DNA from: a virus
Taxonomy: Duplodnaviria > Heunggongvirae > Uroviricota > Caudoviricetes
Length of the DNA: 64,000 nt
Strand: one strand, 5' to 3'
IMG/VR virus record: IMGVR_UViG_2609460125_000009
The notes under the pieces are model-generated. The model was given only the letters and a program-made list of their open reading frames with translations. It did not search any database and was not told the DNA's origin. Positions 1-64,000 of this stretch are shown here, piece by piece (positions within the stretch are counted from its first letter, which is position 1; each line of letters opens with the position of its first letter). Both the position numbers and the translations under genes were made by a program.

Positions 1-972
1 AGCCTGCGTTACTACTACACTGCGAAACTCTCTTCGCGCATTGATGATATCGATCTCAACCTGGAGGATTTCGTTCAGCGTGTGAATGCCGATATCGTGA
101 ACAAAGTGGTTAACCTGGCGTCCCGTAACGCTGGCTTTATCAATAAGCGTTTTGACGGTGTGCTGGCAAGCGAGCTGGCTGACCCGCAGTTGTACAAAAC
201 CTTCACTGATGCCGCTGAAGTGATTGGTGAAGCGTGGGAAAGCCGCGAATTTGGTAAAGCTATCCGTGAAATCATGGCACTGGCTGACCTGGCTAACCGC
301 TATGTCGACGAGCAGGCTCCTTGGGTAGTCGCAAAACAGGAAGGTCGCGATGCTGACCTGCAGGCGATTTGCTCAATGGGCATCAACCTGTTCCGCGTGC
401 TGATGACTTACCTGAAACCGGTACTGCCGAAACTGACAGAACGTGCGGAAGCATTCCTGAATACGGAACTGACCTGGGATGGCATCCAGCAACCGCTGCT
501 GGGCCATAAAGTGAATCCGTTCAAAGCACTGTATAACCGTATCGACATGAAACAGGTGGAAGCATTGGTGGAAGCGTCTAAAGAAGAAGTGAAAGCTACT
601 ACCGCGCCAGTTACTGGCCCGCTGGCAGACGACCCGATTCAGGAAACCATCACCTTTGACGACTTTGCCAAAGTTGACCTGCGCGTGGCACTGATCGAAA
701 ACGCAGAGTTTGTTGAAGGTTCTGACAAACTGCTGCGCCTGACGCTGGATCTCGGCGGTGAAAAACGCAATGTCTTCTCAGGCATCCGTTCTGCTTATCC
801 AGACCCACAGGCACTGATTGGTCGTCACACCATTATGGTGGCTAACCTGGCTCCGCGTAAGATGCGCTTCGGCATCTCCGAAGGTATGGTGATGGCTGCT
901 GGCCCCGGCGGGAAAGATATCTTCCTGTTAAGCCCGGATGCTGGTGCTAAACCTGGCCACCAGGTTAAGTAA
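1..972 (+). CDS. metG: methionyl-tRNA synthetase, C-terminal part (5' end outside window)
   Basis: Frame open from base 1; translation matches the MetRS C-terminal anticodon-binding and tRNA-binding region as recalled (…[47 protein letters not shown]…); stop at 970-972. Confidence 0.9.
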
Positions 973-991
973 TTAAGCAACCTCTGTTCGC

Positions 992-1018
992 AATGCCCGG
1001 CAACACGCTGGGCATTTT
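992..1018 (+). terminator. rho-independent terminator after metG
   Basis: ATGCCC…GGGCAT stem followed by TTTT. Confidence 0.6.
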
Positions 1019-1055
1019 CATATAGACACAATCCCTCCTGATTTACACAAGCCCT

Positions 1056-1070
1056 AAAACAATTTGTTTT
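1056..1070. promoter_or_regulatory. palindromic operator-like site AAAACAA-T-TTGTTTT (motif family 1)
   Basis: Perfect inverted repeat; first occurrence marks the left edge of element-specific sequence. Confidence 0.5.
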
Positions 1071-1105
1071 CTATCTTTTGTTGATTGAGATAATAAGCCA
1101 CATAA

Positions 1106-1121
1106 GAAAACAAATTGTTTC
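1106..1121. promoter_or_regulatory. motif family 1 site GAAAACAAATTGTTTC
   Basis: Palindrome 13 bp upstream of the ATG at 1134, overlapping the RBS region. Confidence 0.55.
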
Positions 1122-1133
1122 GGAGTGGTTGAA

Positions 1134-1433
1134 ATGTTGAACATTACCCAAGCCTACCAGGTGGCATTGATCAGTTCATCTCATACATCAGAGGAAGATG
1201 CTCGCCGATTCATGATCGCAAGCAATGAGCTGGATTGGGTTTCACAAATTGATGGCGGTTGTATTGTCCACGCCGGGTTACAGGATGATGTCTGGAAAGA
1301 CGACTTGCGTCGATATGGTATATCCGAAGGCGCGATTGCTAACATTCAGAAAGTACTTGATGTAGGCTTTGACTCTGTACATTTTGATTGTGGTGCGCCG
1401 ATCGTTGAAGGGCTTGAGTGCTGGTGTTGGTAG
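1134..1433 (+). CDS. hypothetical early protein
   Basis: ORF with GGAG RBS; ATG 1134 preferred over the GTG at 1125; family 1 operator upstream. Confidence 0.45.
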   Translation: MLNITQAYQVALISSSHTSEEDARRFMIASNELDWVSQIDGGCIVHAGLQDDVWKDDLRRYGISEGAIANIQKVLDVGFDSVHFDCGAPIVEGLECWCW

Positions 1434-1564
1434 AGTGTATAAGCGGATCAATGAGTTACGGAAACAGTTAATAATGAGGAGCTTGTAATAAGCTGTATAC
1501 CCTAGAAAAGCTAGACTAGGGAATAAAATGACGTGAAACTGGGCGAGACAGTAAATAATTCCGA

Positions 1565-2794
1565 ATGATAATTGAACAAATAACCCCTTGCTCGGAGCTT
1601 GGAATGACTGATACCGCTTTTTCAAAATCGTTACAAAAAGAAGTCGATCCTGAGCAGTACTTGGCGCTAAAGAATTTAGATGACAGCTCGGTTCATGCTA
1701 TTGCCCGTGACGATATCATCTGCCCCATTTGCAAAGTTGGAGGTGGTTCGTTCGTTAGAGCCACTAGGAATGGTGGCTATCACAAGAAGGCGCATTTCAG
1801 ATTTACCGGTGAAGATGGTCAAGGCCATCATCCATCATGTGATTTCTATGGAGATAGACTAACATCTGAGGTGAAGCAGCACCTTGTCTCATTCACAAAA
1901 GATCGAACAAAGTATTCGCAGGTAATACGAAAGCTGGTCTGTGCCGGCATACAGGAAGGGATATTTACTCAAGAAAAAATGTGGCAGATGAGGGAATGGT
2001 TCTTCAATAAGCGAAAGGATTCCACATTTGAAATATGGTTAGAAAGCGAGCATTTAGACTGGCTTTATTATATTAGTGGGTTACGTGATGCATATCTAGC
2101 ATGGACAACTCCTGATATTCTACCTTTCGCGCCCATTCAGGTTACTGTGCCTGGTTTTTCTTGGAAGCGTGCGATTGACAAAGAGGTGCTAAGAGTTCAC
2201 ATCAAGACTCTCCAGCAATTGCGTGAAATTTCAGTCTCACATAGAGACATTGCTGTAATCTTAGAACACATAAACAATAATCGTGACCGCACAATTCTCG
2301 ATCCATCGCATTTGGAGGACGAGATAAGTAAGACCTATAAGCTTACTAGTTTTGTGATGGGCAATTACATTGAGTTTCAGACAAAAACGGTTAGCGACAG
2401 AGCATACGGGGAAGCTAAGTTTCTGGCATTTGCAGCACTTTTGTTGTTCGTGTCAGATTGGGACCTCAACATTGCTATTGGTAAGTTTTCTAAGATTGCC
2501 AGAGTGAAGGAGGTTGATGACATGCTGGCTGGTAATTTCATTGGTCTTAATCCTTACTTCCGATACGACCTGGCTAATGCAGTGAAGAGATTGCAGGATA
2601 ACTGGCCGATTGAATACCAAGAGTTGGAGCATTGGAATGTTGAGAAATCCATGCGTGACGCATATGAAAAGTGGCGTGCGACAGAGCCTGAATTCGCTCC
2701 ACCCCTATTGCCAGACTTGTATATTGCCAAACATGAGAAAGAAGTCGCACAAGACGAGCAAGTCAGGCAGTGGATTAAGAACGGGGATGTTTGA
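1565..2794 (+). CDS. hypothetical protein with N-terminal zinc-ribbon-like Cys/His cluster
   Basis: 409-aa ORF; CPICK…HHPSCDFYG motif; start uncertain (ATG 1604 has a better RBS). Confidence 0.5.
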   Translation: MIIEQITPCSELGMTDTAFSKSLQKEVDPEQYLALKNLDDSSVHAIARDDIICPICKVGGGSFVRATRNGGYHKKAHFRFTGEDGQGHHPSCDFYGDRLTSEVKQHLVSFTKDRTKYSQVIRKLVCAGIQEGIFTQEKMWQMREWFFNKRKDSTFEIWLESEHLDWLYYISGLRDAYLAWTTPDILPFAPIQVTVPGFSWKRAIDKEVLRVHIKTLQQLREISVSHRDIAVILEHINNNRDRTILDPSHLEDEISKTYKLTSFVMGNYIEFQTKTVSDRAYGEAKFLAFAALLLFVSDWDLNIAIGKFSKIARVKEVDDMLAGNFIGLNPYFRYDLANAVKRLQDNWPIEYQELEHWNVEKSMRDAYEKWRATEPEFAPPLLPDLYIAKHEKEVAQDEQVRQWIKNGDV

Positions 2795-2849
2795 GTGTAA
2801 TTAGCTTAATCAATCAGTTGATAATGGCGGTCACAATTTGATTCTTTTC

Positions 2850-3720
2850 TATAAGAATCCGTTGATCGCCACTACTCTTCTTCCATACCTGCAATCACAC
2901 CTTTAAATATCAATAAGTTATAGTTGTTTATACAATCAAGAAAACAACTGAATAACAGATCAACGAAACATCAACGCTTTCACCCGATTTGGTCTAAAAA
3001 ATTGACGTATTCACACATCACTTCTTATACCCGTAATTCTACGCAGCAGACAGCGCCACAGCGTCCAATTTTCACCACAGACGACCCAACACACTACCAA
3101 CAAAAACACACGCTCAAAATCGCTCCCGTTGCGTTACACAACCATATAAACAACTTATTTTCAGGCATAACAAAACAACTAAATAACACACATGCCATTC
3201 CCCAAAACAACCAACCTCTTTATGGCAGGCTACCGAAAAGACCCACCTCTTCTCCCCAGGCTACCGGACAACCAACCTAACTTTCACAGGCAATCCGAAA
3301 ACATTCATACGCGCGATACCCACGACACGCCATTACCCAAACAGCGAAGAAACACCAGAATCACTGAAACCCCAACGAAGCCTGTAACCGCAAGGTTTCT
3401 CTCAATCCCAAAAGACACGAAACATAACAATCACGGGAAACGCCATTACCCAATACACGAATAACTACAAAAGCCTTTCACACACTCCAGACAAACAACT
3501 CAAACACAATAACGAAAGGAATCGCCCACCTGCCATTACTCCATACACGGAGAAGAACAATCACCAAAACGACGAGAACACCCCATAGAAGAACCACCGC
3601 AAAACGAACGAAACCACATACACCGACAGAGAGAACAACACACCCAATTCACAAACAGAAATAGTCGCCGCATAGAACGTTCTGGAAGGGGTGAGCATTA
3701 ACGCCTATAGAGAGGTTGAG
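2850..3720 (+). other. strongly A+C-skewed non-coding region with degenerate direct repeats
   Basis: G and T are scarce on the given strand; no ORF >=60 aa on the opposite strand; repeated GCCATTACCCAA and CAGGCTACCG units. Confidence 0.6.
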
Positions 3721-3787
3721 ACAGATAAAACACGAAGAAAACACAACATGTATAGCGAACAAGACAGGTATGTATAAGTGGGGAGGG

Positions 3788-3811
3788 AAGGAGGGGTGTC
3801 GCCTCCTTTTT
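3788..3811 (+). terminator. terminator-like hairpin
   Basis: AAGGAGG…CCTCCTT stem followed by TTTTT. Confidence 0.4.
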
Positions 3812-3894
3812 CGTATTTATTCAACTCCTGATTTTATCCCCCGTAACACCCCTACGGTCAGCCTTCGATCCATACAGGGAAAAGGTTGCATCCC

Positions 3895-4015
3895 GCTACA
3901 GAAACGGCTGGGTTGCCTTCGGGGAACGGCTGGAGGTTTTCAGGGAAACGGTCGAGTTGCCTGTGTGGATTTCGGGAAAAGGCTCGATGCCGGTTCAGGA
4001 ACGGTGGAGTACCGG
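3895..4015. repeat. iteron-like direct repeats (GGGAAACGGC-type, ~21 bp period)
   Basis: Five tandem units: AGAAACGGCTGG, GGGAACGGCTGG, GGGAAACGGTCG, GGGAAAAGGCTCG, AGGAACGGTGG. Confidence 0.6.
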
Positions 4016-4341
4016 TATAGCGAGAGGGAGAGTTGCGGCTATCCACCTGTAATGTGCGGGAAGAAGAGAGGCGCTCACGTGCAGGCGGACTAACTTACCG
4101 TTGGACTCCCTCTGAATGCCCAGTTACAGCGTAATTGTGCCAGACAGCCAACGGGTCACAATCGATTTCAGTAGGTTTTCGGGGAGATGATTATTCTGCC
4201 CACCAGCCACCTTCGGCCACTAAATCAGAATAATGTAAAAAGTGTTCTCGGTACTGAACCTGAAAACTCACTGCCAAAACCACATTCACCGGAATAAAAT
4301 CCTTTTTCGCCTGTGCGTTATTGCGATAATAACACCATCAA

Positions 4342-4356
4342 GAAAACATGTTGTTT
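4342..4356. promoter_or_regulatory. motif family 1 site GAAAACATGTTGTTT
   Basis: Palindrome downstream of a GATAAT -10-like hexamer and upstream of the 4369 ORF. Confidence 0.5.
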
Positions 4357-4368
4357 AAGGATTGCTTT

Positions 4369-4698
4369 ATGTTTGCAAATATCGACATCAACCAAATCAA
4401 GAAATTAACTCAAAAAGAGTTTGACCAGTTCTATGAGCTGGAAGGTTGGTCTTCCACTCTGATTAATTCAAGATGGGTGCTGGAGCTGATGACTCGTGAT
4501 GATGCACCTGCTTTGATGATCAGCGACCTGGGTGAAGATGCTGACTTTATGGATATGAGCGAATTTTGTGTGGACACATACAACCGCAGCCAGAAGTACT
4601 ACTTCACATGCGATAGCGAAAATGACGTGATTTCTAAGGTCTATCTTCACCTCGTCCAGCATTGGGACGTTCAGGAGTTTCTTGAGGTATTCGCGTAA
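4369..4698 (+). CDS. hypothetical early protein
   Basis: ORF with AAGGA RBS; ATG 4369 preferred because the ATG at 4348 lies inside the operator. Confidence 0.45.
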   Translation: MFANIDINQIKKLTQKEFDQFYELEGWSSTLINSRWVLELMTRDDAPALMISDLGEDADFMDMSEFCVDTYNRSQKYYFTCDSENDVISKVYLHLVQHWDVQEFLEVFA

Positions 4699-4707
4699 TC
4701 CCAACCA

Positions 4708-4733
4708 AAGCCAGCATTGCTGGCTTAATTTCT
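4708..4733 (+). terminator. rho-independent terminator-like hairpin
   Basis: AAGCCAGC…GCTGGCTT stem. Confidence 0.5.
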
Positions 4734-4825
4734 CTATAGCCGCAGGGAAGAACCTGCATATCGCTCATGCACCTGATCATTATGCTTTGTAGCCGTTTTC
4801 TTATTGGTATTATTTACGCCATTGA

Positions 4826-4840
4826 GAAAACAAGTTGTTT
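4826..4840. promoter_or_regulatory. motif family 1 site GAAAACAAGTTGTTT
   Basis: Palindrome immediately upstream of the RBS of the 4852 ORF. Confidence 0.5.
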
Positions 4841-4851
4841 ACGGAGTTGTG

Positions 4852-5163
4852 ATGAAAAAATCATTGGTTCTTGGTCTGGACAAAGACCAGAAGAGAAAAG
4901 AGAAGCCTGCGCTGGTTGCTCAATTAACTTTGCTGGACATCGTTGCCAATGGAACCTCTATTCGTCTGTTCCGTGAAACAGCGGTGTCTTTCGATAAAAA
5001 CACCTTTACTCGTTATGTAATGAATGTTCGTCGCCAGCGTGGAAAAGGCTGGATGGCATTTCAAAGAATGTGGCCGGAACATCAGCTCGAACTGGCTTTG
5101 ATGGAAGTTAACCGCGTGGCCCAGCAAGAAATTCAGAGAGCATCAGTGATGGCAATAGCCTGA
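4852..5163 (+). CDS. hypothetical early protein (basic)
   Basis: ORF with GGAG RBS. Confidence 0.45.
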   Translation: MKKSLVLGLDKDQKRKEKPALVAQLTLLDIVANGTSIRLFRETAVSFDKNTFTRYVMNVRRQRGKGWMAFQRMWPEHQLELALMEVNRVAQQEIQRASVMAIA

Positions 5164-5197
5164 TAATGTGCAAGTGGTAATTAGTCGACAGTACGAC

Positions 5198-5226
5198 AGC
5201 CCCGCCATCCTTACGGGGCTTTTTTG
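5198..5226 (+). terminator. rho-independent terminator
   Basis: AGCCCCG…CGGGGCT stem followed by TTTTTT. Confidence 0.7.
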
Positions 5227-5230
5227 TATT

Positions 5231-5246
5231 GTAAGTACATACTTAC
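5231..5246. promoter_or_regulatory. motif family 2 palindrome GTAAGTACATACTTAC
   Basis: Perfect inverted repeat ~45 bp upstream of the 5290 ORF. Confidence 0.45.
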
Positions 5247-5289
5247 GATCATAGAATATAAAAATAACCAATACACTACGGAGAGTGAA

Positions 5290-5685
5290 ATGACCGTTAA
5301 ACGCGAAAAACTGACAGTTGATGTTTACTATGCCTCTGAAACCGCCGAAGGTAAGAATGTGGCAAAAATCACCGTTGTTACGTACAACACCGAAACTGGT
5401 GCCGAAGTACAGGCCAGTACGATCGTGCGTAAAGGTGATGCCTCCGGCGGCGAGTACGCGACTCAATACCAGTCCATTCTCGATGCAACTGACCCGCTGC
5501 TGCTGAAAATCGAGAACTACTTCCGCCAGGTTGATGAAGAGGTGTTTGAAACCATGATGAATATGGTTAACACCGTATTCGCCTCCAGCCTGAACACCAG
5601 CACCACCTGGATTGGCCAGTACGGTCTGCGCATTACCTCTGGCATTCCTGCCGACACCTTAATCCCTGAAAGCGTATTCGCTTAA
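5290..5685 (+). CDS. hypothetical protein
   Basis: ORF with GGAGAG RBS. Confidence 0.45.
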   Translation: MTVKREKLTVDVYYASETAEGKNVAKITVVTYNTETGAEVQASTIVRKGDASGGEYATQYQSILDATDPLLLKIENYFRQVDEEVFETMMNMVNTVFASSLNTSTTWIGQYGLRITSGIPADTLIPESVFA

Positions 5686-5695
5686 TCCTCTTTAA

Positions 5696-5722
5696 ATGGC
5701 GCGTAAACCGCGCCATTTTATT
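5696..5722 (+). terminator. rho-independent terminator
   Basis: ATGGCGCG…CGCGCCAT stem followed by TTTTATT. Confidence 0.65.
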
Positions 5723-5731
5723 AAGCCCGAT

Positions 5732-5746
5732 AACAATTTGTTTTCT
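5732..5746. promoter_or_regulatory. motif family 1 site AACAATTTGTTTTC
   Basis: Palindrome upstream of the 5803 ORF. Confidence 0.45.
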
Positions 5747-5802
5747 GCCTTATCTGATTTGTGAAAATGATTTCACTGAAGCAACTTAATAAGGAAACCA
5801 TC

Positions 5803-6177
5803 ATGGGACTTGATATCTATATCGAGACACAGCCTAAAAACGATCTGAATAACGAGGCATCCAGAAAGCGGGTTGCTTACTTCCGTAAGTTCAATGCGCT
5901 CGTTGGGTGGATGGAGCGCAACGTAGGTGAAGTCGAAAATTGTGAGCTTTTAGAATTAACGATGAATGACATTTGTTTTCTGAAGGCTCATTTGATGCAC
6001 ATAAACGAAAGTAATTGCGAAGAGTACTTGCCTACCCGGGAAGGTTTTTTCTTCGGCAGTCAGGAGTACGATGAAGGTTACTGGCATGATGTGGGGGAGT
6101 TGAAAGAGCTTGTGGAAGATCTGATTAAGAACCACGACTTTCACAATAACAGACTGACCTTCTGCGCCTGGTGGTAA
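5803..6177 (+). CDS. hypothetical early protein
   Basis: ORF with AAGGAAACC RBS; the longer frame from 5761 would start at GTG. Confidence 0.45.
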   Translation: MGLDIYIETQPKNDLNNEASRKRVAYFRKFNALVGWMERNVGEVENCELLELTMNDICFLKAHLMHINESNCEEYLPTREGFFFGSQEYDEGYWHDVGELKELVEDLIKNHDFHNNRLTFCAWW

Positions 6178-6179
6178 AT

Positions 6180-6323
6180 ATGGGCGATTTCAAGAAACGC
6201 CTGAAGGAGAGAGCCGAGATGGTCAGAAAGCGAAACGCCTCTTCTGTCATCAGATACGCAAGGCAGTTTAGTCGCAACAACAAATCAGTTGAGGAAAAGA
6301 TCCTTAGCGTAATCGGGCGATAA
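6180..6323 (+). CDS. small basic hypothetical protein (47 aa)
   Basis: Short ORF starting 2 nt after the stop of the previous gene; not in the supplied track because <60 aa. Confidence 0.3.
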   Translation: MGDFKKRLKERAEMVRKRNASSVIRYARQFSRNNKSVEEKILSVIGR

Positions 6324-6330
6324 TTATTAA

Positions 6331-6350
6331 GGCCACCAGCATTGGTGGTC
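6331..6350 (+). terminator. terminator-like hairpin GGCCACCAGCATTGGTGGTC
   Basis: Stem-loop without a strong T-run; near-identical copy at 6800. Confidence 0.4.
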
Positions 6351-6478
6351 TTAAATGACTTTTAATAACCGAAGGTTAGTTTGAAACCTGGCTATCAACT
6401 TCCAGAACCTTTCTTGTGTATTCAGCCTGTATTAACTTCTTTTATGCCTTATCTACACTGCGATAATTACACCAACAA

Positions 6479-6493
6479 GAAAACAACATGTTT
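6479..6493. promoter_or_regulatory. motif family 1 site GAAAACAACATGTTT
   Basis: Preceded by the conserved CGATAATTACACCAACAA promoter-like block. Confidence 0.5.
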
Positions 6494-6506
6494 ACGCAGT
6501 GAGGAT

Positions 6507-6794
6507 ATGCTCATGACTGATTTCACCATTACCCCTAAAGCACAAAATGTATTCCTTGAATCATGGCTGGACTTGCCGGAAACAGAACAGCAAGAAATGG
6601 ATCATGTGGATTATGACGAGCAGGTAAGCACGCGATTCTTCCACTTTGAGGGATGCGTTTACGACATTGCCGACTTCATGCGAGATGACCGCTTCCCTGA
6701 ATGGCACGCAAGCTATCCACTAAACGCCTTTGCCATGCTGATGATCCGTGTGGATGATTCAGGGGATACCATCGACATCGGTCTGCTCCACTAA
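6507..6794 (+). CDS. hypothetical early protein (acidic)
   Basis: ORF with GAGGAT RBS; start at 6507 or 6513. Confidence 0.45.
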   Translation: MLMTDFTITPKAQNVFLESWLDLPETEQQEMDHVDYDEQVSTRFFHFEGCVYDIADFMRDDRFPEWHASYPLNAFAMLMIRVDDSGDTIDIGLLH

Positions 6795-6799
6795 AGATT

Positions 6800-6823
6800 A
6801 AGGCCACCAATGCTGGTGGCCTT
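6800..6823 (+). terminator. terminator-like hairpin AAGGCCACCAATGCTGGTGGCCTT
   Basis: Perfect stem; near-identical to the 6331 hairpin. Confidence 0.45.
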
Positions 6824-6963
6824 AAATGACCATCCTGTTTCCCGCAGGCTAAAAACACCAACCTCTTACCTCCAGGCAACCGACAAACCCACCTGTTCCC
6901 GTCCGGCTACCGCAACTTTCCACTTTGACGCCTTATTCGTACAACGATAATTAACACCAACAA

Positions 6964-6977
6964 GAAAACAATTTGTT
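6964..6977. promoter_or_regulatory. motif family 1 site GAAAACAATTTGTT
   Basis: Preceded by the CGATAATTAACACCAACAA block. Confidence 0.5.
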
Positions 6978-6998
6978 ATTTACGATAAGGAATTAATC

Positions 6999-7481
6999 AT
7001 GAATTTTATCGCTACTGTAAACGCACCCGCACATGGCAATATCGCTGTAACGTTCTCTGACATTGAAAAACGAGTACTTGGTGCATGGCGCGACAATGAG
7101 ACGGTAGAACTGTCAGCACAAGAAAAATGCATTATTGCACGCGACATCATTGGCAATCGTCGTTACTCGCGGGTATTTGAGAAAGCATATGTGGTAAATT
7201 CTGGATTCGGAACGTTCGTCTTTCCGGTGCGCTCCGGGCGATTCTGCCAGTCCAAGCTGATTGAGTTCGCTACGCAGATTTCTGTCTGGATTAAAACTCA
7301 ATCGTCGTTCAAATTTTCCGACGATGAAGCAGTATCGCAGGGGATGCGGATCGCCAACAATGCGATTAAATGCAAAAACATTACGTATACCGCTGGCGTT
7401 GATACATGGAAACTGTTTTGCGCTAACTTTATGCTGAATGTATACGCAAGCAACCGCATCCACATCCTTGATGGCGTGTAA
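6999..7481 (+). CDS. hypothetical protein
   Basis: 160-aa ORF with AAGGA RBS. Confidence 0.5.
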   Translation: MNFIATVNAPAHGNIAVTFSDIEKRVLGAWRDNETVELSAQEKCIIARDIIGNRRYSRVFEKAYVVNSGFGTFVFPVRSGRFCQSKLIEFATQISVWIKTQSSFKFSDDEAVSQGMRIANNAIKCKNITYTAGVDTWKLFCANFMLNVYASNRIHILDGV

Positions 7482-7494
7482 CTGAGAAGAGGGC

Positions 7495-7620
7495 CAGAAA
7501 CGGCCCTTTCTCTACAGCCACCAGCTGCCGCAGGGAAATTTTCAGAAACGGCGAGGAACGTATTCATGAGCCGACGGGAAACGGCCAGGATTTTTTCGGG
7601 AAACGGCTGCATTCGCCTTT
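7495..7620. repeat. second iteron-like array (AGAAACGGCC / GGGAAACGGC units)
   Basis: Four or more direct repeats of the same core as the 3895-4015 array. Confidence 0.55.
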
Positions 7621-7725
7621 ATATAGAAAAAACATCGGGAAGCTGGTGGAATCCAACCAGCGGTTGTCGGACAGGTGAGCGGGGAAAATCATGATGACTT
7701 TCGTCGCCTGAGACATCCAGATTTC

Positions 7726-7780
7726 TTTCGTAGCGTAATCACATATGTGATTAAGTGGTGTGATTATGTGAAAAATCACG
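7726..7780. promoter_or_regulatory. cluster of perfect palindromes (TAATCACATATGTGATTA; ATTATGTG-N12-CACATAAT)
   Basis: Inverted repeats in a convergent intergenic region. Confidence 0.4.
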
Positions 7781-8071
7781 CGCACATAATACGAGAGCGG
7801 ATACGGAACAAAACAAAATGCCGATCCGCGCCGACAATTAAACGCGGATCACATAGCAAGAATAAAAGCCAATGATTAACCATACACCATAACGCAATAT
7901 AACGCGATTTAAGCGCGTTAATGCGCTAAGTAATGGGTATGTACTGGTAAGGATATAAAAGCGCGTCTATGGCGTTATTTTGGCGCTTATTTTTATGTTG
8001 TTGGTGTGAGTCAAAGACAATAAAAAACGCGCTAATGATGGCGCGTTATGGTGGGAGTATTGGAAACGAAA

Positions 8072-8093
8072 AAAGCGCCCATAGTGGGCGCTC
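8072..8093 (-). terminator. hairpin AGCGCCCA-TAG-TGGGCGCT downstream of the 8098 gene
   Basis: Perfect 8-bp stem; identical copy at 8568. Confidence 0.45.
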
Positions 8094-8097
8094 GATT

Positions 8098-8328
8098 TTA
8101 TTTATGTAAACTGATTTCAAATCCCATTTCTACAAACGCTTTTAACATTAAAAATATATCAGCGTCATTCACGTCTGCTTTTTTTCGCTCCTGGTCGCTC
8201 AATAAGTCAATTTTGCGCGTCGTTTCATCTATAAGCTCGACTGCGCGCCCAGCGTAACCAGCGATCCCAGCGATGCGATTAACATAATATTCGTTATGGA
8301 CGTTAACGCCAGCGATAAGAACAAACAT
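8098..8328 (-). CDS. hypothetical protein (76 aa)
   Basis: ORF in an AT-rich operon. Confidence 0.4.
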   Translation of the reverse strand: MFVLIAGVNVHNEYYVNRIAGIAGYAGRAVELIDETTRKIDLLSDQERKKADVNDADIFLMLKAFVEMGFEISLHK

Positions 8329-8348
8329 GATTAAGCTCCTTAAAAAAA

Positions 8349-8552
8349 TTAAATAGAATTTTGAAGTTTTCCGATTAATGCGCTTAAACGTAAGTATTCA
8401 CGTTTGCGCTTGCAATCTCGCTTGCTGTTAAGCAAATCAGAAAACGTAAAATTTAATTGGTCGCGTTGCGCGATTAAATCATCGATTAATTCCAGTTTAT
8501 AAGCGCGATACTTTGCGCGATATTCCGCGCGGATCTTGTCATAGCTGACCAT
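8349..8552 (-). CDS. hypothetical basic protein (67 aa)
   Basis: Start moved to the internal ATG with an AAAGGAG RBS; the longer track ORF would run through the 8568 hairpin. Confidence 0.4.
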   Translation of the reverse strand: MVSYDKIRAEYRAKYRAYKLELIDDLIAQRDQLNFTFSDLLNSKRDCKRKREYLRLSALIGKLQNSI

Positions 8553-8567
8553 TTTCAAAGCTCCTTT

Positions 8568-8589
8568 AAAGCGCCCATAGTGGGCGCTT
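8568..8589 (-). terminator. hairpin identical to the 8072 copy
   Basis: AAAGCGCCCATAGTGGGCGCTT between the 8601 gene stop and the next RBS. Confidence 0.45.
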
Positions 8590-8600
8590 GATTCCATTAA

Positions 8601-9251
8601 TTACGCTTTGAAAGCATCAGCTAAATAATTGTAGAAATCATTTTTAATGAAGCGATATTGCTGAGTACCAGCTTTCGCACTCCCAGCTCCTTTGACTTTT
8701 TCAACAAGTCCAAGACGTTCGCAAAGATTGATCAACTGGTTGGCTTGAGTATAGCCAGCGTCCAATTTAATTTCACACGCTTTTTTAGCTTCATTCATTA
8801 AATCGAAAACAGCGCCATTGGTGAACGTGTCGATCTCGTCGTTAATCATATCGATTAAAGCGAATACACGAGATCCTGACATATCAGCGATGGAATAAAC
8901 GCATTTACCAGATTTAATTGATTTAACCAGATAAACCAGTTTTTCCAGAGAATAACTATTAGTCATTGCATCACGGAAAAATACTTCTGGCGCTTGTTTG
9001 CTTGCTTTAATCGCATAGTAGAAAACAGAGCATAATTTTTCGTCTTCTACTGCGTTTACGACGTTGTTGATGAAGTAAGCAAGTTTAGTGGTCGCAGCTT
9101 GCATATTTGCTTTGTCTGCTTTAGTGTGCGTACCATTTTTATAATGTTCGTTATATGTTTGAGTTGCCAGATCTGCTTTTTCGCGCAGCTCGTCGGATAC
9201 AATAGATGCAGCTTCAATGATGGACTTTTTAGAAATGATAATGTTAGCCAT
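8601..9251 (-). CDS. hypothetical protein (216 aa), no recognisable motif
   Basis: First gene of an AT-rich operon; long AT-rich promoter region upstream (9252-9500). Confidence 0.5.
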   Translation of the reverse strand: MANIIISKKSIIEAASIVSDELREKADLATQTYNEHYKNGTHTKADKANMQAATTKLAYFINNVVNAVEDEKLCSVFYYAIKASKQAPEVFFRDAMTNSYSLEKLVYLVKSIKSGKCVYSIADMSGSRVFALIDMINDEIDTFTNGAVFDLMNEAKKACEIKLDAGYTQANQLINLCERLGLVEKVKGAGSAKAGTQQYRFIKNDFYNYLADAFKA

Positions 9252-9502
9252 GATAATTTTTCCTTATGTAAATTTAAAATTTATTGTCGTTAGCGTCTTC
9301 GCTTTCGACGAGTTCAATTATCGATACGCGAAAAAAGATTGCAAGTGTTTTTTTTAAATTTTTTGCAGGGATGAAAGTCCTAGAAATAAAAGCGAGATCG
9401 TCGAAGGTGTTCCCTAAATAAATAATCAATTCGGGCTTTTAACCTTATATATATTTAGGTTATTTGATTTGTAGATATAAAGAAGTGATGTGAAAAATAA
9501 TA

Positions 9503-9524
9503 ACCGGACTTAGCCGGTTATTAA
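9503..9524 (-). terminator. hairpin AATAACCGG…CCGGTTATT
   Basis: Stem-loop downstream of the 9535 gene. Confidence 0.45.
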
Positions 9525-9534
9525 CCTTATAGAT

Positions 9535-9843
9535 TTATTGAACAGACTCTACAGCCTTACGATTGGTGTCAAATAGCGCATCAACGAACTGTGCCGATGA
9601 CTCGCTAGATTCGCAATCCAACATTGCCCGTTCTTCATTTGCCACTTTCTTACACAGTTCCACATTCTCACCTATCGCTTTTCCTGCTTTTACGGCTGCC
9701 GAAAATTGATACATGCAAACTGATACATTCTGAGACGTTGAGCACACGTCATTCATCAGCGACTGAATGACAGGCTTATAGTCCATTGCATTTGCCGCAA
9801 CTGAGCAAAGTAAAAATAATGGTGGTAACAATATCGATTTCAT
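9535..9843 (-). CDS. secreted cysteine-rich small protein
   Basis: N-terminal hydrophobic signal-like segment (MKSILLPPLFLLCSVAANA); six Cys residues. Confidence 0.5.
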   Translation of the reverse strand: MKSILLPPLFLLCSVAANAMDYKPVIQSLMNDVCSTSQNVSVCMYQFSAAVKAGKAIGENVELCKKVANEERAMLDCESSESSAQFVDALFDTNRKAVESVQ

Positions 9844-9846
9844 AAC

Positions 9847-10371
9847 TCAAAAAGGCAAAATTCGTTCAACCCAATCGAACAAAACAACTATTTTTCTACC
9901 GTTCTCGACACGTAGTGTAACCTGACAAGCATCTGCGCCTGCTGACACCCCCTCAATTTCACGGCCATCCGCCATGTACACCCTTATAGATTTGTTTGCT
10001 TTGTAGGCTTGGTTGCAAATTGCAAAAAAATCGCGGCGTGATGGCCGATTATCGACATAATCAGGGTGAACTGTTAATCGACCTTTGAAATCGTGAGCGA
10101 TACTGTCAACCACACCTGATTCAATTGTACTAATGCGTTCAAGTGGGAGCCTTATACGATTTTCTTTGTCAAAAGGGGCTGGGCAAAGGTCAACTTTGTT
10201 GCGAGATGGCATGAGGCCATAAACGTACATGCAAAACGCCTGACCATCTTCGAGAGTGACCCTTACAGGAATTTGTTCTCTGCGCCAGAACATCAGTAGT
10301 TTTTCAACGTTAGTGTAATCTCGCGGCAAGAGTTCAGCTTGGATACCGTAGGTAATATCTTTGGTTGTCAT
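9847..10371 (-). CDS. hypothetical protein
   Basis: Start moved to the internal ATG (MTTKDITYG…) to avoid overlap with the upstream lipoprotein gene. Confidence 0.4.
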   Translation of the reverse strand: MTTKDITYGIQAELLPRDYTNVEKLLMFWRREQIPVRVTLEDGQAFCMYVYGLMPSRNKVDLCPAPFDKENRIRLPLERISTIESGVVDSIAHDFKGRLTVHPDYVDNRPSRRDFFAICNQAYKANKSIRVYMADGREIEGVSAGADACQVTLRVENGRKIVVLFDWVERILPF

Positions 10372-10375
10372 GTCA

Positions 10376-10798
10376 TCACAGAGTTGTTGGCAGAATGTCG
10401 ATGTTACCAGAATTGCTGGTGAACACCCTGAACGCTTTTGTGTCTCCATTCTTCAGAGTCGTTTCTCGCTCTTGACGAGCGGGGTTTAGAGCACATAAAC
10501 CTGCACCTTCAAGAGATGCACCCACAATTAATTCTCCGGCATTTAAATGGAAAGTCGCTTTTTCGCCTGTAGCCAGTTTTGCGACAGTTTCGCCATTGAT
10601 GAAAATGGAAGCATCACATCCAGCTCCTACAAAACCTGTGTCTCTCATTACCACCAACGTAGCTGGCGCTGCGCTTTGATACTTGAACACTTTGGCCTGC
10701 GGTGCTGGTTTGGCGTCATGGATTGATATTGGACGTGATTGGCACGCGGTAAGCATCAACACTGGTAACGTTAGTAGAGGGAGAAGCGAGTATTTCAT
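10376..10798 (-). CDS. putative lipoprotein
   Basis: Signal peptide with lipobox (…VLMLTAC); start at MKYSLL. Confidence 0.5.
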   Translation of the reverse strand: MKYSLLPLLTLPVLMLTACQSRPISIHDAKPAPQAKVFKYQSAAPATLVVMRDTGFVGAGCDASIFINGETVAKLATGEKATFHLNAGELIVGASLEGAGLCALNPARQERETTLKNGDTKAFRVFTSNSGNIDILPTTL

Positions 10799-10866
10799 GT
10801 TAGTTTTAGAACAGAAAGTGAACAGTATGGGAGACTTCATCTTTGTCTCCCTAATTGATAGCGTGA

Positions 10867-11145
10867 TTATTTTAATCTGCTTAATAGCGTTTCGAGATCT
10901 TCCTTTGTCATATTAGAGTTCTCATAGATACGCATGATTTTCTCACGAGTCTTAGCGGAAGCCCCGACAGAAGATATAACCTTGTCAAAGTCGGCCATTG
11001 TCAATTGTTCCAGAATGGTATTAATGACTTCAGCCTTAGACATTTTGATATTTTTTTCTTTTAGTTTCACTTGAAACTTTCCAAGTTTGTCATTGGCCTT
11101 ATCAGACAATGCTACCTGACAGTAAGTTGTTTTCTTTTCACTCAT
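10867..11145 (-). CDS. hypothetical small protein (92 aa)
   Basis: ORF immediately downstream of the helicase gene. Confidence 0.4.
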   Translation of the reverse strand: MSEKKTTYCQVALSDKANDKLGKFQVKLKEKNIKMSKAEVINTILEQLTMADFDKVISSVGASAKTREKIMRIYENSNMTKEDLETLLSRLK

Positions 11146-11147
11146 AA

Positions 11148-12707
11148 CTAATCTCGTTTCAGAACTCCAAAATCGAATGCTCCATCAATAGGCAATACAC
11201 CTTCTGCAAAGCCAGGTGTGGTGTCGATGATGTGTTTTCGCTCATAAGAGTGAGACAACAGGTATTTGTTGCTAATGTCAATGAAATCAGTGATAAAACA
11301 CACGTTTGCCTGATTTTTTTTGGCTCGTAAGCCACGACCGACACGTTGTCTCATTTCAACTTCTGCTTTCCCACCACCAGCAAGAATGACCGCACCAACG
11401 CTTGGCACATCAACACCAACATCCAGAATAGTCGAGCCTATTAAAACATCTATTTCACCAGACGCTAAACTGTTCAGCTTTGCTTGCCTTGTCGTCTGGT
11501 TAGATTCCCCATAGATGAAATCAACTCTAAGACCTGACTCCTTCATCATCTCCATCAGGATTTGCCCGTGGCGTTTAAGACGAACCAGAGTCATGCAGTT
11601 GAGTGAATGTTGCTTATAAAGCAATGCCTCGCGCACTATGGCCTCGTTACGTCCCAAATTATACACGATCCCCAACTGATAAGCCTTTTGGTAGGCGGTG
11701 CTCATACCAACTCTAAAATTGAGATGTTTGTTGGCAAGTTCGGCCTTGATTCTGGCCTCGTCTGGCTTGTAGGCAACTTTATGATAAAGGAAGTACGGCT
11801 TTGCCAGAATGCCTCGATCAATCAGGTACTTTTCTGTGACTTTAATTTCAATTCGCCCGGCCACCGCCATCAGGCGCATGTTGGCTTCCGTCGAATCCTT
11901 CATGAACGGCGTGGCTGTAAGCGCCAGACGATAGTCTGCGTTCACACATAATCTGGCGATGTCATAGAAATTTGAGCCTGAAGACTCATGCGCCTCTTCC
12001 AGAATAAGAAGAGAGACACTTGAAAGGAAGCGTTTCACCAACTCCCGACGTTTGAGGTGGTAGCTTTTCTTATCTGGTGTTGCATCGCGTGGTGGTTCTT
12101 CGAGGAAACTTGCAAGAGTTTGAACTGTAGCGACGTTGATATGTCGTGATACCTGGAACTCACCCGAGCCAATGACTCCAACCTTTTGGTCTTTTAACCA
12201 CGGTTCGCCATTTTTGGCGCGGTAGTCGATGGATCTCTGGAAGTTTTCGGCCATTTGAAACATCAGAACAGAGCGGGTTGTTAAAAATAATGTCATTCGA
12301 CCGATACGTGCAGCTGCTTTGCAGGCAACATTAGATTTCCCGCCACCAGTAGCGATCTGCGCAATCATCATTCCCTCTCGAACCAGTGTTTCCACAGTCT
12401 GATCCTGATACGCATAATCAGGATTGTATGGGAATGGGTTAACCGCCGGATTTGGTTTACCAAGCGCCGGGGCTTTGTCTTTGCGGATATGAACACATTT
12501 GATGCCCGCCTTGTTCAAGTTCGCCGCTACAGGCTTGGCAAAGCCAGCAGGGAACGAGTTTTTACTCCAGTTGAACATCGTGCTTGTGCCCTTCCAGTCG
12601 CCAGTCTCGACTTCGTAGCTCAACATTTGCTGCACCAGTTGCTTTACCTTGTCATCTGCGCCAGAAATAAGCGCATTTACTGCGTTAGATACAATCCGAA
12701 CAGTCAT
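11148..12707 (-). CDS. superfamily-2 DEAD/DEAH-box helicase
   Basis: Motif I ATGGGKS, motif II LILEEAHE, motif III TATP, motif VI QRVGRGLR. Confidence 0.75.
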   Translation of the reverse strand: MTVRIVSNAVNALISGADDKVKQLVQQMLSYEVETGDWKGTSTMFNWSKNSFPAGFAKPVAANLNKAGIKCVHIRKDKAPALGKPNPAVNPFPYNPDYAYQDQTVETLVREGMMIAQIATGGGKSNVACKAAARIGRMTLFLTTRSVLMFQMAENFQRSIDYRAKNGEPWLKDQKVGVIGSGEFQVSRHINVATVQTLASFLEEPPRDATPDKKSYHLKRRELVKRFLSSVSLLILEEAHESSGSNFYDIARLCVNADYRLALTATPFMKDSTEANMRLMAVAGRIEIKVTEKYLIDRGILAKPYFLYHKVAYKPDEARIKAELANKHLNFRVGMSTAYQKAYQLGIVYNLGRNEAIVREALLYKQHSLNCMTLVRLKRHGQILMEMMKESGLRVDFIYGESNQTTRQAKLNSLASGEIDVLIGSTILDVGVDVPSVGAVILAGGGKAEVEMRQRVGRGLRAKKNQANVCFITDFIDISNKYLLSHSYERKHIIDTTPGFAEGVLPIDGAFDFGVLKRD

Positions 12708-12752
12708 AAACCTCTTTCCTTAGTGCCTTTTGTATGTTATTTGGCTATTATA

Positions 12753-12772
12753 ATAAGTAAGTGATTACTTAG
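12753..12772. promoter_or_regulatory. motif family 2 palindrome ATAAGTAAGTGATTACTTAG in a divergent promoter region
   Basis: Inverted repeat between the helicase operon (-) and the ParB-like operon (+). Confidence 0.45.
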
Positions 12773-12789
12773 TGGATTGTAGCAATAAA

Positions 12790-13470
12790 ATGGATGTAAA
12801 AATCACGATTTTGCAGGTTGATGTTGCCAACCTTCGCCCGAATACCTGGAACACCAATTCGGTTGGTGCGCAGAATTTTGAAAAACTGAAAGGTTCTATC
12901 GAAAAATTGGGCTTTTTTAAGCCAATTTTGGCTCGTGAACTTGAAGATGGATTTTTTGAAATCCTCGGCGGCGAACATCGCTGGCGTGCTGCTATTGAGC
13001 AAGGAATTTCAACGGTTCCGGTGCTTTCTGTGGGCAAAATTAGCGATGTCGTAGCTAAACAGATGTCACTGGTGGACAACGAGCGATACGGTGAAGACGA
13101 CCAAATCGCATTGCAACGCTTCATTGAAGAAATTCAGTCAGAACTTGACTATCAACTGTCTGAAATCGCCCCGTATGACGACGAAATCTCGATGGTTTTA
13201 GCAAAAGAGGCGGCAATCGACCTTGAAGCACTGGAGGCGTTGTCTCGTGGTAGTGATGAGCCTGTCGATACCGACAAACGAGAGAAAACCGAACGTGTGG
13301 GTGCGGAACATCAGACCATGCGCTTCAAAGTAACTTTCGATGCGTCAGATCGTGTTGCAGAAACCATAAAAAACATCATCAAAGAGCAGGCTATTAACAC
13401 CGGTAATGAAATGGAGAACGCTGGTGAGGCTCTGGTGTGGCTGGTCGACTACTACAAGGAGCGTATGTAA
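12790..13470 (+). CDS. ParB/Srx-fold nuclease-like domain protein 1
   Basis: ParB N-terminal-like motif (…FEILGGEHRWRAA…); start could be 12772. Confidence 0.6.
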   Translation: MDVKITILQVDVANLRPNTWNTNSVGAQNFEKLKGSIEKLGFFKPILARELEDGFFEILGGEHRWRAAIEQGISTVPVLSVGKISDVVAKQMSLVDNERYGEDDQIALQRFIEEIQSELDYQLSEIAPYDDEISMVLAKEAAIDLEALEALSRGSDEPVDTDKREKTERVGAEHQTMRFKVTFDASDRVAETIKNIIKEQAINTGNEMENAGEALVWLVDYYKERM

Positions 13471-14138
13471 TGACCAAAAAGTTTGAAATCGTATATCGCG
13501 ACCCGGCAGATCTTATTCCCTATGAGATGAATGCCAAAAAGCATGATGAACAGCAGATCCGAGATCTGGCCGCAGCCATTAAAAAGCGCGGATTTGACCA
13601 GCCAATTACGGTCGATAAGAACGACGTAATTATTACTGGCCACGGCCGCCGTGAGGCTGCAATTTTTGCTGGACTTGAGCGCGTACCGGTTATTGTTCGC
13701 GATGATCTCAGTGATGACGAGGTTCGTGCGAAGCGCCTTGAAGATAACCGACTTGCCAGCATTGATTACGATGCAATTAAGCTACAGAAAGAGCTTGAGT
13801 CGCTTGTTCTGGACGATATCGAGGTTTTCGGCTTTGAAGAGCGTGAGTTGAATGTTCTCGTTGGCAGCATGACAGAAGAAATGGACACCGACTCGCTAGT
13901 TATCGATCTTGGCGAAGAAACTAAACGACAGAAGGATGAACACACCGAGATCAGTCGTGAAGTTGCAGCGGAAGAAGTACGTGTTGTCGACGTATTGGGC
14001 TTTAAAACGCTTCCTGCTGGCTCTGCCATTGTTGTTGGTGATTTGCTTGCCCACATGGAAGAAATGACGGGAGAAAGCGGGGTAGACGCATTTGTGGCAT
14101 ATGCGGAGAAGATCTCTTCCGGGGAGATGGCTGCATGA
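13470..14138 (+). CDS. ParB/Srx-fold nuclease-like domain protein 2
   Basis: ParB-like motif (…VIITGHGRREAA…); start overlaps the upstream stop (TAATG). Confidence 0.6.
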   Translation: MTKKFEIVYRDPADLIPYEMNAKKHDEQQIRDLAAAIKKRGFDQPITVDKNDVIITGHGRREAAIFAGLERVPVIVRDDLSDDEVRAKRLEDNRLASIDYDAIKLQKELESLVLDDIEVFGFEERELNVLVGSMTEEMDTDSLVIDLGEETKRQKDEHTEISREVAAEEVRVVDVLGFKTLPAGSAIVVGDLLAHMEEMTGESGVDAFVAYAEKISSGEMAA

Positions 14139-14800
14139 GCAAATACATCATCAACGTATCGTTTCAGACTCGCGTAAATAAAACCACGCGCACGTTGGAA
14201 ATCGCTGAGTCGTTCGGGCTTGGCCTGGACGAAAAAGAGTGGACGCTTTACGACAATCTGGAGCTGGAAGTGAAGCAGGGCGATGTGGTGTACATCACCG
14301 GCCAATCCGGTTCCGGCAAATCCGTTGTGCTGCGCGAGTTGCAACGACAGATGAAGGATGAAGGGCTGTCTGTAGCCTCCATCGATGATTTTACCTTCGA
14401 TAATGAGGTTAACGTCATCGATCAGTTGGGCAAAACGACCAGCGATGCGCTTGGGTTGTTATCTATGGCTGGTCTGAACGATGCATATCTGTTTGTTCGC
14501 AAGCCTTCTGAAATGTCAGACGGTCAGAAATATCGTCTCAAGATTGCCAAATTGATTGAGTCAGGCGCTAAAGTGTGGGCTGCTGACGAGTTCGGTGCTG
14601 TTCTAGACCGTGTAACCGCTCAGGTTGTGGCATCTAACCTCCAGCGTGCCGCTCGAAAGGTTGGTGCGACGGTAATGGTGGCGACGACTCACGAAGACCT
14701 GAAGAACGCGCTGCGCCCGGATATGCAGATCACCAAGCACTACAAAGAACGCGTGAAGGTGGAATATCACAATGGTAGTCATGATGAGGTTCATTTATGA
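14135..14800 (+). CDS. stand-alone ABC-type ATPase domain protein
   Basis: Walker A GQSGSGKS, ABC-signature-like MSDGQKYRL, Walker B AADEFG; start overlaps the upstream stop. Confidence 0.6.
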   Translation: MSKYIINVSFQTRVNKTTRTLEIAESFGLGLDEKEWTLYDNLELEVKQGDVVYITGQSGSGKSVVLRELQRQMKDEGLSVASIDDFTFDNEVNVIDQLGKTTSDALGLLSMAGLNDAYLFVRKPSEMSDGQKYRLKIAKLIESGAKVWAADEFGAVLDRVTAQVVASNLQRAARKVGATVMVATTHEDLKNALRPDMQITKHYKERVKVEYHNGSHDEVHL

Positions 14801-15687
14801 CGGACATCATCATTAAACGCTACCGCCCTGAAGAGTTTCCGCGTCATCTGGACTTTCTGGAGCGAATGACTGTCACAAAGGGAACTGTAGAGGACTGGCA
14901 CGCTCTTAAGTCGCTTCACTACAAAACAGACGGCAAACCTTTCGCGCCAACTTACTATCGCTGCGAACTTGATGACCGTCTGGTGGGCGTCGTGGTTATG
15001 GCTTACCCGAAACTACTGCTGGCACCTCGCCACCGCATGTTTCCTAAGTTGAAACCAACCACTAATACCACCGTGGCTAACCAGTACTGGGGTCGGTACG
15101 TGAATAACAACTTTGCGGTGATCAGTCGCTCAGTTGTGGATACTCAGTATCGTGGCGTAGGCGTCTCTTATCGAATGATTAACCTGGTTAGCAGGATGCA
15201 TGACCGGCCAATCATTGAGATCCAGTCCTCGATGAGCAAATACAATCCCTTCGCCATGAAAGCAGGGTTTAAGTTCATCCGCCCTGAGCGACCGAAGAGC
15301 TATGAAAGTGCACTGCGTGTATTCCAGCGCCATTTCCGTTCCGACCCGGGTGATAACGAGGCGATCGTCAAAGAGTTGTTCGCAATGAGCGAGTCTCGTC
15401 GTCGCCGTGCACTGCGTGATCTGGTGGCGGACTACCACAAGAACAGTTCCCTGGCAAAAGCTGGGCGGAATCGTGGCACGACGATTCAGGACATTGCCGA
15501 CAGTCTGGTGGACGAGGCCAGCATTGTGAAGCTGCTCAAGGACATTCACAACCTGAGCTTTACGTCTCCGTTGTATGGTGTGTACCGAAACCCTGACTTT
15601 GGCCGTCGACTGCCTGACACGCTGCCACTGCTGGCATTCGACAAACAACCTTTGGATAAACCGTTAGAAATTGCTTTACCGGCATAA
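14797..15687 (+). CDS. hypothetical protein with GNAT-like acyl-CoA binding motif
   Basis: Q-x-x-G-x-G motif (VVDTQYRGVGVSYRMINLV) after a hydrophobic strand; translationally coupled to the ATPase gene. Confidence 0.45.
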   Translation: MTDIIIKRYRPEEFPRHLDFLERMTVTKGTVEDWHALKSLHYKTDGKPFAPTYYRCELDDRLVGVVVMAYPKLLLAPRHRMFPKLKPTTNTTVANQYWGRYVNNNFAVISRSVVDTQYRGVGVSYRMINLVSRMHDRPIIEIQSSMSKYNPFAMKAGFKFIRPERPKSYESALRVFQRHFRSDPGDNEAIVKELFAMSESRRRRALRDLVADYHKNSSLAKAGRNRGTTIQDIADSLVDEASIVKLLKDIHNLSFTSPLYGVYRNPDFGRRLPDTLPLLAFDKQPLDKPLEIALPA

Positions 15688-15696
15688 GGATTTGCC

Positions 15697-15963
15697 ATGA
15701 CGTTAACCGATAAACAAAAGGACATCATCAAAACGCTCAATCTCGGTTATGAGCGAGGTCATCTACTTGACCTGGACGAATTGCTTGAAGTTTTGCCGTA
15801 CAAGACAACTAAGCAAAGTATCCAGTTCTCAATTCGCGCTCTGATAAAAAAGGGGCTGGTGGAGAAAGGGCATACGCGCCAACGCAGTGACAATCGCTAT
15901 CACCGCCGAACTCTTGGGTTAACCACTTTAGGTCGAGCCAAAGCGAAGTTACTGGTGATGTAA
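15697..15963 (+). CDS. small DNA-binding protein (winged-helix-like)
   Basis: 88-aa basic ORF; HTH call is by pattern only. Confidence 0.4.
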   Translation: MTLTDKQKDIIKTLNLGYERGHLLDLDELLEVLPYKTTKQSIQFSIRALIKKGLVEKGHTRQRSDNRYHRRTLGLTTLGRAKAKLLVM

Positions 15964-15987
15964 TCGGTCTGGGAGCTTATTTAAAGA

Positions 15988-16042
15988 CCTGCTTCTGTAT
16001 ATATAAATAATAAGTAACTTATTAAATATATACGGAAGCAGG
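15988..16042. repeat. 55-bp hairpin element, copy 1 (CCTGCTTCTGTATATATAAATAATAAGTAACTTATTAAATATATACGGAAGCAGG)
   Basis: Imperfect palindrome with a motif-family-2-like centre; identical copy at 48434-48488. Confidence 0.7.
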
Positions 16043-16104
16043 CTTCGTAAGACATGCCAGACCTAATTAAACACCCCAGAAAACAAGTTGGTTAGCAGAT
16101 GCAG

Positions 16105-16119
16105 TAAACAAGTTGTTTT
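16105..16119. promoter_or_regulatory. motif family 1 site TAAACAAGTTGTTTT (degenerate second copy at 16078-16093)
   Basis: Upstream of the terminase small subunit gene; followed by a GAGCGC…GCGCTC hairpin. Confidence 0.5.
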
Positions 16120-16158
16120 AGAGCGCATGGACGCGCTCTGTGTGTTTTAGAGGGATCT

Positions 16159-16791
16159 ATGACGGTCGAAAAAGACGAGGTAAAAACTCGCCTGACACCA
16201 GCGGAGTGGGCCGAAGCTGAAGCCAAATGGACGTCAGGCGAATATACACTCTCAAAGCTGGAGGAAGAGTACGGCATTCGTCGTGAAACACTCTCCAGAC
16301 ATTTCAAAAAGCGAGGATTAGAGAAAGGCGCGGACTCTGTTGGGAAGATGGTTCGTGAGTCTCTTAAATCTGACGCAGAGCTTCGCGCTAAAGCCCGTGC
16401 GGAAAAGATAGAAGAACGTCGTACACGTTATGACGGCTGGGCGTATGCGTTGGGGCAGATGGTGATGGTCGAAGTCACTACGGCCAAACGTGAGGGTAAG
16501 CCTTTAGGGGCGATTGAGGATTCTCTCAAGAGCTTACAGAGAGCCAGTAATACCCTTGCAAAATGCTTTGAAGTTTCGTCCAAAGCATTGGGCATGGATC
16601 ATGCGGAAAATGACGAGGAAGAAATTCCGAACCTGGTATTTGGTGAGCTTACGCCTTCCCAGGTGGCGAAATTACGTCAGGAAGACGACGAGCCTGAAAT
16701 CATCGATGACGAATTGCTTGAGACGTTGGAAGAAGAAGCTCTAAGCGAATTTGATGCGACAGATGATGGAAGTGAAGGGGAGGACGAATAA
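16159..16791 (+). CDS. terminase small subunit (putative)
   Basis: Position immediately upstream of terminase large subunit; acidic C-terminus. Confidence 0.55.
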   Translation: MTVEKDEVKTRLTPAEWAEAEAKWTSGEYTLSKLEEEYGIRRETLSRHFKKRGLEKGADSVGKMVRESLKSDAELRAKARAEKIEERRTRYDGWAYALGQMVMVEVTTAKREGKPLGAIEDSLKSLQRASNTLAKCFEVSSKALGMDHAENDEEEIPNLVFGELTPSQVAKLRQEDDEPEIIDDELLETLEEEALSEFDATDDGSEGEDE

Positions 16792-18047
16792 TGGCAATCC
16801 CGTCCTCGCTCAGTCTTGTGCAACTGCATTCTGGACAGATGAAAGTCTTCCAGTCTCCGCATCGATTTAAAGTTGTTTGTGCTGGTCGACGCTGGGGAAA
16901 ATCCCGGTTGTCGATCTCCACTATTATTCGTGCGGCGGCAAAGGAAAAAAAGCAAAGGGTCTGGTATGTCGCTCCTACTTACCAGATGGCTCGCCAGATT
17001 TTGTGGGACGATCTACAGGAAGTTCTGCCTCGTAAGTGGGTTAGGAAAAAGAACGACACCACGATGACAATCGTGTTGAAGAACGGTTCGGAGATCGCCC
17101 TCAAAGGTGCTGATAAGCCTGACACTCTGCGCGGCGTAGCGTTGCATTTTGTAGTGCTTGATGAATTTCAGGATATGAAGGCTGACACTTGGTACAAGGT
17201 GTTACGACCTACTCTTTCATCGACACGCGGCGGTGCACTGATCATTGGTACGCCAAAAGGCTTCTCGGAATTTCACAAACTGTGGACTATAGGCCAGAAC
17301 GTAGAGCTGCAAAGAAAGGGACAGTGGAAGAGCTGGCAGTTTGTAACTGCCGATTCTCCGTTTGTACCTACGGCGGAAATTGAAGCTGCTAAGAACGATA
17401 TGGACCCCAAATCGTTCGCTCAGGAGTACCTGGCCAGCTTTGAGAACATGTCCGGGCGCGTTTACTACCCGTTCGATCGTAACGTGCATGTAAAACCGCT
17501 TCAGTTCAACCCTCGGTTACCTATATGGGTAGGGCAGGACTTCAACATTGACCCGATGTCTTCCGTAATTTTGCAACCTCAGCCAAATGGTGAGCTATGG
17601 GCAATTGATGAATTGGTGCTCTTTTCCTCTAACACGGCAGAGGTTTGTGATGAGCTTGAGAGACGCTTCTGGCGCTGGAAATCACAGATAACGATATTTC
17701 CAGATCCGGCAGGTGCTTATCGCCAACATGCTCGCGGGGAGTCTGACGTCGACATATTCAAAGAGAAGGGATTCTTACGTGTCGATTATTCGAAAAAGCA
17801 CCCGCCAATTGCGGATCGTGTTAATGCTGTTAACCGAATGCTGATGACCGCATCTGGAGATATCCGGCTGTATATCGATCCGAAGTGCAAGCATTTGATT
17901 GATTCACTGGAAAAAGTCATCTACAAGCCTGGAACACGAGATATGGATAAGACAGGTGGCATTGAGCATAGTGCAGACGCATTGGGCTATCCAGTACATC
18001 GTAGGTATCCAGTCAAAAACCGTGTTATTCTTGGTGGTTCTCGATAG
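16791..18047 (+). CDS. terminase large subunit
   Basis: Walker A-like VCAGRRWGKS, Walker B VVLDEF; gene order. Confidence 0.8.
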   Translation: MAIPSSLSLVQLHSGQMKVFQSPHRFKVVCAGRRWGKSRLSISTIIRAAAKEKKQRVWYVAPTYQMARQILWDDLQEVLPRKWVRKKNDTTMTIVLKNGSEIALKGADKPDTLRGVALHFVVLDEFQDMKADTWYKVLRPTLSSTRGGALIIGTPKGFSEFHKLWTIGQNVELQRKGQWKSWQFVTADSPFVPTAEIEAAKNDMDPKSFAQEYLASFENMSGRVYYPFDRNVHVKPLQFNPRLPIWVGQDFNIDPMSSVILQPQPNGELWAIDELVLFSSNTAEVCDELERRFWRWKSQITIFPDPAGAYRQHARGESDVDIFKEKGFLRVDYSKKHPPIADRVNAVNRMLMTASGDIRLYIDPKCKHLIDSLEKVIYKPGTRDMDKTGGIEHSADALGYPVHRRYPVKNRVILGGSR

Positions 18048-18073
18048 GTAAGTAATTATCTAAGGTTATTCAA

Positions 18074-19648
18074 ATGGAATTGAACGACAAACAAATTAAG
18101 GATCTGGTGGCGCGACGCCACCCGGAATACGAAAAGAAAAAAGAACATTGGGACTTCCTCGCCAGCACTTACGCTGGCGGGCGTGGTTGGTTTACAGACA
18201 ATATCTTTCGTTACTTTAAAGAGGGAGATCAGGAGTTTAAGGAGCGAGTTGAACGTGCTTATCGCTTCAACCACACTCGTGAGGTGGTAAACCTCATCAA
18301 CAAATATCTCTTTAAAGAAGACATTCATAGAAATATCGAAGAGGCACCAGAGCAGATCCGCAATTTCTGGAAACGTGCGACTCGCCAGAATGCCTCTATT
18401 GACTCATTTATGGCCGCTATTGATTTGCAGTCGTCTATTTACGGTCGCATATGGGTTGTTGTCGATAGCACGATGAGTGGTGATGTTGAGTCAGTAGCTG
18501 ACGAGAAAAAGAAAGATGCTCGCGCCTACGCCTACTGGATTTCACCTCAGCAAATGCTGGATGTGGCATGGGACGACGACGGGAATATGTTGTGGGCGTT
18601 AATTGTGGAAGTCGCTCGTGATGACGCAGATCCTTTTACTTCTACAGGTCAGGAATACCAACGTTATCGTCTGTGGACACAAAACGAGTGGTATCTGTTC
18701 CGTGAGGAAGTGAAGAAGGGCGCTGGTGGAGCAGGTCGCCGTCAGGCAAAAGTTATTTTAGAGGATAGCGGTGAGCATAATCTCGGCGTAGTTCCTGTGT
18801 TTCCTGTTGATTGTATTGGAGAAAGTGAATCACCGTATTTCAGCCCATCGTTGATCGATGATATCGCTTATCTTGATCGTGCGGTTGCAAACTATCTGTC
18901 AAACCTTGATGCCATTATTCAGGATCAGACATTTAGCCAGTTGGCTATACCGGTACAGTCGCTTTTACCTGGTGATGAAAACCACACTAAAGTGCTTGAA
19001 ATGGGCACAAAGCGAGTCTTCACCTACGATTCTGAAGGCGGAAACCAGCCGTTTTATCTGTCACCAGACCCGAAACAAGCTCAGATGATCATCACTACGA
19101 TTAAGACGGTGATTAACGAAATCTACCATTCAGTTGGTGTAGCTGGTGAGCGAACGAAGCAGGACAACGCACAGGGAATCGATAATTCATCTGGTGCCGC
19201 AAAAATGTATGACTTCCAGCGTGTAAATAGCTTGCTTGTCACAAAAGCAGAGCGTCTGGAAAGGGCTGAACGCCAAATCATGCTACTGGTTGCGAAATGG
19301 ATGGGGGTAGATCTGGACGAAGACCACTCTTTAATTGCGTATCCAGAAAGTTTCGATATTCGTGGCCTTACTGATGAATTTTCTGTTGCCGAGAAACTGT
19401 CATTACTTCAGGCACCGGACTCTGTACGTCGTCACCAGATGGAAATGCTTATTGAGAAGATTTTCCCGAACATTACTGAGGCGATGAAAAAGGAATTTGA
19501 TAAAGATCTCTTGAATTTTCCTCCAAAAAATGATCTAAATACCCTTGAAAATAAGTCAGTACTTACTTATGATCGTGGTGCAGCCCAAGAAAGCGGGCAA
19601 GATCAACCCCGAGGGAATGGGGACTCATCTACTCAAGAGAACGAGTGA
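18074..19648 (+). CDS. portal protein (putative)
   Basis: 524 aa directly after terminase large subunit. Confidence 0.65.
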   Translation: MELNDKQIKDLVARRHPEYEKKKEHWDFLASTYAGGRGWFTDNIFRYFKEGDQEFKERVERAYRFNHTREVVNLINKYLFKEDIHRNIEEAPEQIRNFWKRATRQNASIDSFMAAIDLQSSIYGRIWVVVDSTMSGDVESVADEKKKDARAYAYWISPQQMLDVAWDDDGNMLWALIVEVARDDADPFTSTGQEYQRYRLWTQNEWYLFREEVKKGAGGAGRRQAKVILEDSGEHNLGVVPVFPVDCIGESESPYFSPSLIDDIAYLDRAVANYLSNLDAIIQDQTFSQLAIPVQSLLPGDENHTKVLEMGTKRVFTYDSEGGNQPFYLSPDPKQAQMIITTIKTVINEIYHSVGVAGERTKQDNAQGIDNSSGAAKMYDFQRVNSLLVTKAERLERAERQIMLLVAKWMGVDLDEDHSLIAYPESFDIRGLTDEFSVAEKLSLLQAPDSVRRHQMEMLIEKIFPNITEAMKKEFDKDLLNFPPKNDLNTLENKSVLTYDRGAAQESGQDQPRGNGDSSTQENE

Positions 19649-19669
19649 TAAGTAACAAAAGGAATTTTT

Positions 19670-20557
19670 ATGAATCTGTGGCAAATGCTTTTGGCCCGTC
19701 GTGGTCTGATGGATGTCGCTGAAGCGCATGAGCGTGGAGGCGCTGGCGGTGTAGCTGCTGATAATGAGCAGAGTACACAAGATCCTGATAAACAGGGTGA
19801 ACAAAAAGAGCAGCCGAAGGGCGATGACGAATACGCTGGCATGACTCAGGAAGAGTTACTGGCCGAACTTCGTAAAACCAAGAAAGCTGGTGCTGAACTG
19901 CTGAAGGAGAACATGAAGCGCAAAGAGAAAGAGCGCACATTGGCCGATCAGCTTGCTCAGTACGGTGATATCGATCCGGCTCGTGCTCGCCAGCTTTTAG
20001 AAGCTGAACAGGCCGCAGAAAACGCACGTCGTGAGGCGGAGCAAGCTGAACTGGAGCGTCGTGGTGAGTTCGATGCTGTTAAAAAACAGATGATCGAAGC
20101 ACACCAGGCAGAGCTGGCACAGCGTGACGAATGTTATGCAGCACTGGAAAGTGAAAACGCATCACTGAAATCTCAATTAGTCGAGATGACCGTGGGCGCT
20201 TCCTTCAGTAACTCTCTCTTCCTACGTGACAAAGTTCTGATGACCCCGGCAAAAGCCCGCGTGATCTACGGTTCTCATTTTGAAGTGGGTGAAGACGGTA
20301 GCGTAGTGGGTTATGACAAACCGGCAGGTCACAAAGAACGAGCTGTTCTGGTTGACGGTGAAGGTAAGCCGTTGCCGTTTGAATCCGCGATTGAACGCAT
20401 TGTGCGGGCAGATCCGGAAGCTGACGCATTGATGCGTAGCGAAGCCAAGCAGGGTGTAGGCTCACATTCCAAATCGACCTACACAATATCCCAACCGAAG
20501 AACAAGTCGACTATGGATAAGTTGGCCTCCGGTCTGGGGAAAATTGGACTTAAGTAA
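19670..20557 (+). CDS. scaffolding protein (putative)
   Basis: Charged, coiled-coil-like sequence between portal and capsid genes. Confidence 0.55.
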   Translation: MNLWQMLLARRGLMDVAEAHERGGAGGVAADNEQSTQDPDKQGEQKEQPKGDDEYAGMTQEELLAELRKTKKAGAELLKENMKRKEKERTLADQLAQYGDIDPARARQLLEAEQAAENARREAEQAELERRGEFDAVKKQMIEAHQAELAQRDECYAALESENASLKSQLVEMTVGASFSNSLFLRDKVLMTPAKARVIYGSHFEVGEDGSVVGYDKPAGHKERAVLVDGEGKPLPFESAIERIVRADPEADALMRSEAKQGVGSHSKSTYTISQPKNKSTMDKLASGLGKIGLK

Positions 20558-20582
20558 CATCTAAATCAAAGGGAATTGATAG

Positions 20583-21458
20583 ATGCCATTACTGCGTGAA
20601 GAAGCTGAAAAGCTGTCTAACAACGAACTTGAACAGGGTGTGATCGAAACTATCATCGATCGCGATGACCTGTTTGCCATCCTGCCTTTTATGAAAATTA
20701 ATTCAAAGGCATATCTGTACAACCGTGAAAAAACGCTGAGTGAAGCTACCTTCATCGACGTTAACGACACCATCCCTGAAGGTGCAGCAACCTTCGAAGA
20801 ATGCGTTGCGAAACTGCGTATTCTGGCTGGTGACGTAGACGTTGATAAATTCCTGGCGACCACTATGGCCGACACCAACAACCAGTTGGCTATTCAGGTT
20901 CGTCAGAAAGTTAAAGGTCTGGCTCGTGCGTTCCGTCGCAACCTGATTTTGGGTGACTCCAGCTCCAACAACAAGGCGTTTGACGGCATTCCACGCCTGA
21001 TGCACGCAGATCAGAAGATCGATATCGCCGGTGCATCTATGACTTTCTCTATGTTCGACGAACTGGTCGATGCGGTGAAAGATCTTGGTGCTGACTGCAT
21101 CATGATGCGTTCAGAGCACCTGCGTGCTTACCGTGCGCTGCTGCGTACAGTAAACGTAGGTCCGTCTGAAATCATGATGGAGAACTTCGGTCGTCCGATG
21201 CTGTGTCATAATGGCGTTCCGTTCATCATCAACGACTTCATCCCGACCGATGCTGGCAAAGCAAGCATCTACTGCCTGCATCTGTCAGAAGAGAACGGCG
21301 TTACTGGTCTGTATGGCGGCGATAACGCAGGTATCGTTGTTGAAAACATTGGTACTGTACAGAACAAAGACGCAGTACGTACCCGTGTGAAGTGGTACTG
21401 CTCTCTGGCGAATAAGCACGATAAGGCTATCGCTGCACTGACCAATGTAAAAATTTAA
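20583..21458 (+). CDS. major capsid protein (putative)
   Basis: Gene order; strong terminator immediately downstream. Confidence 0.65.
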   Translation: MPLLREEAEKLSNNELEQGVIETIIDRDDLFAILPFMKINSKAYLYNREKTLSEATFIDVNDTIPEGAATFEECVAKLRILAGDVDVDKFLATTMADTNNQLAIQVRQKVKGLARAFRRNLILGDSSSNNKAFDGIPRLMHADQKIDIAGASMTFSMFDELVDAVKDLGADCIMMRSEHLRAYRALLRTVNVGPSEIMMENFGRPMLCHNGVPFIINDFIPTDAGKASIYCLHLSEENGVTGLYGGDNAGIVVENIGTVQNKDAVRTRVKWYCSLANKHDKAIAALTNVKI

Positions 21459-21492
21459 TCAGTGTGATAGATAAGCAATTATCTATGTTTAA

Positions 21493-21518
21493 GGGTGGGC
21501 TATACGCCCACCCTTTTT
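21493..21518 (+). terminator. rho-independent terminator after the capsid gene
   Basis: GGGTGGGC…GCCCACCC stem followed by TTTTT. Confidence 0.7.
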
Positions 21519-21531
21519 GTAGGAGCGAGAA

Positions 21532-22452
21532 ATGCCAGAACAAAAGATGAAGATTACGGAAGAGGCATTTTCGGATTTTACGGGGCATATGTGCCGCGCC
21601 GGATTTACCAATTCTATCTCCGATGAACCTTTAACCGAGCGGCAACAAAGTCAGCTATCTGCTTGTTTGCAGGCGGTTCCCCTCTCCCAATCCGTAAACA
21701 TAACCCCGGCTTCACCGTCAGTTTTGGTTGGGAAAACTGTTCAACTTAGTGCAGGTATTAGTATGGGTAAGAGTGCCAGTTCATTCACCTGGAAGTCAGC
21801 GAATGATCAAATTGCAACCGTTAACGGCACTGGATTAGTAACTGGTGTAGCACCAGGCAAAGTAAAAATTACTGCAACTGATCAGGAAACCCAGCTTTCC
21901 GCGTCAGTGGAAGTCACCGTAAATCCGGTAGCCGTTCAATCCGTAACGGTAACGCCAGACTCAACCTCTGTTGAGAAAGGGAAATCAGTCAGTCTGAAAG
22001 CGAATGTTCAGCCGTCAAATGCGACGAATAAGGCTGTTACCTGGTCTTCAAAAAATGAAGATAAGGCAACGGTAGACCAGAGCGGGAACGTTACTGGTGT
22101 AGAAGTTGGCACTGCGACGATTGAGATCGTTTCCCAAGATGGCAGCAAAAAGGCAACTGCAACGGTGGAAGTAACTGCGCCTGTTGTGGCTGTTACCGGC
22201 GTCGAAATCGACCCAAATAGCACAACCGTTGAGGCAAACAAAACTGTTCAGCTGACCGCAAATGTCGAGCCGGCAGGAGCCACAAATAAAACCGTTACTT
22301 GGGAATCCAAAAATACCGAGTTTGCAACGGTTGACAGCGAAACCGGTGTTGTAACTGGTGTTGCGGCTGGTACTGCCACAATCGAGGTTACTACCCAAGA
22401 TGGTAGCCACAAAGCGACAGCAACTGTAGAAGTTACTGCCGCACAGGAATAA
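21532..22452 (+). CDS. Ig-like (Big_2-type) domain protein, probable capsid decoration
   Basis: Three tandem ~85-aa repeats (…VTVTP…ATNKAVTWSS…GTATIE…). Confidence 0.6.
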   Translation: MPEQKMKITEEAFSDFTGHMCRAGFTNSISDEPLTERQQSQLSACLQAVPLSQSVNITPASPSVLVGKTVQLSAGISMGKSASSFTWKSANDQIATVNGTGLVTGVAPGKVKITATDQETQLSASVEVTVNPVAVQSVTVTPDSTSVEKGKSVSLKANVQPSNATNKAVTWSSKNEDKATVDQSGNVTGVEVGTATIEIVSQDGSKKATATVEVTAPVVAVTGVEIDPNSTTVEANKTVQLTANVEPAGATNKTVTWESKNTEFATVDSETGVVTGVAAGTATIEVTTQDGSHKATATVEVTAAQE

Positions 22453-22496
22453 CCGATATTGGGCGGCTTTCGCCGCCCAAGTGGAGAGAAAGCGTT

Positions 22497-22931
22497 ATGA
22501 AACCAGCAAAAATTGTTTTATTAGAACCGCAATTTTCCGGTTATTCGGGAATGCTGTGTGGCGTTCAGTTCGAGAACGGGGTATCCGTAGCGGAGTTGCC
22601 TTTTATCGATCAGCAGAGGATTTGTGCTTCAATGCGAGCGTCAACAGTAGAGGGCAAAAATGTTTCTCCGTCTGCCGCATACAGTGATCGTGGTGAATTG
22701 ACAGCAGACCTGATTACCGAGCCAGCAGCGCCTGACATTGTGCCAATGAAACGTGGGACACCAGATGAACCGGCCAAACAGATCCAGACTTTCACACGAG
22801 AAGAACTGGAGTCAATTGCAGACAACGAAGGTATTGCCGGTCTACGAGTTATTGGTAATCAGGTTGGTGTCAAAGCGAAAGGAATTGTCGAAATGATTGA
22901 CGGCATCCTGAAAGCACAAGGTGGTGAGTAA
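22497..22931 (+). CDS. hypothetical head-completion region protein
   Basis: ORF in the head-tail joining gene block. Confidence 0.45.
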   Translation: MKPAKIVLLEPQFSGYSGMLCGVQFENGVSVAELPFIDQQRICASMRASTVEGKNVSPSAAYSDRGELTADLITEPAAPDIVPMKRGTPDEPAKQIQTFTREELESIADNEGIAGLRVIGNQVGVKAKGIVEMIDGILKAQGGE

Positions 22932-23764
22932 TGGCGCAGATCGACTCGTATCGTAGCGGTGAAGCTGTTTCTCTTTCATTTGCCTTCAACGTGCTGGATA
23001 TCGAATCTGCCACCTACACAGTAAAGGACAGCACCGGGGCTATTCTCGTTGATGGCGAGCCGCTAGAAATTACCAACGGTCAAATGTCGATTCCGGTTGT
23101 CGTGTCGGCTGAATATAACCAGCTCTCTGAGAAAGAGCGAGATCTGCGGTACGTCATTGTGAAGGCTGTTGCATCGGGTCTGACGCATGAAGAGCGGCAA
23201 ATGTATGTTCTGCTGAATAGTTTTGAACTGTCGATACCAGAACAGTCGTTTGCAACTGTCGCTGATGCTCAAATGCAGGCGATCGATATGCTGAATGGGG
23301 ACACTTTGCTGTCGGATGGTGAAGGCTTAATGCGCAAGCGTCTCATTGAGGCTACCAGACGAATTAAAACTTTACCGTTCTCAATCCGCAAAATTCTACG
23401 TATCGACTTTGACCGATACGATCGCCCTCAAAATATGCTGAATGTGTATGATATTCCGTGGGGAGCAGATGGAGCGTACCGGCATGATTTAGTCGATTGG
23501 GAAAAGATGACGCAGGAGAAGTTTGAAGAGTTCCCTGACTACTTCAAAGAAGCGTTGATGCTTGCCGTTGTCAACGAAGCGTGTGAGATCGCAAATGGCA
23601 ATGATGTAGCCGCAGCACGAGAGGATGGCATTTTGTCAGAGTCCATCGGTGAAACAACCAACATGTACCGTACCGGTAAAGCTGCAAACGTGCATGTGGC
23701 TCGTAGTACCTGGCGCTTGCTGGTCAGTTACATCAACAACCGTATGATTGTTCGCCGTGCGTAA
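22931..23764 (+). CDS. hypothetical head-tail connector region protein
   Basis: ORF; start overlaps the upstream stop. Confidence 0.45.
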   Translation: MAQIDSYRSGEAVSLSFAFNVLDIESATYTVKDSTGAILVDGEPLEITNGQMSIPVVVSAEYNQLSEKERDLRYVIVKAVASGLTHEERQMYVLLNSFELSIPEQSFATVADAQMQAIDMLNGDTLLSDGEGLMRKRLIEATRRIKTLPFSIRKILRIDFDRYDRPQNMLNVYDIPWGADGAYRHDLVDWEKMTQEKFEEFPDYFKEALMLAVVNEACEIANGNDVAAAREDGILSESIGETTNMYRTGKAANVHVARSTWRLLVSYINNRMIVRRA

Positions 23765-23843
23765 CGCCAGTCGCATTATTTACTTTTGGTCTAAAGGGTT
23801 TTTGGCCAGTAATGAGAGCGACCGACAACAACAGGGAGAGAGC

Positions 23844-24188
23844 ATGAATATTTCATGGCAAACAGAAATTGCGCTCTACCGCTTTGGCGCAAAGAACGTT
23901 TACGGTGAGGCGCAATTACAATTCGTCAGGAAGACGAATGTCGGCGTGGTTAAGTTCGAACAGAGTAATGAGAAATCGTCAGTTCGTGCTGATAGCTCTG
24001 GTAGTCGTGGTAAGGCGAGTCTGGAGCTGTTTGATGCTGTGTTAGTTGTCCCTTTAGAAGCGGCTGTACAACTTGATGATGTACTGATCCTTGAAGGTCA
24101 AAAATTAAAGGTGTCCAGTGTTCATCGCCGCTGGGGGCTACGAGGAAGACCTGGGCATCTTGAAGTAGGGGCGAATATATGGGTCTGA
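23844..24188 (+). CDS. hypothetical head-tail joining protein
   Basis: ATG with GGGAGAGAG RBS. Confidence 0.45.
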   Translation: MNISWQTEIALYRFGAKNVYGEAQLQFVRKTNVGVVKFEQSNEKSSVRADSSGSRGKASLELFDAVLVVPLEAAVQLDDVLILEGQKLKVSSVHRRWGLRGRPGHLEVGANIWV

Positions 24189-24652
24189 AATACGATGCGC
24201 ATCAGTTCAAACGTGCGGGGAATAGACTCAACAACAGCCAGAAAGCATTTAAGCGATATCTTATTCGGGACATGGAAAAGCTGGCGCGTTTGGTTGAGCG
24301 CCTCAGCCGTGCAATGGCCCCGCTGGAAACCGGATCTCTGGAGACAGCCATCTTTGCCAGGGTGATTAAAGAAGGTTATTCAGGGCTGCGCATTGAGCTT
24401 TCTGTGTCTGGAGCAAAACCACGTCAGGGGCATCCGGGCGTAGAAGTCGGTGACTATGCTAAGTACATGGAGCTGGGTAAATACCGACTCGGTTATCTTT
24501 CTCGAATGAAGAACGTGACAAACCCACCAATTGCCGGTGTTAAACCTCGTGTTGGGCCGCACTTTCTGGAAAGAGCGGTGGAAATTAGCGAGAAGCAGTT
24601 CTCAGAAGCGATTCTTGAGGCTGCCAGAAAAGCCGGTTTTACGAGAGGTTAA
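24179..24652 (+). CDS. hypothetical tail-completion region protein
   Basis: ORF in the expected position. Confidence 0.45.
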   Translation: MGLKYDAHQFKRAGNRLNNSQKAFKRYLIRDMEKLARLVERLSRAMAPLETGSLETAIFARVIKEGYSGLRIELSVSGAKPRQGHPGVEVGDYAKYMELGKYRLGYLSRMKNVTNPPIAGVKPRVGPHFLERAVEISEKQFSEAILEAARKAGFTRG

Positions 24653-24653
24653 T

Positions 24654-25037
24654 GTGTTTATCGAAGCGTTTGCAAGTTTGATGCAGAAGGCAAAGATTGG
24701 CACGGTCGGGGCTGACATTTTCTGTCACTACTTGCCTGCCAATGTGAAATCTGGCGTCCTGCTTATTAACCCAAATACCGGCATCAGCATCGATCATGAG
24801 CTACAGGGCTTTTATCACGAATCATTCACAATCATTGTGCGTGGTTCGTCAATTACTACGACGGTTGAGAAAGCCAATAAAATCATTGAGATGTTTCCAG
24901 TAGAGGAAACGGAATCTGGTGGTGTGTATTTTCGACTTGTACGACCGATGGCGATGCCAATCATTTATCCCAAAAATGATGGGGCATTAATAGAAGCAGG
25001 CATTCCTGTTGAATTTGCTGGCTATTTATTGAATTAA
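24654..25037 (+). CDS. hypothetical tail terminator/completion protein (GTG start)
   Basis: GTG with GAGAGG RBS immediately after the previous stop; alternative ATG at 24681. Confidence 0.4.
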   Translation: MFIEAFASLMQKAKIGTVGADIFCHYLPANVKSGVLLINPNTGISIDHELQGFYHESFTIIVRGSSITTTVEKANKIIEMFPVEETESGGVYFRLVRPMAMPIIYPKNDGALIEAGIPVEFAGYLLN

Positions 25038-25045
25038 CTCAATTG

Positions 25046-25061
25046 GTAAGTATATACTTAC
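25046..25061. promoter_or_regulatory. motif family 2 palindrome GTAAGTATATACTTAC
   Basis: Perfect inverted repeat ~50 bp upstream of the major tail gene. Confidence 0.5.
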
Positions 25062-25111
25062 TATTAGCGCAATGAATGCGTAGAATTAACGGAAAAAGGA
25101 GTTTTCCATCA

Positions 25112-25858
25112 ATGTCTAATACCCATGTAAAAAACATCAAACTTGGTGCCTGTAAGGTGTCGTTTGGTGGTGTGGATTTGGGTTACACCAAAGGTGGTGT
25201 TCAGGTTGAAGTAGCCACTGAAACGCTGAAAGTCACCGTCGATCAGTTGGGGCAGACCGTAATTTCCGAATTAGTTCAGGGGCGCAACATTACCATCACC
25301 GCGCCTCTGGCTGAGTCTGTACTCCAAAACATGGTTGACCTGATGCCTGGTTCTACTCTGAGCGAAGATGACAACTCTGTCACGATCACATCTGCACAGG
25401 GCGTTAACCTGATTGATGTGGCGAAGGAGCTGGTTCTGACTCCGCAGGACACCACCGACTATGTGTTGACCATCCCGAAAGCGGCAACCGCGGGCAACTT
25501 CACTATGACCTACCAGTCTGATGATGTTCGTGTGTTCTCTGTTCAGTTCAGTGCGTACCCTGATGACGAAGGCGTTCTTGGAAGAATGAGCGGCCCTAAA
25601 CCGGTAAAAACTGTGTCGATAGCACCGGAATCTCCAACCGTAAAAGCTGGAGAAACTGTGCAACTGACAGCCGAAATCACTCCAGCTGATGCCGCAGACA
25701 AAACCGGTGTTTGGGAATCCGAAGACCAGGAAAAGGCCACGGTAGATCAAACGGGTCTGGTACGTGGTGTGGCGCAGGGTTCTACAAATATCTCCTTCAC
25801 CAGCAATAGCGGTGGTAAGAAGGCAACTAAATCAGTAACGATTAACCCCGCAGATTAA
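25112..25858 (+). CDS. major tail protein with C-terminal Ig-like domain
   Basis: Position upstream of chaperone and tape measure; C-terminal Big_2-like segment. Confidence 0.65.
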   Translation: MSNTHVKNIKLGACKVSFGGVDLGYTKGGVQVEVATETLKVTVDQLGQTVISELVQGRNITITAPLAESVLQNMVDLMPGSTLSEDDNSVTITSAQGVNLIDVAKELVLTPQDTTDYVLTIPKAATAGNFTMTYQSDDVRVFSVQFSAYPDDEGVLGRMSGPKPVKTVSIAPESPTVKAGETVQLTAEITPADAADKTGVWESEDQEKATVDQTGLVRGVAQGSTNISFTSNSGGKKATKSVTINPAD

Positions 25859-25871
25859 TCAGTAATTAAGC

Positions 25872-25897
25872 AGAGGCTCAGGATGGGCCTCTCTTTT
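25872..25897 (+). terminator. rho-independent terminator after the major tail gene
   Basis: AGAGGC…GCCTCT stem followed by TTTT. Confidence 0.6.
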
Positions 25898-25913
25898 AAA
25901 AGGATTTTAACCA

Positions 25914-26231
25914 ATGACCAAATTACTCGATCTAGATTCCATTCTGCCTCCGAAGAAAAGCATCAAATTTGGCGGTCAGGAATATCCCATCGTTGAAATG
26001 ACGGTAGGTCTGTTCGTTTCCATCAAGCAGATGGAAGGCAAAGATCTCATGAACATGTCTCCTGTTGAGCAAGTGACAGCTTATGCAGATCTGGTTCGTA
26101 AGGTTATCCCTTCAGTACCTGACGAAGTTCTTGAAAAACTGACTGTTCCGCAACTCCAGCAGATCTTCACCTTCGCTATGGAAGTGATTGATGAAGAAAA
26201 CGAAAAAGCGGCTGGCGAAGGGGCAAAGTAA
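25914..26231 (+). CDS. tail assembly chaperone (lambda G-like position)
   Basis: Small acidic ORF directly upstream of the tape measure gene. Confidence 0.55.
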   Translation: MTKLLDLDSILPPKKSIKFGGQEYPIVEMTVGLFVSIKQMEGKDLMNMSPVEQVTAYADLVRKVIPSVPDEVLEKLTVPQLQQIFTFAMEVIDEENEKAAGEGAK

Positions 26232-26311
26232 TTTCCCGCGATGAATCCGGGACAAGGACCGTCTCAATAGATCTCGGATTCTATTTCAGTCGTGTAGTTG
26301 CTCACTACGCC

Positions 26312-26581
26312 GTGTCGCCATTAGAGCTACTGAACGTTCCTCTCACGATGTTCTGGATGCTCAGTCGCAATATAGACCGTCTGCGTGCGGAAGAGGATGT
26401 CCGCAACTTACAAGTCGCTCGTGCGTCCCAGGCGGATGGCGAGGCTGTGAAGGCGTTCATGGAGGGTTTGCAACTCAGGATTGGAAGACCAGTCGTAACA
26501 GATAAAGTCTACGATCCAAGCCAGGATAAGGCAGACCCTGACGCCAAAGAGCAACTGATGCAAATATTTGGCAGAGGATGA
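26312..26581 (+). CDS. tail assembly chaperone extension (lambda T-like position); mode of expression unresolved
   Basis: ORF in the -1 frame relative to the upstream chaperone gene; -1 frame is open from 26195. Confidence 0.35.
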   Translation: MSPLELLNVPLTMFWMLSRNIDRLRAEEDVRNLQVARASQADGEAVKAFMEGLQLRIGRPVVTDKVYDPSQDKADPDAKEQLMQIFGRG

Positions 26582-26588
26582 CAAGGGA

Positions 26589-29500
26589 ATGTCACAAAAC
26601 GTAGAGTTTATCCTGTCGCTGGAAGACAAACAGTTTACAGCGTCAATCGATCGTGCGGGGAAACTGCTTACTCGATTTGGTGAGCAGGTAACAAAGCCTG
26701 CTCAAAAAATCCAAACCTTTGAACGCTCTTTGGGTTCGGTCGCCCGTATCATTGGCGTTCTGGAAAGCAAGCTCGATTCTACGGCAGATAAACTACAGGA
26801 TGTAGCTGCCGGTTTTGAGCTTGCTTCAGATGCTACGCGTAAAATGCGTGGCAACATCACCAGCCTCAATTCTGGTCTTAAAGCCCTGATTGAGCGCGTC
26901 GATACGACAACTTCTTCAGTAGATAAACTCACCGCGTCATTACGTAAAGTGCAATCAGAGCTAAATGATTTCTCTGATTGGGCGACCTATGCAAGCAAAA
27001 GCGCAAGCCGCTTTGGTACGGAGGTCAAAGAAGCCTCTGCGTCCGTGAGTGGCATGAATACGCGCCTTAATACCACGACGAAGCGACTCAGTAATTGGGG
27101 TGTCACAACGAGTCAGGCTGCCGAGGGACTGAAAAAGGTTCGTGAGCAGATGGACGAAGTTATCGGACGTCAGCAACTGATTAGCAAGCCGGTACGCGTT
27201 CGTACATCTGGAAGTGGCGATGGTGGTAGCGGGCGGCGTAGCGGCGCTTCTGGCCATAGCGGTAAAAGTAACGAAGGAGGTATGTTCTCTGGCCTTCGTG
27301 GCAACATTTTCCTGCTTGGCGAGATCGGAGATGCAGCCAGAACGGTTACTGACATCATGTTTGGGTGGCAGAAGCCTATTGTTGAAGCTGCGGCCGAAAT
27401 GGAACGTATGCGGGTGATGCTTCGAGGGTTGAATAAGGAGAAGTCCAACCCGGGCCAGGCTGCCGCTGATGATATGAAGTACATCGTAGACATGGCTCAA
27501 AATGCGCCGTTCGCGATGCAGGCGTTAACAGACTCCTTCGTGAAGTTTCGTTCTGCTGGCTTAGATCCAACCGATGGTTCTCTGAAGGCGCTGGTGGACT
27601 CCGTTGCTCGTTTTGGTGGTGATAGTGAGCTGTTGAAACGAGCGGCTGTGGCCGTTCAGCAGATGTCCGGTAAGGGCGTTGTGTCAATGGAAGAGCTACG
27701 TCAGCAATTAGGTGAAGCCGTTCCTAACGCGATGCAGGCAATGGCAGACGCCGCAGGCATCACTATGGGGGAACTGACTAAAGCCGTTGCCAGCGGTACG
27801 GTTGAGGCAAAACAGGCGTTGTCTCTGATGTTTGTTGGTCTGCGTGCGGAGAATGAGAACGCAGCGAAAGACATGATGCAAACCTACACAGGTGCGCTGG
27901 CGCAACTTCAGACGTCATTCACGTTATTTGCTGATCGGGTTGGTCAGGCCGGATATCTGGATTCTCTATCGAAGGGGATGAAAGAACTGGCTTCAATCAT
28001 GAATAGCGCCGAAGGGATTTCGTTTGCCAATTCTTTAGGCTCGGGGTTAACGACGGCAATCGATGGGTTGCGTCAGCTTGCTCAATGGTTAGCAAAGAAC
28101 CAAGAGCTGGTAATTAATCTCGGTAAGGTCGTGGCCGCGATGGTTGCGTTCAAACTGATGCGAGCAGGGATCATGGGGGTAGTTGGCGCAGGCAGCCAGA
28201 TGGTTAGCACCTTTGCCACGATGGCGACAGCCATACAGACTCCATTTAACCTCGGCGCTACAGCAGTAACCCGATTCAATCGTGCGGCACGTATGGGGCT
28301 GGCTCCGATCCCCTCTCTTATTTTCGCCATCCGTGGGGCGATTACGGGGCTTAAAGGCGCTTTTGCTGGATTAACGGCGTTCATTGCAGCAAACCCTATA
28401 GGGGCAGCATTTACAGTTGCCACTGTAGCTGTTGCTGGCCTAATCACGTACATGACCATGCTCCGCAGCGAAACTTCAAAGGTCGTTGACGAGATTAGGA
28501 AAATACCAGAGGCGATGACGGCGGCCAAACGTGCACAAATGGCCGACCGCGCAGAAAAGCTCGAAAAGCAGATTCTTGCTGATCAACGAGCATTAAAAAC
28601 TGGTGAGGGTGTTAATTACGTATCTAACTCTGCCGGTGTTATTACTCACAAAGAGTCGAAGGCTGACATCGAAGCACGCCTGAAAAAAAATCAGGAAGAG
28701 TATCAAAAGATAACCGGCACGATAGCTCTTGGTGACGGCGCTGTAGCAAAGCGTTTGGCTAAAGAGGCTGCCGAATCTCAGATTGAGAAAATTCGAGCGG
28801 AAAACCAGATTTTTGCGGCAACATTCGTGAAAGCCCGGCAGGAGGCTCTGGACAAGATCCAGAAAATCAATGATGACGGTTCACTTTCAGATGACGAAAA
28901 GAACAAGCTATTGGCACCGTTACGTGAAACGGTAAACAAAAGCTATCTGGAGCCTGCGCAAAAACTGGTTGATTCACTTTCTTCTCGTAAGAATGCCACC
29001 GAGAAGCAAATAGCGACTCTTAATGATCAGCTTGAAAAAGCCAAAAAGGATGGAAATACCGAGCAAATCCAGAAACTGCAAGGCAGTATCCGTGGTTATC
29101 AGGAGCATTTGGAAGCCGTTGCTCAGGAGCTGACTCAGGCAGAGTTCGAGAGAGATAACGCGGCCAAAACTGGTAAGGGCGTAATGTCAAACCAGGGGAC
29201 TGTTCTTGGGTTAGGTACAACTGATAAAGCCGCTCAGAAGGCGCTGGCGCAATATATGCGAAACCAGATGGATTCTGCGACTTATCAACGTACTTTGCCT
29301 GACGGCACTCCGATGATGGACTTCGAAGGTAAGCCGATTATTGGGCCTAAACAACTCAAGACGCAGCTTAATTTGCAGAAAGCATCCAGCGCCAGCTCTC
29401 TGGAGAAAATGAGCGATGAAGAGCGTGCCGCAGCCATTGCTGCACTAACTAAAGCTCGTGAACAGGATGCAGCAGCTGCCGAGAAAGCAGCCCAACGATC

Positions 29501-31142
29501 AGCTAACGCCTCGCAGCGTGCGGCCAAGAAGGAACAGGCAGCGCAACAGAAACTGGCAGCCGGATACCAGAAGGCTCTGGACAAAGCCGATCAGCTTATG
29601 GGGCAAATGGGTGAAAGCTCTAAGGCTACGGTATCGTTTGATCAGTCTCTTCGCGATACAACGAAATCGCTGACAGATTTGGCTAATGCGGTTCCTAACG
29701 AGTTCATCACTCAAGAGATGATCGACAAGGCGAAAAAACGTCTTGAAGACCTCAAAAATGCGACACCTGAATATCGCGAGATGTTTAATCGCCGCAATGT
29801 TGAGCAGATGATCTCCACTTGGGCACCGGAGGCGGATTCCATTATTAGTGCTGGCTATACGCCGTCTCGCGAAGAGAAAGTTGCTGATTTCGAAGACACC
29901 TACAACCGCAATCTCAAAGCGTTGATAGAACTTCGTGATAAGGCGTCTGATCCTAAAGTTGTGGCGCTTTATACAAAGAAAATCAATCAACTGATTGCTG
30001 CTGGCAATACCGCGCTTATTAAAGAGACGGGGACTGCGACGCAGAAGTTGGCACTGGAATACGAAAACCTGGCAGAGCAGATCGAAAGCACCTGGACTGA
30101 TTTGTTTAGTGGCTTAACTGATGTCCTGACTGATTTCGTTATTAACGGGAAGATGAGCTTCTCCAGCCTATCTCAGTCCATTTTGAAAGATATCACCAAT
30201 ATGGTCGTGAAGTCGCAGATCACGCTGCCTCTAATGAACATGTTGGGGATGGGAACCACCGCAGCTGGTAGTTCACAGAGTGGTAATTTGCTGACCGGGG
30301 TTGCTTCCGCCGTTGCCAATCAAGGGGTACGAATGGGCAACACTGTTAACGGCGACAAGTCGGTAGGAGAAGCCACGAAGGAGACGTCCAGTTCGGTAAC
30401 TGGATTGGGGCAAACAACACAGCAGACCACCAGCGCAATTGGCACTGCAACAAATGCGATTGGTAGCTGGGTATCAGGGCTATTTGATAGCACTGAAGCC
30501 AAAGATGCCGAGACAAAAGCCGTGAAGGACTCCATCTTCTCGATGCAGAACCTCAGCTCTGTTACCGGCGCGCTGTCTGCCGCGTTTGCAATGCTTGGAG
30601 CTAATGCTTCCGGCTCTGGTAATAAGTGGTTGAGTTTTGGAGCAACGGTTGCATCTGGTCTTGTTTCAGCTTGGGCTGGCGGTGGTTTCGACAGCGTGAC
30701 ATCAAGCTCTGCTAAAACCGCAACCAGCAGTGTGGCTGACGGAACTAAAGGCATTCCTGCAATCCCGAAGTTTGCAAATGGAGGAATATTCGGAAAAGAC
30801 GGCGTGATCCCGCTCCGGGCATACCAGAAAGGCGGTATTGCTAACTCGCCTCAATTAGCGTTGTTTGGGGAAGGTTCTATGAATGAGGCGTATGTTCCAT
30901 TGCCTGATGGCCGAACAATCCCTGTAACGCTCAGTACCGATGGTATGAGTGGAGGCGGAAATGTTCTTTCTCCTGTATCAATTGAGATCAACGTCCATAG
31001 TGACGGTAGCACGACAGAATCCGGCGATACAGAAAGCATATGGAACAATGCCGCTCAACGGATGAAAGCAATCGCGCTTGAGACTATCGCTCAAGAGAAA
31101 CGCCCTGGCGGATCACTCAACCCAAACACTCAACGTAACTAA
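26589..31142 (+). CDS. tail tape measure protein
   Basis: About 1500 aa, coiled-coil-rich with hydrophobic segments and a Gly-rich C-terminus; gene order. Confidence 0.85.
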   Translation: MSQNVEFILSLEDKQFTASIDRAGKLLTRFGEQVTKPAQKIQTFERSLGSVARIIGVLESKLDSTADKLQDVAAGFELASDATRKMRGNITSLNSGLKALIERVDTTTSSVDKLTASLRKVQSELNDFSDWATYASKSASRFGTEVKEASASVSGMNTRLNTTTKRLSNWGVTTSQAAEGLKKVREQMDEVIGRQQLISKPVRVRTSGSGDGGSGRRSGASGHSGKSNEGGMFSGLRGNIFLLGEIGDAARTVTDIMFGWQKPIVEAAAEMERMRVMLRGLNKEKSNPGQAAADDMKYIVDMAQNAPFAMQALTDSFVKFRSAGLDPTDGSLKALVDSVARFGGDSELLKRAAVAVQQMSGKGVVSMEELRQQLGEAVPNAMQAMADAAGITMGELTKAVASGTVEAKQALSLMFVGLRAENENAAKDMMQTYTGALAQLQTSFTLFADRVGQAGYLDSLSKGMKELASIMNSAEGISFANSLGSGLTTAIDGLRQLAQWLAKNQELVINLGKVVAAMVAFKLMRAGIMGVVGAGSQMVSTFATMATAIQTPFNLGATAVTRFNRAARMGLAPIPSLIFAIRGAITGLKGAFAGLTAFIAANPIGAAFTVATVAVAGLITYMTMLRSETSKVVDEIRKIPEAMTAAKRAQMADRAEKLEKQILADQRALKTGEGVNYVSNSAGVITHKESKADIEARLKKNQEEYQKITGTIALGDGAVAKRLAKEAAESQIEKIRAENQIFAATFVKARQEALDKIQKINDDGSLSDDEKNKLLAPLRETVNKSYLEPAQKLVDSLSSRKNATEKQIATLNDQLEKAKKDGNTEQIQKLQGSIRGYQEHLEAVAQELTQAEFERDNAAKTGKGVMSNQGTVLGLGTTDKAAQKALAQYMRNQMDSATYQRTLPDGTPMMDFEGKPIIGPKQLKTQLNLQKASSASSLEKMSDEERAAAIAALTKAREQDAAAAEKAAQRSANASQRAAKKEQAAQQKLAAGYQKALDKADQLMGQMGESSKATVSFDQSLRDTTKSLTDLANAVPNEFITQEMIDKAKKRLEDLKNATPEYREMFNRRNVEQMISTWAPEADSIISAGYTPSREEKVADFEDTYNRNLKALIELRDKASDPKVVALYTKKINQLIAAGNTALIKETGTATQKLALEYENLAEQIESTWTDLFSGLTDVLTDFVINGKMSFSSLSQSILKDITNMVVKSQITLPLMNMLGMGTTAAGSSQSGNLLTGVASAVANQGVRMGNTVNGDKSVGEATKETSSSVTGLGQTTQQTTSAIGTATNAIGSWVSGLFDSTEAKDAETKAVKDSIFSMQNLSSVTGALSAAFAMLGANASGSGNKWLSFGATVASGLVSAWAGGGFDSVTSSSAKTATSSVADGTKGIPAIPKFANGGIFGKDGVIPLRAYQKGGIANSPQLALFGEGSMNEAYVPLPDGRTIPVTLSTDGMSGGGNVLSPVSIEINVHSDGSTTESGDTESIWNNAAQRMKAIALETIAQEKRPGGSLNPNTQRN

Positions 31143-31184
31143 CTATCGACTGCCCCGACCGGGGCAGTCTCACAAGGATGTGAG

Positions 31185-31520
31185 ATGGAAAGACAAACGT
31201 TTAATTGGTATCCAGATTACGAATCTGAAAAAAGCGTAAAACCGAATGTAACGGTACTTAATTTTGGTGATGACTACGAGCAGCGACAGGCTCAAGGTCT
31301 TAATCGTATTAAAGAAGAATGGTCGTTAACCTTTACCAGATCATACAACGAAATTAATGCAATCGATGACTTCCTGACTGAGCGATCAGGCGTTGAATCG
31401 TTCTATTGGGTTAATCCAAGAGGCAAGCAGATTGTAGTTGTATGTGACAGTCATACGGTCAAGCGATATCAGGGGTACTGTGTCTTAACTGCTACATTCA
31501 GACAAGTATTTGAGGCTTAA
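31185..31520 (+). CDS. minor tail protein (lambda M-like)
   Basis: Size and position; recalled similarity pattern to lambda M. Confidence 0.65.
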   Translation: MERQTFNWYPDYESEKSVKPNVTVLNFGDDYEQRQAQGLNRIKEEWSLTFTRSYNEINAIDDFLTERSGVESFYWVNPRGKQIVVVCDSHTVKRYQGYCVLTATFRQVFEA

Positions 31521-31602
31521 GCATCTGGATAAGTAAGTACTAATTTACTATCATTGTGGCGCTGACAGGATGTTAGCGCCTACTTATTTCAAGGATGAAA
31601 CA

Positions 31603-32301
31603 ATGGGAATTAAAGCTGATATTCAGAGCTTATCTCCCTCTGCACTCATTGAGTTGTTCGTATTGGATATGTCGAACACAACTTCAGGGGGGAAGCTATT
31701 CTTCCACGCCGGAACAAACGAACTGATGCAACCGGTCGTCTGGCAAGGAGTGACATACGAGCCGTGGCCAATCAAAGCATCAGGCTTTGACAAAACTGGC
31801 CAGGGAACGTTGCCACGTCCAAAAATTCAGGTATCGAACTTTGCCGGAACCGTCTCTGCGGAAGTTCAGGCGAACGACGATCTTGTTGGCTGCCGCATTA
31901 TTCGCAAGATGACGCTGGCTCGCTTCCTCGATGCCGTTAATTTTAAAGACGGCAACCCAACAGCAGATCCAAACCAACATTTCCCGGATGAAATGTGGTT
32001 TATCGAACAGAAAACTCTCGAAACTCGTCAGGTTGTCGAGTTTGAATTGTCCAGTGTGTTCGATTTGATGGGGGTGCAACTGCCGTATCGTCAGATCATT
32101 AAAAACACCTGCCCGTGGAAATACCGAGGGCCAGAATGCGGCTATACCGGTCCATATTTCGACAAAAATAACCAGCAGACGTCTATGTCTGGTGCGGATT
32201 ACTGCACAAAACGTTATGACGCCTGTAATGCGCGTCGGAATTATTTTGCCGACGGTGTGATCCATTTTGGCGGATTTATTGGAGCTACGCGGTATGGGTA
32301 A
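31603..32301 (+). CDS. minor tail protein (lambda L-like)
   Basis: Cys cluster (…CPWKYRGPECGY…C…C) as in L-type tail tip proteins. Confidence 0.7.
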   Translation: MGIKADIQSLSPSALIELFVLDMSNTTSGGKLFFHAGTNELMQPVVWQGVTYEPWPIKASGFDKTGQGTLPRPKIQVSNFAGTVSAEVQANDDLVGCRIIRKMTLARFLDAVNFKDGNPTADPNQHFPDEMWFIEQKTLETRQVVEFELSSVFDLMGVQLPYRQIIKNTCPWKYRGPECGYTGPYFDKNNQQTSMSGADYCTKRYDACNARRNYFADGVIHFGGFIGATRYG

Positions 32302-33091
32302 TAAAGCAATCCCTGAGCTTGGCTCTGACGTTATGCAGCAAATCTATCTCTGCGCCATAAATCGCTACCCTAATGAAGCGTGTGGCTTTCTGGTTAGAAC
32401 TAATGGCGACAAATATCGCTTTATGGAAGCGCGGAATGTTTCGGAGAACCCGCAGAACACTTTTGTAATGCACGTTGACGACATTATGGCGGCAGAGGAT
32501 GCGGGTGATGTTATCGCAATCTGGCATTCACATACTGATGAATCAGCAGAAGCATCTGATGCCGATCGTGCAGGCTGCGAAGCGACGGAAGTTCCGTGGA
32601 TGATTCTGGCTATTCGCAAGAATGTTGAGGGAGATGCCCCTTTCCATTTTAGCGAGATGAATGTGATCACACCTGATGGTTTCGAAATGCCATACCTGGG
32701 CAGACCGTATGTATTTGGCGTATTCGATTGCTGGATGTTGTGTCGGGACTATTTGAAGCGTGAGTTTAACGTCGAACTAAACCCGAACGCACACCTGCAT
32801 ATTCCATCGTGGTACACCGGCGATAACGACATTCTCGATCAGAACTACCGTAACGAGGGATTGGTGCGTCTTGCGCCCGGAACAGAGCCTCAACGTGGGG
32901 ACATCTTCTTTATCCAATACGGGAAAATGCCTGACCACTGCGCGGTTTATATCGGCGATGGAATGATTCTTCATCACCAGATCGACCGCCTAAGTTGTCG
33001 TGCTTATTACGGCGGGATGTATCAGAAACATACGACGCATCACTTGCGTCACAGAGACTTGCTCAAGGGAGATGAGACGTGTCTGAGTTAG
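32294..33091 (+). CDS. tail assembly protein (lambda K-like; MPN/JAB + NlpC/P60-like)
   Basis: JAMM-like H-x-H motif (AIWHSHTDE); C-terminal Cys/His region; start overlaps the L stop. Confidence 0.7.
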   Translation: MGNKAIPELGSDVMQQIYLCAINRYPNEACGFLVRTNGDKYRFMEARNVSENPQNTFVMHVDDIMAAEDAGDVIAIWHSHTDESAEASDADRAGCEATEVPWMILAIRKNVEGDAPFHFSEMNVITPDGFEMPYLGRPYVFGVFDCWMLCRDYLKREFNVELNPNAHLHIPSWYTGDNDILDQNYRNEGLVRLAPGTEPQRGDIFFIQYGKMPDHCAVYIGDGMILHHQIDRLSCRAYYGGMYQKHTTHHLRHRDLLKGDETCLS

Positions 33092-33669
33092 TTCATGTGC
33101 AGCTTGGCGGCCCTATGGCCAAACATTTTGGCCGCCACTGGCATCTAAAGGTGCGTAATACAAAACAGGCTCTGGATTTAATTGAGGCCAACAAGCCTGG
33201 GTTTAAAGCATGGATGAAGCGCAATATCAAAACCTATGACAGATACCACATCCAGATCACCAATAAACAGGGCCACAAGTGGTCTGTGGACGAGAGTGAA
33301 TATCAGATGATGGGGCAGTCTGACAATATTGCAAAAATCCGCATTACCCCTGTTCCGCGAGGAAGTGGTGGATCTGCTTTTGGATGGTTTCAGACGGTTG
33401 TTGGAGCAGTATTAATGGTTGCCTCGATATGGGTGCCCGCTCTTGCGCCTCTCGGTTTGTCACTGATGATGGGCGGTATAGCACAAATCATATCTCCGCA
33501 AGCCACTAACGAAAGTGTGAGGCAGGCGGATAACTCGAACTCTTATTACTTTGATGGACCTCAAAACACAACAAACCAGGGGAACCCTGTACAGCTTATC
33601 TATGGCGAGGAAATTTTAGTTGGCTCACAGGTCGTGAGTTCTTCTATCACCATCGACCAGCTTATGTAA
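33079..33669 (+). CDS. tail assembly protein (lambda I-like)
   Basis: Position; C-terminal hydrophobic segment. Confidence 0.65.
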   Translation: MSELVHVQLGGPMAKHFGRHWHLKVRNTKQALDLIEANKPGFKAWMKRNIKTYDRYHIQITNKQGHKWSVDESEYQMMGQSDNIAKIRITPVPRGSGGSAFGWFQTVVGAVLMVASIWVPALAPLGLSLMMGGIAQIISPQATNESVRQADNSNSYYFDGPQNTTNQGNPVQLIYGEEILVGSQVVSSSITIDQLM

Positions 33670-33680
33670 TCAAGGATTTT

Positions 33681-36600
33681 TTGGACATGGAACAGTTCAA
33701 GAAGAAAAAATTACCGCTTCTTATTGCCGGTGCTGGTGGCAAGAAAAGTAAAAGCTCCAGCCGTACCCCGGTTGAAGCTGATGATACTGTCAATTCTCGT
33801 GCTATGGCAGCCATCCTCGACCTTCTTGGCGAGGGGGTTATCGGTGGCCTGGTAAATGGCGCAAAGTCGATCTTCATCGACGATTTACCGATCTTGAATG
33901 AAGATGGCTCTTCCAACTTCAGCGGTATTACATGGGATTTTCGTGACGGCTCACAAGATCAGACGCCAATGGCTGGTTTTGATTTTGTCGAAACGCCTAA
34001 GTCCGTAAATATTCAGCTTAAAAAAACACACGACGTTACGGTTTCAATCGATAACGATGAAGCTGATCGCGTTCGTGTCATCATGAAATTCCCCTCTTTA
34101 CGTAGCGTTGATAAAAGCTCTGGCGATACAAATGGCACTACGGTGAAGTACAAATTCCAGATCGCCAACGCAGACGCAACATTTTCTGATGTAGTGGCAG
34201 AAGGTGAGAAAAGCGTTGATATCACGCTAACGGCAAAGAAAACCGGCGTGTATTACCGTAGCTATGAGCTGAAACTGCCTAAGCCTGGTCGTGCATACAA
34301 GGTTAGGGTGATTCGTCTTACAGATGATAATAGTAGCCAGTACCTCTACAACGACACATGGGTTGATTCCATCGGTGAGATTGTCGACACGCCAATGAAC
34401 TACCCTAACTCTGCTCTTGTTGGCTTGAAGGTCAATTCAGAGCAGTTTGGTAGCACAATGCCTTCCCGTTCGTATTTGGTGCGCGGTATCAAAATCCGAG
34501 TACCGTCAAACTACAACGAATACACCAATACTTATGTCGGCGTATGGGACGGTACTTTTAAGCTGTTGTCTTCTTCAAACCCTGCGTGGATTCTCTACGA
34601 TTTGCTTACCAATACTCGGTATGGTCTTGGGCAATTTGTGTCGGAATCCATGATTGACCTCGGCCAGCTCTACCAGATTGGTCGATATTGTGACGAAGAG
34701 GTCGATGATGGCTTTGGGGGTAAAGAGAAACGCTTTGCAATCAATACGCAGATCACCAGTCGACAAGACGCATACCGATTAATTCAGGATATTGCCGGTG
34801 CATTCCGCGGCATGGTGTTTTGGGCTGGTGGCATGGTTAACATCATGCAGGATAGCCCATCAGATCCGGTAATGATGTTTACCAACTCCAACGTCAAAGA
34901 TGGACTGTTTACCTATAAAGGTTCTGCGCGTAAAGATCGCCCATCCGTTGCGCTCGTAACCTACAACAACAAGGAGGACGGTTATAAGCAAAACATCGAA
35001 TACGTTGAAGATCAGGACGCAATGCGCCGTTATGGTGAGCGTAAAACAGAAGTCGTAGCATTTGGATGTACAAGCCGAGGCCAGGCTCACCGAGTTGGTT
35101 TGTGGCTTTTGTATACCGCCAGAATGGAGTCGGATGTAATTACATTTACTGCCGGCTTAGACGCCTCATTTCTGATGCCTGGTGAAACCGTTCTGATTCA
35201 GAACAAATATCGTGCAGGTAAACGTAACTCCGGTCGAATTGTGGAGTTTACCAAAAACAGCATCACTCTCGATGCGCCTGTGTCGTTAGCTAAAAGTGGC
35301 AGCTTTATTCGGATATTGAATCAGGAAGGCAAAATCGTTGAACGCGATGTTCTTGAAACTGGCGAAAACATAACAAAGGTTACGTTTTCAAAAGCCCTGT
35401 CGTCAGCGGAAACGCCTGTTTTGAACGGTGTCTGGACAATTACAGAACCAGATCTCGAACCTATGCGCGTTCGCATCGTTAACATCGCGCAGGGGGAAAC
35501 GCCGGGTAGCTTTGACATCACCGCTGTTGAGAACAATCCGTCTAAATATGAGGCAATCGACAATGGCGCAACGCTGATCCCGCAGAATACGACGGTATTG
35601 GACCCAACTTACTCCAAGCCATCTAATCTGCAAATCACTGAAGGGACTTATCTCTCAAGCCCGGGCAACCTGTCAGTAAAACTGACTGCAACATGGGAAG
35701 GAAAATCTCCAGAGTATTGGATCAGTTGGCGACGTTCTGATGAAAACAATGTATCGAACTGGCAATCGGCGCGTGTAACCGAAGAGCAATACGAAATCGT
35801 TAATGTCGCGGAGAATGGACACTACGACTTCCAACTGTATGCGGTTTCATTCAACGGTAAAAAAACAGAGATTATCAGTACCGTTTATCAGGTGTTGGGC
35901 ACAATGACACCGCCGGATGCCCCAACGTCATTAACGGCCGTTGGAGACTATCGTAATGTGATACTGAATTGGGTTAATCCAGATTCGGTAGACCTTGATC
36001 ACATTAATGTTTACGCATCCCAGACCAACAATCTGGATACGGCGAAACTGATCGCAGAGTCTGCAAGCACCACCTTTACACATGCTGGTCTTGGGGATAG
36101 CGAAACGTGGTATTACTGGGTTCGAGCATCGAACAAGCGAGGTATGTTAAGCCCTCCGAACTCAAACTTGGGTACAGAGGCGACAACTCGCGATGTACTG
36201 TCGTTCCTGGCTGGCAAAATTACATCTTCCGAGCTTGGTCAGGCTCTGCTTGAGGACATCAACAGCAAAGCCTCTCAAGAAGCAGTTGACGAGTTAAATG
36301 AGCATATCAACCAGAGCGTCGAATCTTTGGAGGGGGCGGTAAACGACGTTAAGGAAGATATAGCTGAATTAGATAAGCAGTTCAGCGATAACCTCGCGGA
36401 TTTTGAAATAAAATTCAACGAGCGTAGCGATGCTTTGGAGAGCGCGCAAACCGAGCTTAAAGGTGAGGTTTCGGCAACGATCGACAAGGTCAATGAAGCG
36501 TTTGAAAAAATTGATGCTACTGATGCTGCAATTGTTGAAATCGAAAACACCGTATCTGAACACGATAAAGCTCTCGCTAATACAGTCGAGGCAATAAAGG

Positions 36601-38411
36601 CTGCAAGAGATGAAGCGGCGGCTCTTATTGCTAAGGAAAGCGAGGCTCGTGTTGAAGGCGATGCTGCAAACGCTAAACAACTGGAAGTGTTGCAGTCAAC
36701 GGTAGAGGAAAGCTCCGCTGCCGTTGAAGAAATGAAAAAGACGGTTGCAGAGGTCGATCGTGCCAGTGCAGAACTGACTACGAACATTGAGGCGTTAGCC
36801 AAAACAAATATTGACCTGGCTCTTCGTCAAGATGAAGACCAGCACAAGCAGATGGTCAATAACGCGAAGATCGCAACAACACAGAAAACCTTTGCTGATG
36901 ATATGTCTGCAATGGCCACGAAGGTTGAGGAAATTCGCGTAGAAATTGGCGAAGACATTAAGGCCAGTATTCTGGAAGAGTCCACCGCTCGTGCCGATGG
37001 CGATGAAGCGTTGGCAAAGCGTGTCACTCAGCTGCAATCTAAGTTTGAAGGAGATATCAGCGCGGCGATTAGTACAGAGCAGGAGGCTCGCACATCTGCC
37101 GATGAAGCTCTGACGACACAGATCACTCAGCTTGAGTCGAAAGTAAGCAACGATATCGTCGCAGCTATTAAGGAAGAGCAAGAAGCCCGAGCAACGGAAG
37201 ATTCGGCTCTGGCAAGCCAGATCACCCAACTTCAGGCAAAGGTTGATGATGATATTTCTGCTGCAATACGTAGTGAGCAGGAGGCCCGAGCAAGCGGGGA
37301 CTCTGCGTTAGCCAAACAAATAAACCAGCTTCAGTCAAAGGTTGACGGTGATATATCCGCGGCCATCACTCAGGAGCAGGAGGCCAGAGCAAGTGCTGAC
37401 CAGGCGCTCTCACGAGAAATTAACAGCCTGCGAGCACAAACCGGAACTGATATTGCCGCAGCGGTTGCTGTAGAGACAAAAGCAAGGACTGATGCCGATA
37501 GTGCATTGTCTACCCAGATTACGTCTCTTACAGCAAAAGCTAATGATCTCGAGGCGTCTCTTGCCAGAGAAACAACGGCTCGTGCAGATGGTGATACCGC
37601 TTTAACAAAAGAGGTTTCAAGTTTAAAAGCACAGACAGCGAAAGATATTAGTGCGGCCGTTGCAGTTGAAACGCAGGCTCGAACTGATGCTGACTCGGCG
37701 TTGTCGTCTCAGATCACCAAGCTGACCTCTCAATACAAAGAGGATATTAAAGCGGCTGTAGCAACCGAAACGAAAACGCGTACAGAGCAAGATGCTGCAT
37801 TGGCGACTCAAATCACAAACTTAGAGTCTCAAACGGCAGCCAACATTTCCGCGGCGGTAACAACTGAAACGACAGCGAGAACGCAGGCAGATAATGCTCT
37901 GAGTGGGCGAATCGATACTCTGAAAGCAGAGGTGGATGGAAATACCGCGACAATTCAACAGCAGGCAACAGCTATTGCTGATACCAACAAAAAAGTGTCA
38001 ACCGCGTGGACGTTGAAAATGGAAACTTCAACGAGCGGAGGGCAGAAGTATGTTGCCGGTATTGCGCTTGGTATTGACACCACTGGGCTATCTCAGTTTT
38101 TGGTTCAGGCGGACAGGTTTGGTTTGGTCAACTCTGTTAACGGGAAGATCACAACGCCATTTGTTATCGAAAACAGTATCGCCTATATGAATGGAGCGTA
38201 TATCAAGGATGGCACAATCACCAATGCAAAAGTAGGCGATCTGCAATCTACCAATTTTGTTAGCGGTAGATCTGGATGGCGGTTCGGCAAAAATGGAACG
38301 CTTGAGATCAACGGTAATAGCGGGGGTAATGGGCGACTGGTCATAAATGGTCAGCGGATTGACGTTTATGACGATAACAACGTCCTACGAGTAAGAATTG
38401 GCCTTCTGTAA
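33681..38411 (+). CDS. central tail fibre / host specificity protein (lambda J-like) with a long inserted repeat region
   Basis: Recalled J-like blocks (…NYPNSALVGLKVNSEQFGS…, …GVWDGTFK…, …CDEEVDDGFGG…EKRF…); 1576 aa. Confidence 0.85.
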   Translation: MDMEQFKKKKLPLLIAGAGGKKSKSSSRTPVEADDTVNSRAMAAILDLLGEGVIGGLVNGAKSIFIDDLPILNEDGSSNFSGITWDFRDGSQDQTPMAGFDFVETPKSVNIQLKKTHDVTVSIDNDEADRVRVIMKFPSLRSVDKSSGDTNGTTVKYKFQIANADATFSDVVAEGEKSVDITLTAKKTGVYYRSYELKLPKPGRAYKVRVIRLTDDNSSQYLYNDTWVDSIGEIVDTPMNYPNSALVGLKVNSEQFGSTMPSRSYLVRGIKIRVPSNYNEYTNTYVGVWDGTFKLLSSSNPAWILYDLLTNTRYGLGQFVSESMIDLGQLYQIGRYCDEEVDDGFGGKEKRFAINTQITSRQDAYRLIQDIAGAFRGMVFWAGGMVNIMQDSPSDPVMMFTNSNVKDGLFTYKGSARKDRPSVALVTYNNKEDGYKQNIEYVEDQDAMRRYGERKTEVVAFGCTSRGQAHRVGLWLLYTARMESDVITFTAGLDASFLMPGETVLIQNKYRAGKRNSGRIVEFTKNSITLDAPVSLAKSGSFIRILNQEGKIVERDVLETGENITKVTFSKALSSAETPVLNGVWTITEPDLEPMRVRIVNIAQGETPGSFDITAVENNPSKYEAIDNGATLIPQNTTVLDPTYSKPSNLQITEGTYLSSPGNLSVKLTATWEGKSPEYWISWRRSDENNVSNWQSARVTEEQYEIVNVAENGHYDFQLYAVSFNGKKTEIISTVYQVLGTMTPPDAPTSLTAVGDYRNVILNWVNPDSVDLDHINVYASQTNNLDTAKLIAESASTTFTHAGLGDSETWYYWVRASNKRGMLSPPNSNLGTEATTRDVLSFLAGKITSSELGQALLEDINSKASQEAVDELNEHINQSVESLEGAVNDVKEDIAELDKQFSDNLADFEIKFNERSDALESAQTELKGEVSATIDKVNEAFEKIDATDAAIVEIENTVSEHDKALANTVEAIKAARDEAAALIAKESEARVEGDAANAKQLEVLQSTVEESSAAVEEMKKTVAEVDRASAELTTNIEALAKTNIDLALRQDEDQHKQMVNNAKIATTQKTFADDMSAMATKVEEIRVEIGEDIKASILEESTARADGDEALAKRVTQLQSKFEGDISAAISTEQEARTSADEALTTQITQLESKVSNDIVAAIKEEQEARATEDSALASQITQLQAKVDDDISAAIRSEQEARASGDSALAKQINQLQSKVDGDISAAITQEQEARASADQALSREINSLRAQTGTDIAAAVAVETKARTDADSALSTQITSLTAKANDLEASLARETTARADGDTALTKEVSSLKAQTAKDISAAVAVETQARTDADSALSSQITKLTSQYKEDIKAAVATETKTRTEQDAALATQITNLESQTAANISAAVTTETTARTQADNALSGRIDTLKAEVDGNTATIQQQATAIADTNKKVSTAWTLKMETSTSGGQKYVAGIALGIDTTGLSQFLVQADRFGLVNSVNGKITTPFVIENSIAYMNGAYIKDGTITNAKVGDLQSTNFVSGRSGWRFGKNGTLEINGNSGGNGRLVINGQRIDVYDDNNVLRVRIGLL
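36950..37930 (+). repeat. about 15 tandem 63-bp coding repeats inside the J-like gene
   Basis: 21-aa unit of the form ITQLQSKVxxDISAAIxxEQEARxxADxALA. Confidence 0.75.
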
Positions 38412-38441
38412 TGTAGAAAAAAATATTTATATCGGTAAAAA

Positions 38442-38460
38442 TAAGTAGGTACATACTTAG
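38442..38460. promoter_or_regulatory. motif family 2 site TAAGTAGGTACATACTTAG
   Basis: Inverted repeat ~45 bp upstream of the tail fibre gene. Confidence 0.45.
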
Positions 38461-38503
38461 TGGTGGGCAAGGATAGCCCACCAAATCAAGGAGCATATTC
38501 AAC

Positions 38504-41500
38504 ATGTGGTACAGGGAAGGTACTATCACATTTACACAGGGCAGCAATACTCTGGTTGGGGCAGGGACAGCCTGGAACGTAACAGCTAATGGTGTGTTGC
38601 CGGGGATGATCGTCATTGGCCCCGACAATAAGCTGTATGAGATCAAGCGCGTAACCAGTGATACGAACATTGTTCTCTCAGAACCTTATACCGGCGAAAC
38701 TCAGTCTGAAGTTCCGTGCCGAATCATTACGACCTATGAAGGCGACTTAACACAGTTTAGCGCGCGCTTTACAGCACTAATGTCGCGTATGTCGGCTGAT
38801 TCCAAGTCCATGCGCAGTTGGTTGACTGCTCTGGATGAGGTGACAATCGAGCGTGAAGACGGTACAGAAGTGACCGTTAAGCCGCTAATGCAGATCGTCA
38901 ACGAGCACAACGAAAACGTTGAGTGGTATAAAAATAACACTGACGCGATTGATGCTGCTGGCGACAAAGCTCGTGAGGCGGCGGCCAGTGCTGCCGCAGC
39001 AGCAGAAAGCGCCAATATCGCTGGAGAAAAAGCCTCTCAAGCGTCTCAAAGTGCATCCGCTGCAGAGTCCTCAAAAAGCGCGGCGGCCACAAGTGCCGGT
39101 GCCGCGAAAACGTCTGAAACGAATGCTGCAGCGTCACAAAAATCTGCAGCCACTTCTGCATCCACCGCGACCACGAAGGCGTCAGAAGCTGCCACCTCAG
39201 CCCGGGATGCGGCGGCCTCAAAAGAGGCAGCGAAATCATCAGAAACGAGCGCAGCCTCGAGCGCCAGTAATGCCGCTTCCTCGGCAACGGCGGCAGGAAA
39301 TTCCGCGAAGGCGGCAAAAACGTCCGAGACGAACGCCAGGTCTTCTGAAACGGCAGCGGGACAGAGCGCCTCGGCTGCGGCAGGCTCAAAAACAGCGGCT
39401 GCGTCGTCTGCCAGTGCCGCGTCAACAAGTGCCGGGCAGGCCTCAGCCAGTGCCACCGCCGCCGGAAAATCGGCAGAAAGTGCCGCATCGTCTGCTTCAA
39501 CAGCCACAACGAAGGCTGGCGAAGCCACTGAACAGGCCAGCGCAGCAGCGAGGTCTGCTTCCGCAGCGAAGACATCCGAAACGAACGCGAAAGCGTCGGA
39601 AACCCGTGCAGAATCCTCAAAAACGGCAGCCGCATCGTCCGCCAGTTCGGCAGCGTCATCGGCATCATCTGCGTCTGCTTCAAAAGATGAGGCGACCAGA
39701 CAGGCGTCAGCAGCGAAGGGCAGCGCCACGACGGCATCCACGAAAGCAACAGAGGCGGCAGGCAGTGCGACGGCAGCATCTCAGAGCAAAACTGCTGCTG
39801 AATCCGCTGCGACCCGTGCGGAAGCTGCTGCTGATCGTGCTGAAGAGATTGCCGGTGCAGTTGCGATGGAAGACGCAAGCCTTACAACTAAAGGTGTTGT
39901 GAAACTTAGCAGTGCTGTCGACAGCACCAGTGAATCGCTGGCCGCAACGCCAAAAGCAGTTAAAGTAGTCAATGACAATGCGAACAGCAGGGTGCCATCT
40001 AACCGAAAAATTAACGGGAAAGCACTGACTGCGGATATCACATTAACGCCGAAAGATATTGGTACTTTAAATTCAATAACGATGTCTTTCTCTGGCGGGG
40101 CCGGGTGGTTCAAACTGGCTACTGTTACAATGCCACAAGCGAGTTCCATCGTTTACATCGCATTGATTGGTGGCGCTGGTTACAACGTCGGCTCCCCACA
40201 TCAGGCAGGCATTTCAGAACTGGTTCTACGAGCAGGCAATGGAAACCCCAAAGGGATTACAGGTGCTTTGTGGAAGCGTACAGCTGTCGGATTAACGAAT
40301 TTCGCCTGGATCAACACATCCGGCGATACATATGATATTTACGTTGAGATTGGCAATTATGCGACTCGTGTAAATATCCATTGGGATTGTACTGCAAATG
40401 CGACAGTTTCTATTTATACATCGCCAACATATTCAGCTAGTAAGCCTTCCAGCGTTACCGATGGTGTTGTTTATACGATGTATAGCACACATCAGAAACC
40501 GACGCCGTTAGATATTGGAGCACTGCCAACAACCGGAGGAACAGTTTCAGGTCCGTTGTCTGTTACTGGTGGGATCACCGGAACATTAAATGGTAATGCA
40601 AGTACAGCAACGAAATTGCAGACGGCAAGATCTATCGGTGGAGTTGGTTTCGACGGTTCTGCAAATATCAACCTTCCAGGTGTAAATACTACGGGTAATC
40701 AGAACACCACTGGTAATGCTGCAACTGCTACAAAACTTCAGACGGCAAGAACTATCGGCGGCGTGAGCTTTGATGGTACTGCGAATATTAATTTGCCAGG
40801 TGTTAATACGACTGGTAATCAGAATACAACGGGCAACGCGGCTACTGCTACGAAGTTGCAGACTGCGCGTACTATCAATGGGGTGTCGTTTGACGGCTCG
40901 GCAAATATTTCCTTGTCGCCAGCAAATATAGGTTGCCCGGCATCTCCTACTGGTTGGTTAACTACAGGAAGTAATGGCGGAGCAATAACAACAGCACAGT
41001 TAGTGACGTTATTGCAAAATAATGGAGCATTTAACACAAAGTCATGGATTGCTCGATGTGCTTGGGCCTATGCCAATAGTGCAACCATACCAAATAGTGA
41101 AACTGGTTGTGGCGTTATTCCATTGGCAGGAGCTGTTATAGAGGTATTTAATAACGGTAGTAGCTCAAACAATTATACGATCCGTATAACAACGGCCACA
41201 ACGACGAGTGTCTCTGGTGCTCTCACTAATGCGGAGTTTATCTATGTATTTAATGGCACAGATTATTCTCCGGGATGGCGAAGAGTATATAACACGAAAA
41301 ACAAACCAACAGCCTCTGATGTCGGTGCATTACCTCTTACCGGTGGTACATTATCTGGAGGTTTGACATCTTCTGGCGAGATCATTTCAAAATATGCAAA
41401 TGGTTTCCGCATTGCTTACGGTAGCTTTGGGTTCTTTATCCGTAATGATGGATCGAACACATATTTCATGCTAACAGCATCAGGAGACACATTAGGTTCA

Positions 41501-42661
41501 TGGAACGGTTTGCGACCAATTACAATTAATAATACCAGCGGTGCTGTATCAATTGGTAATGGACTAAATGTGACTGGTGGCGTAAATGGTAGTTTGAACG
41601 GTAATGCTTCAACAGCTACGAAGTTGCAAACAGCGAGAAACATCAATGGTGTTAAGTTTGATGGCTCAGGCGATATCAACATTAATACATTGGTATCTCG
41701 TGGCCGAGTTACGGCGTTAAGCGGCTCTACTCAAGGCACTGCTGGCATTCAAATGTACGAGGCGTACAACAATAGCTACCCGACCACGTATGGCAACGTA
41801 TTGCACATGAAAGGTGCGAGTGCTGCTGGTGAGGGCGAGTTGCTTATTGGCTGGAGTGGTACGAGCGGTGCACATGCGCCAGTTTTCATTCGCTCACGAA
41901 GAGATACCACAGATGCGGCATGGTCAGCGTGGGCGCAGGTATATACTGCTAAGGATTCAATCCCTGGTGTGAATACAACCGGTAATCAGAATACTACTGG
42001 TAATGCCGCAACAGCCACAAAATTGCAGACAGCAAGGAAAATTGCTGGTGTGGCGTTTGATGGCTCTGCCGATATTACTTTGACTGCGGCTAACCTTAAT
42101 GCTTATACGAAAACAGAGGTAACAAACCTTCTAAGTTCCTATGCAAGCAGATCATCACTGACAGGCTATAGTGGCAACCTGGATATTATTGCTGAAACAC
42201 TGGTTGTCAAATCAGGCGGTAGTGGAGGGTTTGCTATATGGGATATTGGCACAACTACTAGCGGTGCCAATATGTACATTGATCCAAACCCTGGTATCAA
42301 TACAGTTTGGCGTTCAACATCTTCAAGGCGCTATAAAAAGGATATTGAAACATTACAAGATCGATATGCTGATGAACTTTTGTCATTAAGACCTGTTTGG
42401 TATCGTTCAATTTGTCGAGGTGACCGAAAGGATTGGGGGTATTACGGCCTTATTGCTGAAGAGGTTGGTGAGATTGCCCCGCAATATGTCCATTGGCGTG
42501 AACCAACAAATAATGATTCTCCAGAAGATATTTCCTCAAATGGTATGGTCGCTGAAGGGGTGATGTATGAGCGTTTGGTTGTACCACTCATTCATCATAT
42601 TCAGCAATTGACCAAAAGGGTTGAGGAGCTTGAAACGAAGTTAAATTCACCTAAAGAATAA
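38504..42661 (+). CDS. side tail fibre with C-terminal intramolecular chaperone (peptidase S74-like) domain
   Basis: Ala/Ser-rich low-complexity region, five GNAATATKLQTAR-containing repeats, C-terminal chaperone-like block (…YGLIAEEV…). Confidence 0.8.
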   Translation: MWYREGTITFTQGSNTLVGAGTAWNVTANGVLPGMIVIGPDNKLYEIKRVTSDTNIVLSEPYTGETQSEVPCRIITTYEGDLTQFSARFTALMSRMSADSKSMRSWLTALDEVTIEREDGTEVTVKPLMQIVNEHNENVEWYKNNTDAIDAAGDKAREAAASAAAAAESANIAGEKASQASQSASAAESSKSAAATSAGAAKTSETNAAASQKSAATSASTATTKASEAATSARDAAASKEAAKSSETSAASSASNAASSATAAGNSAKAAKTSETNARSSETAAGQSASAAAGSKTAAASSASAASTSAGQASASATAAGKSAESAASSASTATTKAGEATEQASAAARSASAAKTSETNAKASETRAESSKTAAASSASSAASSASSASASKDEATRQASAAKGSATTASTKATEAAGSATAASQSKTAAESAATRAEAAADRAEEIAGAVAMEDASLTTKGVVKLSSAVDSTSESLAATPKAVKVVNDNANSRVPSNRKINGKALTADITLTPKDIGTLNSITMSFSGGAGWFKLATVTMPQASSIVYIALIGGAGYNVGSPHQAGISELVLRAGNGNPKGITGALWKRTAVGLTNFAWINTSGDTYDIYVEIGNYATRVNIHWDCTANATVSIYTSPTYSASKPSSVTDGVVYTMYSTHQKPTPLDIGALPTTGGTVSGPLSVTGGITGTLNGNASTATKLQTARSIGGVGFDGSANINLPGVNTTGNQNTTGNAATATKLQTARTIGGVSFDGTANINLPGVNTTGNQNTTGNAATATKLQTARTINGVSFDGSANISLSPANIGCPASPTGWLTTGSNGGAITTAQLVTLLQNNGAFNTKSWIARCAWAYANSATIPNSETGCGVIPLAGAVIEVFNNGSSSNNYTIRITTATTTSVSGALTNAEFIYVFNGTDYSPGWRRVYNTKNKPTASDVGALPLTGGTLSGGLTSSGEIISKYANGFRIAYGSFGFFIRNDGSNTYFMLTASGDTLGSWNGLRPITINNTSGAVSIGNGLNVTGGVNGSLNGNASTATKLQTARNINGVKFDGSGDININTLVSRGRVTALSGSTQGTAGIQMYEAYNNSYPTTYGNVLHMKGASAAGEGELLIGWSGTSGAHAPVFIRSRRDTTDAAWSAWAQVYTAKDSIPGVNTTGNQNTTGNAATATKLQTARKIAGVAFDGSADITLTAANLNAYTKTEVTNLLSSYASRSSLTGYSGNLDIIAETLVVKSGGSGGFAIWDIGTTTSGANMYIDPNPGINTVWRSTSSRRYKKDIETLQDRYADELLSLRPVWYRSICRGDRKDWGYYGLIAEEVGEIAPQYVHWREPTNNDSPEDISSNGMVAEGVMYERLVVPLIHHIQQLTKRVEELETKLNSPKE

Positions 42662-42721
42662 ACAACTTCAATCGGGGCTGGAACTAAACCAGCCCCTGCT
42701 TAAAAGTATAAGGATATATTT

Positions 42722-42976
42722 ATGAGCTATGGTGCACAGGTATGGTCGCCATCAAGACAGGAGATGGTCGATGCGTTGGCCCCTGTTTATTACCTCGATT
42801 ATTTTACTCCCTCTGGTTCTGGAAGTAGAACATATGAGGTTGAGGCGGGATTGGGAATCGACTATTACATAATGGACGTAACCAATGGGAAATACACAAG
42901 TCTTACGGTTTCTGGAAATACCATTTCATGGTCTGGAGCTAGTGGCAATTTAAACATATTGGTTTTTCAAAAATAA
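42722..42976 (+). CDS. hypothetical protein downstream of the tail fibre
   Basis: 84-aa ORF. Confidence 0.4.
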   Translation: MSYGAQVWSPSRQEMVDALAPVYYLDYFTPSGSGSRTYEVEAGLGIDYYIMDVTNGKYTSLTVSGNTISWSGASGNLNILVFQK

Positions 42977-43584
42977 TGTACGGAAGCAAGATATATCGAT
43001 CTGACGGGAAGGTCTGGATGTCTCCTTCTTTGTCTCCTATCGTCTTTCAGAGAAAGCAGGTTGTTTCTTTGTCTGGCGGGACAGAGTTTAACACCCAAAT
43101 ATCTCCAGATCGTTCACCGATGATTTTTGTTGCCTATTCGAAAGCTGTTTCATTAATAGCCAACAGAATAGTGCGTAACAACCAGGTGATTTACAGTTTC
43201 GGAGGTCAGGGTAGCGACTCTAGTGCCACGATATACGTATTTTCGAAAGGTATAGCCAAAAAAGAAACTTGGGGCATGAGTTTTTTCAATGCACAAGGGG
43301 AGGAAATCTATAATACGGCAAATATCCCACTTTCATTTACCTTTCTTAATAATACGGAGTGGAACAGCTCTGGAGGGCATGTTTTTGATTACCCACCAGC
43401 GATAATCCCAACATATGCGAATGTGTTCGCTGTTCCAGTACCGGGCGGAGCCATGACAATGGTTTATGGATATGCGGCATATGGAAATACTGTTAGCTCG
43501 ATATTCGTAAACCAACTTAATGGCGGCCATAGTTTTAGCGTAAATGGCAGAGTACCGGTAATAAATAGAAATCTGTATAACTGA
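42976..43584 (+). CDS. hypothetical protein
   Basis: 202-aa ORF overlapping the upstream stop. Confidence 0.45.
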   Translation: MYGSKIYRSDGKVWMSPSLSPIVFQRKQVVSLSGGTEFNTQISPDRSPMIFVAYSKAVSLIANRIVRNNQVIYSFGGQGSDSSATIYVFSKGIAKKETWGMSFFNAQGEEIYNTANIPLSFTFLNNTEWNSSGGHVFDYPPAIIPTYANVFAVPVPGGAMTMVYGYAAYGNTVSSIFVNQLNGGHSFSVNGRVPVINRNLYN

Positions 43585-43591
43585 TGAGTAA

Positions 43592-43825
43592 ATGATGAAA
43601 AGATTATTTCTAACAATAGCTGTTGTTCTCTCTCTTACTGGCTGCCAGAAATTGCCGACACCTATATGTTACGGTGAGGCTATCATTGGTGGACAGGAGA
43701 CAGTCATACCCATATATGCTGTTAAAAAAGTGAACGACTATACCTTATACAAAGCGGGTAGCATCTATAACTGGCGATGGGTAGGAGTAGGTGCTTTCTC
43801 ATCAGTCCGTTGCAATGTTGAATGA
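43592..43825 (+). CDS. small lipoprotein, candidate superinfection-exclusion protein
   Basis: Signal peptide with lipobox LTGC; 77 aa; located after the tail fibre genes. Confidence 0.55.
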   Translation: MMKRLFLTIAVVLSLTGCQKLPTPICYGEAIIGGQETVIPIYAVKKVNDYTLYKAGSIYNWRWVGVGAFSSVRCNVE

Positions 43826-43906
43826 TAAGTAAGTACACACCTACAACAAGAAGGTGAAATGTGATATAAATCCGCCATCCCGATTTGACTTTTCATGGAG
43901 GAAAAC

Positions 43907-44230
43907 ATGTCGAACGAGATGGCGGGCGTTACAACAGAGCAAGTTGAGCGTATTGCCGCGATCGTTGCTCGGGAGGTTGTTGGCAAATTAGGTAAAGAGC
44001 TACGTGAAGAAATTGGCCAGGAGGTCAATGATCAGCTGAAAACCTACTTTGGTGATATGACCCCGGCGCAACATAGTATTCAACACTCCAACCTGGACAA
44101 ACTCCTTAACCGGTTAGATTCCATCTCCAGTGGGTTCTTTGGCGGCATTGTTTCTAAAATAACGTCGTTCATTATTACTGCACTGCTTTTGGGGTTAGCC
44201 GCGTATGGCGTAAAAAATGGACTGCAATAA
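43907..44230 (+). CDS. putative holin-like membrane protein
   Basis: C-terminal transmembrane segment; first gene of the lysis block; start at the ATG with GGAGGA RBS. Confidence 0.4.
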   Translation: MSNEMAGVTTEQVERIAAIVAREVVGKLGKELREEIGQEVNDQLKTYFGDMTPAQHSIQHSNLDKLLNRLDSISSGFFGGIVSKITSFIITALLLGLAAYGVKNGLQ

Positions 44231-44243
44231 CAGGAGATCAAGG

Positions 44244-44936
44244 ATGAAGACTCCGAGAGGCATTCGTAATAATAACCCCGGTAATCTTGATAAAGGATCA
44301 CCGTGGCAAGGTCTGGTTGCGAATCCAGACGAACCGCGCTTTTGCACGTTTAAAGACCCTGTTTGGGGGATTCGTGCGCTGGCGGTGACTCTAATTACCT
44401 ACCACGACAAACGTCGCGCAAAAGACGGCTCAAGTATCGATACCATTCGTGAAGTTATTGAACGTTGGGCACCGCCGAATGAAAACAACACTGACGCCTA
44501 CATTAATGAGGTGTCTAAAGCCGTTGGTGTAACCGCAGACATGATCATCGATCTGCATGATTACGACATCCTTCGACCTTTGGTTGAGGCAATCATTCGC
44601 CACGAGAATGGTCGAGGTCCACTAAAAACGCTGAACACCTGGTATGCGGCAGAAGTTATTGAAGAAGGTCTGCGTCGAGCTGGCGTCGTTAAGCCGGTGA
44701 AAACCGTGAAGGCTGTTCCTGTAACTAAAGAAACCGCAGGCGCAACTGTCACAGCAGGTATTGGTCTGGCGCAGCTTGCCGATGTTATGCCGCAGGTTTC
44801 CGCTGCTATGGATAAAGCACAAGGTCATATCTCTAGCGGGGATACAGTACGCATCATCTTCGGTATTGCCACTATTTTTGTGGCCGGATTCATTGCCTGG
44901 TCGCAGGTAAGAAGACACCAGAAAGGGATGGTCTAA
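44244..44936 (+). CDS. putative cell-wall hydrolase / lysis protein with C-terminal membrane anchor
   Basis: Position between holin-like gene and spanins; C-terminal transmembrane segment; enzymatic class not determined. Confidence 0.4.
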   Translation: MKTPRGIRNNNPGNLDKGSPWQGLVANPDEPRFCTFKDPVWGIRALAVTLITYHDKRRAKDGSSIDTIREVIERWAPPNENNTDAYINEVSKAVGVTADMIIDLHDYDILRPLVEAIIRHENGRGPLKTLNTWYAAEVIEEGLRRAGVVKPVKTVKAVPVTKETAGATVTAGIGLAQLADVMPQVSAAMDKAQGHISSGDTVRIIFGIATIFVAGFIAWSQVRRHQKGMV

Positions 44937-44937
44937 T

Positions 44938-45189
44938 ATGCTAGGCAGCCTGATGACAAAGCTAAAAGTTGCTTTGATTACGCTGGCTGCCGTTCTTTTC
45001 GTTCTTGTCGGCGCTTACACGATGGGCGGAAATGCGGCGCGACGAGCAATGGAAGAGAAGGCAAAACAGGAAGACAGAAAACGACTTCAAAACACAGTGA
45101 AAGTGGTGAATGAGACGAGCAGTAAAATACGTCAGAAAGATGCTTCTGCCGTTCATCGTGAGTTGTATGATAAGTGGGTGCGTCATTAA
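44938..45189 (+). CDS. i-spanin (Rz-like)
   Basis: N-terminal transmembrane segment followed by a charged coiled-coil. Confidence 0.6.
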   Translation: MLGSLMTKLKVALITLAAVLFVLVGAYTMGGNAARRAMEEKAKQEDRKRLQNTVKVVNETSSKIRQKDASAVHRELYDKWVRH

Positions 45190-45325
45190 ACCACAAACAG
45201 CCAGCGTGTTGTTCTGCGATGGGGCTGAGCCTATCTATATCAGCAATAATGATGTAATGACTGAAGAAACCGAACGCCAAATCCTTTTTCACAATACGAT
45301 GGGAGAGAGGGTTTGTGGTTGGTGA
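45140..45325 (+). CDS. o-spanin (Rz1-like lipoprotein), overlapping the i-spanin gene in another frame
   Basis: Signal peptide with lipobox ISGC; begins inside the i-spanin gene and extends beyond it. Confidence 0.55.
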   Translation: MLLPFIVSCMISGCVIKPQTASVLFCDGAEPIYISNNDVMTEETERQILFHNTMGERVCGW

Positions 45326-45357
45326 TGTCGAAGTTCCCCTCAAATGAGGGGAACACA

Positions 45358-45879
45358 TTATTCTTCGAACAATTTTTCGATAGATTTTGTAGGATAGAAC
45401 AAAGAACGCTCGTTGTTACCAACCAGCTGGATAAAGCCTAAACTTTTATAAAACGCCTTGGCTTTGTCATTTAACGCCTCAACGAAAAGTCCATGAATGC
45501 CTACAGCAAGAGATGCATTGTACACAACGCGCATTGCATGTGTTACAAGCATTGAGCCAAATCCTTGACCTTGAAGGGACTTGTCCAAAGCCAGCCTACC
45601 CAAAGTAACACTTGGAACATTCCGATAAGGAACCTTCTTTTGTTTGCTTCTTGAAGGTAAGGACTCCTTTTCAAAACAACTACCTGACAAAGTGTAATAT
45701 CCTAACACTTTTGGCCTTTCTTCTTGAGTGCAAAGCACATAAGCACGAAGAATTTTTCCCTCATGCTGCCTTTTTAAGTGGTTGGCTAAAAAGGCGTTTA
45801 GTGACTCTTCGCCGCAATCAAAACCGTTTAGATCATAATCTTTCTCTCCAGAGAAAATCTCTATCGTTGTATTGCTCAC
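45358..45879 (-). CDS. GNAT-family acetyltransferase toxin (TacT/KacT/AtaT-like)
   Basis: GNAT motif QGQGFGSMLV; directly downstream of an RHH antitoxin-like gene. Confidence 0.7.
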   Translation of the reverse strand: MSNTTIEIFSGEKDYDLNGFDCGEESLNAFLANHLKRQHEGKILRAYVLCTQEERPKVLGYYTLSGSCFEKESLPSRSKQKKVPYRNVPSVTLGRLALDKSLQGQGFGSMLVTHAMRVVYNASLAVGIHGLFVEALNDKAKAFYKSLGFIQLVGNNERSLFYPTKSIEKLFEE

Positions 45880-45886
45880 GAGTAAA

Positions 45887-46156
45887 CTACTCCATGCTTT
45901 TCAGACGATCAGCAGCTCGTTTCAGCTTGTCGTTCGGTGCCGGAGGATTGCTTATAGCGTCCATAACCAGATTCCAGGATTCTTCATTCAGAACTAGTCT
46001 ACGGTGTTGCTCTATAACTTTCACGGCACGTTCAGATGCACTGCTAACCATAAACTGAGTAATGCTCTGGTTAGACATTGCGGCAGCTTCCTCGATGATG
46101 CTTTTATCGTCATCGGTTAATCTCAAATCGATGCGCTGCTTTTTTAGTGCTGACAT
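45887..46156 (-). CDS. RHH antitoxin (DUF1778-like)
   Basis: Small ORF with AGGAGG RBS; 8-bp gap to the toxin gene. Confidence 0.6.
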   Translation of the reverse strand: MSALKKQRIDLRLTDDDKSIIEEAAAMSNQSITQFMVSSASERAVKVIEQHRRLVLNEESWNLVMDAISNPPAPNDKLKRAADRLKSME

Positions 46157-46424
46157 GTATTCCTCCTGATGGCCGTGATGTAGGAAGGCCATCAATCTCC
46201 TCTGTTCAAACTGAGTTTTCGACTCAAAAATTACTTTAAAAGGCTATAGCCCATTACGTGTGCATTATCAAATTGTGTACGGCATAACACCGTACTTGTA
46301 ATATAGAGGTCATTGTTACTTTTTTCAACAGACAAATACAAGCTATGATTGCCAATTGTTAATCACAACCTACCATTTAACCTTTACACCGCAGCCGTAG
46401 GCATTTAGGCTATATCACATATAA

Positions 46425-46440
46425 GAAAACAAGTTGTTTC
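46425..46440. promoter_or_regulatory. motif family 1 site GAAAACAAGTTGTTTC
   Basis: Palindrome ~35 bp upstream of the ParA gene. Confidence 0.5.
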
Positions 46441-46474
46441 AGACGATAATTATATACGCAAAGGGAACTCTCCA

Positions 46475-47143
46475 ATGACCAAGATCTTTGTGGTTGGCGG
46501 CACAAAGGGCGGGCCTGGCAAATCCACCCTTGCCCAGCAAATTGCCGTTTGCCTTAAAGTCAAAAAGAAGAAGAAGGTTTATATCACTGATATAGATATT
46601 CAGCGCACGACAACAAGCTGGTGTGAAGACCGTCGACAGAACGAAGACCTTGAGCTGATTCCTTTTGCATACGTTCAGGATGACATCATTAAGCACCTAA
46701 AATCGCTTCAGGGTAGAGCTGAGTATGTAGTGGTAGATGCTGGTGGCTTCGACTCCGAAATTCAGCGACAAGCGATGCTGATGGCTGACGTTATCATTAT
46801 CCCGCTGCGTCCTAAGCGTCGTGATTTGAAATCTTTACGTGACATCGATCCTATTATCGACAATGTTCGCAATGTAAACGATAAAGTGAAGGTCCGCGCG
46901 GTCATGAACCAGTGCCCGGCTTTGCCATCACAAGTGTCTCGCATTCTGGCGGCTAAAGAGATTGTTGAGACGTTTGGAATCGAGTCTGCGCCAGTCAATC
47001 TGTATAACCGCAACGTCTATGATGATGCGGAAGAGTCTGGTCGTTCTATCTTTGAAATGACCGGTAGCGAGCGCGACAAAAAGGCGGAAGCCGAGTTTGA
47101 AGAATTTGTAGATTATCTGTTGAGTCTGGAGGAAGAAGAATAA
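46475..47143 (+). CDS. ParA-family partition ATPase
   Basis: Deviant Walker A GGTKGGPGKST. Confidence 0.8.
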   Translation: MTKIFVVGGTKGGPGKSTLAQQIAVCLKVKKKKKVYITDIDIQRTTTSWCEDRRQNEDLELIPFAYVQDDIIKHLKSLQGRAEYVVVDAGGFDSEIQRQAMLMADVIIIPLRPKRRDLKSLRDIDPIIDNVRNVNDKVKVRAVMNQCPALPSQVSRILAAKEIVETFGIESAPVNLYNRNVYDDAEESGRSIFEMTGSERDKKAEAEFEEFVDYLLSLEEEE

Positions 47144-47502
47144 TGTCCATGAAAATGGGTGACCTAGCAAAGCGCAAAGAGCCTGATGCACCGGCTAAGA
47201 ACACAACTCCTTTGCGCCAACCAGTCAGACCACAGGGACGCCCGACTCGTGGCAAAGAGAAAATTAAAAGCCGCACAATGTCACTGGAGGACGAATACTT
47301 CGAACTGCTGGAGATGATGAAGTTCATCCCTCGCTTCGAGAAGTTCACTCGTTCTGACGTGATTCGAGCAGCCATTTTCCATCTGGCAGAGAAGTCACCG
47401 CAGGAAATCGAGGACATCGTGAAATTGAATGAGGCGATCACCGCTGCCGATGTCACGATGCGTACCGATGAAATCAAACGAGAGTTGATGAAGAAAGGTT
47501 AA
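47143..47502 (+). CDS. partition adaptor / centromere-binding protein (ParG-like RHH, putative)
   Basis: Small ORF translationally coupled to ParA (TAATG); basic disordered N-terminus. Confidence 0.5.
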   Translation: MSMKMGDLAKRKEPDAPAKNTTPLRQPVRPQGRPTRGKEKIKSRTMSLEDEYFELLEMMKFIPRFEKFTRSDVIRAAIFHLAEKSPQEIEDIVKLNEAITAADVTMRTDEIKRELMKKG

Positions 47503-47554
47503 AAATCATGCATTGGCGCGTACATTGCGCCAATGCATAACTACAGTGTCAGCT

Positions 47555-48322
47555 TTATGCCGCGCTAACACTATGTTCAGTCCTAACCACCCCAACCTTC
47601 ACAAAAGGGCTACCGTAGCTTGGTGGCTTCTTGATTAATTTGCCTACATACAGTTTTCTAATATGCTCATCGGCTATTCTGCCAACAAATTCATAACGTT
47701 TTGTGTCGGGGCCAAGAGCTATATCCCTTGTAAAGTACTGCTGAGAACCGGCTTTGACCCAGCATTCAATCTGATAAACTTCCATTATCAGCCCACCATA
47801 TGTAGCGTAGGCATATTTGAGATTCTCGTCTCTTGGAACCTTTGCCCATACGCCACGCGTAGCTTCATATAATGCCAGAGCGGACATTCCTGACTTGTAG
47901 GTGCTGTTTAGCAGGAAGGCAAGACCGGCGTGCTCAGGAGCAATTTCAGTTTCCTCTTGCAGCACTAAGTGATGGTAGGCGTCCAGTGATATTCTGCCCA
48001 TCATGGAACCACTTCCTCGTACCTTATTCGTAAGCTCTCCGACCCCCATAAGGTCGATGCATGTCGCCTCAACAAGTTTGGCTGTGGTTTCATCCATACC
48101 ATGACGAAGTATATCTATGCCTAATTTTTTATTAGCCAAAAGTTCTTTGATCCGCATGGATTTGGGAGAGTCATCGGGATACTTGATGTGATCGAGACAA
48201 CGAGTCGATTTGCCTTTTCCTATGTAAAACGGTCTTTTCATCTTGTCTTCTGTATCATAGAGACAGTAAACATAGTATTTAGCCTTATCCAATGATCTCG
48301 CGTATACCGATAAATCGTCCAT
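47555..48322 (-). CDS. GIY-YIG nuclease domain protein
   Basis: N-terminal YVYCLYD…FYIGKGK…R…H motif; C-terminal domain unassigned. Confidence 0.55.
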   Translation of the reverse strand: MDDLSVYARSLDKAKYYVYCLYDTEDKMKRPFYIGKGKSTRCLDHIKYPDDSPKSMRIKELLANKKLGIDILRHGMDETTAKLVEATCIDLMGVGELTNKVRGSGSMMGRISLDAYHHLVLQEETEIAPEHAGLAFLLNSTYKSGMSALALYEATRGVWAKVPRDENLKYAYATYGGLIMEVYQIECWVKAGSQQYFTRDIALGPDTKRYEFVGRIADEHIRKLYVGKLIKKPPSYGSPFVKVGVVRTEHSVSAA

Positions 48323-48433
48323 TATTGCATCTCTTTGCTACTGACTAATGCGTTCTATTTTACACATAAGTTTTTAATCAATTTAACAGGCTCAAAGTGT
48401 AGAGCTTCTGGGCGTCTAAGACGACAAGTTATG

Positions 48434-48488
48434 CCTGCTTCTGTATATATAAATAATAAGTAACTTATTAAATATATACGGAAGCAGG
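48434..48488. repeat. 55-bp hairpin element, copy 2
   Basis: Identical to 15988-16042. Confidence 0.7.
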
Positions 48489-48595
48489 TCTTTTAAAAGA
48501 CACCACCAGAACAACTCCCTTCCGTTTCCACTTCCAAAAACTGCCACCAGTCGCTATCATCCGCTCATTGTGATAAGTAAGTAACTACCTACCAG

Positions 48596-49345
48596 GTGAG
48601 CCACATGAGCCAAATCTTTTTCGATACCATCGACAACGACCAGTACGACTTCATGACAGAGTGGAATACCGCTGTTATGGACAAGTGGGTCGCTGAAAAC
48701 ATTGGTTTGTCGCGCTGTAAAGACGAGGCTGAACTCTTCGAGACGAAGTGGTTTGATTACCGCGACATGCATCCTCTCATGGCCACCTGTCTTTTTACGG
48801 AGGCATACAAACGTCAGTACTCAAATATCATGCTGACGCACGGTCGCGAACACTTTGAAACAGCTCCGTTCACCACCGGGTTAAAACGCCTGCCTTATCA
48901 GGAGTTGTCGACTGCCAATAAAACGTCGCTATGGAAAGCACGCCAGTTTGCGGATCGCTATTGCTGCTCATACGACTACTTTATCTCCACCGTTCTTTCC
49001 GCAGCTGCACGACGGCTGTGGGACAAGCTGCCGCGCCCACAGCATTTGTGGCAGCCAGAGCTGATTGAGATATTCGAAGAGAAATTAGCCAGACGCGCAA
49101 CAACCCGTCTGGATGACTCTCTCGTTAGCTTTAAGCATATGGGAGACATGCAGTTCAACCCGATTCAGGAAAGCTATTTTGAGTGGATTCTGGAGCGTTT
49201 ACGCACCATCCCCCGCAGCAAGCGCATACGCGCAATTTTCTCCGCTATCTGGCTAATGGAAATCGTTCCAGAGCGCCTTATTTCCGCCCACTTTCCAGAA
49301 GAACTGGAAGAAGCACGGCGGTTTATTGATCCCCTATCTAATTAA
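48596..49345 (+). CDS. hypothetical protein upstream of the helicase (candidate initiator or loader)
   Basis: 249-aa ORF; function suggested by position only. Confidence 0.4.
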   Translation: MSHMSQIFFDTIDNDQYDFMTEWNTAVMDKWVAENIGLSRCKDEAELFETKWFDYRDMHPLMATCLFTEAYKRQYSNIMLTHGREHFETAPFTTGLKRLPYQELSTANKTSLWKARQFADRYCCSYDYFISTVLSAAARRLWDKLPRPQHLWQPELIEIFEEKLARRATTRLDDSLVSFKHMGDMQFNPIQESYFEWILERLRTIPRSKRIRAIFSAIWLMEIVPERLISAHFPEELEEARRFIDPLSN

Positions 49346-49354
49346 CTAATACTA

Positions 49355-49369
49355 GAAAACAATTTGTTT
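49355..49369. promoter_or_regulatory. motif family 1 site GAAAACAATTTGTTT
   Basis: Palindrome ~20 bp upstream of the helicase gene. Confidence 0.5.
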
Positions 49370-49388
49370 AAAAAACAAAGGAAAGCAC

Positions 49389-50729
49389 ATGACCGAACTT
49401 TGCCATACAGGACGCGGGCTGTCCGAAGAGTTTGATGAAGATTTTCAGAACAGATTGACGGCCTATTTTTGTCGTGATCACGAGTTTCTTACTCGTGCTG
49501 GAGATCTGGTTGTACCTAGCCAATTTGCCAATGCGGCCAATGCCATATTGGTTAATATGGTTTCGGGCTATTACCGTATGTACAAGAGCGCGCCCTCTTC
49601 ATCTGCGATTCTGGATATGCTTAAGCGTGCGAAACGCGATAAGACTATCCGTGAGGAACTATTCGCCGATGTTGTTGCTGCGTTTAAGCGCATCCTTGCA
49701 GAAAAATTGTCTGATACCTCGTACATGGTTGACCAGGTATCAACCTTCGCAAAAAGCGTAGCGTTTGATGATGCTCTGATTAAGGCTGCTGAACTGAAAG
49801 AGAAGGGCGACTTTCAGGGGGCGATGGCAATCATGGCCAAGGTTCAGCAGATTGGATCGAACGAAGCGACCGGAATCTATGACTACTACACCTCCGCAAG
49901 TGAGCGATTGAAAGCGCGTGAATATGAGGCTTCAGAGGAGTATGTGCCAAACAGCATTACAACTGGACTCCCTCTGCTCGATAGGTTGCTGTACCAAAAA
50001 GGCTGGGCGAAGCGTGAAATGGTGCTCTTCATGGGGTTCGCTAAATCCGGTAAATCGACCGCAATGGGTGAGTTTTCCATAAACGCAACGCTTGCTGGCT
50101 ACAATGTTCTGTATCTCTCGCTGGAGGTTCACACCACCATTTTATCCGACCGTTTTGATGCAAGATTGTCGGAGACAGAAATGTCCAAGCTGGTGGAACG
50201 GCGCGATGAGGTTCATCGTAAGTTGGCAGAGTTGGGAGCCACGAAGGGGATTGGTAGTTTGTGGGTTGTTGAGCGTCCGTCAGGAAGTATGTCACCGGCA
50301 GATCTGGACCGTATGCTTAACAGCATGAAAGCCAATGGCATGGTGCCTGACATGGTTGTTGTCGACTACGCAGATTTGATGCGTGCCAGTTATGACCTTC
50401 GTGATGATCGCGCCAACATTCGTAGTATCTACACCGATTTACGTGCTCTTTATGACAAGCATAACGTTGCTGGGATCACGGCATCGCAGACAAACCGTGA
50501 AGGTGGCGCGTCAGAAGTTGCCACAATGATGCACGCTGCCGACAATATCGAAAAAGTACGTATTGCTGACCTGGTAATAACGATCAACAAAACCGAAGAA
50601 GAAGAAGCGAAAGGAGAGGCTCGTCTCTACTTTGCTGGTTCACGTAACCAGCAGGGAGGGATCAGCATTCGCGTTAAACAAAACCTCGAACAAATGCGCT
50701 TCATTGAGCGAATCTTAGACGTTACCTAA
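49389..50729 (+). CDS. DnaB-family replicative helicase
   Basis: RecA-like core: Walker A GFAKSGKST, Walker B VVVDYADL. Confidence 0.75.
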   Translation: MTELCHTGRGLSEEFDEDFQNRLTAYFCRDHEFLTRAGDLVVPSQFANAANAILVNMVSGYYRMYKSAPSSSAILDMLKRAKRDKTIREELFADVVAAFKRILAEKLSDTSYMVDQVSTFAKSVAFDDALIKAAELKEKGDFQGAMAIMAKVQQIGSNEATGIYDYYTSASERLKAREYEASEEYVPNSITTGLPLLDRLLYQKGWAKREMVLFMGFAKSGKSTAMGEFSINATLAGYNVLYLSLEVHTTILSDRFDARLSETEMSKLVERRDEVHRKLAELGATKGIGSLWVVERPSGSMSPADLDRMLNSMKANGMVPDMVVVDYADLMRASYDLRDDRANIRSIYTDLRALYDKHNVAGITASQTNREGGASEVATMMHAADNIEKVRIADLVITINKTEEEEAKGEARLYFAGSRNQQGGISIRVKQNLEQMRFIERILDVT

Positions 50730-50810
50730 AAAATAAGCGTGGAGAACACCTCCACGCTTGATTCATTGGTGAAACAACTTTTCTTTTGCCAAACCACAAA
50801 AGAAAAACAC

Positions 50811-51992
50811 ATGAGCCTTTATGTTATATCAACATTTAGGTTGGTCACAATATTGCCTGTTAAAAGTGGAATTATCGTGAGCGAGCTGAAAGAGCTAATT
50901 ACCGAATTAGATTTTGAACAATGGTTGGATACTGAAGGTATCGTTTATCGACGTGGAGGCGTGAGTACTCGCGGTCGTGAAGTGAATATCAAGGAGTGTC
51001 CGGTATGTGGCAGCTCCAACTGGAAGGTATATTTCAATCTGACCAGTGGCGTCGGTAAATGCTTCGCTGGTGATCATCCCGAAGAGATTCAGTTCAATAA
51101 GCTGGTCTTCCTCAAGCACTACAGCGGCAAATCACGACGACAGTTCGAGGAATATGTGCAGAACGCCCTTCTTTCCCAGGGGTGGGCACCAAAGAAAGAA
51201 GAGATAGTGCTTGCAAGCACAGTCGAGTTAGAGGGACCACTTGCACTCCCTCGTCATTACGAACTTCCTATAGATGGCCGTCTTCCAGACTATCTGGTTG
51301 AACGAAACATATCGCCTGAAATGGCAAAGTATTTTGACCTACGATACTGCGTCGAAGGCAAGCACGCTTATGTAGATCCGTATACAGATCAGGTTAAAGG
51401 ACAGATATTCGATATGCGAATACTGATACCGGTTTACGATCTGGATGGGGTAATGAAGACATTTCAGGGGCGAGACATTACCGGTACAGCTGAACGTCGC
51501 TACCTCTTTCCTATGCAGCTTCCAGCTTCAGGTAAGTTTCTCTACAACGGCCATAATGCGGTCGGCAAACAGACTGTAGTTGTCTGTGAGGGGGCGTTCG
51601 ATGTTATGGGAGTTAAACGAGCTATTTTTGATGAAGAAACATTACGTGATTACGTGGAACCGATAGGAACGTTCGGGATGCATCTATCTGGTAACACCAC
51701 TCAGGATGCAGAAGATCAGTTGGGCGCGTTCCTGACGCTCAAGGCGCGTGGATTACGTAATGTGATCATGATGTGGGATAGTGAAAAGCAAGCTATACGC
51801 AACACTATGGCCGCAGCCAGGCGACTGACCAGTATTGGTCTTAATGTCAAAGTAGCATGTTTGGGCGAGGAAGGACTCGACCCAGGCGATGCAACGCCAG
51901 AACAAATTATCAAAGCCTATTATCGGGCAAAACCGTATACCAAACAGTTGGAGTTGCAAAGCAAGGTTTTGGGCATTAAGGCGCTATCGTAA
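50811..51992 (+). CDS. DNA primase (zinc finger + Toprim)
   Basis: CPVCGSS…C…H zinc-binding motif; Toprim-like VVVCEGAFD. Confidence 0.65.
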   Translation: MSLYVISTFRLVTILPVKSGIIVSELKELITELDFEQWLDTEGIVYRRGGVSTRGREVNIKECPVCGSSNWKVYFNLTSGVGKCFAGDHPEEIQFNKLVFLKHYSGKSRRQFEEYVQNALLSQGWAPKKEEIVLASTVELEGPLALPRHYELPIDGRLPDYLVERNISPEMAKYFDLRYCVEGKHAYVDPYTDQVKGQIFDMRILIPVYDLDGVMKTFQGRDITGTAERRYLFPMQLPASGKFLYNGHNAVGKQTVVVCEGAFDVMGVKRAIFDEETLRDYVEPIGTFGMHLSGNTTQDAEDQLGAFLTLKARGLRNVIMMWDSEKQAIRNTMAAARRLTSIGLNVKVACLGEEGLDPGDATPEQIIKAYYRAKPYTKQLELQSKVLGIKALS

Positions 51993-52005
51993 CAAGTGCC
52001 GCTAA

Positions 52006-52026
52006 AATAAGTAGATGATTACTTAT
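52006..52026. promoter_or_regulatory. motif family 2 site ATAAGTAGATGATTACTTATC
   Basis: Inverted repeat upstream of the 52068 ORF. Confidence 0.45.
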
Positions 52027-52067
52027 CTTTCTGTAAGAATACTTTCATCTGTTAGCTAGGAGTTGGT

Positions 52068-52850
52068 ATGAAAGACGAAATTCAGAAATTAGCCTGCGAC
52101 ATCATTGATAAAACTGGTTTAGAAATCAGCGAGTGCAATCGGCTAGACATCATTGAAAAAGCCGTAAAAACAGCAATGGATCATATCGCCACTCGTTTGG
52201 TCGAGATCCCGCTACCGGGGCTACCTTATCTGAAGGTTAAGTTACACGTATGGGGTGAACCTTCTTGTGCACGGCGTTATGCATTAGTTGTTTTTATTAG
52301 CAAAGAAAACCCGATCAGTCTTAAAGTGCAGGTTGGGGCATGGATGGATGGCAAAGTGATCTACACAAATACCGTTTTTTGTGCGTCAAATGACAGTATT
52401 ATTGAAGAGGCTATTCAAGAATCACTTCTAACTATGCATAGCTTAGTTTTGCTGGAAGACAAGCAAAACTACGAAGAGTACTTACGGTCGATAAAAGGTG
52501 AGAGAACATTGTCACTTAAAGCCGATTTCGTTACCCCGACAAACCTGTTGGAAGTCTTGCTTAATAAAGGGGCTAATGATGCCGTAAATGTAATCAGGGA
52601 GAGCGAATATTCGACTCTTTGGGACATGTGCAAAAGCCAGTTGGATCTGGTGCATATCGTTATTGATGCTGGGAAGGCATGTGATGGCGTAATGGCGGAA
52701 TTTGCTGGGAAGGTGGTCAGGATTGCTAACGAATTACCGATGATAGAGCAAGAGGCCAAATCATACGCCACCAATCATGTCACAGAGCTTCTTGTCCCCT
52801 ATCGCTTAGAAAGCAATCAGCGCAAGATGGTTAGCTGGGGAAGTTGGTAA
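52068..52850 (+). CDS. hypothetical protein
   Basis: 260-aa ORF. Confidence 0.45.
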   Translation: MKDEIQKLACDIIDKTGLEISECNRLDIIEKAVKTAMDHIATRLVEIPLPGLPYLKVKLHVWGEPSCARRYALVVFISKENPISLKVQVGAWMDGKVIYTNTVFCASNDSIIEEAIQESLLTMHSLVLLEDKQNYEEYLRSIKGERTLSLKADFVTPTNLLEVLLNKGANDAVNVIRESEYSTLWDMCKSQLDLVHIVIDAGKACDGVMAEFAGKVVRIANELPMIEQEAKSYATNHVTELLVPYRLESNQRKMVSWGSW

Positions 52851-52905
52851 TCTCTCCGCGCGTCGTTTTTTACGCAAATAACGATAGGTAAGTACAAGAT
52901 TATTT

Positions 52906-53388
52906 ATGGCGGTAGTTGTGAAAGCTGATTTGTCAAAAATCCCTTCTATTTCAGGAAATAACGGTTATTCACTTCGTTGTGAGGAAGTAAAGATAAACGG
53001 TGAGTCGGCATATTGCAGCTATTCCGTTTGCCAGCACACCATTCTTGCCTTCAAAGAAAACCGTCTTCCTCGAACTTCTTTCCAGTCGTGCGCAACCGCT
53101 ATTAAAGCAGGCAAATGCAAGGCGTTAAAAATGATGGTTGAAGAGATTCGTAAAGGAGAATCTCTGTATTTCGAAGATATGACCGCGCTCATTAAGGAGG
53201 TTGAAGAACGGAATAAACAAGCCAGAACTATAAAACGAAAACGTGACAGTGTAACGATTAATAGCATGGTTAAGAAGAGCACCACATCACAAACAGCGAT
53301 CACTGACGTGTATGCGGCGTTGCTTGAAGAAACAACAAAAGAAACACATGAGCAAATCGATCAACATATGGAGGCAAAACAACAATGA
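52906..53388 (+). CDS. hypothetical protein
   Basis: 160-aa ORF; overlaps the ligase start. Confidence 0.45.
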   Translation: MAVVVKADLSKIPSISGNNGYSLRCEEVKINGESAYCSYSVCQHTILAFKENRLPRTSFQSCATAIKAGKCKALKMMVEEIRKGESLYFEDMTALIKEVEERNKQARTIKRKRDSVTINSMVKKSTTSQTAITDVYAALLEETTKETHEQIDQHMEAKQQ

Positions 53389-54707
53389 AAAAGTTGATCG
53401 CACTTAAGCATAAGCTGGACGAAATGAAAGCTATGGGAACCAATGCAAAAAAAGAGGCATTGGCCAACATGGATGACTTCGAGCAAAGCATGGTTTCATT
53501 GATGCTCAACCCTTTCATCCGTTTTGGGGTAAAGAAATACAAAGTGGCAGAGCCGCTTAGTGAGTCCGTCCCAAGTGACGAAAAAGCCATTGATATACTG
53601 AATAAGCTGGCCTCTCGCGAGCTGACGGGGAACGCAGCAATAGCAGCTGTTGAGTCTATCGTGGCGTCAATGTGCGCCGATGGGCAGGACGTGTTCCGTC
53701 GTTTCCTCTTAAAAGACCCGAAAGCAGGTGTTGGGATTAGCCTATGCAACAAGGTTTTTGAAAATCCCATTCCGAAATTCGAGGTGCAGCTGGCGTCACC
53801 GTATAAAGAAAAAGGCGACAAATACCCCTTCAAGCCAAATCCTAAAGCCAAATGGCCGATGATTGGCAGCCTTAAGCTCGATGGTTTGCGAGTAATTTGC
53901 GAGGTTATTGTTGACGAGGAAGAGGTTAACTTCCTTTCTCGTACTGGTAATCCAATCACGTCTCTCGATCACCTAAAGCCAGCCATGCTCGAATTAGGCA
54001 AACTTTCAGGCCACAAACACATCTTCTTCGATGGTGAAGGAACAGCCGGTTCATTTAACCAGTCCGTATCTGCATTGCGCAAAAAGAACGTGCAGGCAAT
54101 TGGCGCTATTTATCATGTTTTCGACTTCTTCCTACCGGAATGGCGGGCACAGGCTAAATCCAAAGAGTATGCAAAGACAGGTATGAAGCTGAAAGAGCGC
54201 CTGGCTATTCTCGTGGCGTTGTTCAAAAACGATCGCAGTGAAGACTACGCGCAAGACATTCACCTACATCCGTTCTACATCATCCATAGCCACGAAGACT
54301 TCATCGAACGCTTCATGAAACGCCTGGACGATAACGAAGAAGGGGAGATGGGCAAAGATCCGAACTCTGTTTACGAGTTTAAACGTACCCGCAGCTGGTG
54401 GAAGTTAAAAGACGAAGATTCAGAAGATGGTGAAATTATCGACTTTGAGCCGGGCGACCCGGACTCTGGTTTTGCCAACACACTTGGAAAAATTGTTATT
54501 CGTCTTGAAAACGGCGTCATCGTTCGTGCGAGCGGCATTAAGCATAAATATCTGGACGAGATCTGGAACAACAAAGAGAAGTACCGTGGTCGTATTGTCG
54601 AGGTTCATTGTCACGAGAAAACACCGGACGGCAGCTTACGCCACCCACGACTGAAATGGCCGCGTTGCTTACGCGATACAGAAGATCGAATCGGAGATAA
54701 AGAATGA
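53385..54707 (+). CDS. ATP-dependent DNA ligase
   Basis: Adenylation motif KLDGLRV. Confidence 0.8.
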   Translation: MKKLIALKHKLDEMKAMGTNAKKEALANMDDFEQSMVSLMLNPFIRFGVKKYKVAEPLSESVPSDEKAIDILNKLASRELTGNAAIAAVESIVASMCADGQDVFRRFLLKDPKAGVGISLCNKVFENPIPKFEVQLASPYKEKGDKYPFKPNPKAKWPMIGSLKLDGLRVICEVIVDEEEVNFLSRTGNPITSLDHLKPAMLELGKLSGHKHIFFDGEGTAGSFNQSVSALRKKNVQAIGAIYHVFDFFLPEWRAQAKSKEYAKTGMKLKERLAILVALFKNDRSEDYAQDIHLHPFYIIHSHEDFIERFMKRLDDNEEGEMGKDPNSVYEFKRTRSWWKLKDEDSEDGEIIDFEPGDPDSGFANTLGKIVIRLENGVIVRASGIKHKYLDEIWNNKEKYRGRIVEVHCHEKTPDGSLRHPRLKWPRCLRDTEDRIGDKE

Positions 54708-54883
54708 TGCTCGGCTGGATGATTGCATTTTTAGCGGTTGGTTTTTTAATCGGTATTGTGGTGATGTCCAGTTGCATCAATGACTACATTAAAAGCGGTG
54801 TTATAGAACGACGCGGTCGTATTTATCGCATTGTAGAAATAACCCGCACAGTGAAGGAGATTAAGGATGATCGTATTAAGTAA
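54704..54883 (+). CDS. small membrane protein (59 aa)
   Basis: ATGA overlap with the ligase stop; hydrophobic N-terminus; not in the supplied track (<60 aa). Confidence 0.35.
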   Translation: MMLGWMIAFLAVGFLIGIVVMSSCINDYIKSGVIERRGRIYRIVEITRTVKEIKDDRIK

Positions 54884-55082
54884 GCGGGAGAAGGAAACGC
54901 TTCATGAAATCAGTAAGTGGCCGGAGTTCCCTGAGTACTGGAAGCCTAAAACGCGGGCTAAGTTAGAGCGGTTAGGGTTGGTTGCAAACGTTTCTGAAAC
55001 GTGGTGTTCGGCCAACTACCAGTTAACTGATAAAGGGAAAGTATTGCTACAGCAATTAGTAGAATCAGGAGCGTTAAAATGA
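54867..55082 (+). CDS. hypothetical small protein
   Basis: 71-aa ORF overlapping its neighbours. Confidence 0.4.
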   Translation: MIVLSKREKETLHEISKWPEFPEYWKPKTRAKLERLGLVANVSETWCSANYQLTDKGKVLLQQLVESGALK

Positions 55083-55231
55083 TTCCATACATCTCATTAG
55101 CTTTTATGGGTGGCTTCCTTATCGGCTTCGGCATCTGTCGTGATTTAATTAAGCAGGAACTTAAAACCAAAACACTGTGCATCGGAAAGCGTGTGTATCG
55201 GGTAGTTCATGAAACAAAGGTTAGAAAATGA
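55079..55231 (+). CDS. small membrane protein (50 aa)
   Basis: ATGA overlap; hydrophobic N-terminus. Confidence 0.3.
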   Translation: MIPYISLAFMGGFLIGFGICRDLIKQELKTKTLCIGKRVYRVVHETKVRK

Positions 55232-55518
55232 GCAATTTAACTTCTTGGGACTGGTGGTTGGCCACCTATTTCTTAGCGGCCGGAGTCGCATTCGCCTTTT
55301 ACGTAGGTCAGTTAGTCGTAAAACTGCTGCTGATTAAATTTGCCAGTCATAAACGTATCGATGATGGTCTGTGGCGTCTTGGCACCCTGGTGGAAACTCG
55401 CTACGGGCAACTTAAGGAGAACGAAACCATTACTATCCAAGCGAAACGATTCACTGCCACCATCACAAGAACACCTAGTCGTAGAGTGGCCTTGATCAAA
55501 AAAGTCACAACCGAATAA
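55228..55518 (+). CDS. small membrane protein
   Basis: 96-aa ORF with N-terminal transmembrane segment. Confidence 0.45.
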   Translation: MSNLTSWDWWLATYFLAAGVAFAFYVGQLVVKLLLIKFASHKRIDDGLWRLGTLVETRYGQLKENETITIQAKRFTATITRTPSRRVALIKKVTTE

Positions 55519-55538
55519 AAACATGGTGATAAGTATTT

Positions 55539-55560
55539 ACTTACTTATCTTTTATGTATA
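55539..55560. promoter_or_regulatory. motif family 2 site GATAAGTATTTACTTACTTATC
   Basis: Inverted repeat at the start of the tRNA-containing non-coding region. Confidence 0.45.
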
Positions 55561-56294
55561 AGATGACTTTGTTTTCGTTGAGACGCGACTGTTTGAACTT
55601 AAATACAAGTGCAAACGAAGAAGTCTATCTGGCAGTAGCCTAATAAGCCAAACACCAGCGAGGTCAGTTTCCAGCCTCGTTACCGAAATGGGACACACTG
55701 AGCGAGTGTGATTGCAGAACGCAGGAGGGAACATTCATGTTCCCTCCGATGAAGTAACAGAATGGGCGGTTGGTATATTTTCAACTCCATATGACTCCCG
55801 GATTCTTAGCCACTGACCGCCCATCCTGTTACGTCATTTTGTTCAATTATGTCGTTTATACTGGGTTAAAAAGCGGCGACGTAGCCCGGCTGGTATGGTT
55901 AGCCAGCACACAACGTTGAGGCCATTACATTTTTATCAATTCTAAGGTTCTATTCACAGAGATACCGGCGAGCGTTGATATGTAACATGTTGGGCAAACA
56001 TTCAATCGGAGTAGTGGCCTCAACGTTGTGAAGACAGGATTGTTGTGTAGGTTTAACCACTGTTGCCATTGGTGCCTGTTTTCACAACAAATGATTCCAT
56101 ACATCACATTGTATAAATTACAAAGTAGGTGCTGTCCTCAGAAACATCATCTACTTAAAGATTTTGCCTTCTATTGAGCGAAGTCGAAAACGTCTGGCAC
56201 TAACGGAAAGTGCAAGTAGCGGTGTGTTTCCTGGCAGAAACTAACACCGCCGCGATTGGCACTGTTGAGTAATAAATACTGGCAGTGCTGAATT

Positions 56295-56369
56295 GATGGT
56301 GTAGCTCAGCGGTAGAGCAGTTGGCTGTTAACCAACTGGTCGGTGGTTCGAATCCACCCACCATCGCCA
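56295..56369 (+). tRNA. tRNA-Asn (anticodon GTT)
   Basis: Hand-folded cloverleaf: acceptor GATGGTG/CACCATC, anticodon loop CTGTTAA, T-loop TTCGAAT, 3' CCA encoded. Confidence 0.8.
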
Positions 56370-56374
56370 ATTTA

Positions 56375-56461
56375 GGGGAGTTAGTCCGTAGAGGTAGCGG
56401 GGTAGACTGTAAATCTACTGTCATTGCGACTCGGGTGGTTCGACTCCATCACTCCCCACCA
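56375..56461 (+). tRNA. tRNA-Tyr (anticodon GTA), long variable arm
   Basis: Acceptor GGGGAGT/ACTCCCC, anticodon stem-loop GTAGA-CTGTAAA-TCTAC, long variable arm; D-arm pairing is atypical. Confidence 0.6.
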
Positions 56462-56465
56462 AATT

Positions 56466-56541
56466 GCCGGTTTAGCTCAGTTGGTAGAGCGCCTGCCTTG
56501 TAAGCAGGATGTCAGCGGTTCGATCCCGTTAACCGGCACCA
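56466..56541 (+). tRNA. tRNA-Thr (anticodon TGT)
   Basis: Acceptor GCCGGTT/AACCGGC, D-arm GCTC-AGTTGGTA-GAGC, anticodon loop CTTGTAA, T-loop TTCGATC. Confidence 0.8.
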
Positions 56542-56904
56542 ACACAACAGGTAAGAGCATTGGGCGAATCGGCGATACTGACCCACAAGCCCGTAAATCG
56601 ATAGAGTCAGACCAGTGCTCTTACCGTTGTGAGGAAGTGCAGCTCTTTGAAGCAACCAGAAGATAAGCATCTGGCTTCACAACACAACGATAAGATCATT
56701 ACGGTTAATCGTCGTTCATGTGCACAATGACTGGTCGAAAGGTAGTGATCTTACCGTTGTGGTGGATTCGCAGACTGATGCGATAGCTTTCTTGGATGTT
56801 AGGGAAATGCGGCCGCAAATCTTCCCTTTCGCGAGCGGTGATCGTCCGTAGTCCTAATTGGCTGCACCGTATGCCGGAGATTCAGTACCGGCCACCACAA
56901 CGGC

Positions 56905-56991
56905 CGGAGAGTAGGGAGCATGGTGCTCAAGCGGTCTTGAAAACCGTCCCATTGCGCAAGCGATGATGGTTCGATTCCATTACTCTCCGCC
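56905..56991 (+). tRNA. tRNA-Ser (anticodon TGA), long variable arm
   Basis: Acceptor GGAGAGT/ACTCTCC, anticodon loop CTTGAAA, T-loop TTCGATT; D-arm atypical. Confidence 0.55.
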
Positions 56992-57147
56992 AGACACAGC
57001 GTTGAGCGGTTTGGCCTTTTAATCACCCAGATTAAGACTCCGCTAACATAAACCAGACCGCTCAACGCTGTGATAGACAATTACGGCAGACGTTCTTAAC
57101 CATAGCTTGCTAACATCCTAGCAACACTTTTTTTCAGCGCAAAATTC

Positions 57148-57170
57148 AAAGGGGCTTCGGCCCCTTTTTT
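57148..57170 (+). terminator. rho-independent terminator
   Basis: AAAGGGGC…GCCCCTTT stem followed by TTTT. Confidence 0.7.
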
Positions 57171-57213
57171 GCAACTGAAAGAGTCAAGTCTACGAACTTT
57201 GTAGGAAGAAATA

Positions 57214-57564
57214 ATGACCAGCAAAGATAACACACCACTAAAAGTCACCCCTGAACACATTGAACAACTCATTCAAAGTGAACATTATTTCACTGCATAT
57301 GATGCCAGCCACGGGGATAACTTCATCTCCGTTTACAATTCAAAAACAGATATCGACAAATGTCATGAGTCGTTAAAACTCTTAACGTTCTGCGTTATGG
57401 TTCTCAAAAATGGATATACCGTAACGGGAAAATCTGCGTGCGTAAGACCAGAAATCTTCAACTTTGATGTTGGTCGCGAGTACGCTCGAAAAGATGCTAT
57501 CGATCAAATCTGGCCCCTGGAAGGCTATCTCCTGAAGCAAAAGTGGCATGAGGCAAAGCAATGA
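57214..57564 (+). CDS. hypothetical protein
   Basis: 116-aa ORF with RBS; overlaps the glutaredoxin start. Confidence 0.45.
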   Translation: MTSKDNTPLKVTPEHIEQLIQSEHYFTAYDASHGDNFISVYNSKTDIDKCHESLKLLTFCVMVLKNGYTVTGKSACVRPEIFNFDVGREYARKDAIDQIWPLEGYLLKQKWHEAKQ

Positions 57565-57806
57565 CGATCACTATCTACGGACGAGATAACTGCTCATTCT
57601 GCAAACGTGCGGTCGAGCTGGCGAAGCAACTAAAGGGACATGGCTACGGTGATTATGAGTACATCGACATCACCACTGCCGGTATCGACAAGGAAAAACT
57701 AAGTGAAATTGTTGGTAAACCGGTAGAGACTATCCCCCAAGTGCTGATCGATGGCCAACCGATTGGCGGATACACAGAACTGGCTGCATACGTCAGCACC
57801 CTCTGA
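57561..57806 (+). CDS. glutaredoxin / NrdH-like redoxin
   Basis: CSFC active site and TIPQV/GG motifs of the thioredoxin fold. Confidence 0.75.
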   Translation: MTITIYGRDNCSFCKRAVELAKQLKGHGYGDYEYIDITTAGIDKEKLSEIVGKPVETIPQVLIDGQPIGGYTELAAYVSTL

Positions 57807-57812
57807 TTTTAA

Positions 57813-57835
57813 CGGCTCACAGGAGCCGTTTTTAT
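57813..57835 (+). terminator. rho-independent terminator
   Basis: ACGGCTC…GAGCCGT stem followed by TTTTT. Confidence 0.65.
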
Positions 57836-58016
57836 TCCCACCAAACTCACTCCCGTTTCCCTTAAAATTCAAAAAACAACGTCAAAATGATTCCATACCT
57901 ACTATGTATGGAATCATTAGTAAAAATGAGTTACTTTTACTCTTGATCCTATAAGAATCTATGCCTAATATACTGTTTACTTATACAGTACATCGGCGTA
58001 ACTCGGTGATTGTCAT

Positions 58017-59120
58017 ATGAAAAATAGCTTTGACAGAGCACGCGCTGCGGAGAACACCTCAAAAGAGGCGATTGAGTATCTCGAAAGAGCATCTCAAATG
58101 CAGGCCGTTATGATCTCCCAGGTCAGCAATGACATGAGATTCTCGGACGCATTCATGTTATTCACTCGCTTATCTCTGCTGATAACAAGACGTCGGCCAG
58201 AGATCGCTGTTCATTGTATTTTGATACATGTTTTGCCGCACATTGCCGATGTAAAAGTAAGTGATATTAATAGGTTCATGGTGAACCAACTGGTCAACCC
58301 ACTAATACTGGATGGCAAAATTGTTATGGGTCGCCGCGTTTTCTCTCTGATGAAGCAGTTCCTCAGCTGGTGCGCCTTCCAGGGGATGATCGACGTGTCA
58401 CCGTTAAACGATATGTCACTTAACAAAGTTGCCGGTGGCGCAAAGCCCACACCTCGCGAGCGGAAGCTGACCGACGCAGAGGTATGGGTGTTCTGGAATA
58501 TATGGGACTACTTCAATGTGTGTGCTGGTACAAAATGGGCGGCCAGGCTATGTCTTGTATCCGCAAGACGACCTGACGAAGTACTGCGGGCTAAAAAAAG
58601 TGAGTTCAATCTTAAGCGTGGGGTTTGGAATCAAGGCAAGAGGAACAAATCTGCCCGTGAGCATTCTCTGCCTTTAAGCTCATTAATGCGCACTTGTATT
58701 GAAGAGTTGTTCGAATATGGTAAAGACAGCCAGTGGCTCGTGCCTTCGAATAAAAAAATCGGGAAAGACCTTCCTATGTCTAAAGTGGCAATAGCCCAGG
58801 CATTACGTCGTATTCTGGAACGACCAGAACTGATGGAGCTTGAGCCATTTACACCCCGAGATTTGCGCCGTACTGCGCGTAGTTACTTCCCAGCATTAGG
58901 CATAAGCCAGGAGGTATCACGTAAAATCATGAACCACAGTCTTGAGGGGATAGATCGGGTCTACGACCGGCACGATTATATGGACGAGATGCGAGACGCC
59001 TTAGAAAGTTTCTCGACGTACATCGCATCAATCGTAGAGCAACCGGATTTAGACGAAATTGACCACAAATTTAAGGGAGATCGTCTATCAACAGAGCTTA
59101 TTCGTGTAAATTTTTCATAG
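58017..59120 (+). CDS. tyrosine recombinase / integrase
   Basis: C-terminal catalytic pattern RDLRRTARS…H…VYDRH; N-terminal start uncertain. Confidence 0.6.
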   Translation: MKNSFDRARAAENTSKEAIEYLERASQMQAVMISQVSNDMRFSDAFMLFTRLSLLITRRRPEIAVHCILIHVLPHIADVKVSDINRFMVNQLVNPLILDGKIVMGRRVFSLMKQFLSWCAFQGMIDVSPLNDMSLNKVAGGAKPTPRERKLTDAEVWVFWNIWDYFNVCAGTKWAARLCLVSARRPDEVLRAKKSEFNLKRGVWNQGKRNKSAREHSLPLSSLMRTCIEELFEYGKDSQWLVPSNKKIGKDLPMSKVAIAQALRRILERPELMELEPFTPRDLRRTARSYFPALGISQEVSRKIMNHSLEGIDRVYDRHDYMDEMRDALESFSTYIASIVEQPDLDEIDHKFKGDRLSTELIRVNFS

Positions 59121-59501
59121 AGACTTTATGGCCTCAACAACCTTTTGTGATGCGCCTTTCTCTTTACCGAATCGCTCGTTATATGCAGCAAGAACCTGTT
59201 TTTCGTCCTCGTTAAGAGGAGCAGTGCCTTCTTTGTATAAAAATGCTGCGAGTTCGGGTTGGCGTTCTTCCAGCACCATCATCATAAGACGACTTGGCTC
59301 AATACCCAGTGCCAGCGCCAGCGGACGAACCTTATCGATAGGCAAAGGAATTTTGCCGCTTTTAATTAAAGAAAGGTTGTTGGCGTTTTTATACCCAATT
59401 GTTTTGGCTATCTGGGCCTGGCTCATAGGTGAGGATTCAATCAACCCTGCGATAAAAGCAGCGTAGCGACTTTCTATAAATTCAATCTTGTTATCAGACA
59501 T
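59115..59501 (-). CDS. XRE-family HTH transcriptional repressor
   Basis: HTH (…SQAQIAKTIGYKNANNLSLIKSG…); divergent from a small plus-strand ORF. Confidence 0.65.
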   Translation of the reverse strand: MSDNKIEFIESRYAAFIAGLIESSPMSQAQIAKTIGYKNANNLSLIKSGKIPLPIDKVRPLALALGIEPSRLMMMVLEERQPELAAFLYKEGTAPLNEDEKQVLAAYNERFGKEKGASQKVVEAIKSL

Positions 59502-59752
59502 GGTTACAACCTTTGCGCGTTCAATTCTCTCTGGTAAGTGCTTACCGATATTACATCAAAGGTTAGGGTTGTAAAGCTATTATCATTTTTTTCGATAGGC
59601 ACTTAAAAGACCGGTTAAAGGCCATTGCACGGAGAAAAATTAGCCCAAAATAGGTAAGAAAATCAACTTGCATATGATATGAATGTATTCAGTATTGATA
59701 CAAATTTTAGTAGTATTCCTTACCATAGTATAAGTTAGAATGGATTGATTGA

Positions 59753-59965
59753 ATGAACACCACTATTTCCAGCCTAATCGCTCTTGAGATCGGACACGTA
59801 CAGAAATTAGCTGATGAGTGTGTAGCTGACATCCTCACCGATCTACCGAATGAGCAGATTCAGGTTGGTGTGAATGACACAACTGGATTTATATTCGAAC
59901 TTAACAACAAACGCTTCACGCTTCTCAATACCGGCTCCGGGTCTTTAGCCGTCAGAATCTGTTAA
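59753..59965 (+). CDS. hypothetical small protein
   Basis: 70-aa ORF divergent from the XRE gene. Confidence 0.35.
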   Translation: MNTTISSLIALEIGHVQKLADECVADILTDLPNEQIQVGVNDTTGFIFELNNKRFTLLNTGSGSLAVRIC

Positions 59966-60032
59966 CCCCTCTTCTCCCTGCGCGAATGGCTTAGTTCCCT
60001 GTTCGCGCAGTGCTACATTAAACACACTAGTA

Positions 60033-60046
60033 AATAATTTGTTTTC
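60033..60046. promoter_or_regulatory. motif family 1 half-site AATAATTTGTTTTC
   Basis: Upstream of the CobT-like gene. Confidence 0.4.
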
Positions 60047-60063
60047 ATAACAAAGGATTAGCC

Positions 60064-62172
60064 ATGTCTAAAAAACGTTCCATCAAAGAGGTTCAGGACT
60101 TCCGTGACAGTGTAAAACGAGTAGTCGCTCTCCTTTCAGGTAAAAACATCCCTGTTGCAGAACGAGGGGACGACGCTTATGTACGCTATAACGATGATGG
60201 AGAGCCAATTCTCGTAAACATCCCATCAATCCCGGATAACGCAACACCGGCATTGATGAATGCTGTGCGCGGATTTCTCGATCATGAGGTTGCTCACATT
60301 TTGTTTACCGATATTCGTGTGTCCAACAAAATGAGAGAAAAAGGACGCGTTCCTTCCTGGTCGCTATGGAATGCCTTAGAAGACGTGTTCATCGAGCGAA
60401 AAATGGGTCAGGTCTTTAACGGAACAAGACGTAATCTGATGGCAACTCAGCGCCTTATAATCGAAAAAGTCTTTAAACCAAAGGCTTCAGAGGCTATTGC
60501 TTATTGTGGCAAAGATCAGCGCGCGCTTTTTCTAAACTTCTTTCTCTGTCCGGTTGTAAGAGCCTGGGATGGCCAAGCACCGTTCGTAGATTTCATGGAT
60601 GAATATTGGCCTGTCATTGAGAAACCAATTTCATTATTAAAAGAACATGGTATCGATGTGGCCGTGCGTAACATGTCTTGCACCGAGGATTGTGTAAAGG
60701 TGGCTGCGACCATAGCTAAGATCCTCAAAGACACTGAAAGTGAAAGCAAAGGTAAGGAGTCAGCTCCGGGAAAAACTTCCGATCCTTCAGACGCTGACCA
60801 GACGGATGCCTCTGGAGAAAACAATGAAGACAACGAAGATCATGAGACACCCTCAGCGTTAGATAATCACAAATCTATCAAATCAGAATCACACAGTAAG
60901 CACAAACATGATAATAACGACGGTGATGATTCAGATAATTCTGAATCATCAGAAACAATATTCGATGATACAGAAAATGATAAAGAGGTATCAGATTCTG
61001 ATGCTTCTGATAACGCGGTGTCAGAATCATTTACCGCTGACCACGAAAAAAGAAAAACGACAGAAGACGGCTCTTCAGATATCCCAACTCCGTCAAAAAT
61101 GAGTCTGGAAGAGGCTTTAGAGGAGCTGGATAGCATAGAAGATGAAGTCGGAGGCATGACAGAAGATGCTCTATCCGAAACGATTAAAAGCGAGTTAACA
61201 GAAACCTCGAAAAGCGAATACAGGCCATACAATCGCTCATACGACTTCATCGGCTCGATTGATCAGGCAGAAGCCCATATCAAACGGCTTATTAAAACAT
61301 TCTCCGATATTGATTTAGGAGGATATCCAATCAGCCGCTATCGCATCGTTCCTGAAGGCAACCAGCTCTTCGACAAATATATTGAAAAGCATCTTTCGTC
61401 AGGTGTTTCGTCGACGCTGGCAAAAGACCTGGAGCGAGCAATAGCAAGCAGAAACAGAGTTCAGTTTATACCGGGCCAGCGTCGGGGGCGCATTCATGGT
61501 TCTAGTATCTACAGATTAGCAATGAATGATGATCGCGTGTTTCGTAAAAAAGAAGAATCTAAAGCCGTTAACGCCTGTGTTCAGCAAGTGATTGATTTAT
61601 CAGGTTCAATGAGTGGTATAACGATACAATTGGCTCTTGCAAGTGCATATACCATCGCCGATGCCCTTGATCGAATAAATGTTCCCAACATTATCACCGG
61701 CTTCACTACATTTGGTAGTCATATGGCGGCAGGAGAACTTAAGGCTGTCAAGTATGAGTTCTCTCGCTTTGAATCTTTAATGCTACCTATCATCAAAAAT
61801 TGGAATGAAAAGGTAAATTCTCGCGAAGTTCGCTCACGTATGGGGTGCGTAGGCTACACATTCCCACTTCTTAATAACGTGGATGGTGAAAGCATAGCCA
61901 GCCTTGCATCGTTATTTTCCGGTCGCATGGAGGACAGGAAGATCATGCTTGTTCTGAGTGATGGCGCGCCGTGGGCTGTTGGGAGAGGTTTTGACGCTCA
62001 TTTGCGTTCGGTTGCGAAGCAAATTGAAACGCAGACTGACATTGATTTGATGGCAATTGGCATCATGACTGACGCACCGGAGAGATTATACTCAAATCAT
62101 GCCCTGGTAACGAGCGTTGATAGTCTTGGTTCATCTGTAGTTACTGAACTATCTCGTATCATTTTAAAGTGA
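60064..62172 (+). CDS. CobT-like protein with C-terminal vWA domain
   Basis: Long acidic linker; MIDAS-like DLSGSMSG in the C-terminal domain. Confidence 0.6.
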   Translation: MSKKRSIKEVQDFRDSVKRVVALLSGKNIPVAERGDDAYVRYNDDGEPILVNIPSIPDNATPALMNAVRGFLDHEVAHILFTDIRVSNKMREKGRVPSWSLWNALEDVFIERKMGQVFNGTRRNLMATQRLIIEKVFKPKASEAIAYCGKDQRALFLNFFLCPVVRAWDGQAPFVDFMDEYWPVIEKPISLLKEHGIDVAVRNMSCTEDCVKVAATIAKILKDTESESKGKESAPGKTSDPSDADQTDASGENNEDNEDHETPSALDNHKSIKSESHSKHKHDNNDGDDSDNSESSETIFDDTENDKEVSDSDASDNAVSESFTADHEKRKTTEDGSSDIPTPSKMSLEEALEELDSIEDEVGGMTEDALSETIKSELTETSKSEYRPYNRSYDFIGSIDQAEAHIKRLIKTFSDIDLGGYPISRYRIVPEGNQLFDKYIEKHLSSGVSSTLAKDLERAIASRNRVQFIPGQRRGRIHGSSIYRLAMNDDRVFRKKEESKAVNACVQQVIDLSGSMSGITIQLALASAYTIADALDRINVPNIITGFTTFGSHMAAGELKAVKYEFSRFESLMLPIIKNWNEKVNSREVRSRMGCVGYTFPLLNNVDGESIASLASLFSGRMEDRKIMLVLSDGAPWAVGRGFDAHLRSVAKQIETQTDIDLMAIGIMTDAPERLYSNHALVTSVDSLGSSVVTELSRIILK

Positions 62173-62187
62173 ACAAAACAGCCTTAA

Positions 62188-62210
62188 CGATAAGTAACCA
62201 CTTACGATAG
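62188..62210. promoter_or_regulatory. motif family 2 site GATAAGTAACCACTTACGATAG
   Basis: Inverted repeat between the CobT-like and CobS-like genes. Confidence 0.4.
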
Positions 62211-62267
62211 ATAATGATATATTTATATAAGAAGTTGAACGCTCATTAGAAAACAAAGGAAAAACGC

Positions 62268-63503
62268 ATGACTACTACTGCACTGCAAAATGAAAACAAT
62301 CCTTCTGATTACCTTGTTTGCAAGTGGTGCGGAAAATCATTTCACTATTTTAAGTCCCATGTTGCCAATGGTAATTGCGAGGGCATTCCTGAGTCAGTAA
62401 AAGATGCCGATCCTGACACCGTACTGAAAATGTACACAACACAGTTTCCAGATGAGCCAACGCTATCGAAAAAGGCACTTGATGCAATTCAAGCTAAACG
62501 TGCCGAGCAAAAAAGCGAAATGGCCAAATCATCTGGCGTGACCAGTAGCCCAGGCTACACAGGCACAGTTGAGTACAAGACAGATCTGGTCGCAGCTCAC
62601 GAACTGCTAAATGTAACGGTGAAAGAACTCGGAACAAAACGTGGGACGCCGCTCATGGTTAGCGTCAACGTCAATACGCCGTTTCCAGAGTTCGTTCCAG
62701 AAGTGAAGAAGGGATACGTATATGGCGACTTCGAACTGATCAAAGACATTTTCATGATGCTTGAACTTGGCATACCTGGCTATTTGTGGGGTCATGCAGG
62801 AACAGGCAAATCGTCATTGCCTACACAACTATGTGCTTTGCTCAATCGTCCGTTGATCCGTGCCCAACATACAGCATCAATGGAAGAGGCACATGTTACG
62901 GGGCAAATTCTGGCGCGTGATGGCTCTACGTATTTCGAGCCTGGCTTGCTTGCGCTCGCAATGAAGCATGGCTGGGTTTACCTCGCGGATGAATACGACT
63001 TTGCGTTTCCACAAATTCTTGGCGTGTATCAGCCAGTGCTGGAAGGTGAAGCGTTAGTCATCAAAGAGGCGACTCCAGAATGGCGTCGCATTACTCCGCA
63101 TGAACGGTTTGCTTTCATTGGCACTGGCAACACGAACGGATCTGGTGATGAAACCGGCTTGTACCAGGGTACAAACATCCAGAACGCCGCGAACTTTTCG
63201 CGTTTTGGCATCGTTTCGAATGTGAAATACATGAGCAAAGAGGCAGAGATCAACATGTTGATAAATGCCGGTATCGTGGATGAATACGCAGAAAAGATGG
63301 TTAAGTTTGCCGGTATCGTTCGCGATGGATACGAAGAACACCTTATCAGTCAGCCAATTGGCCCTCGTGAACTTTTGTTGTCGGCCAAGATTGGAATGAT
63401 GCGAGGCGACTTTGTGACAGGTATTGAGCGTTCTTTCATTAACAAACTCCCTTCAGCTTCTGCACAAGCGGCTCGTGAAGTTGTTCAAAAAATATTTGGT
63501 TGA
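62268..63503 (+). CDS. CobS-like MoxR-type AAA+ ATPase
   Basis: Walker A GHAGTGKSS; Walker B LADEYD. Confidence 0.6.
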   Translation: MTTTALQNENNPSDYLVCKWCGKSFHYFKSHVANGNCEGIPESVKDADPDTVLKMYTTQFPDEPTLSKKALDAIQAKRAEQKSEMAKSSGVTSSPGYTGTVEYKTDLVAAHELLNVTVKELGTKRGTPLMVSVNVNTPFPEFVPEVKKGYVYGDFELIKDIFMMLELGIPGYLWGHAGTGKSSLPTQLCALLNRPLIRAQHTASMEEAHVTGQILARDGSTYFEPGLLALAMKHGWVYLADEYDFAFPQILGVYQPVLEGEALVIKEATPEWRRITPHERFAFIGTGNTNGSGDETGLYQGTNIQNAANFSRFGIVSNVKYMSKEAEINMLINAGIVDEYAEKMVKFAGIVRDGYEEHLISQPIGPRELLLSAKIGMMRGDFVTGIERSFINKLPSASAQAAREVVQKIFG

Positions 63504-63683
63504 TCGTGCGTAAAGGATGTTTCGGCTCTCTTATCGCTGCTTCTGAAACTGGTAAGGCTTGTCTGGTGTGTCCAGACAAGCCCGATTGTCACCAATCAGC
63601 AAAAGAAGTTGCGATTTCGATGCATGGGAAGTTCGTAGGCTTCCCAAATGACAAAATCAAAAAAACCAGAAAGGTAAAAACAC

Positions 63684-64000
63684 ATGAAGGCACTGATGGT
63701 TCGAACTGACTTCTCACTTGGGGAGTCGGCTTTAAAAGCAGAAAACGCGGTGAAGATTGCCAGAGAAGCTGGCTACACCGCTGTAATTTCAGCAGATAGC
63801 ATGAATATTGCGAGCGTTATTCCACTACAACGTGCCGCTGGTGACGACATGGCGGTTATTTGTGGTGTGAAACTAAACATCGTTGATGATCCCACATACG
63901 AGCACCGGGCTAAACTTGCTAAAGAGTCTAAGGGATGTATGGAATCATTGGAGCGAGGACGTAACTACTCGTTTACCGCTCTAATTAAAAATGAGAAAGG
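63684..64000 (+). CDS. PHP-domain DNA polymerase alpha-like protein, N-terminal part (3' end outside window)
   Basis: ATG with AAGGTAAAAA RBS; frame open to the window end; N-terminus resembles the DnaE PHP start but lacks the first His pair. Confidence 0.4.
   Translation, partial: MKALMVRTDFSLGESALKAENAVKIAREAGYTAVISADSMNIASVIPLQRAAGDDMAVICGVKLNIVDDPTYEHRAKLAKESKGCMESLERGRNYSFTALIKNEK

Follow-up and report, generated by a model that had tools for sequence, protein, structure and literature searches.

The closest solved system to the gene pair described here is the aerobic cobaltochelatase CobNST (EC 6.6.1.2), in which CobN is placed between the N-domain of the adaptor CobT and the MIDAS of its vWA domain (CobST structures; Zhou et al. 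2026 preprint). Adjacent genes of the same family form the viral cobST cluster, present in tailed viruses of bacteria and archaea (Liu et al. 2021, PMC8651126), and the study that described this cluster calls the annotation of cobT as a "peptidase" a mistake. Marine viromics has for ∼20 years treated cobS as an "auxiliary metabolic gene" of vitamin B12; the chelatase role of the viral members is putative. A MoxR ATPase beside a fusion of a metallopeptidase with a vWA domain has been described in T4-like jumbo phages (Iyer et al. 2021, PMC7824862), in a study that connects this pair neither with the CobT/CobS families nor with phage-plasmids. The locus analyzed here is of a known kind, since the metallopeptidase-vWA fusion and the viral cobST cluster are each in the literature already.

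Results

The window, which is the whole 64,000-nucleotide stretch of viral DNA that was analyzed, derives from an SSU5/pHCM2-type phage-plasmid and is 99.9% identical to the E. coli plasmid CP057127.1, a complete element of 109,591 bp with 119 annotated features. Identity of at least 95% was found in 194 plasmid records and 4 phage records, phage Cyrano (pLF82) among them, and SSU5 itself gave a match at 73% amino-acid identity. A preliminary description had tied the pair to pHCM2/SSU5-type elements and some large phages, and these records bear out the tie to pHCM2/SSU5-type elements.

The first gene of the pair (60064..62172, + strand) encodes a CobT-like adaptor of 702 aa (Pfam CobT and CobT_C; phrog_1576, E 2.6e-299) that is soluble, lacks transmembrane segments and comprises, from the N to the C terminus, an M48-like zincin N-domain, an acidic linker, a shaft segment and a vWA/MIDAS domain. 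Pfam CobT matched aa 9-294 (E 4.7e-26), and a family profile matched CobT in the PDB (9uka_G) with an E value of 5.8e-63. The Ser/Thr-rich linker at aa 226-400 (60739..61263, + strand) has no consensus in the family alignment; it contains 29% D+E and 25% S+T, carries a net charge of -35 and is probably disordered. The linker of canonical CobT, ∼90 aa long, is disordered. The pre-vWA segment that follows (aa 401-490; 61264..61533, + strand) aligns to residues 313-414 of 9uka_G and is homologous to the "shaft" of canonical CobT, with E457, R458, G471, G475 and L482 near-invariant; judged by the CobST structures, it may insert into a CobS ring. In the vWA domain (aa 492-701; 61537..62166, + strand; Pfam CobT_C, E 5.6e-82), the MIDAS is complete: the DxSxS motif reads DLSGS (aa 511-515; 61594-61608, + strand), D511, S513 and S515 being invariant and T548/T549 and D633 near-invariant.

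The second gene (62268..63503, + strand) adjoins the first on the same strand, with 95 nt between them, and encodes a CobS-like MoxR-class AAA+ ATPase of 411 aa (phrog_249, E 2e-106), which makes the two genes a MoxR/vWA pair. The Pfam AAA_5 domain spans aa 173-293 (E 2.1e-15), and its Walker A (GHAGTGKS, from aa 175; 62790-62813, + strand), Walker B (VYLADE, from aa 237; 62976-62993, + strand), sensor and Arg residues are all intact. Among phage homologs of 21-39% identity, residues G175, G178, G180, K181, D241, E242, N288, R312, R352 and R367 do not vary. Of the solved structures, CobS gave the best match (9ujv_A, E 1.8e-25, aa 141-411), with midasin, CbbQ and NorQ behind it. Both genes lie on the + strand exactly where the preliminary description had placed them, and both fit its account of a 702-aa CobT-like protein, with an acidic linker and a MIDAS-bearing vWA domain, followed by a CobS-like AAA+ ATPase of the MoxR type.

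An N-terminal extension of ∼140 aa in the ATPase is missing from canonical CobS. Pattern comparison revealed within it a knuckle, C18-x2-C21-x4-H26-x4-H31 (62319..62360, + strand), that may bind metal. The CxxC-x4-H-x4-H pattern is present in Pseudomonas phage nickie too, is degenerate in RHEph10 and is absent in ICP2, Syn19 and P100.

The N-terminal domain of the CobT-like protein (aa 1-235; 60064..60768, + strand) is predicted to adopt a gluzincin/M48-like fold. It contains the sequence HEVAH (aa 74-78; 60283..60297, + strand), a zincin HExxH motif recognized by its conservation and in a register confirmed by HHalign, followed by E106-D107-x3-E111 (60379..60396, + strand), which would provide a candidate third metal ligand and an acid helix. 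Across 111 family sequences aligned at ∼30% identity, H74, E75 and H78 are invariant, and so are E106, D107 and E111. In the AlphaFold model, HEVAH lies on a helix (residues 62-81) after strands 31-53, and E106 and E111 lie on a second helix (residues 99-117), an arrangement that matches the gluzincin pattern of HExxH on an active-site helix after a β-sheet with a candidate Glu ligand downstream. The model appears similar to M48 zinc proteases, which the crystal structure of canonical CobT_N resembles too, and sequence identity to M48/M56 gluzincin proteases is very low (7-12%). A Foldseek search of the model against the PDB gave no match at E < 1, and a single-sequence phmmer search gave chance matches only (e.g. 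HLA-DR), which was discarded; a family profile was needed to relate the N-domain to PDB entries.

The HExxH motif was kept in 148/150 and 107/109 diverse viral-type homologs (∼98%) and is also found in cyanophage Syn19, ICP2 and RHEph10. In contrast, it was present in none of 120 canonical CobT sequences. Where the window encodes RGFLD-HEVAH, canonical CobT reads RGxxD-[SA][MIL]AL[RK] (e.g. SMALR at the motif), a catalytically dead M48C-like module, and where the phage protein has E106-D107-x3-E111, canonical CobT has E-Q-x3-E. The phage N-domain keeps a complete gluzincin active-site signature, and its motif and predicted fold suggest protease activity.

Upstream of the pair, and divergent from the operon that bears it, lies a gene for an Xre/HTH-type repressor (59115..59501, - strand; Pfam HTH_19) that corresponds to the putative repressor CYRAN_45 of phage Cyrano. 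CYRAN_45 is expressed in the LF82 lysogen, and the set of Cyrano genes with expression in lysogeny does not include CYRAN_47/48 (PMC9928086). Repressors homologous to that of the window are encoded at the corresponding site in Ralstonia and betaproteobacterial prophages, as well as in RHEph10 (E 1e-12 to 1e-13, from a small local database). The rightward operon starts with a small ORF of 70 aa (59753..59965, + strand; phrog_2627, E 8.8e-41), and ORFs of 60-76 aa were found at the same position in four related loci. Comparison of these small upstream ORFs between related phages revealed no detectable sequence similarity, so that conservation is positional only and the ORF was dropped as a member of the module.

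Immediately downstream of the pair, a Cys-rich ORF of 69 aa (GCFG...C-x2-C-x5-C; 63500..63709, + strand; phrog_6337, E 2e-45) begins with TTG in overlap with the stop codon of the CobS-like gene and ends in overlap with the start of dnaE. This ORF is unannotated in CP057127.1 and Cyrano; its N-terminal motif is common to proteins of 175-237 aa, which in RHEph10, nickie, and Ralstonia and betaproteobacterial prophages are invariably encoded after the CobS-like gene and before DnaE. The 5' end of dnaE (Pol III α; 63684..64000, + strand, with its ATG at 63684) runs off the window, and dnaE is annotated after the pair in both CP057127.1 and Cyrano. No terminator-like sites were found on the + strand from 59966 to dnaE; a promoter scan returned sites no more numerous than in shuffled controls, and no promoter is claimed. 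The pair represents the first large cistrons of the lytic operon, beside the immunity repressor and co-oriented with DnaE, and the order integrase, repressor (on the - strand), small ORF, CobT-like, CobS-like, Cys-rich protein and DnaE is conserved in proteobacterial prophages at ∼30% identity.

Searches by tblastn returned 799 phage matches, a count that includes Herelleviridae AAA_5 hits, so the meaningful count is lower. These hits (Staphylococcus, Listeria) were excluded as a different system, in which the partner of the ATPase is a DUF7192 protein and not a vWA protein.

Discussion

On balance, we favor the interpretation that the pair encodes an AAA+ motor and its adaptor in the style of CobST, which act early in lytic growth to remodel, and probably to cleave, a protein client, and which do not serve as a tetrapyrrole chelatase in this element. 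On the pattern of the solved CobST complex, to which the pair is homologous, the CobS-like protein would assemble into a MoxR-class ring, and the 702-aa adaptor would place its pre-vWA shaft into the ring and dock its N-domain on the small domain of the ATPase. A protein client would then be expected where CobN sits in the chelatase, held by the MIDAS, and ATP-driven remodeling of this client may be coupled to its metal-dependent cleavage. Remodeling with cleavage appears the likeliest action because the N-domain, unlike that of canonical CobT, keeps the full gluzincin signature. The client would be acted on early, at takeover or replication and not at virion assembly, given that the pair is not expressed in lysogeny, provides the first large genes of the lytic operon by the repressor and is co-oriented with DnaE; the timing is deduced from this operon position and the lysogen transcriptome data.

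Alternatively, the pair could be a non-proteolytic metallochaperone or maturation factor comparable with the NorQD, CoxDEF and MoxR systems, which would insert a metal cofactor into a protein or exchange it there, with HExxH...E binding the metal or passing it on. Maturation of metalloenzymes is typical of MoxR-vWA relatives, and NorQ/NorD and CbbQ were among the PDB matches. Conservation extends to the His/Glu site, the conserved neighboring protein carries a four-Cys motif, and the element encodes metalloenzymes, namely DnaE with a PHP domain and the ribonucleotide reductase (RNR) NrdAB. However, no specific phage metalloenzyme co-occurs with the pair throughout, since ICP2 carries the pair yet encodes no RNR and no DnaE, for which reason a dedicated role in RNR or DnaE maturation was set aside, and since the Cys-rich neighbor, looked for in cyanophages and ICP2, is absent from both. 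Moreover, in all characterized relatives an M48-like fold with HExxH and a Glu further downstream is a sign of catalysis and not of transfer. A purely metallochaperone function is therefore doubtful.

It also seems rather unlikely that the pair acts as chaperone and co-chaperone in virion assembly and processes structural proteins by peptidolysis, the role proposed for the T4-like jumbo phage pair of the same architecture (PMC7824862) and one for which the tail chaperones of Acidianus two-tailed virus provide the analogy. The intact zincin motif and MIDAS would suit such a role, and the pair is a single-copy core gene in cyanomyoviruses, as expected of a basic phage function (PMC9983427, PMC3037559). 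Genomic context argues otherwise. In the window, the pair lies ∼17 kb past the last structural gene (the tail fibre gene, which ends at 42661), with replication genes, tRNAs, the integrase and the repressor between, although position is not proof of timing. In both ICP2 and Syn19 the pair is found among replication genes: in ICP2 the replication arm carries it, with all structural genes on the other strand, and in Syn19 it is between gp46/47 and gp45/44/62. In SSU5-like elements, RHEph10, nickie and Ralstonia prophages, DnaE is directly downstream.

The usual annotation, by which the pair is an auxiliary metabolic cobaltochelatase that uses host CobN to boost cobalamin synthesis (Liu et al. 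2021, where the hypothesis is stated; PMC8651126), is highly improbable here. Homology to CobS and CobT is significant over the AAA+ and vWA domains, and the CobS-CobT_N interface is retained in part: R76/D80/N130 of CobT correspond to R69/D73/N124 in the phage protein and E308/Q311/R312 of CobS to E404/Q407/K408 in the phage ATPase. Nevertheless, against the equivalog models the phage CobS-like protein scored 84.8 bits (NCBIfam TIGR01650, cut-off 558.55) and the CobT-like protein 69.6 bits (TIGR01651, cut-off 759.05), 6 to 11 times under the cut-offs. The preliminary description had noted the absence of CobN from the window and had named an adjacent CobN-like gene outside it as a finding that would count against its reading; the annotation of the complete 109.6-kb element, CP057127.1, contains no CobN either, and the pair is followed by dnaE as the next large gene. 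The E. coli host lacks the de novo pathway and its substrate and needs heterologous cobN/S/T and ∼30 other genes to make B12 (PMC6249242), the absence of CobN from the host being literature-based. The surface of CobT_N on which CobN docks bears the intact protease motif found in 0/120 real CobT proteins, the RNR of the element (NrdAB) is B12-independent, and the pair is not expressed in lysogeny. It is also found in phages that infect V. cholerae, Klebsiella and Salmonella, none of which is known to possess the aerobic CobN route. A chelatase is thus an unlikely identity for the pair.

An ImmA-like anti-repressor protease, suggested by the adjacent repressor, was set aside because the pair is core in virulent phages that have no repressor (cyanomyoviruses, ICP2) and is not co-transcribed with the repressor, and identity with a known defence system was dropped as PADLOC gave no match save a chance-level one to DrmE (E 0.0037).

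Returning to a remodeling and probably cleaving machine, a broader proposal can be offered tentatively: viral "CobST" may form an ancient class in its own right, made up of M48-like metalloproteases that are driven by AAA+, targeted by the MIDAS and directed at a conserved protein client, which they would cut as phage DNA replication begins, and cellular CobT may be a derived, catalytically dead offshoot with CobN in the client's place. Were this so, the view of a core cyanophage gene as a "B12 auxiliary metabolic gene" would be overturned; if the protease interpretation alone is correct, many inventories of auxiliary metabolic genes mislabel cobS. The SSU5-type pair resides in a genetically tractable host without CobN or the corrin substrate, so any phenotype there would be chelatase-independent. 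The HExxH contrast (∼98% of viral-type homologs, 0% of canonical CobT) offers a simple annotation rule that separates chelatase subunits from the viral family, and it defines precise point mutants for a client search.

Comparison with known systems places the pair among several relatives. Like CobNST (PDB 9ujv, 9uka and 21vu; Zhou et al. 2026 preprint), it has the overall architecture of a MoxR-class motor and an adaptor made of an M48-like N-domain, a disordered acidic linker, a shaft and a vWA/MIDAS domain, and it keeps some of the CobS-CobT_N contact residues. It differs in that element and host are without CobN, in scores far under the equivalog cut-offs, in HExxH...E in place of SMALR, in the ∼140 additional N-terminal residues of the ATPase with their CxxC-H-H knuckle, in the lack of the C-terminal α10 patch from the ATPase and in its shaft-contact residues. 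Compared with the M48/M56 gluzincin proteases (Ste24/ZMPSTE24, HtpX-like, BlaR1), the phage protein is soluble and tethered to a vWA domain and an AAA+ partner, and its peptidase activity is putative.

The pair of T4-like jumbo phages (Iyer et al. 2021) is identical in architecture, with an N-terminal HExxH metallopeptidase fused to vWA beside a MoxR ATPase in a tailed phage; the proposed virion-assembly role misfits the context in the window, an immunity-proximal early operon with DnaE. The viral cobST cluster (Liu et al. 2021), which includes the cyanophage core gene cobS, is the same family with the same adjacent gene pair; HExxH is shared by its members Syn19, ICP2 and RHEph10, and the fold is common to haloarchaeal virus proteins. 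The published interpretation that host CobN is hijacked cannot apply in E. coli and, contrary to the view taken in PMC8651126, the motif and modeled fold support a peptidase-like domain in the viral CobT family.

The CobT-like and CobS-like proteins

Both reading frames of the preliminary description were found where it placed them, at 60064-62172 (+, 702 aa, CobT-like) and 62268-63503 (+, 411 aa, CobS-like). The former matches Pfam CobT over aa 9-294 (E 4.7e-26) and ends in a CobT_C (CobT-type vWA) domain at aa 492-701 (Pfam, E 5.6e-82), in which the proposed MIDAS is present as DLSGS (aa 511-515). The acidic linker, likewise described, spans aa 226-400, with 29% Asp plus Glu and a net charge of -35. 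The MoxR-type AAA+ assignment of the second protein is borne out by an AAA_5 domain with intact Walker A (GHAGTGKS) and Walker B (VYLADE) motifs, and its closest solved relative is CobS (9ujv_A, E 1.8e-25), with midasin, CbbQ and NorQ ranking behind. A zinc-knuckle-like motif, CxxC-x4-H-x4-H, lies at aa 18-31 (62319-62360) of the CobS-like protein, within an N-terminal extension of ~140 aa not present in canonical CobS; Pseudomonas phage nickie has the same motif, Rhizobium phage RHEph10 a degenerate form, and the ICP2, Syn19 and P100 homologs none.

The kinship with pHCM2/SSU5-type elements named in the preliminary description is correct as well. Across the 3.4-kb segment encoding the pair, identity is 99.9% with E. 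coli plasmid pRHB36-C16_2 (CP057127.1) and 99.4% with phage Cyrano (pLF82). Plasmid records matching the segment number 194, nearly all of them non-mobilizable E. coli/Shigella replicons of ~95-115 kb, and Salmonella phage SSU5 encodes a homologous protein (73% identity). In the Cyrano record (OV696614), the equivalent of 60064-63503 (15001-18440) is labeled "dimethylbenzimidazole phosphoribosyltransferase" and "cobalamin synthetase". These labels are an annotation error, a name collision with the unrelated CobT and CobS of Salmonella nomenclature that was made likewise in a cyanophage paper (PMC9983427). The window itself opens inside a methionyl-tRNA ligase gene (82-972, +; Anticodon_3 and tRNA_bind domains), annotated metG beside apbC on CP057127.1; the two are unusual housekeeping-type cargo for the element. 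For the Herelleviridae AAA_5 ATPases that tblastn matched, the next gene encodes a DUF7192 (PF23822) rather than a vWA protein (Staphylococcus phage 812, 5703-7679; Listeria phage P100plus, 5758-7606); despite "CobS / porphyrin biosynthesis" labels, these ATPases appear to belong to another two-gene system.

A zincin signature in the N-terminal domain

An exhaustive search with aa 1-235 of the CobT-like protein returned 1,148 representative clusters. Alignment of 111 full-length homologs (~30% identity) revealed invariant G70, D73, H74, E75, H78, E106, D107, E111, G120 and R166 in the N-terminal domain and invariant D511, S513 and S515 in the MIDAS. HExxH was present in 148/150 and 107/109 diverse homologs and in the cyanophage Syn19 "peptidase", Vibrio phage ICP2 and RHEph10. 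In contrast, it was found in none of 120 canonical CobT homologs, all 120 of which carry [SA][MIL]AL[RK]. The window's RGFLD-HEVAH aligns with RGLGD-SMALR in the deposited canonical CobT sequence (9uka_G / 21vu_H), a register also obtained by profile-profile alignment (E 4e-4, 157 columns) and when the family profile was compared with the PDB chain of canonical CobT.

The AlphaFold2 model of this domain is confident (pLDDT 89.4, pTM 0.83) and has a zincin layout, comprising a helix, a three-stranded sheet, the HExxH helix and a helix bearing E106/E111; a Foldseek search with the model gave no significant solved match. Independently, a 2026 preprint on the CobSTN structures likens canonical CobT_N, as seen in its crystal structure, to the peptidase M48C domain (bioRxiv 10.64898/2026.07.21.739949). 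On the basis of the HExxH contrast, that structure and the model, the zincin domain is dead in canonical CobT, whereas all catalytic residues are present in the viral family, where activity is predicted.

The nickie CobT-like protein (6974-9058 of its record) has lost HExxH (DSEISK) but keeps the MIDAS and the E106/E111 equivalents, and is a natural "dead zincin" variant inside the viral family. HExxH is also missing from two metagenomic homologs; catalysis is therefore not obligatory in every lineage.

Proposed assembly and mechanism

In the solved chelatase, CobS forms a ring into which the CobT shaft, N-terminal to the vWA domain, is inserted; the CobS small domain is the docking site of CobT_N, and CobN is held between CobT_N and the vWA domain, near the MIDAS. 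Shaft-region homology is kept in the CobT-like protein, and three contact residues of the CobS-CobT_N interface are kept on both the adaptor side (CobT R76/D80/N130, window R69/D73/N124) and the ATPase side (CobS E308/Q311/R312, window E404/Q407/K408). The CobS-like protein does not conserve the ring residues that grip the canonical shaft and lacks the last CobS helix, so that we go no further than to infer a CobST-like assembly. Such an assembly would clamp a client between the MIDAS and the live zincin site, the place of CobN in the chelatase. The best-supported mechanism, which we judge somewhat probable, is that a CobST-style AAA+ motor and adaptor would act on a protein client during early lytic growth, remodeling and probably cleaving it.

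Gene context and alternative roles

The pair lies ~17 kb past the last structural gene, beyond genes for a helicase, primase and ligase, a tRNA cluster, an integrase and a divergent Xre-type repressor. No terminator-like sites were found on the plus strand from the small upstream ORF to dnaE. The full order (integrase, repressor on the minus strand, small ORF, CobT-like, CobS-like, (sigma-like), Cys-rich protein, DnaE, gp32, exonuclease) is found again in an integrated Ralstonia pickettii prophage and a betaproteobacterial contig, whose CobT-like proteins are only ~30% identical. A partial order (DNA ligase, small ORF, CobT-like, CobS-like, Cys-rich protein, DnaE) occurs in RHEph10 and nickie. 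The ICP2 pair is on the replication arm, with all structural genes on the opposite strand, and that of Syn19 is between gp46/47 and gp45/44/62. Genes expressed above background in LF82 lysogens include the repressor CYRAN_45 and the toxin-antitoxin genes; CYRAN_47/48, the Cyrano copies of the pair, do not appear in that list (PMC9928086). Taken together, gene position, the lack of a terminator-like site ahead of dnaE, recurring order, the ICP2 and Syn19 contexts and lysogen expression argue for an early lytic function.

A non-proteolytic metallochaperone role is a less likely alternative; ICP2 encodes neither ribonucleotide reductase nor DnaE, and the pair is therefore not accompanied throughout by any one phage metalloenzyme. 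More doubtful still is a role in virion assembly. Iyer et al. (2021, PMC7824862) described a MoxR-vWA pair in T4-like jumbo phages whose vWA protein carries a metallopeptidase at its N terminus, and suggested that it serves virion assembly together with proteolytic processing; the architecture fits, but the gene context here does not.

A perfect 9-bp inverted repeat with a 15-nt loop (CTGCGCGAA ... TTCGCGCAG; 59980-60012, +), located between the 70-aa ORF and the start codon of the CobT-like gene and followed by no T-run, may form an RNA structure or serve as an operator. Upstream of the integrase are four tRNA genes (56295-56992, +; Asn-GTT, Tyr-GTA, Thr-TGT, Ser-TGA); only Asn, Thr and Ser are listed in the matching region of Cyrano.

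An unannotated 69-aa ORF (63500-63709, +) with a GCFG...C-x2-C-x5-C motif starts at a TTG that overlaps the stop codon of the CobS-like gene, and its 3' end overlaps the start of dnaE. The ORF has a phrog_6337 match (E 2e-45) and resembles a shortened form of the Cys-rich proteins (175-237 aa) found without exception between the CobS-like and dnaE genes of RHEph10, nickie and the Ralstonia and betaproteobacterial prophages. In the Ralstonia (13033-16401), betaproteobacterial (12568-15990) and RHEph10 (12219-15632) relatives, the phage DnaE encoded downstream of the pair is a fusion of Pol III alpha with a uracil-DNA-glycosylase-like domain. In Xanthomonas phage JGB6 (7001-8798), ORFs are heavily fragmented, with short helicase, DnaE and AAA ATPase pieces, and the CobT-like tblastn match falls under PHP/DnaE-labeled genes, which suggests frameshift-rich sequence or misannotation.

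The chelatase reading

The preliminary description saw no chelatase partner, and no CobN is annotated in the complete 109,591-bp element either; the pair is followed there by a small ORF and then dnaE. The ribonucleotide reductase of the element is NrdAB, of the B12-independent class. B12 synthesis in E. coli requires supplied cobN, cobS, cobT and ~30 further genes (PMC6249242); the host therefore supplies neither partner nor substrate. The CobS-like and CobT-like proteins score 84.8 and 69.6 bits against curated equivalog models with cut-offs of 558.55 and 759.05, respectively. On these grounds, a cobaltochelatase auxiliary metabolic gene is a highly improbable reading of the pair in this host. 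The preliminary observation is confirmed and its interpretation supported.

Comparison with known viral systems

Liu et al. (2021, PMC8651126) reported that the cobST cluster occurs widely among tailed viruses of both bacteria and archaea, proposed hijacking of host CobN, and deemed the "peptidase" annotation of cyanophage cobT mistaken. BFVD fold matches place the N-domain-plus-vWA architecture also in haloarchaeal, Gordonia and Brevibacterium viruses. Together with the pairs of Iyer et al., these reports and matches make the object already known, and the pair is a known viral module. What is added here is the quantitative contrast between canonical and viral proteins at the active site, the connection of the viral N-terminal domain to the new CobT_N structure, and the immunity-proximal, DnaE-linked synteny; the E. 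coli system offers a clean setting for settling the role of viral "cobS/cobT" genes.
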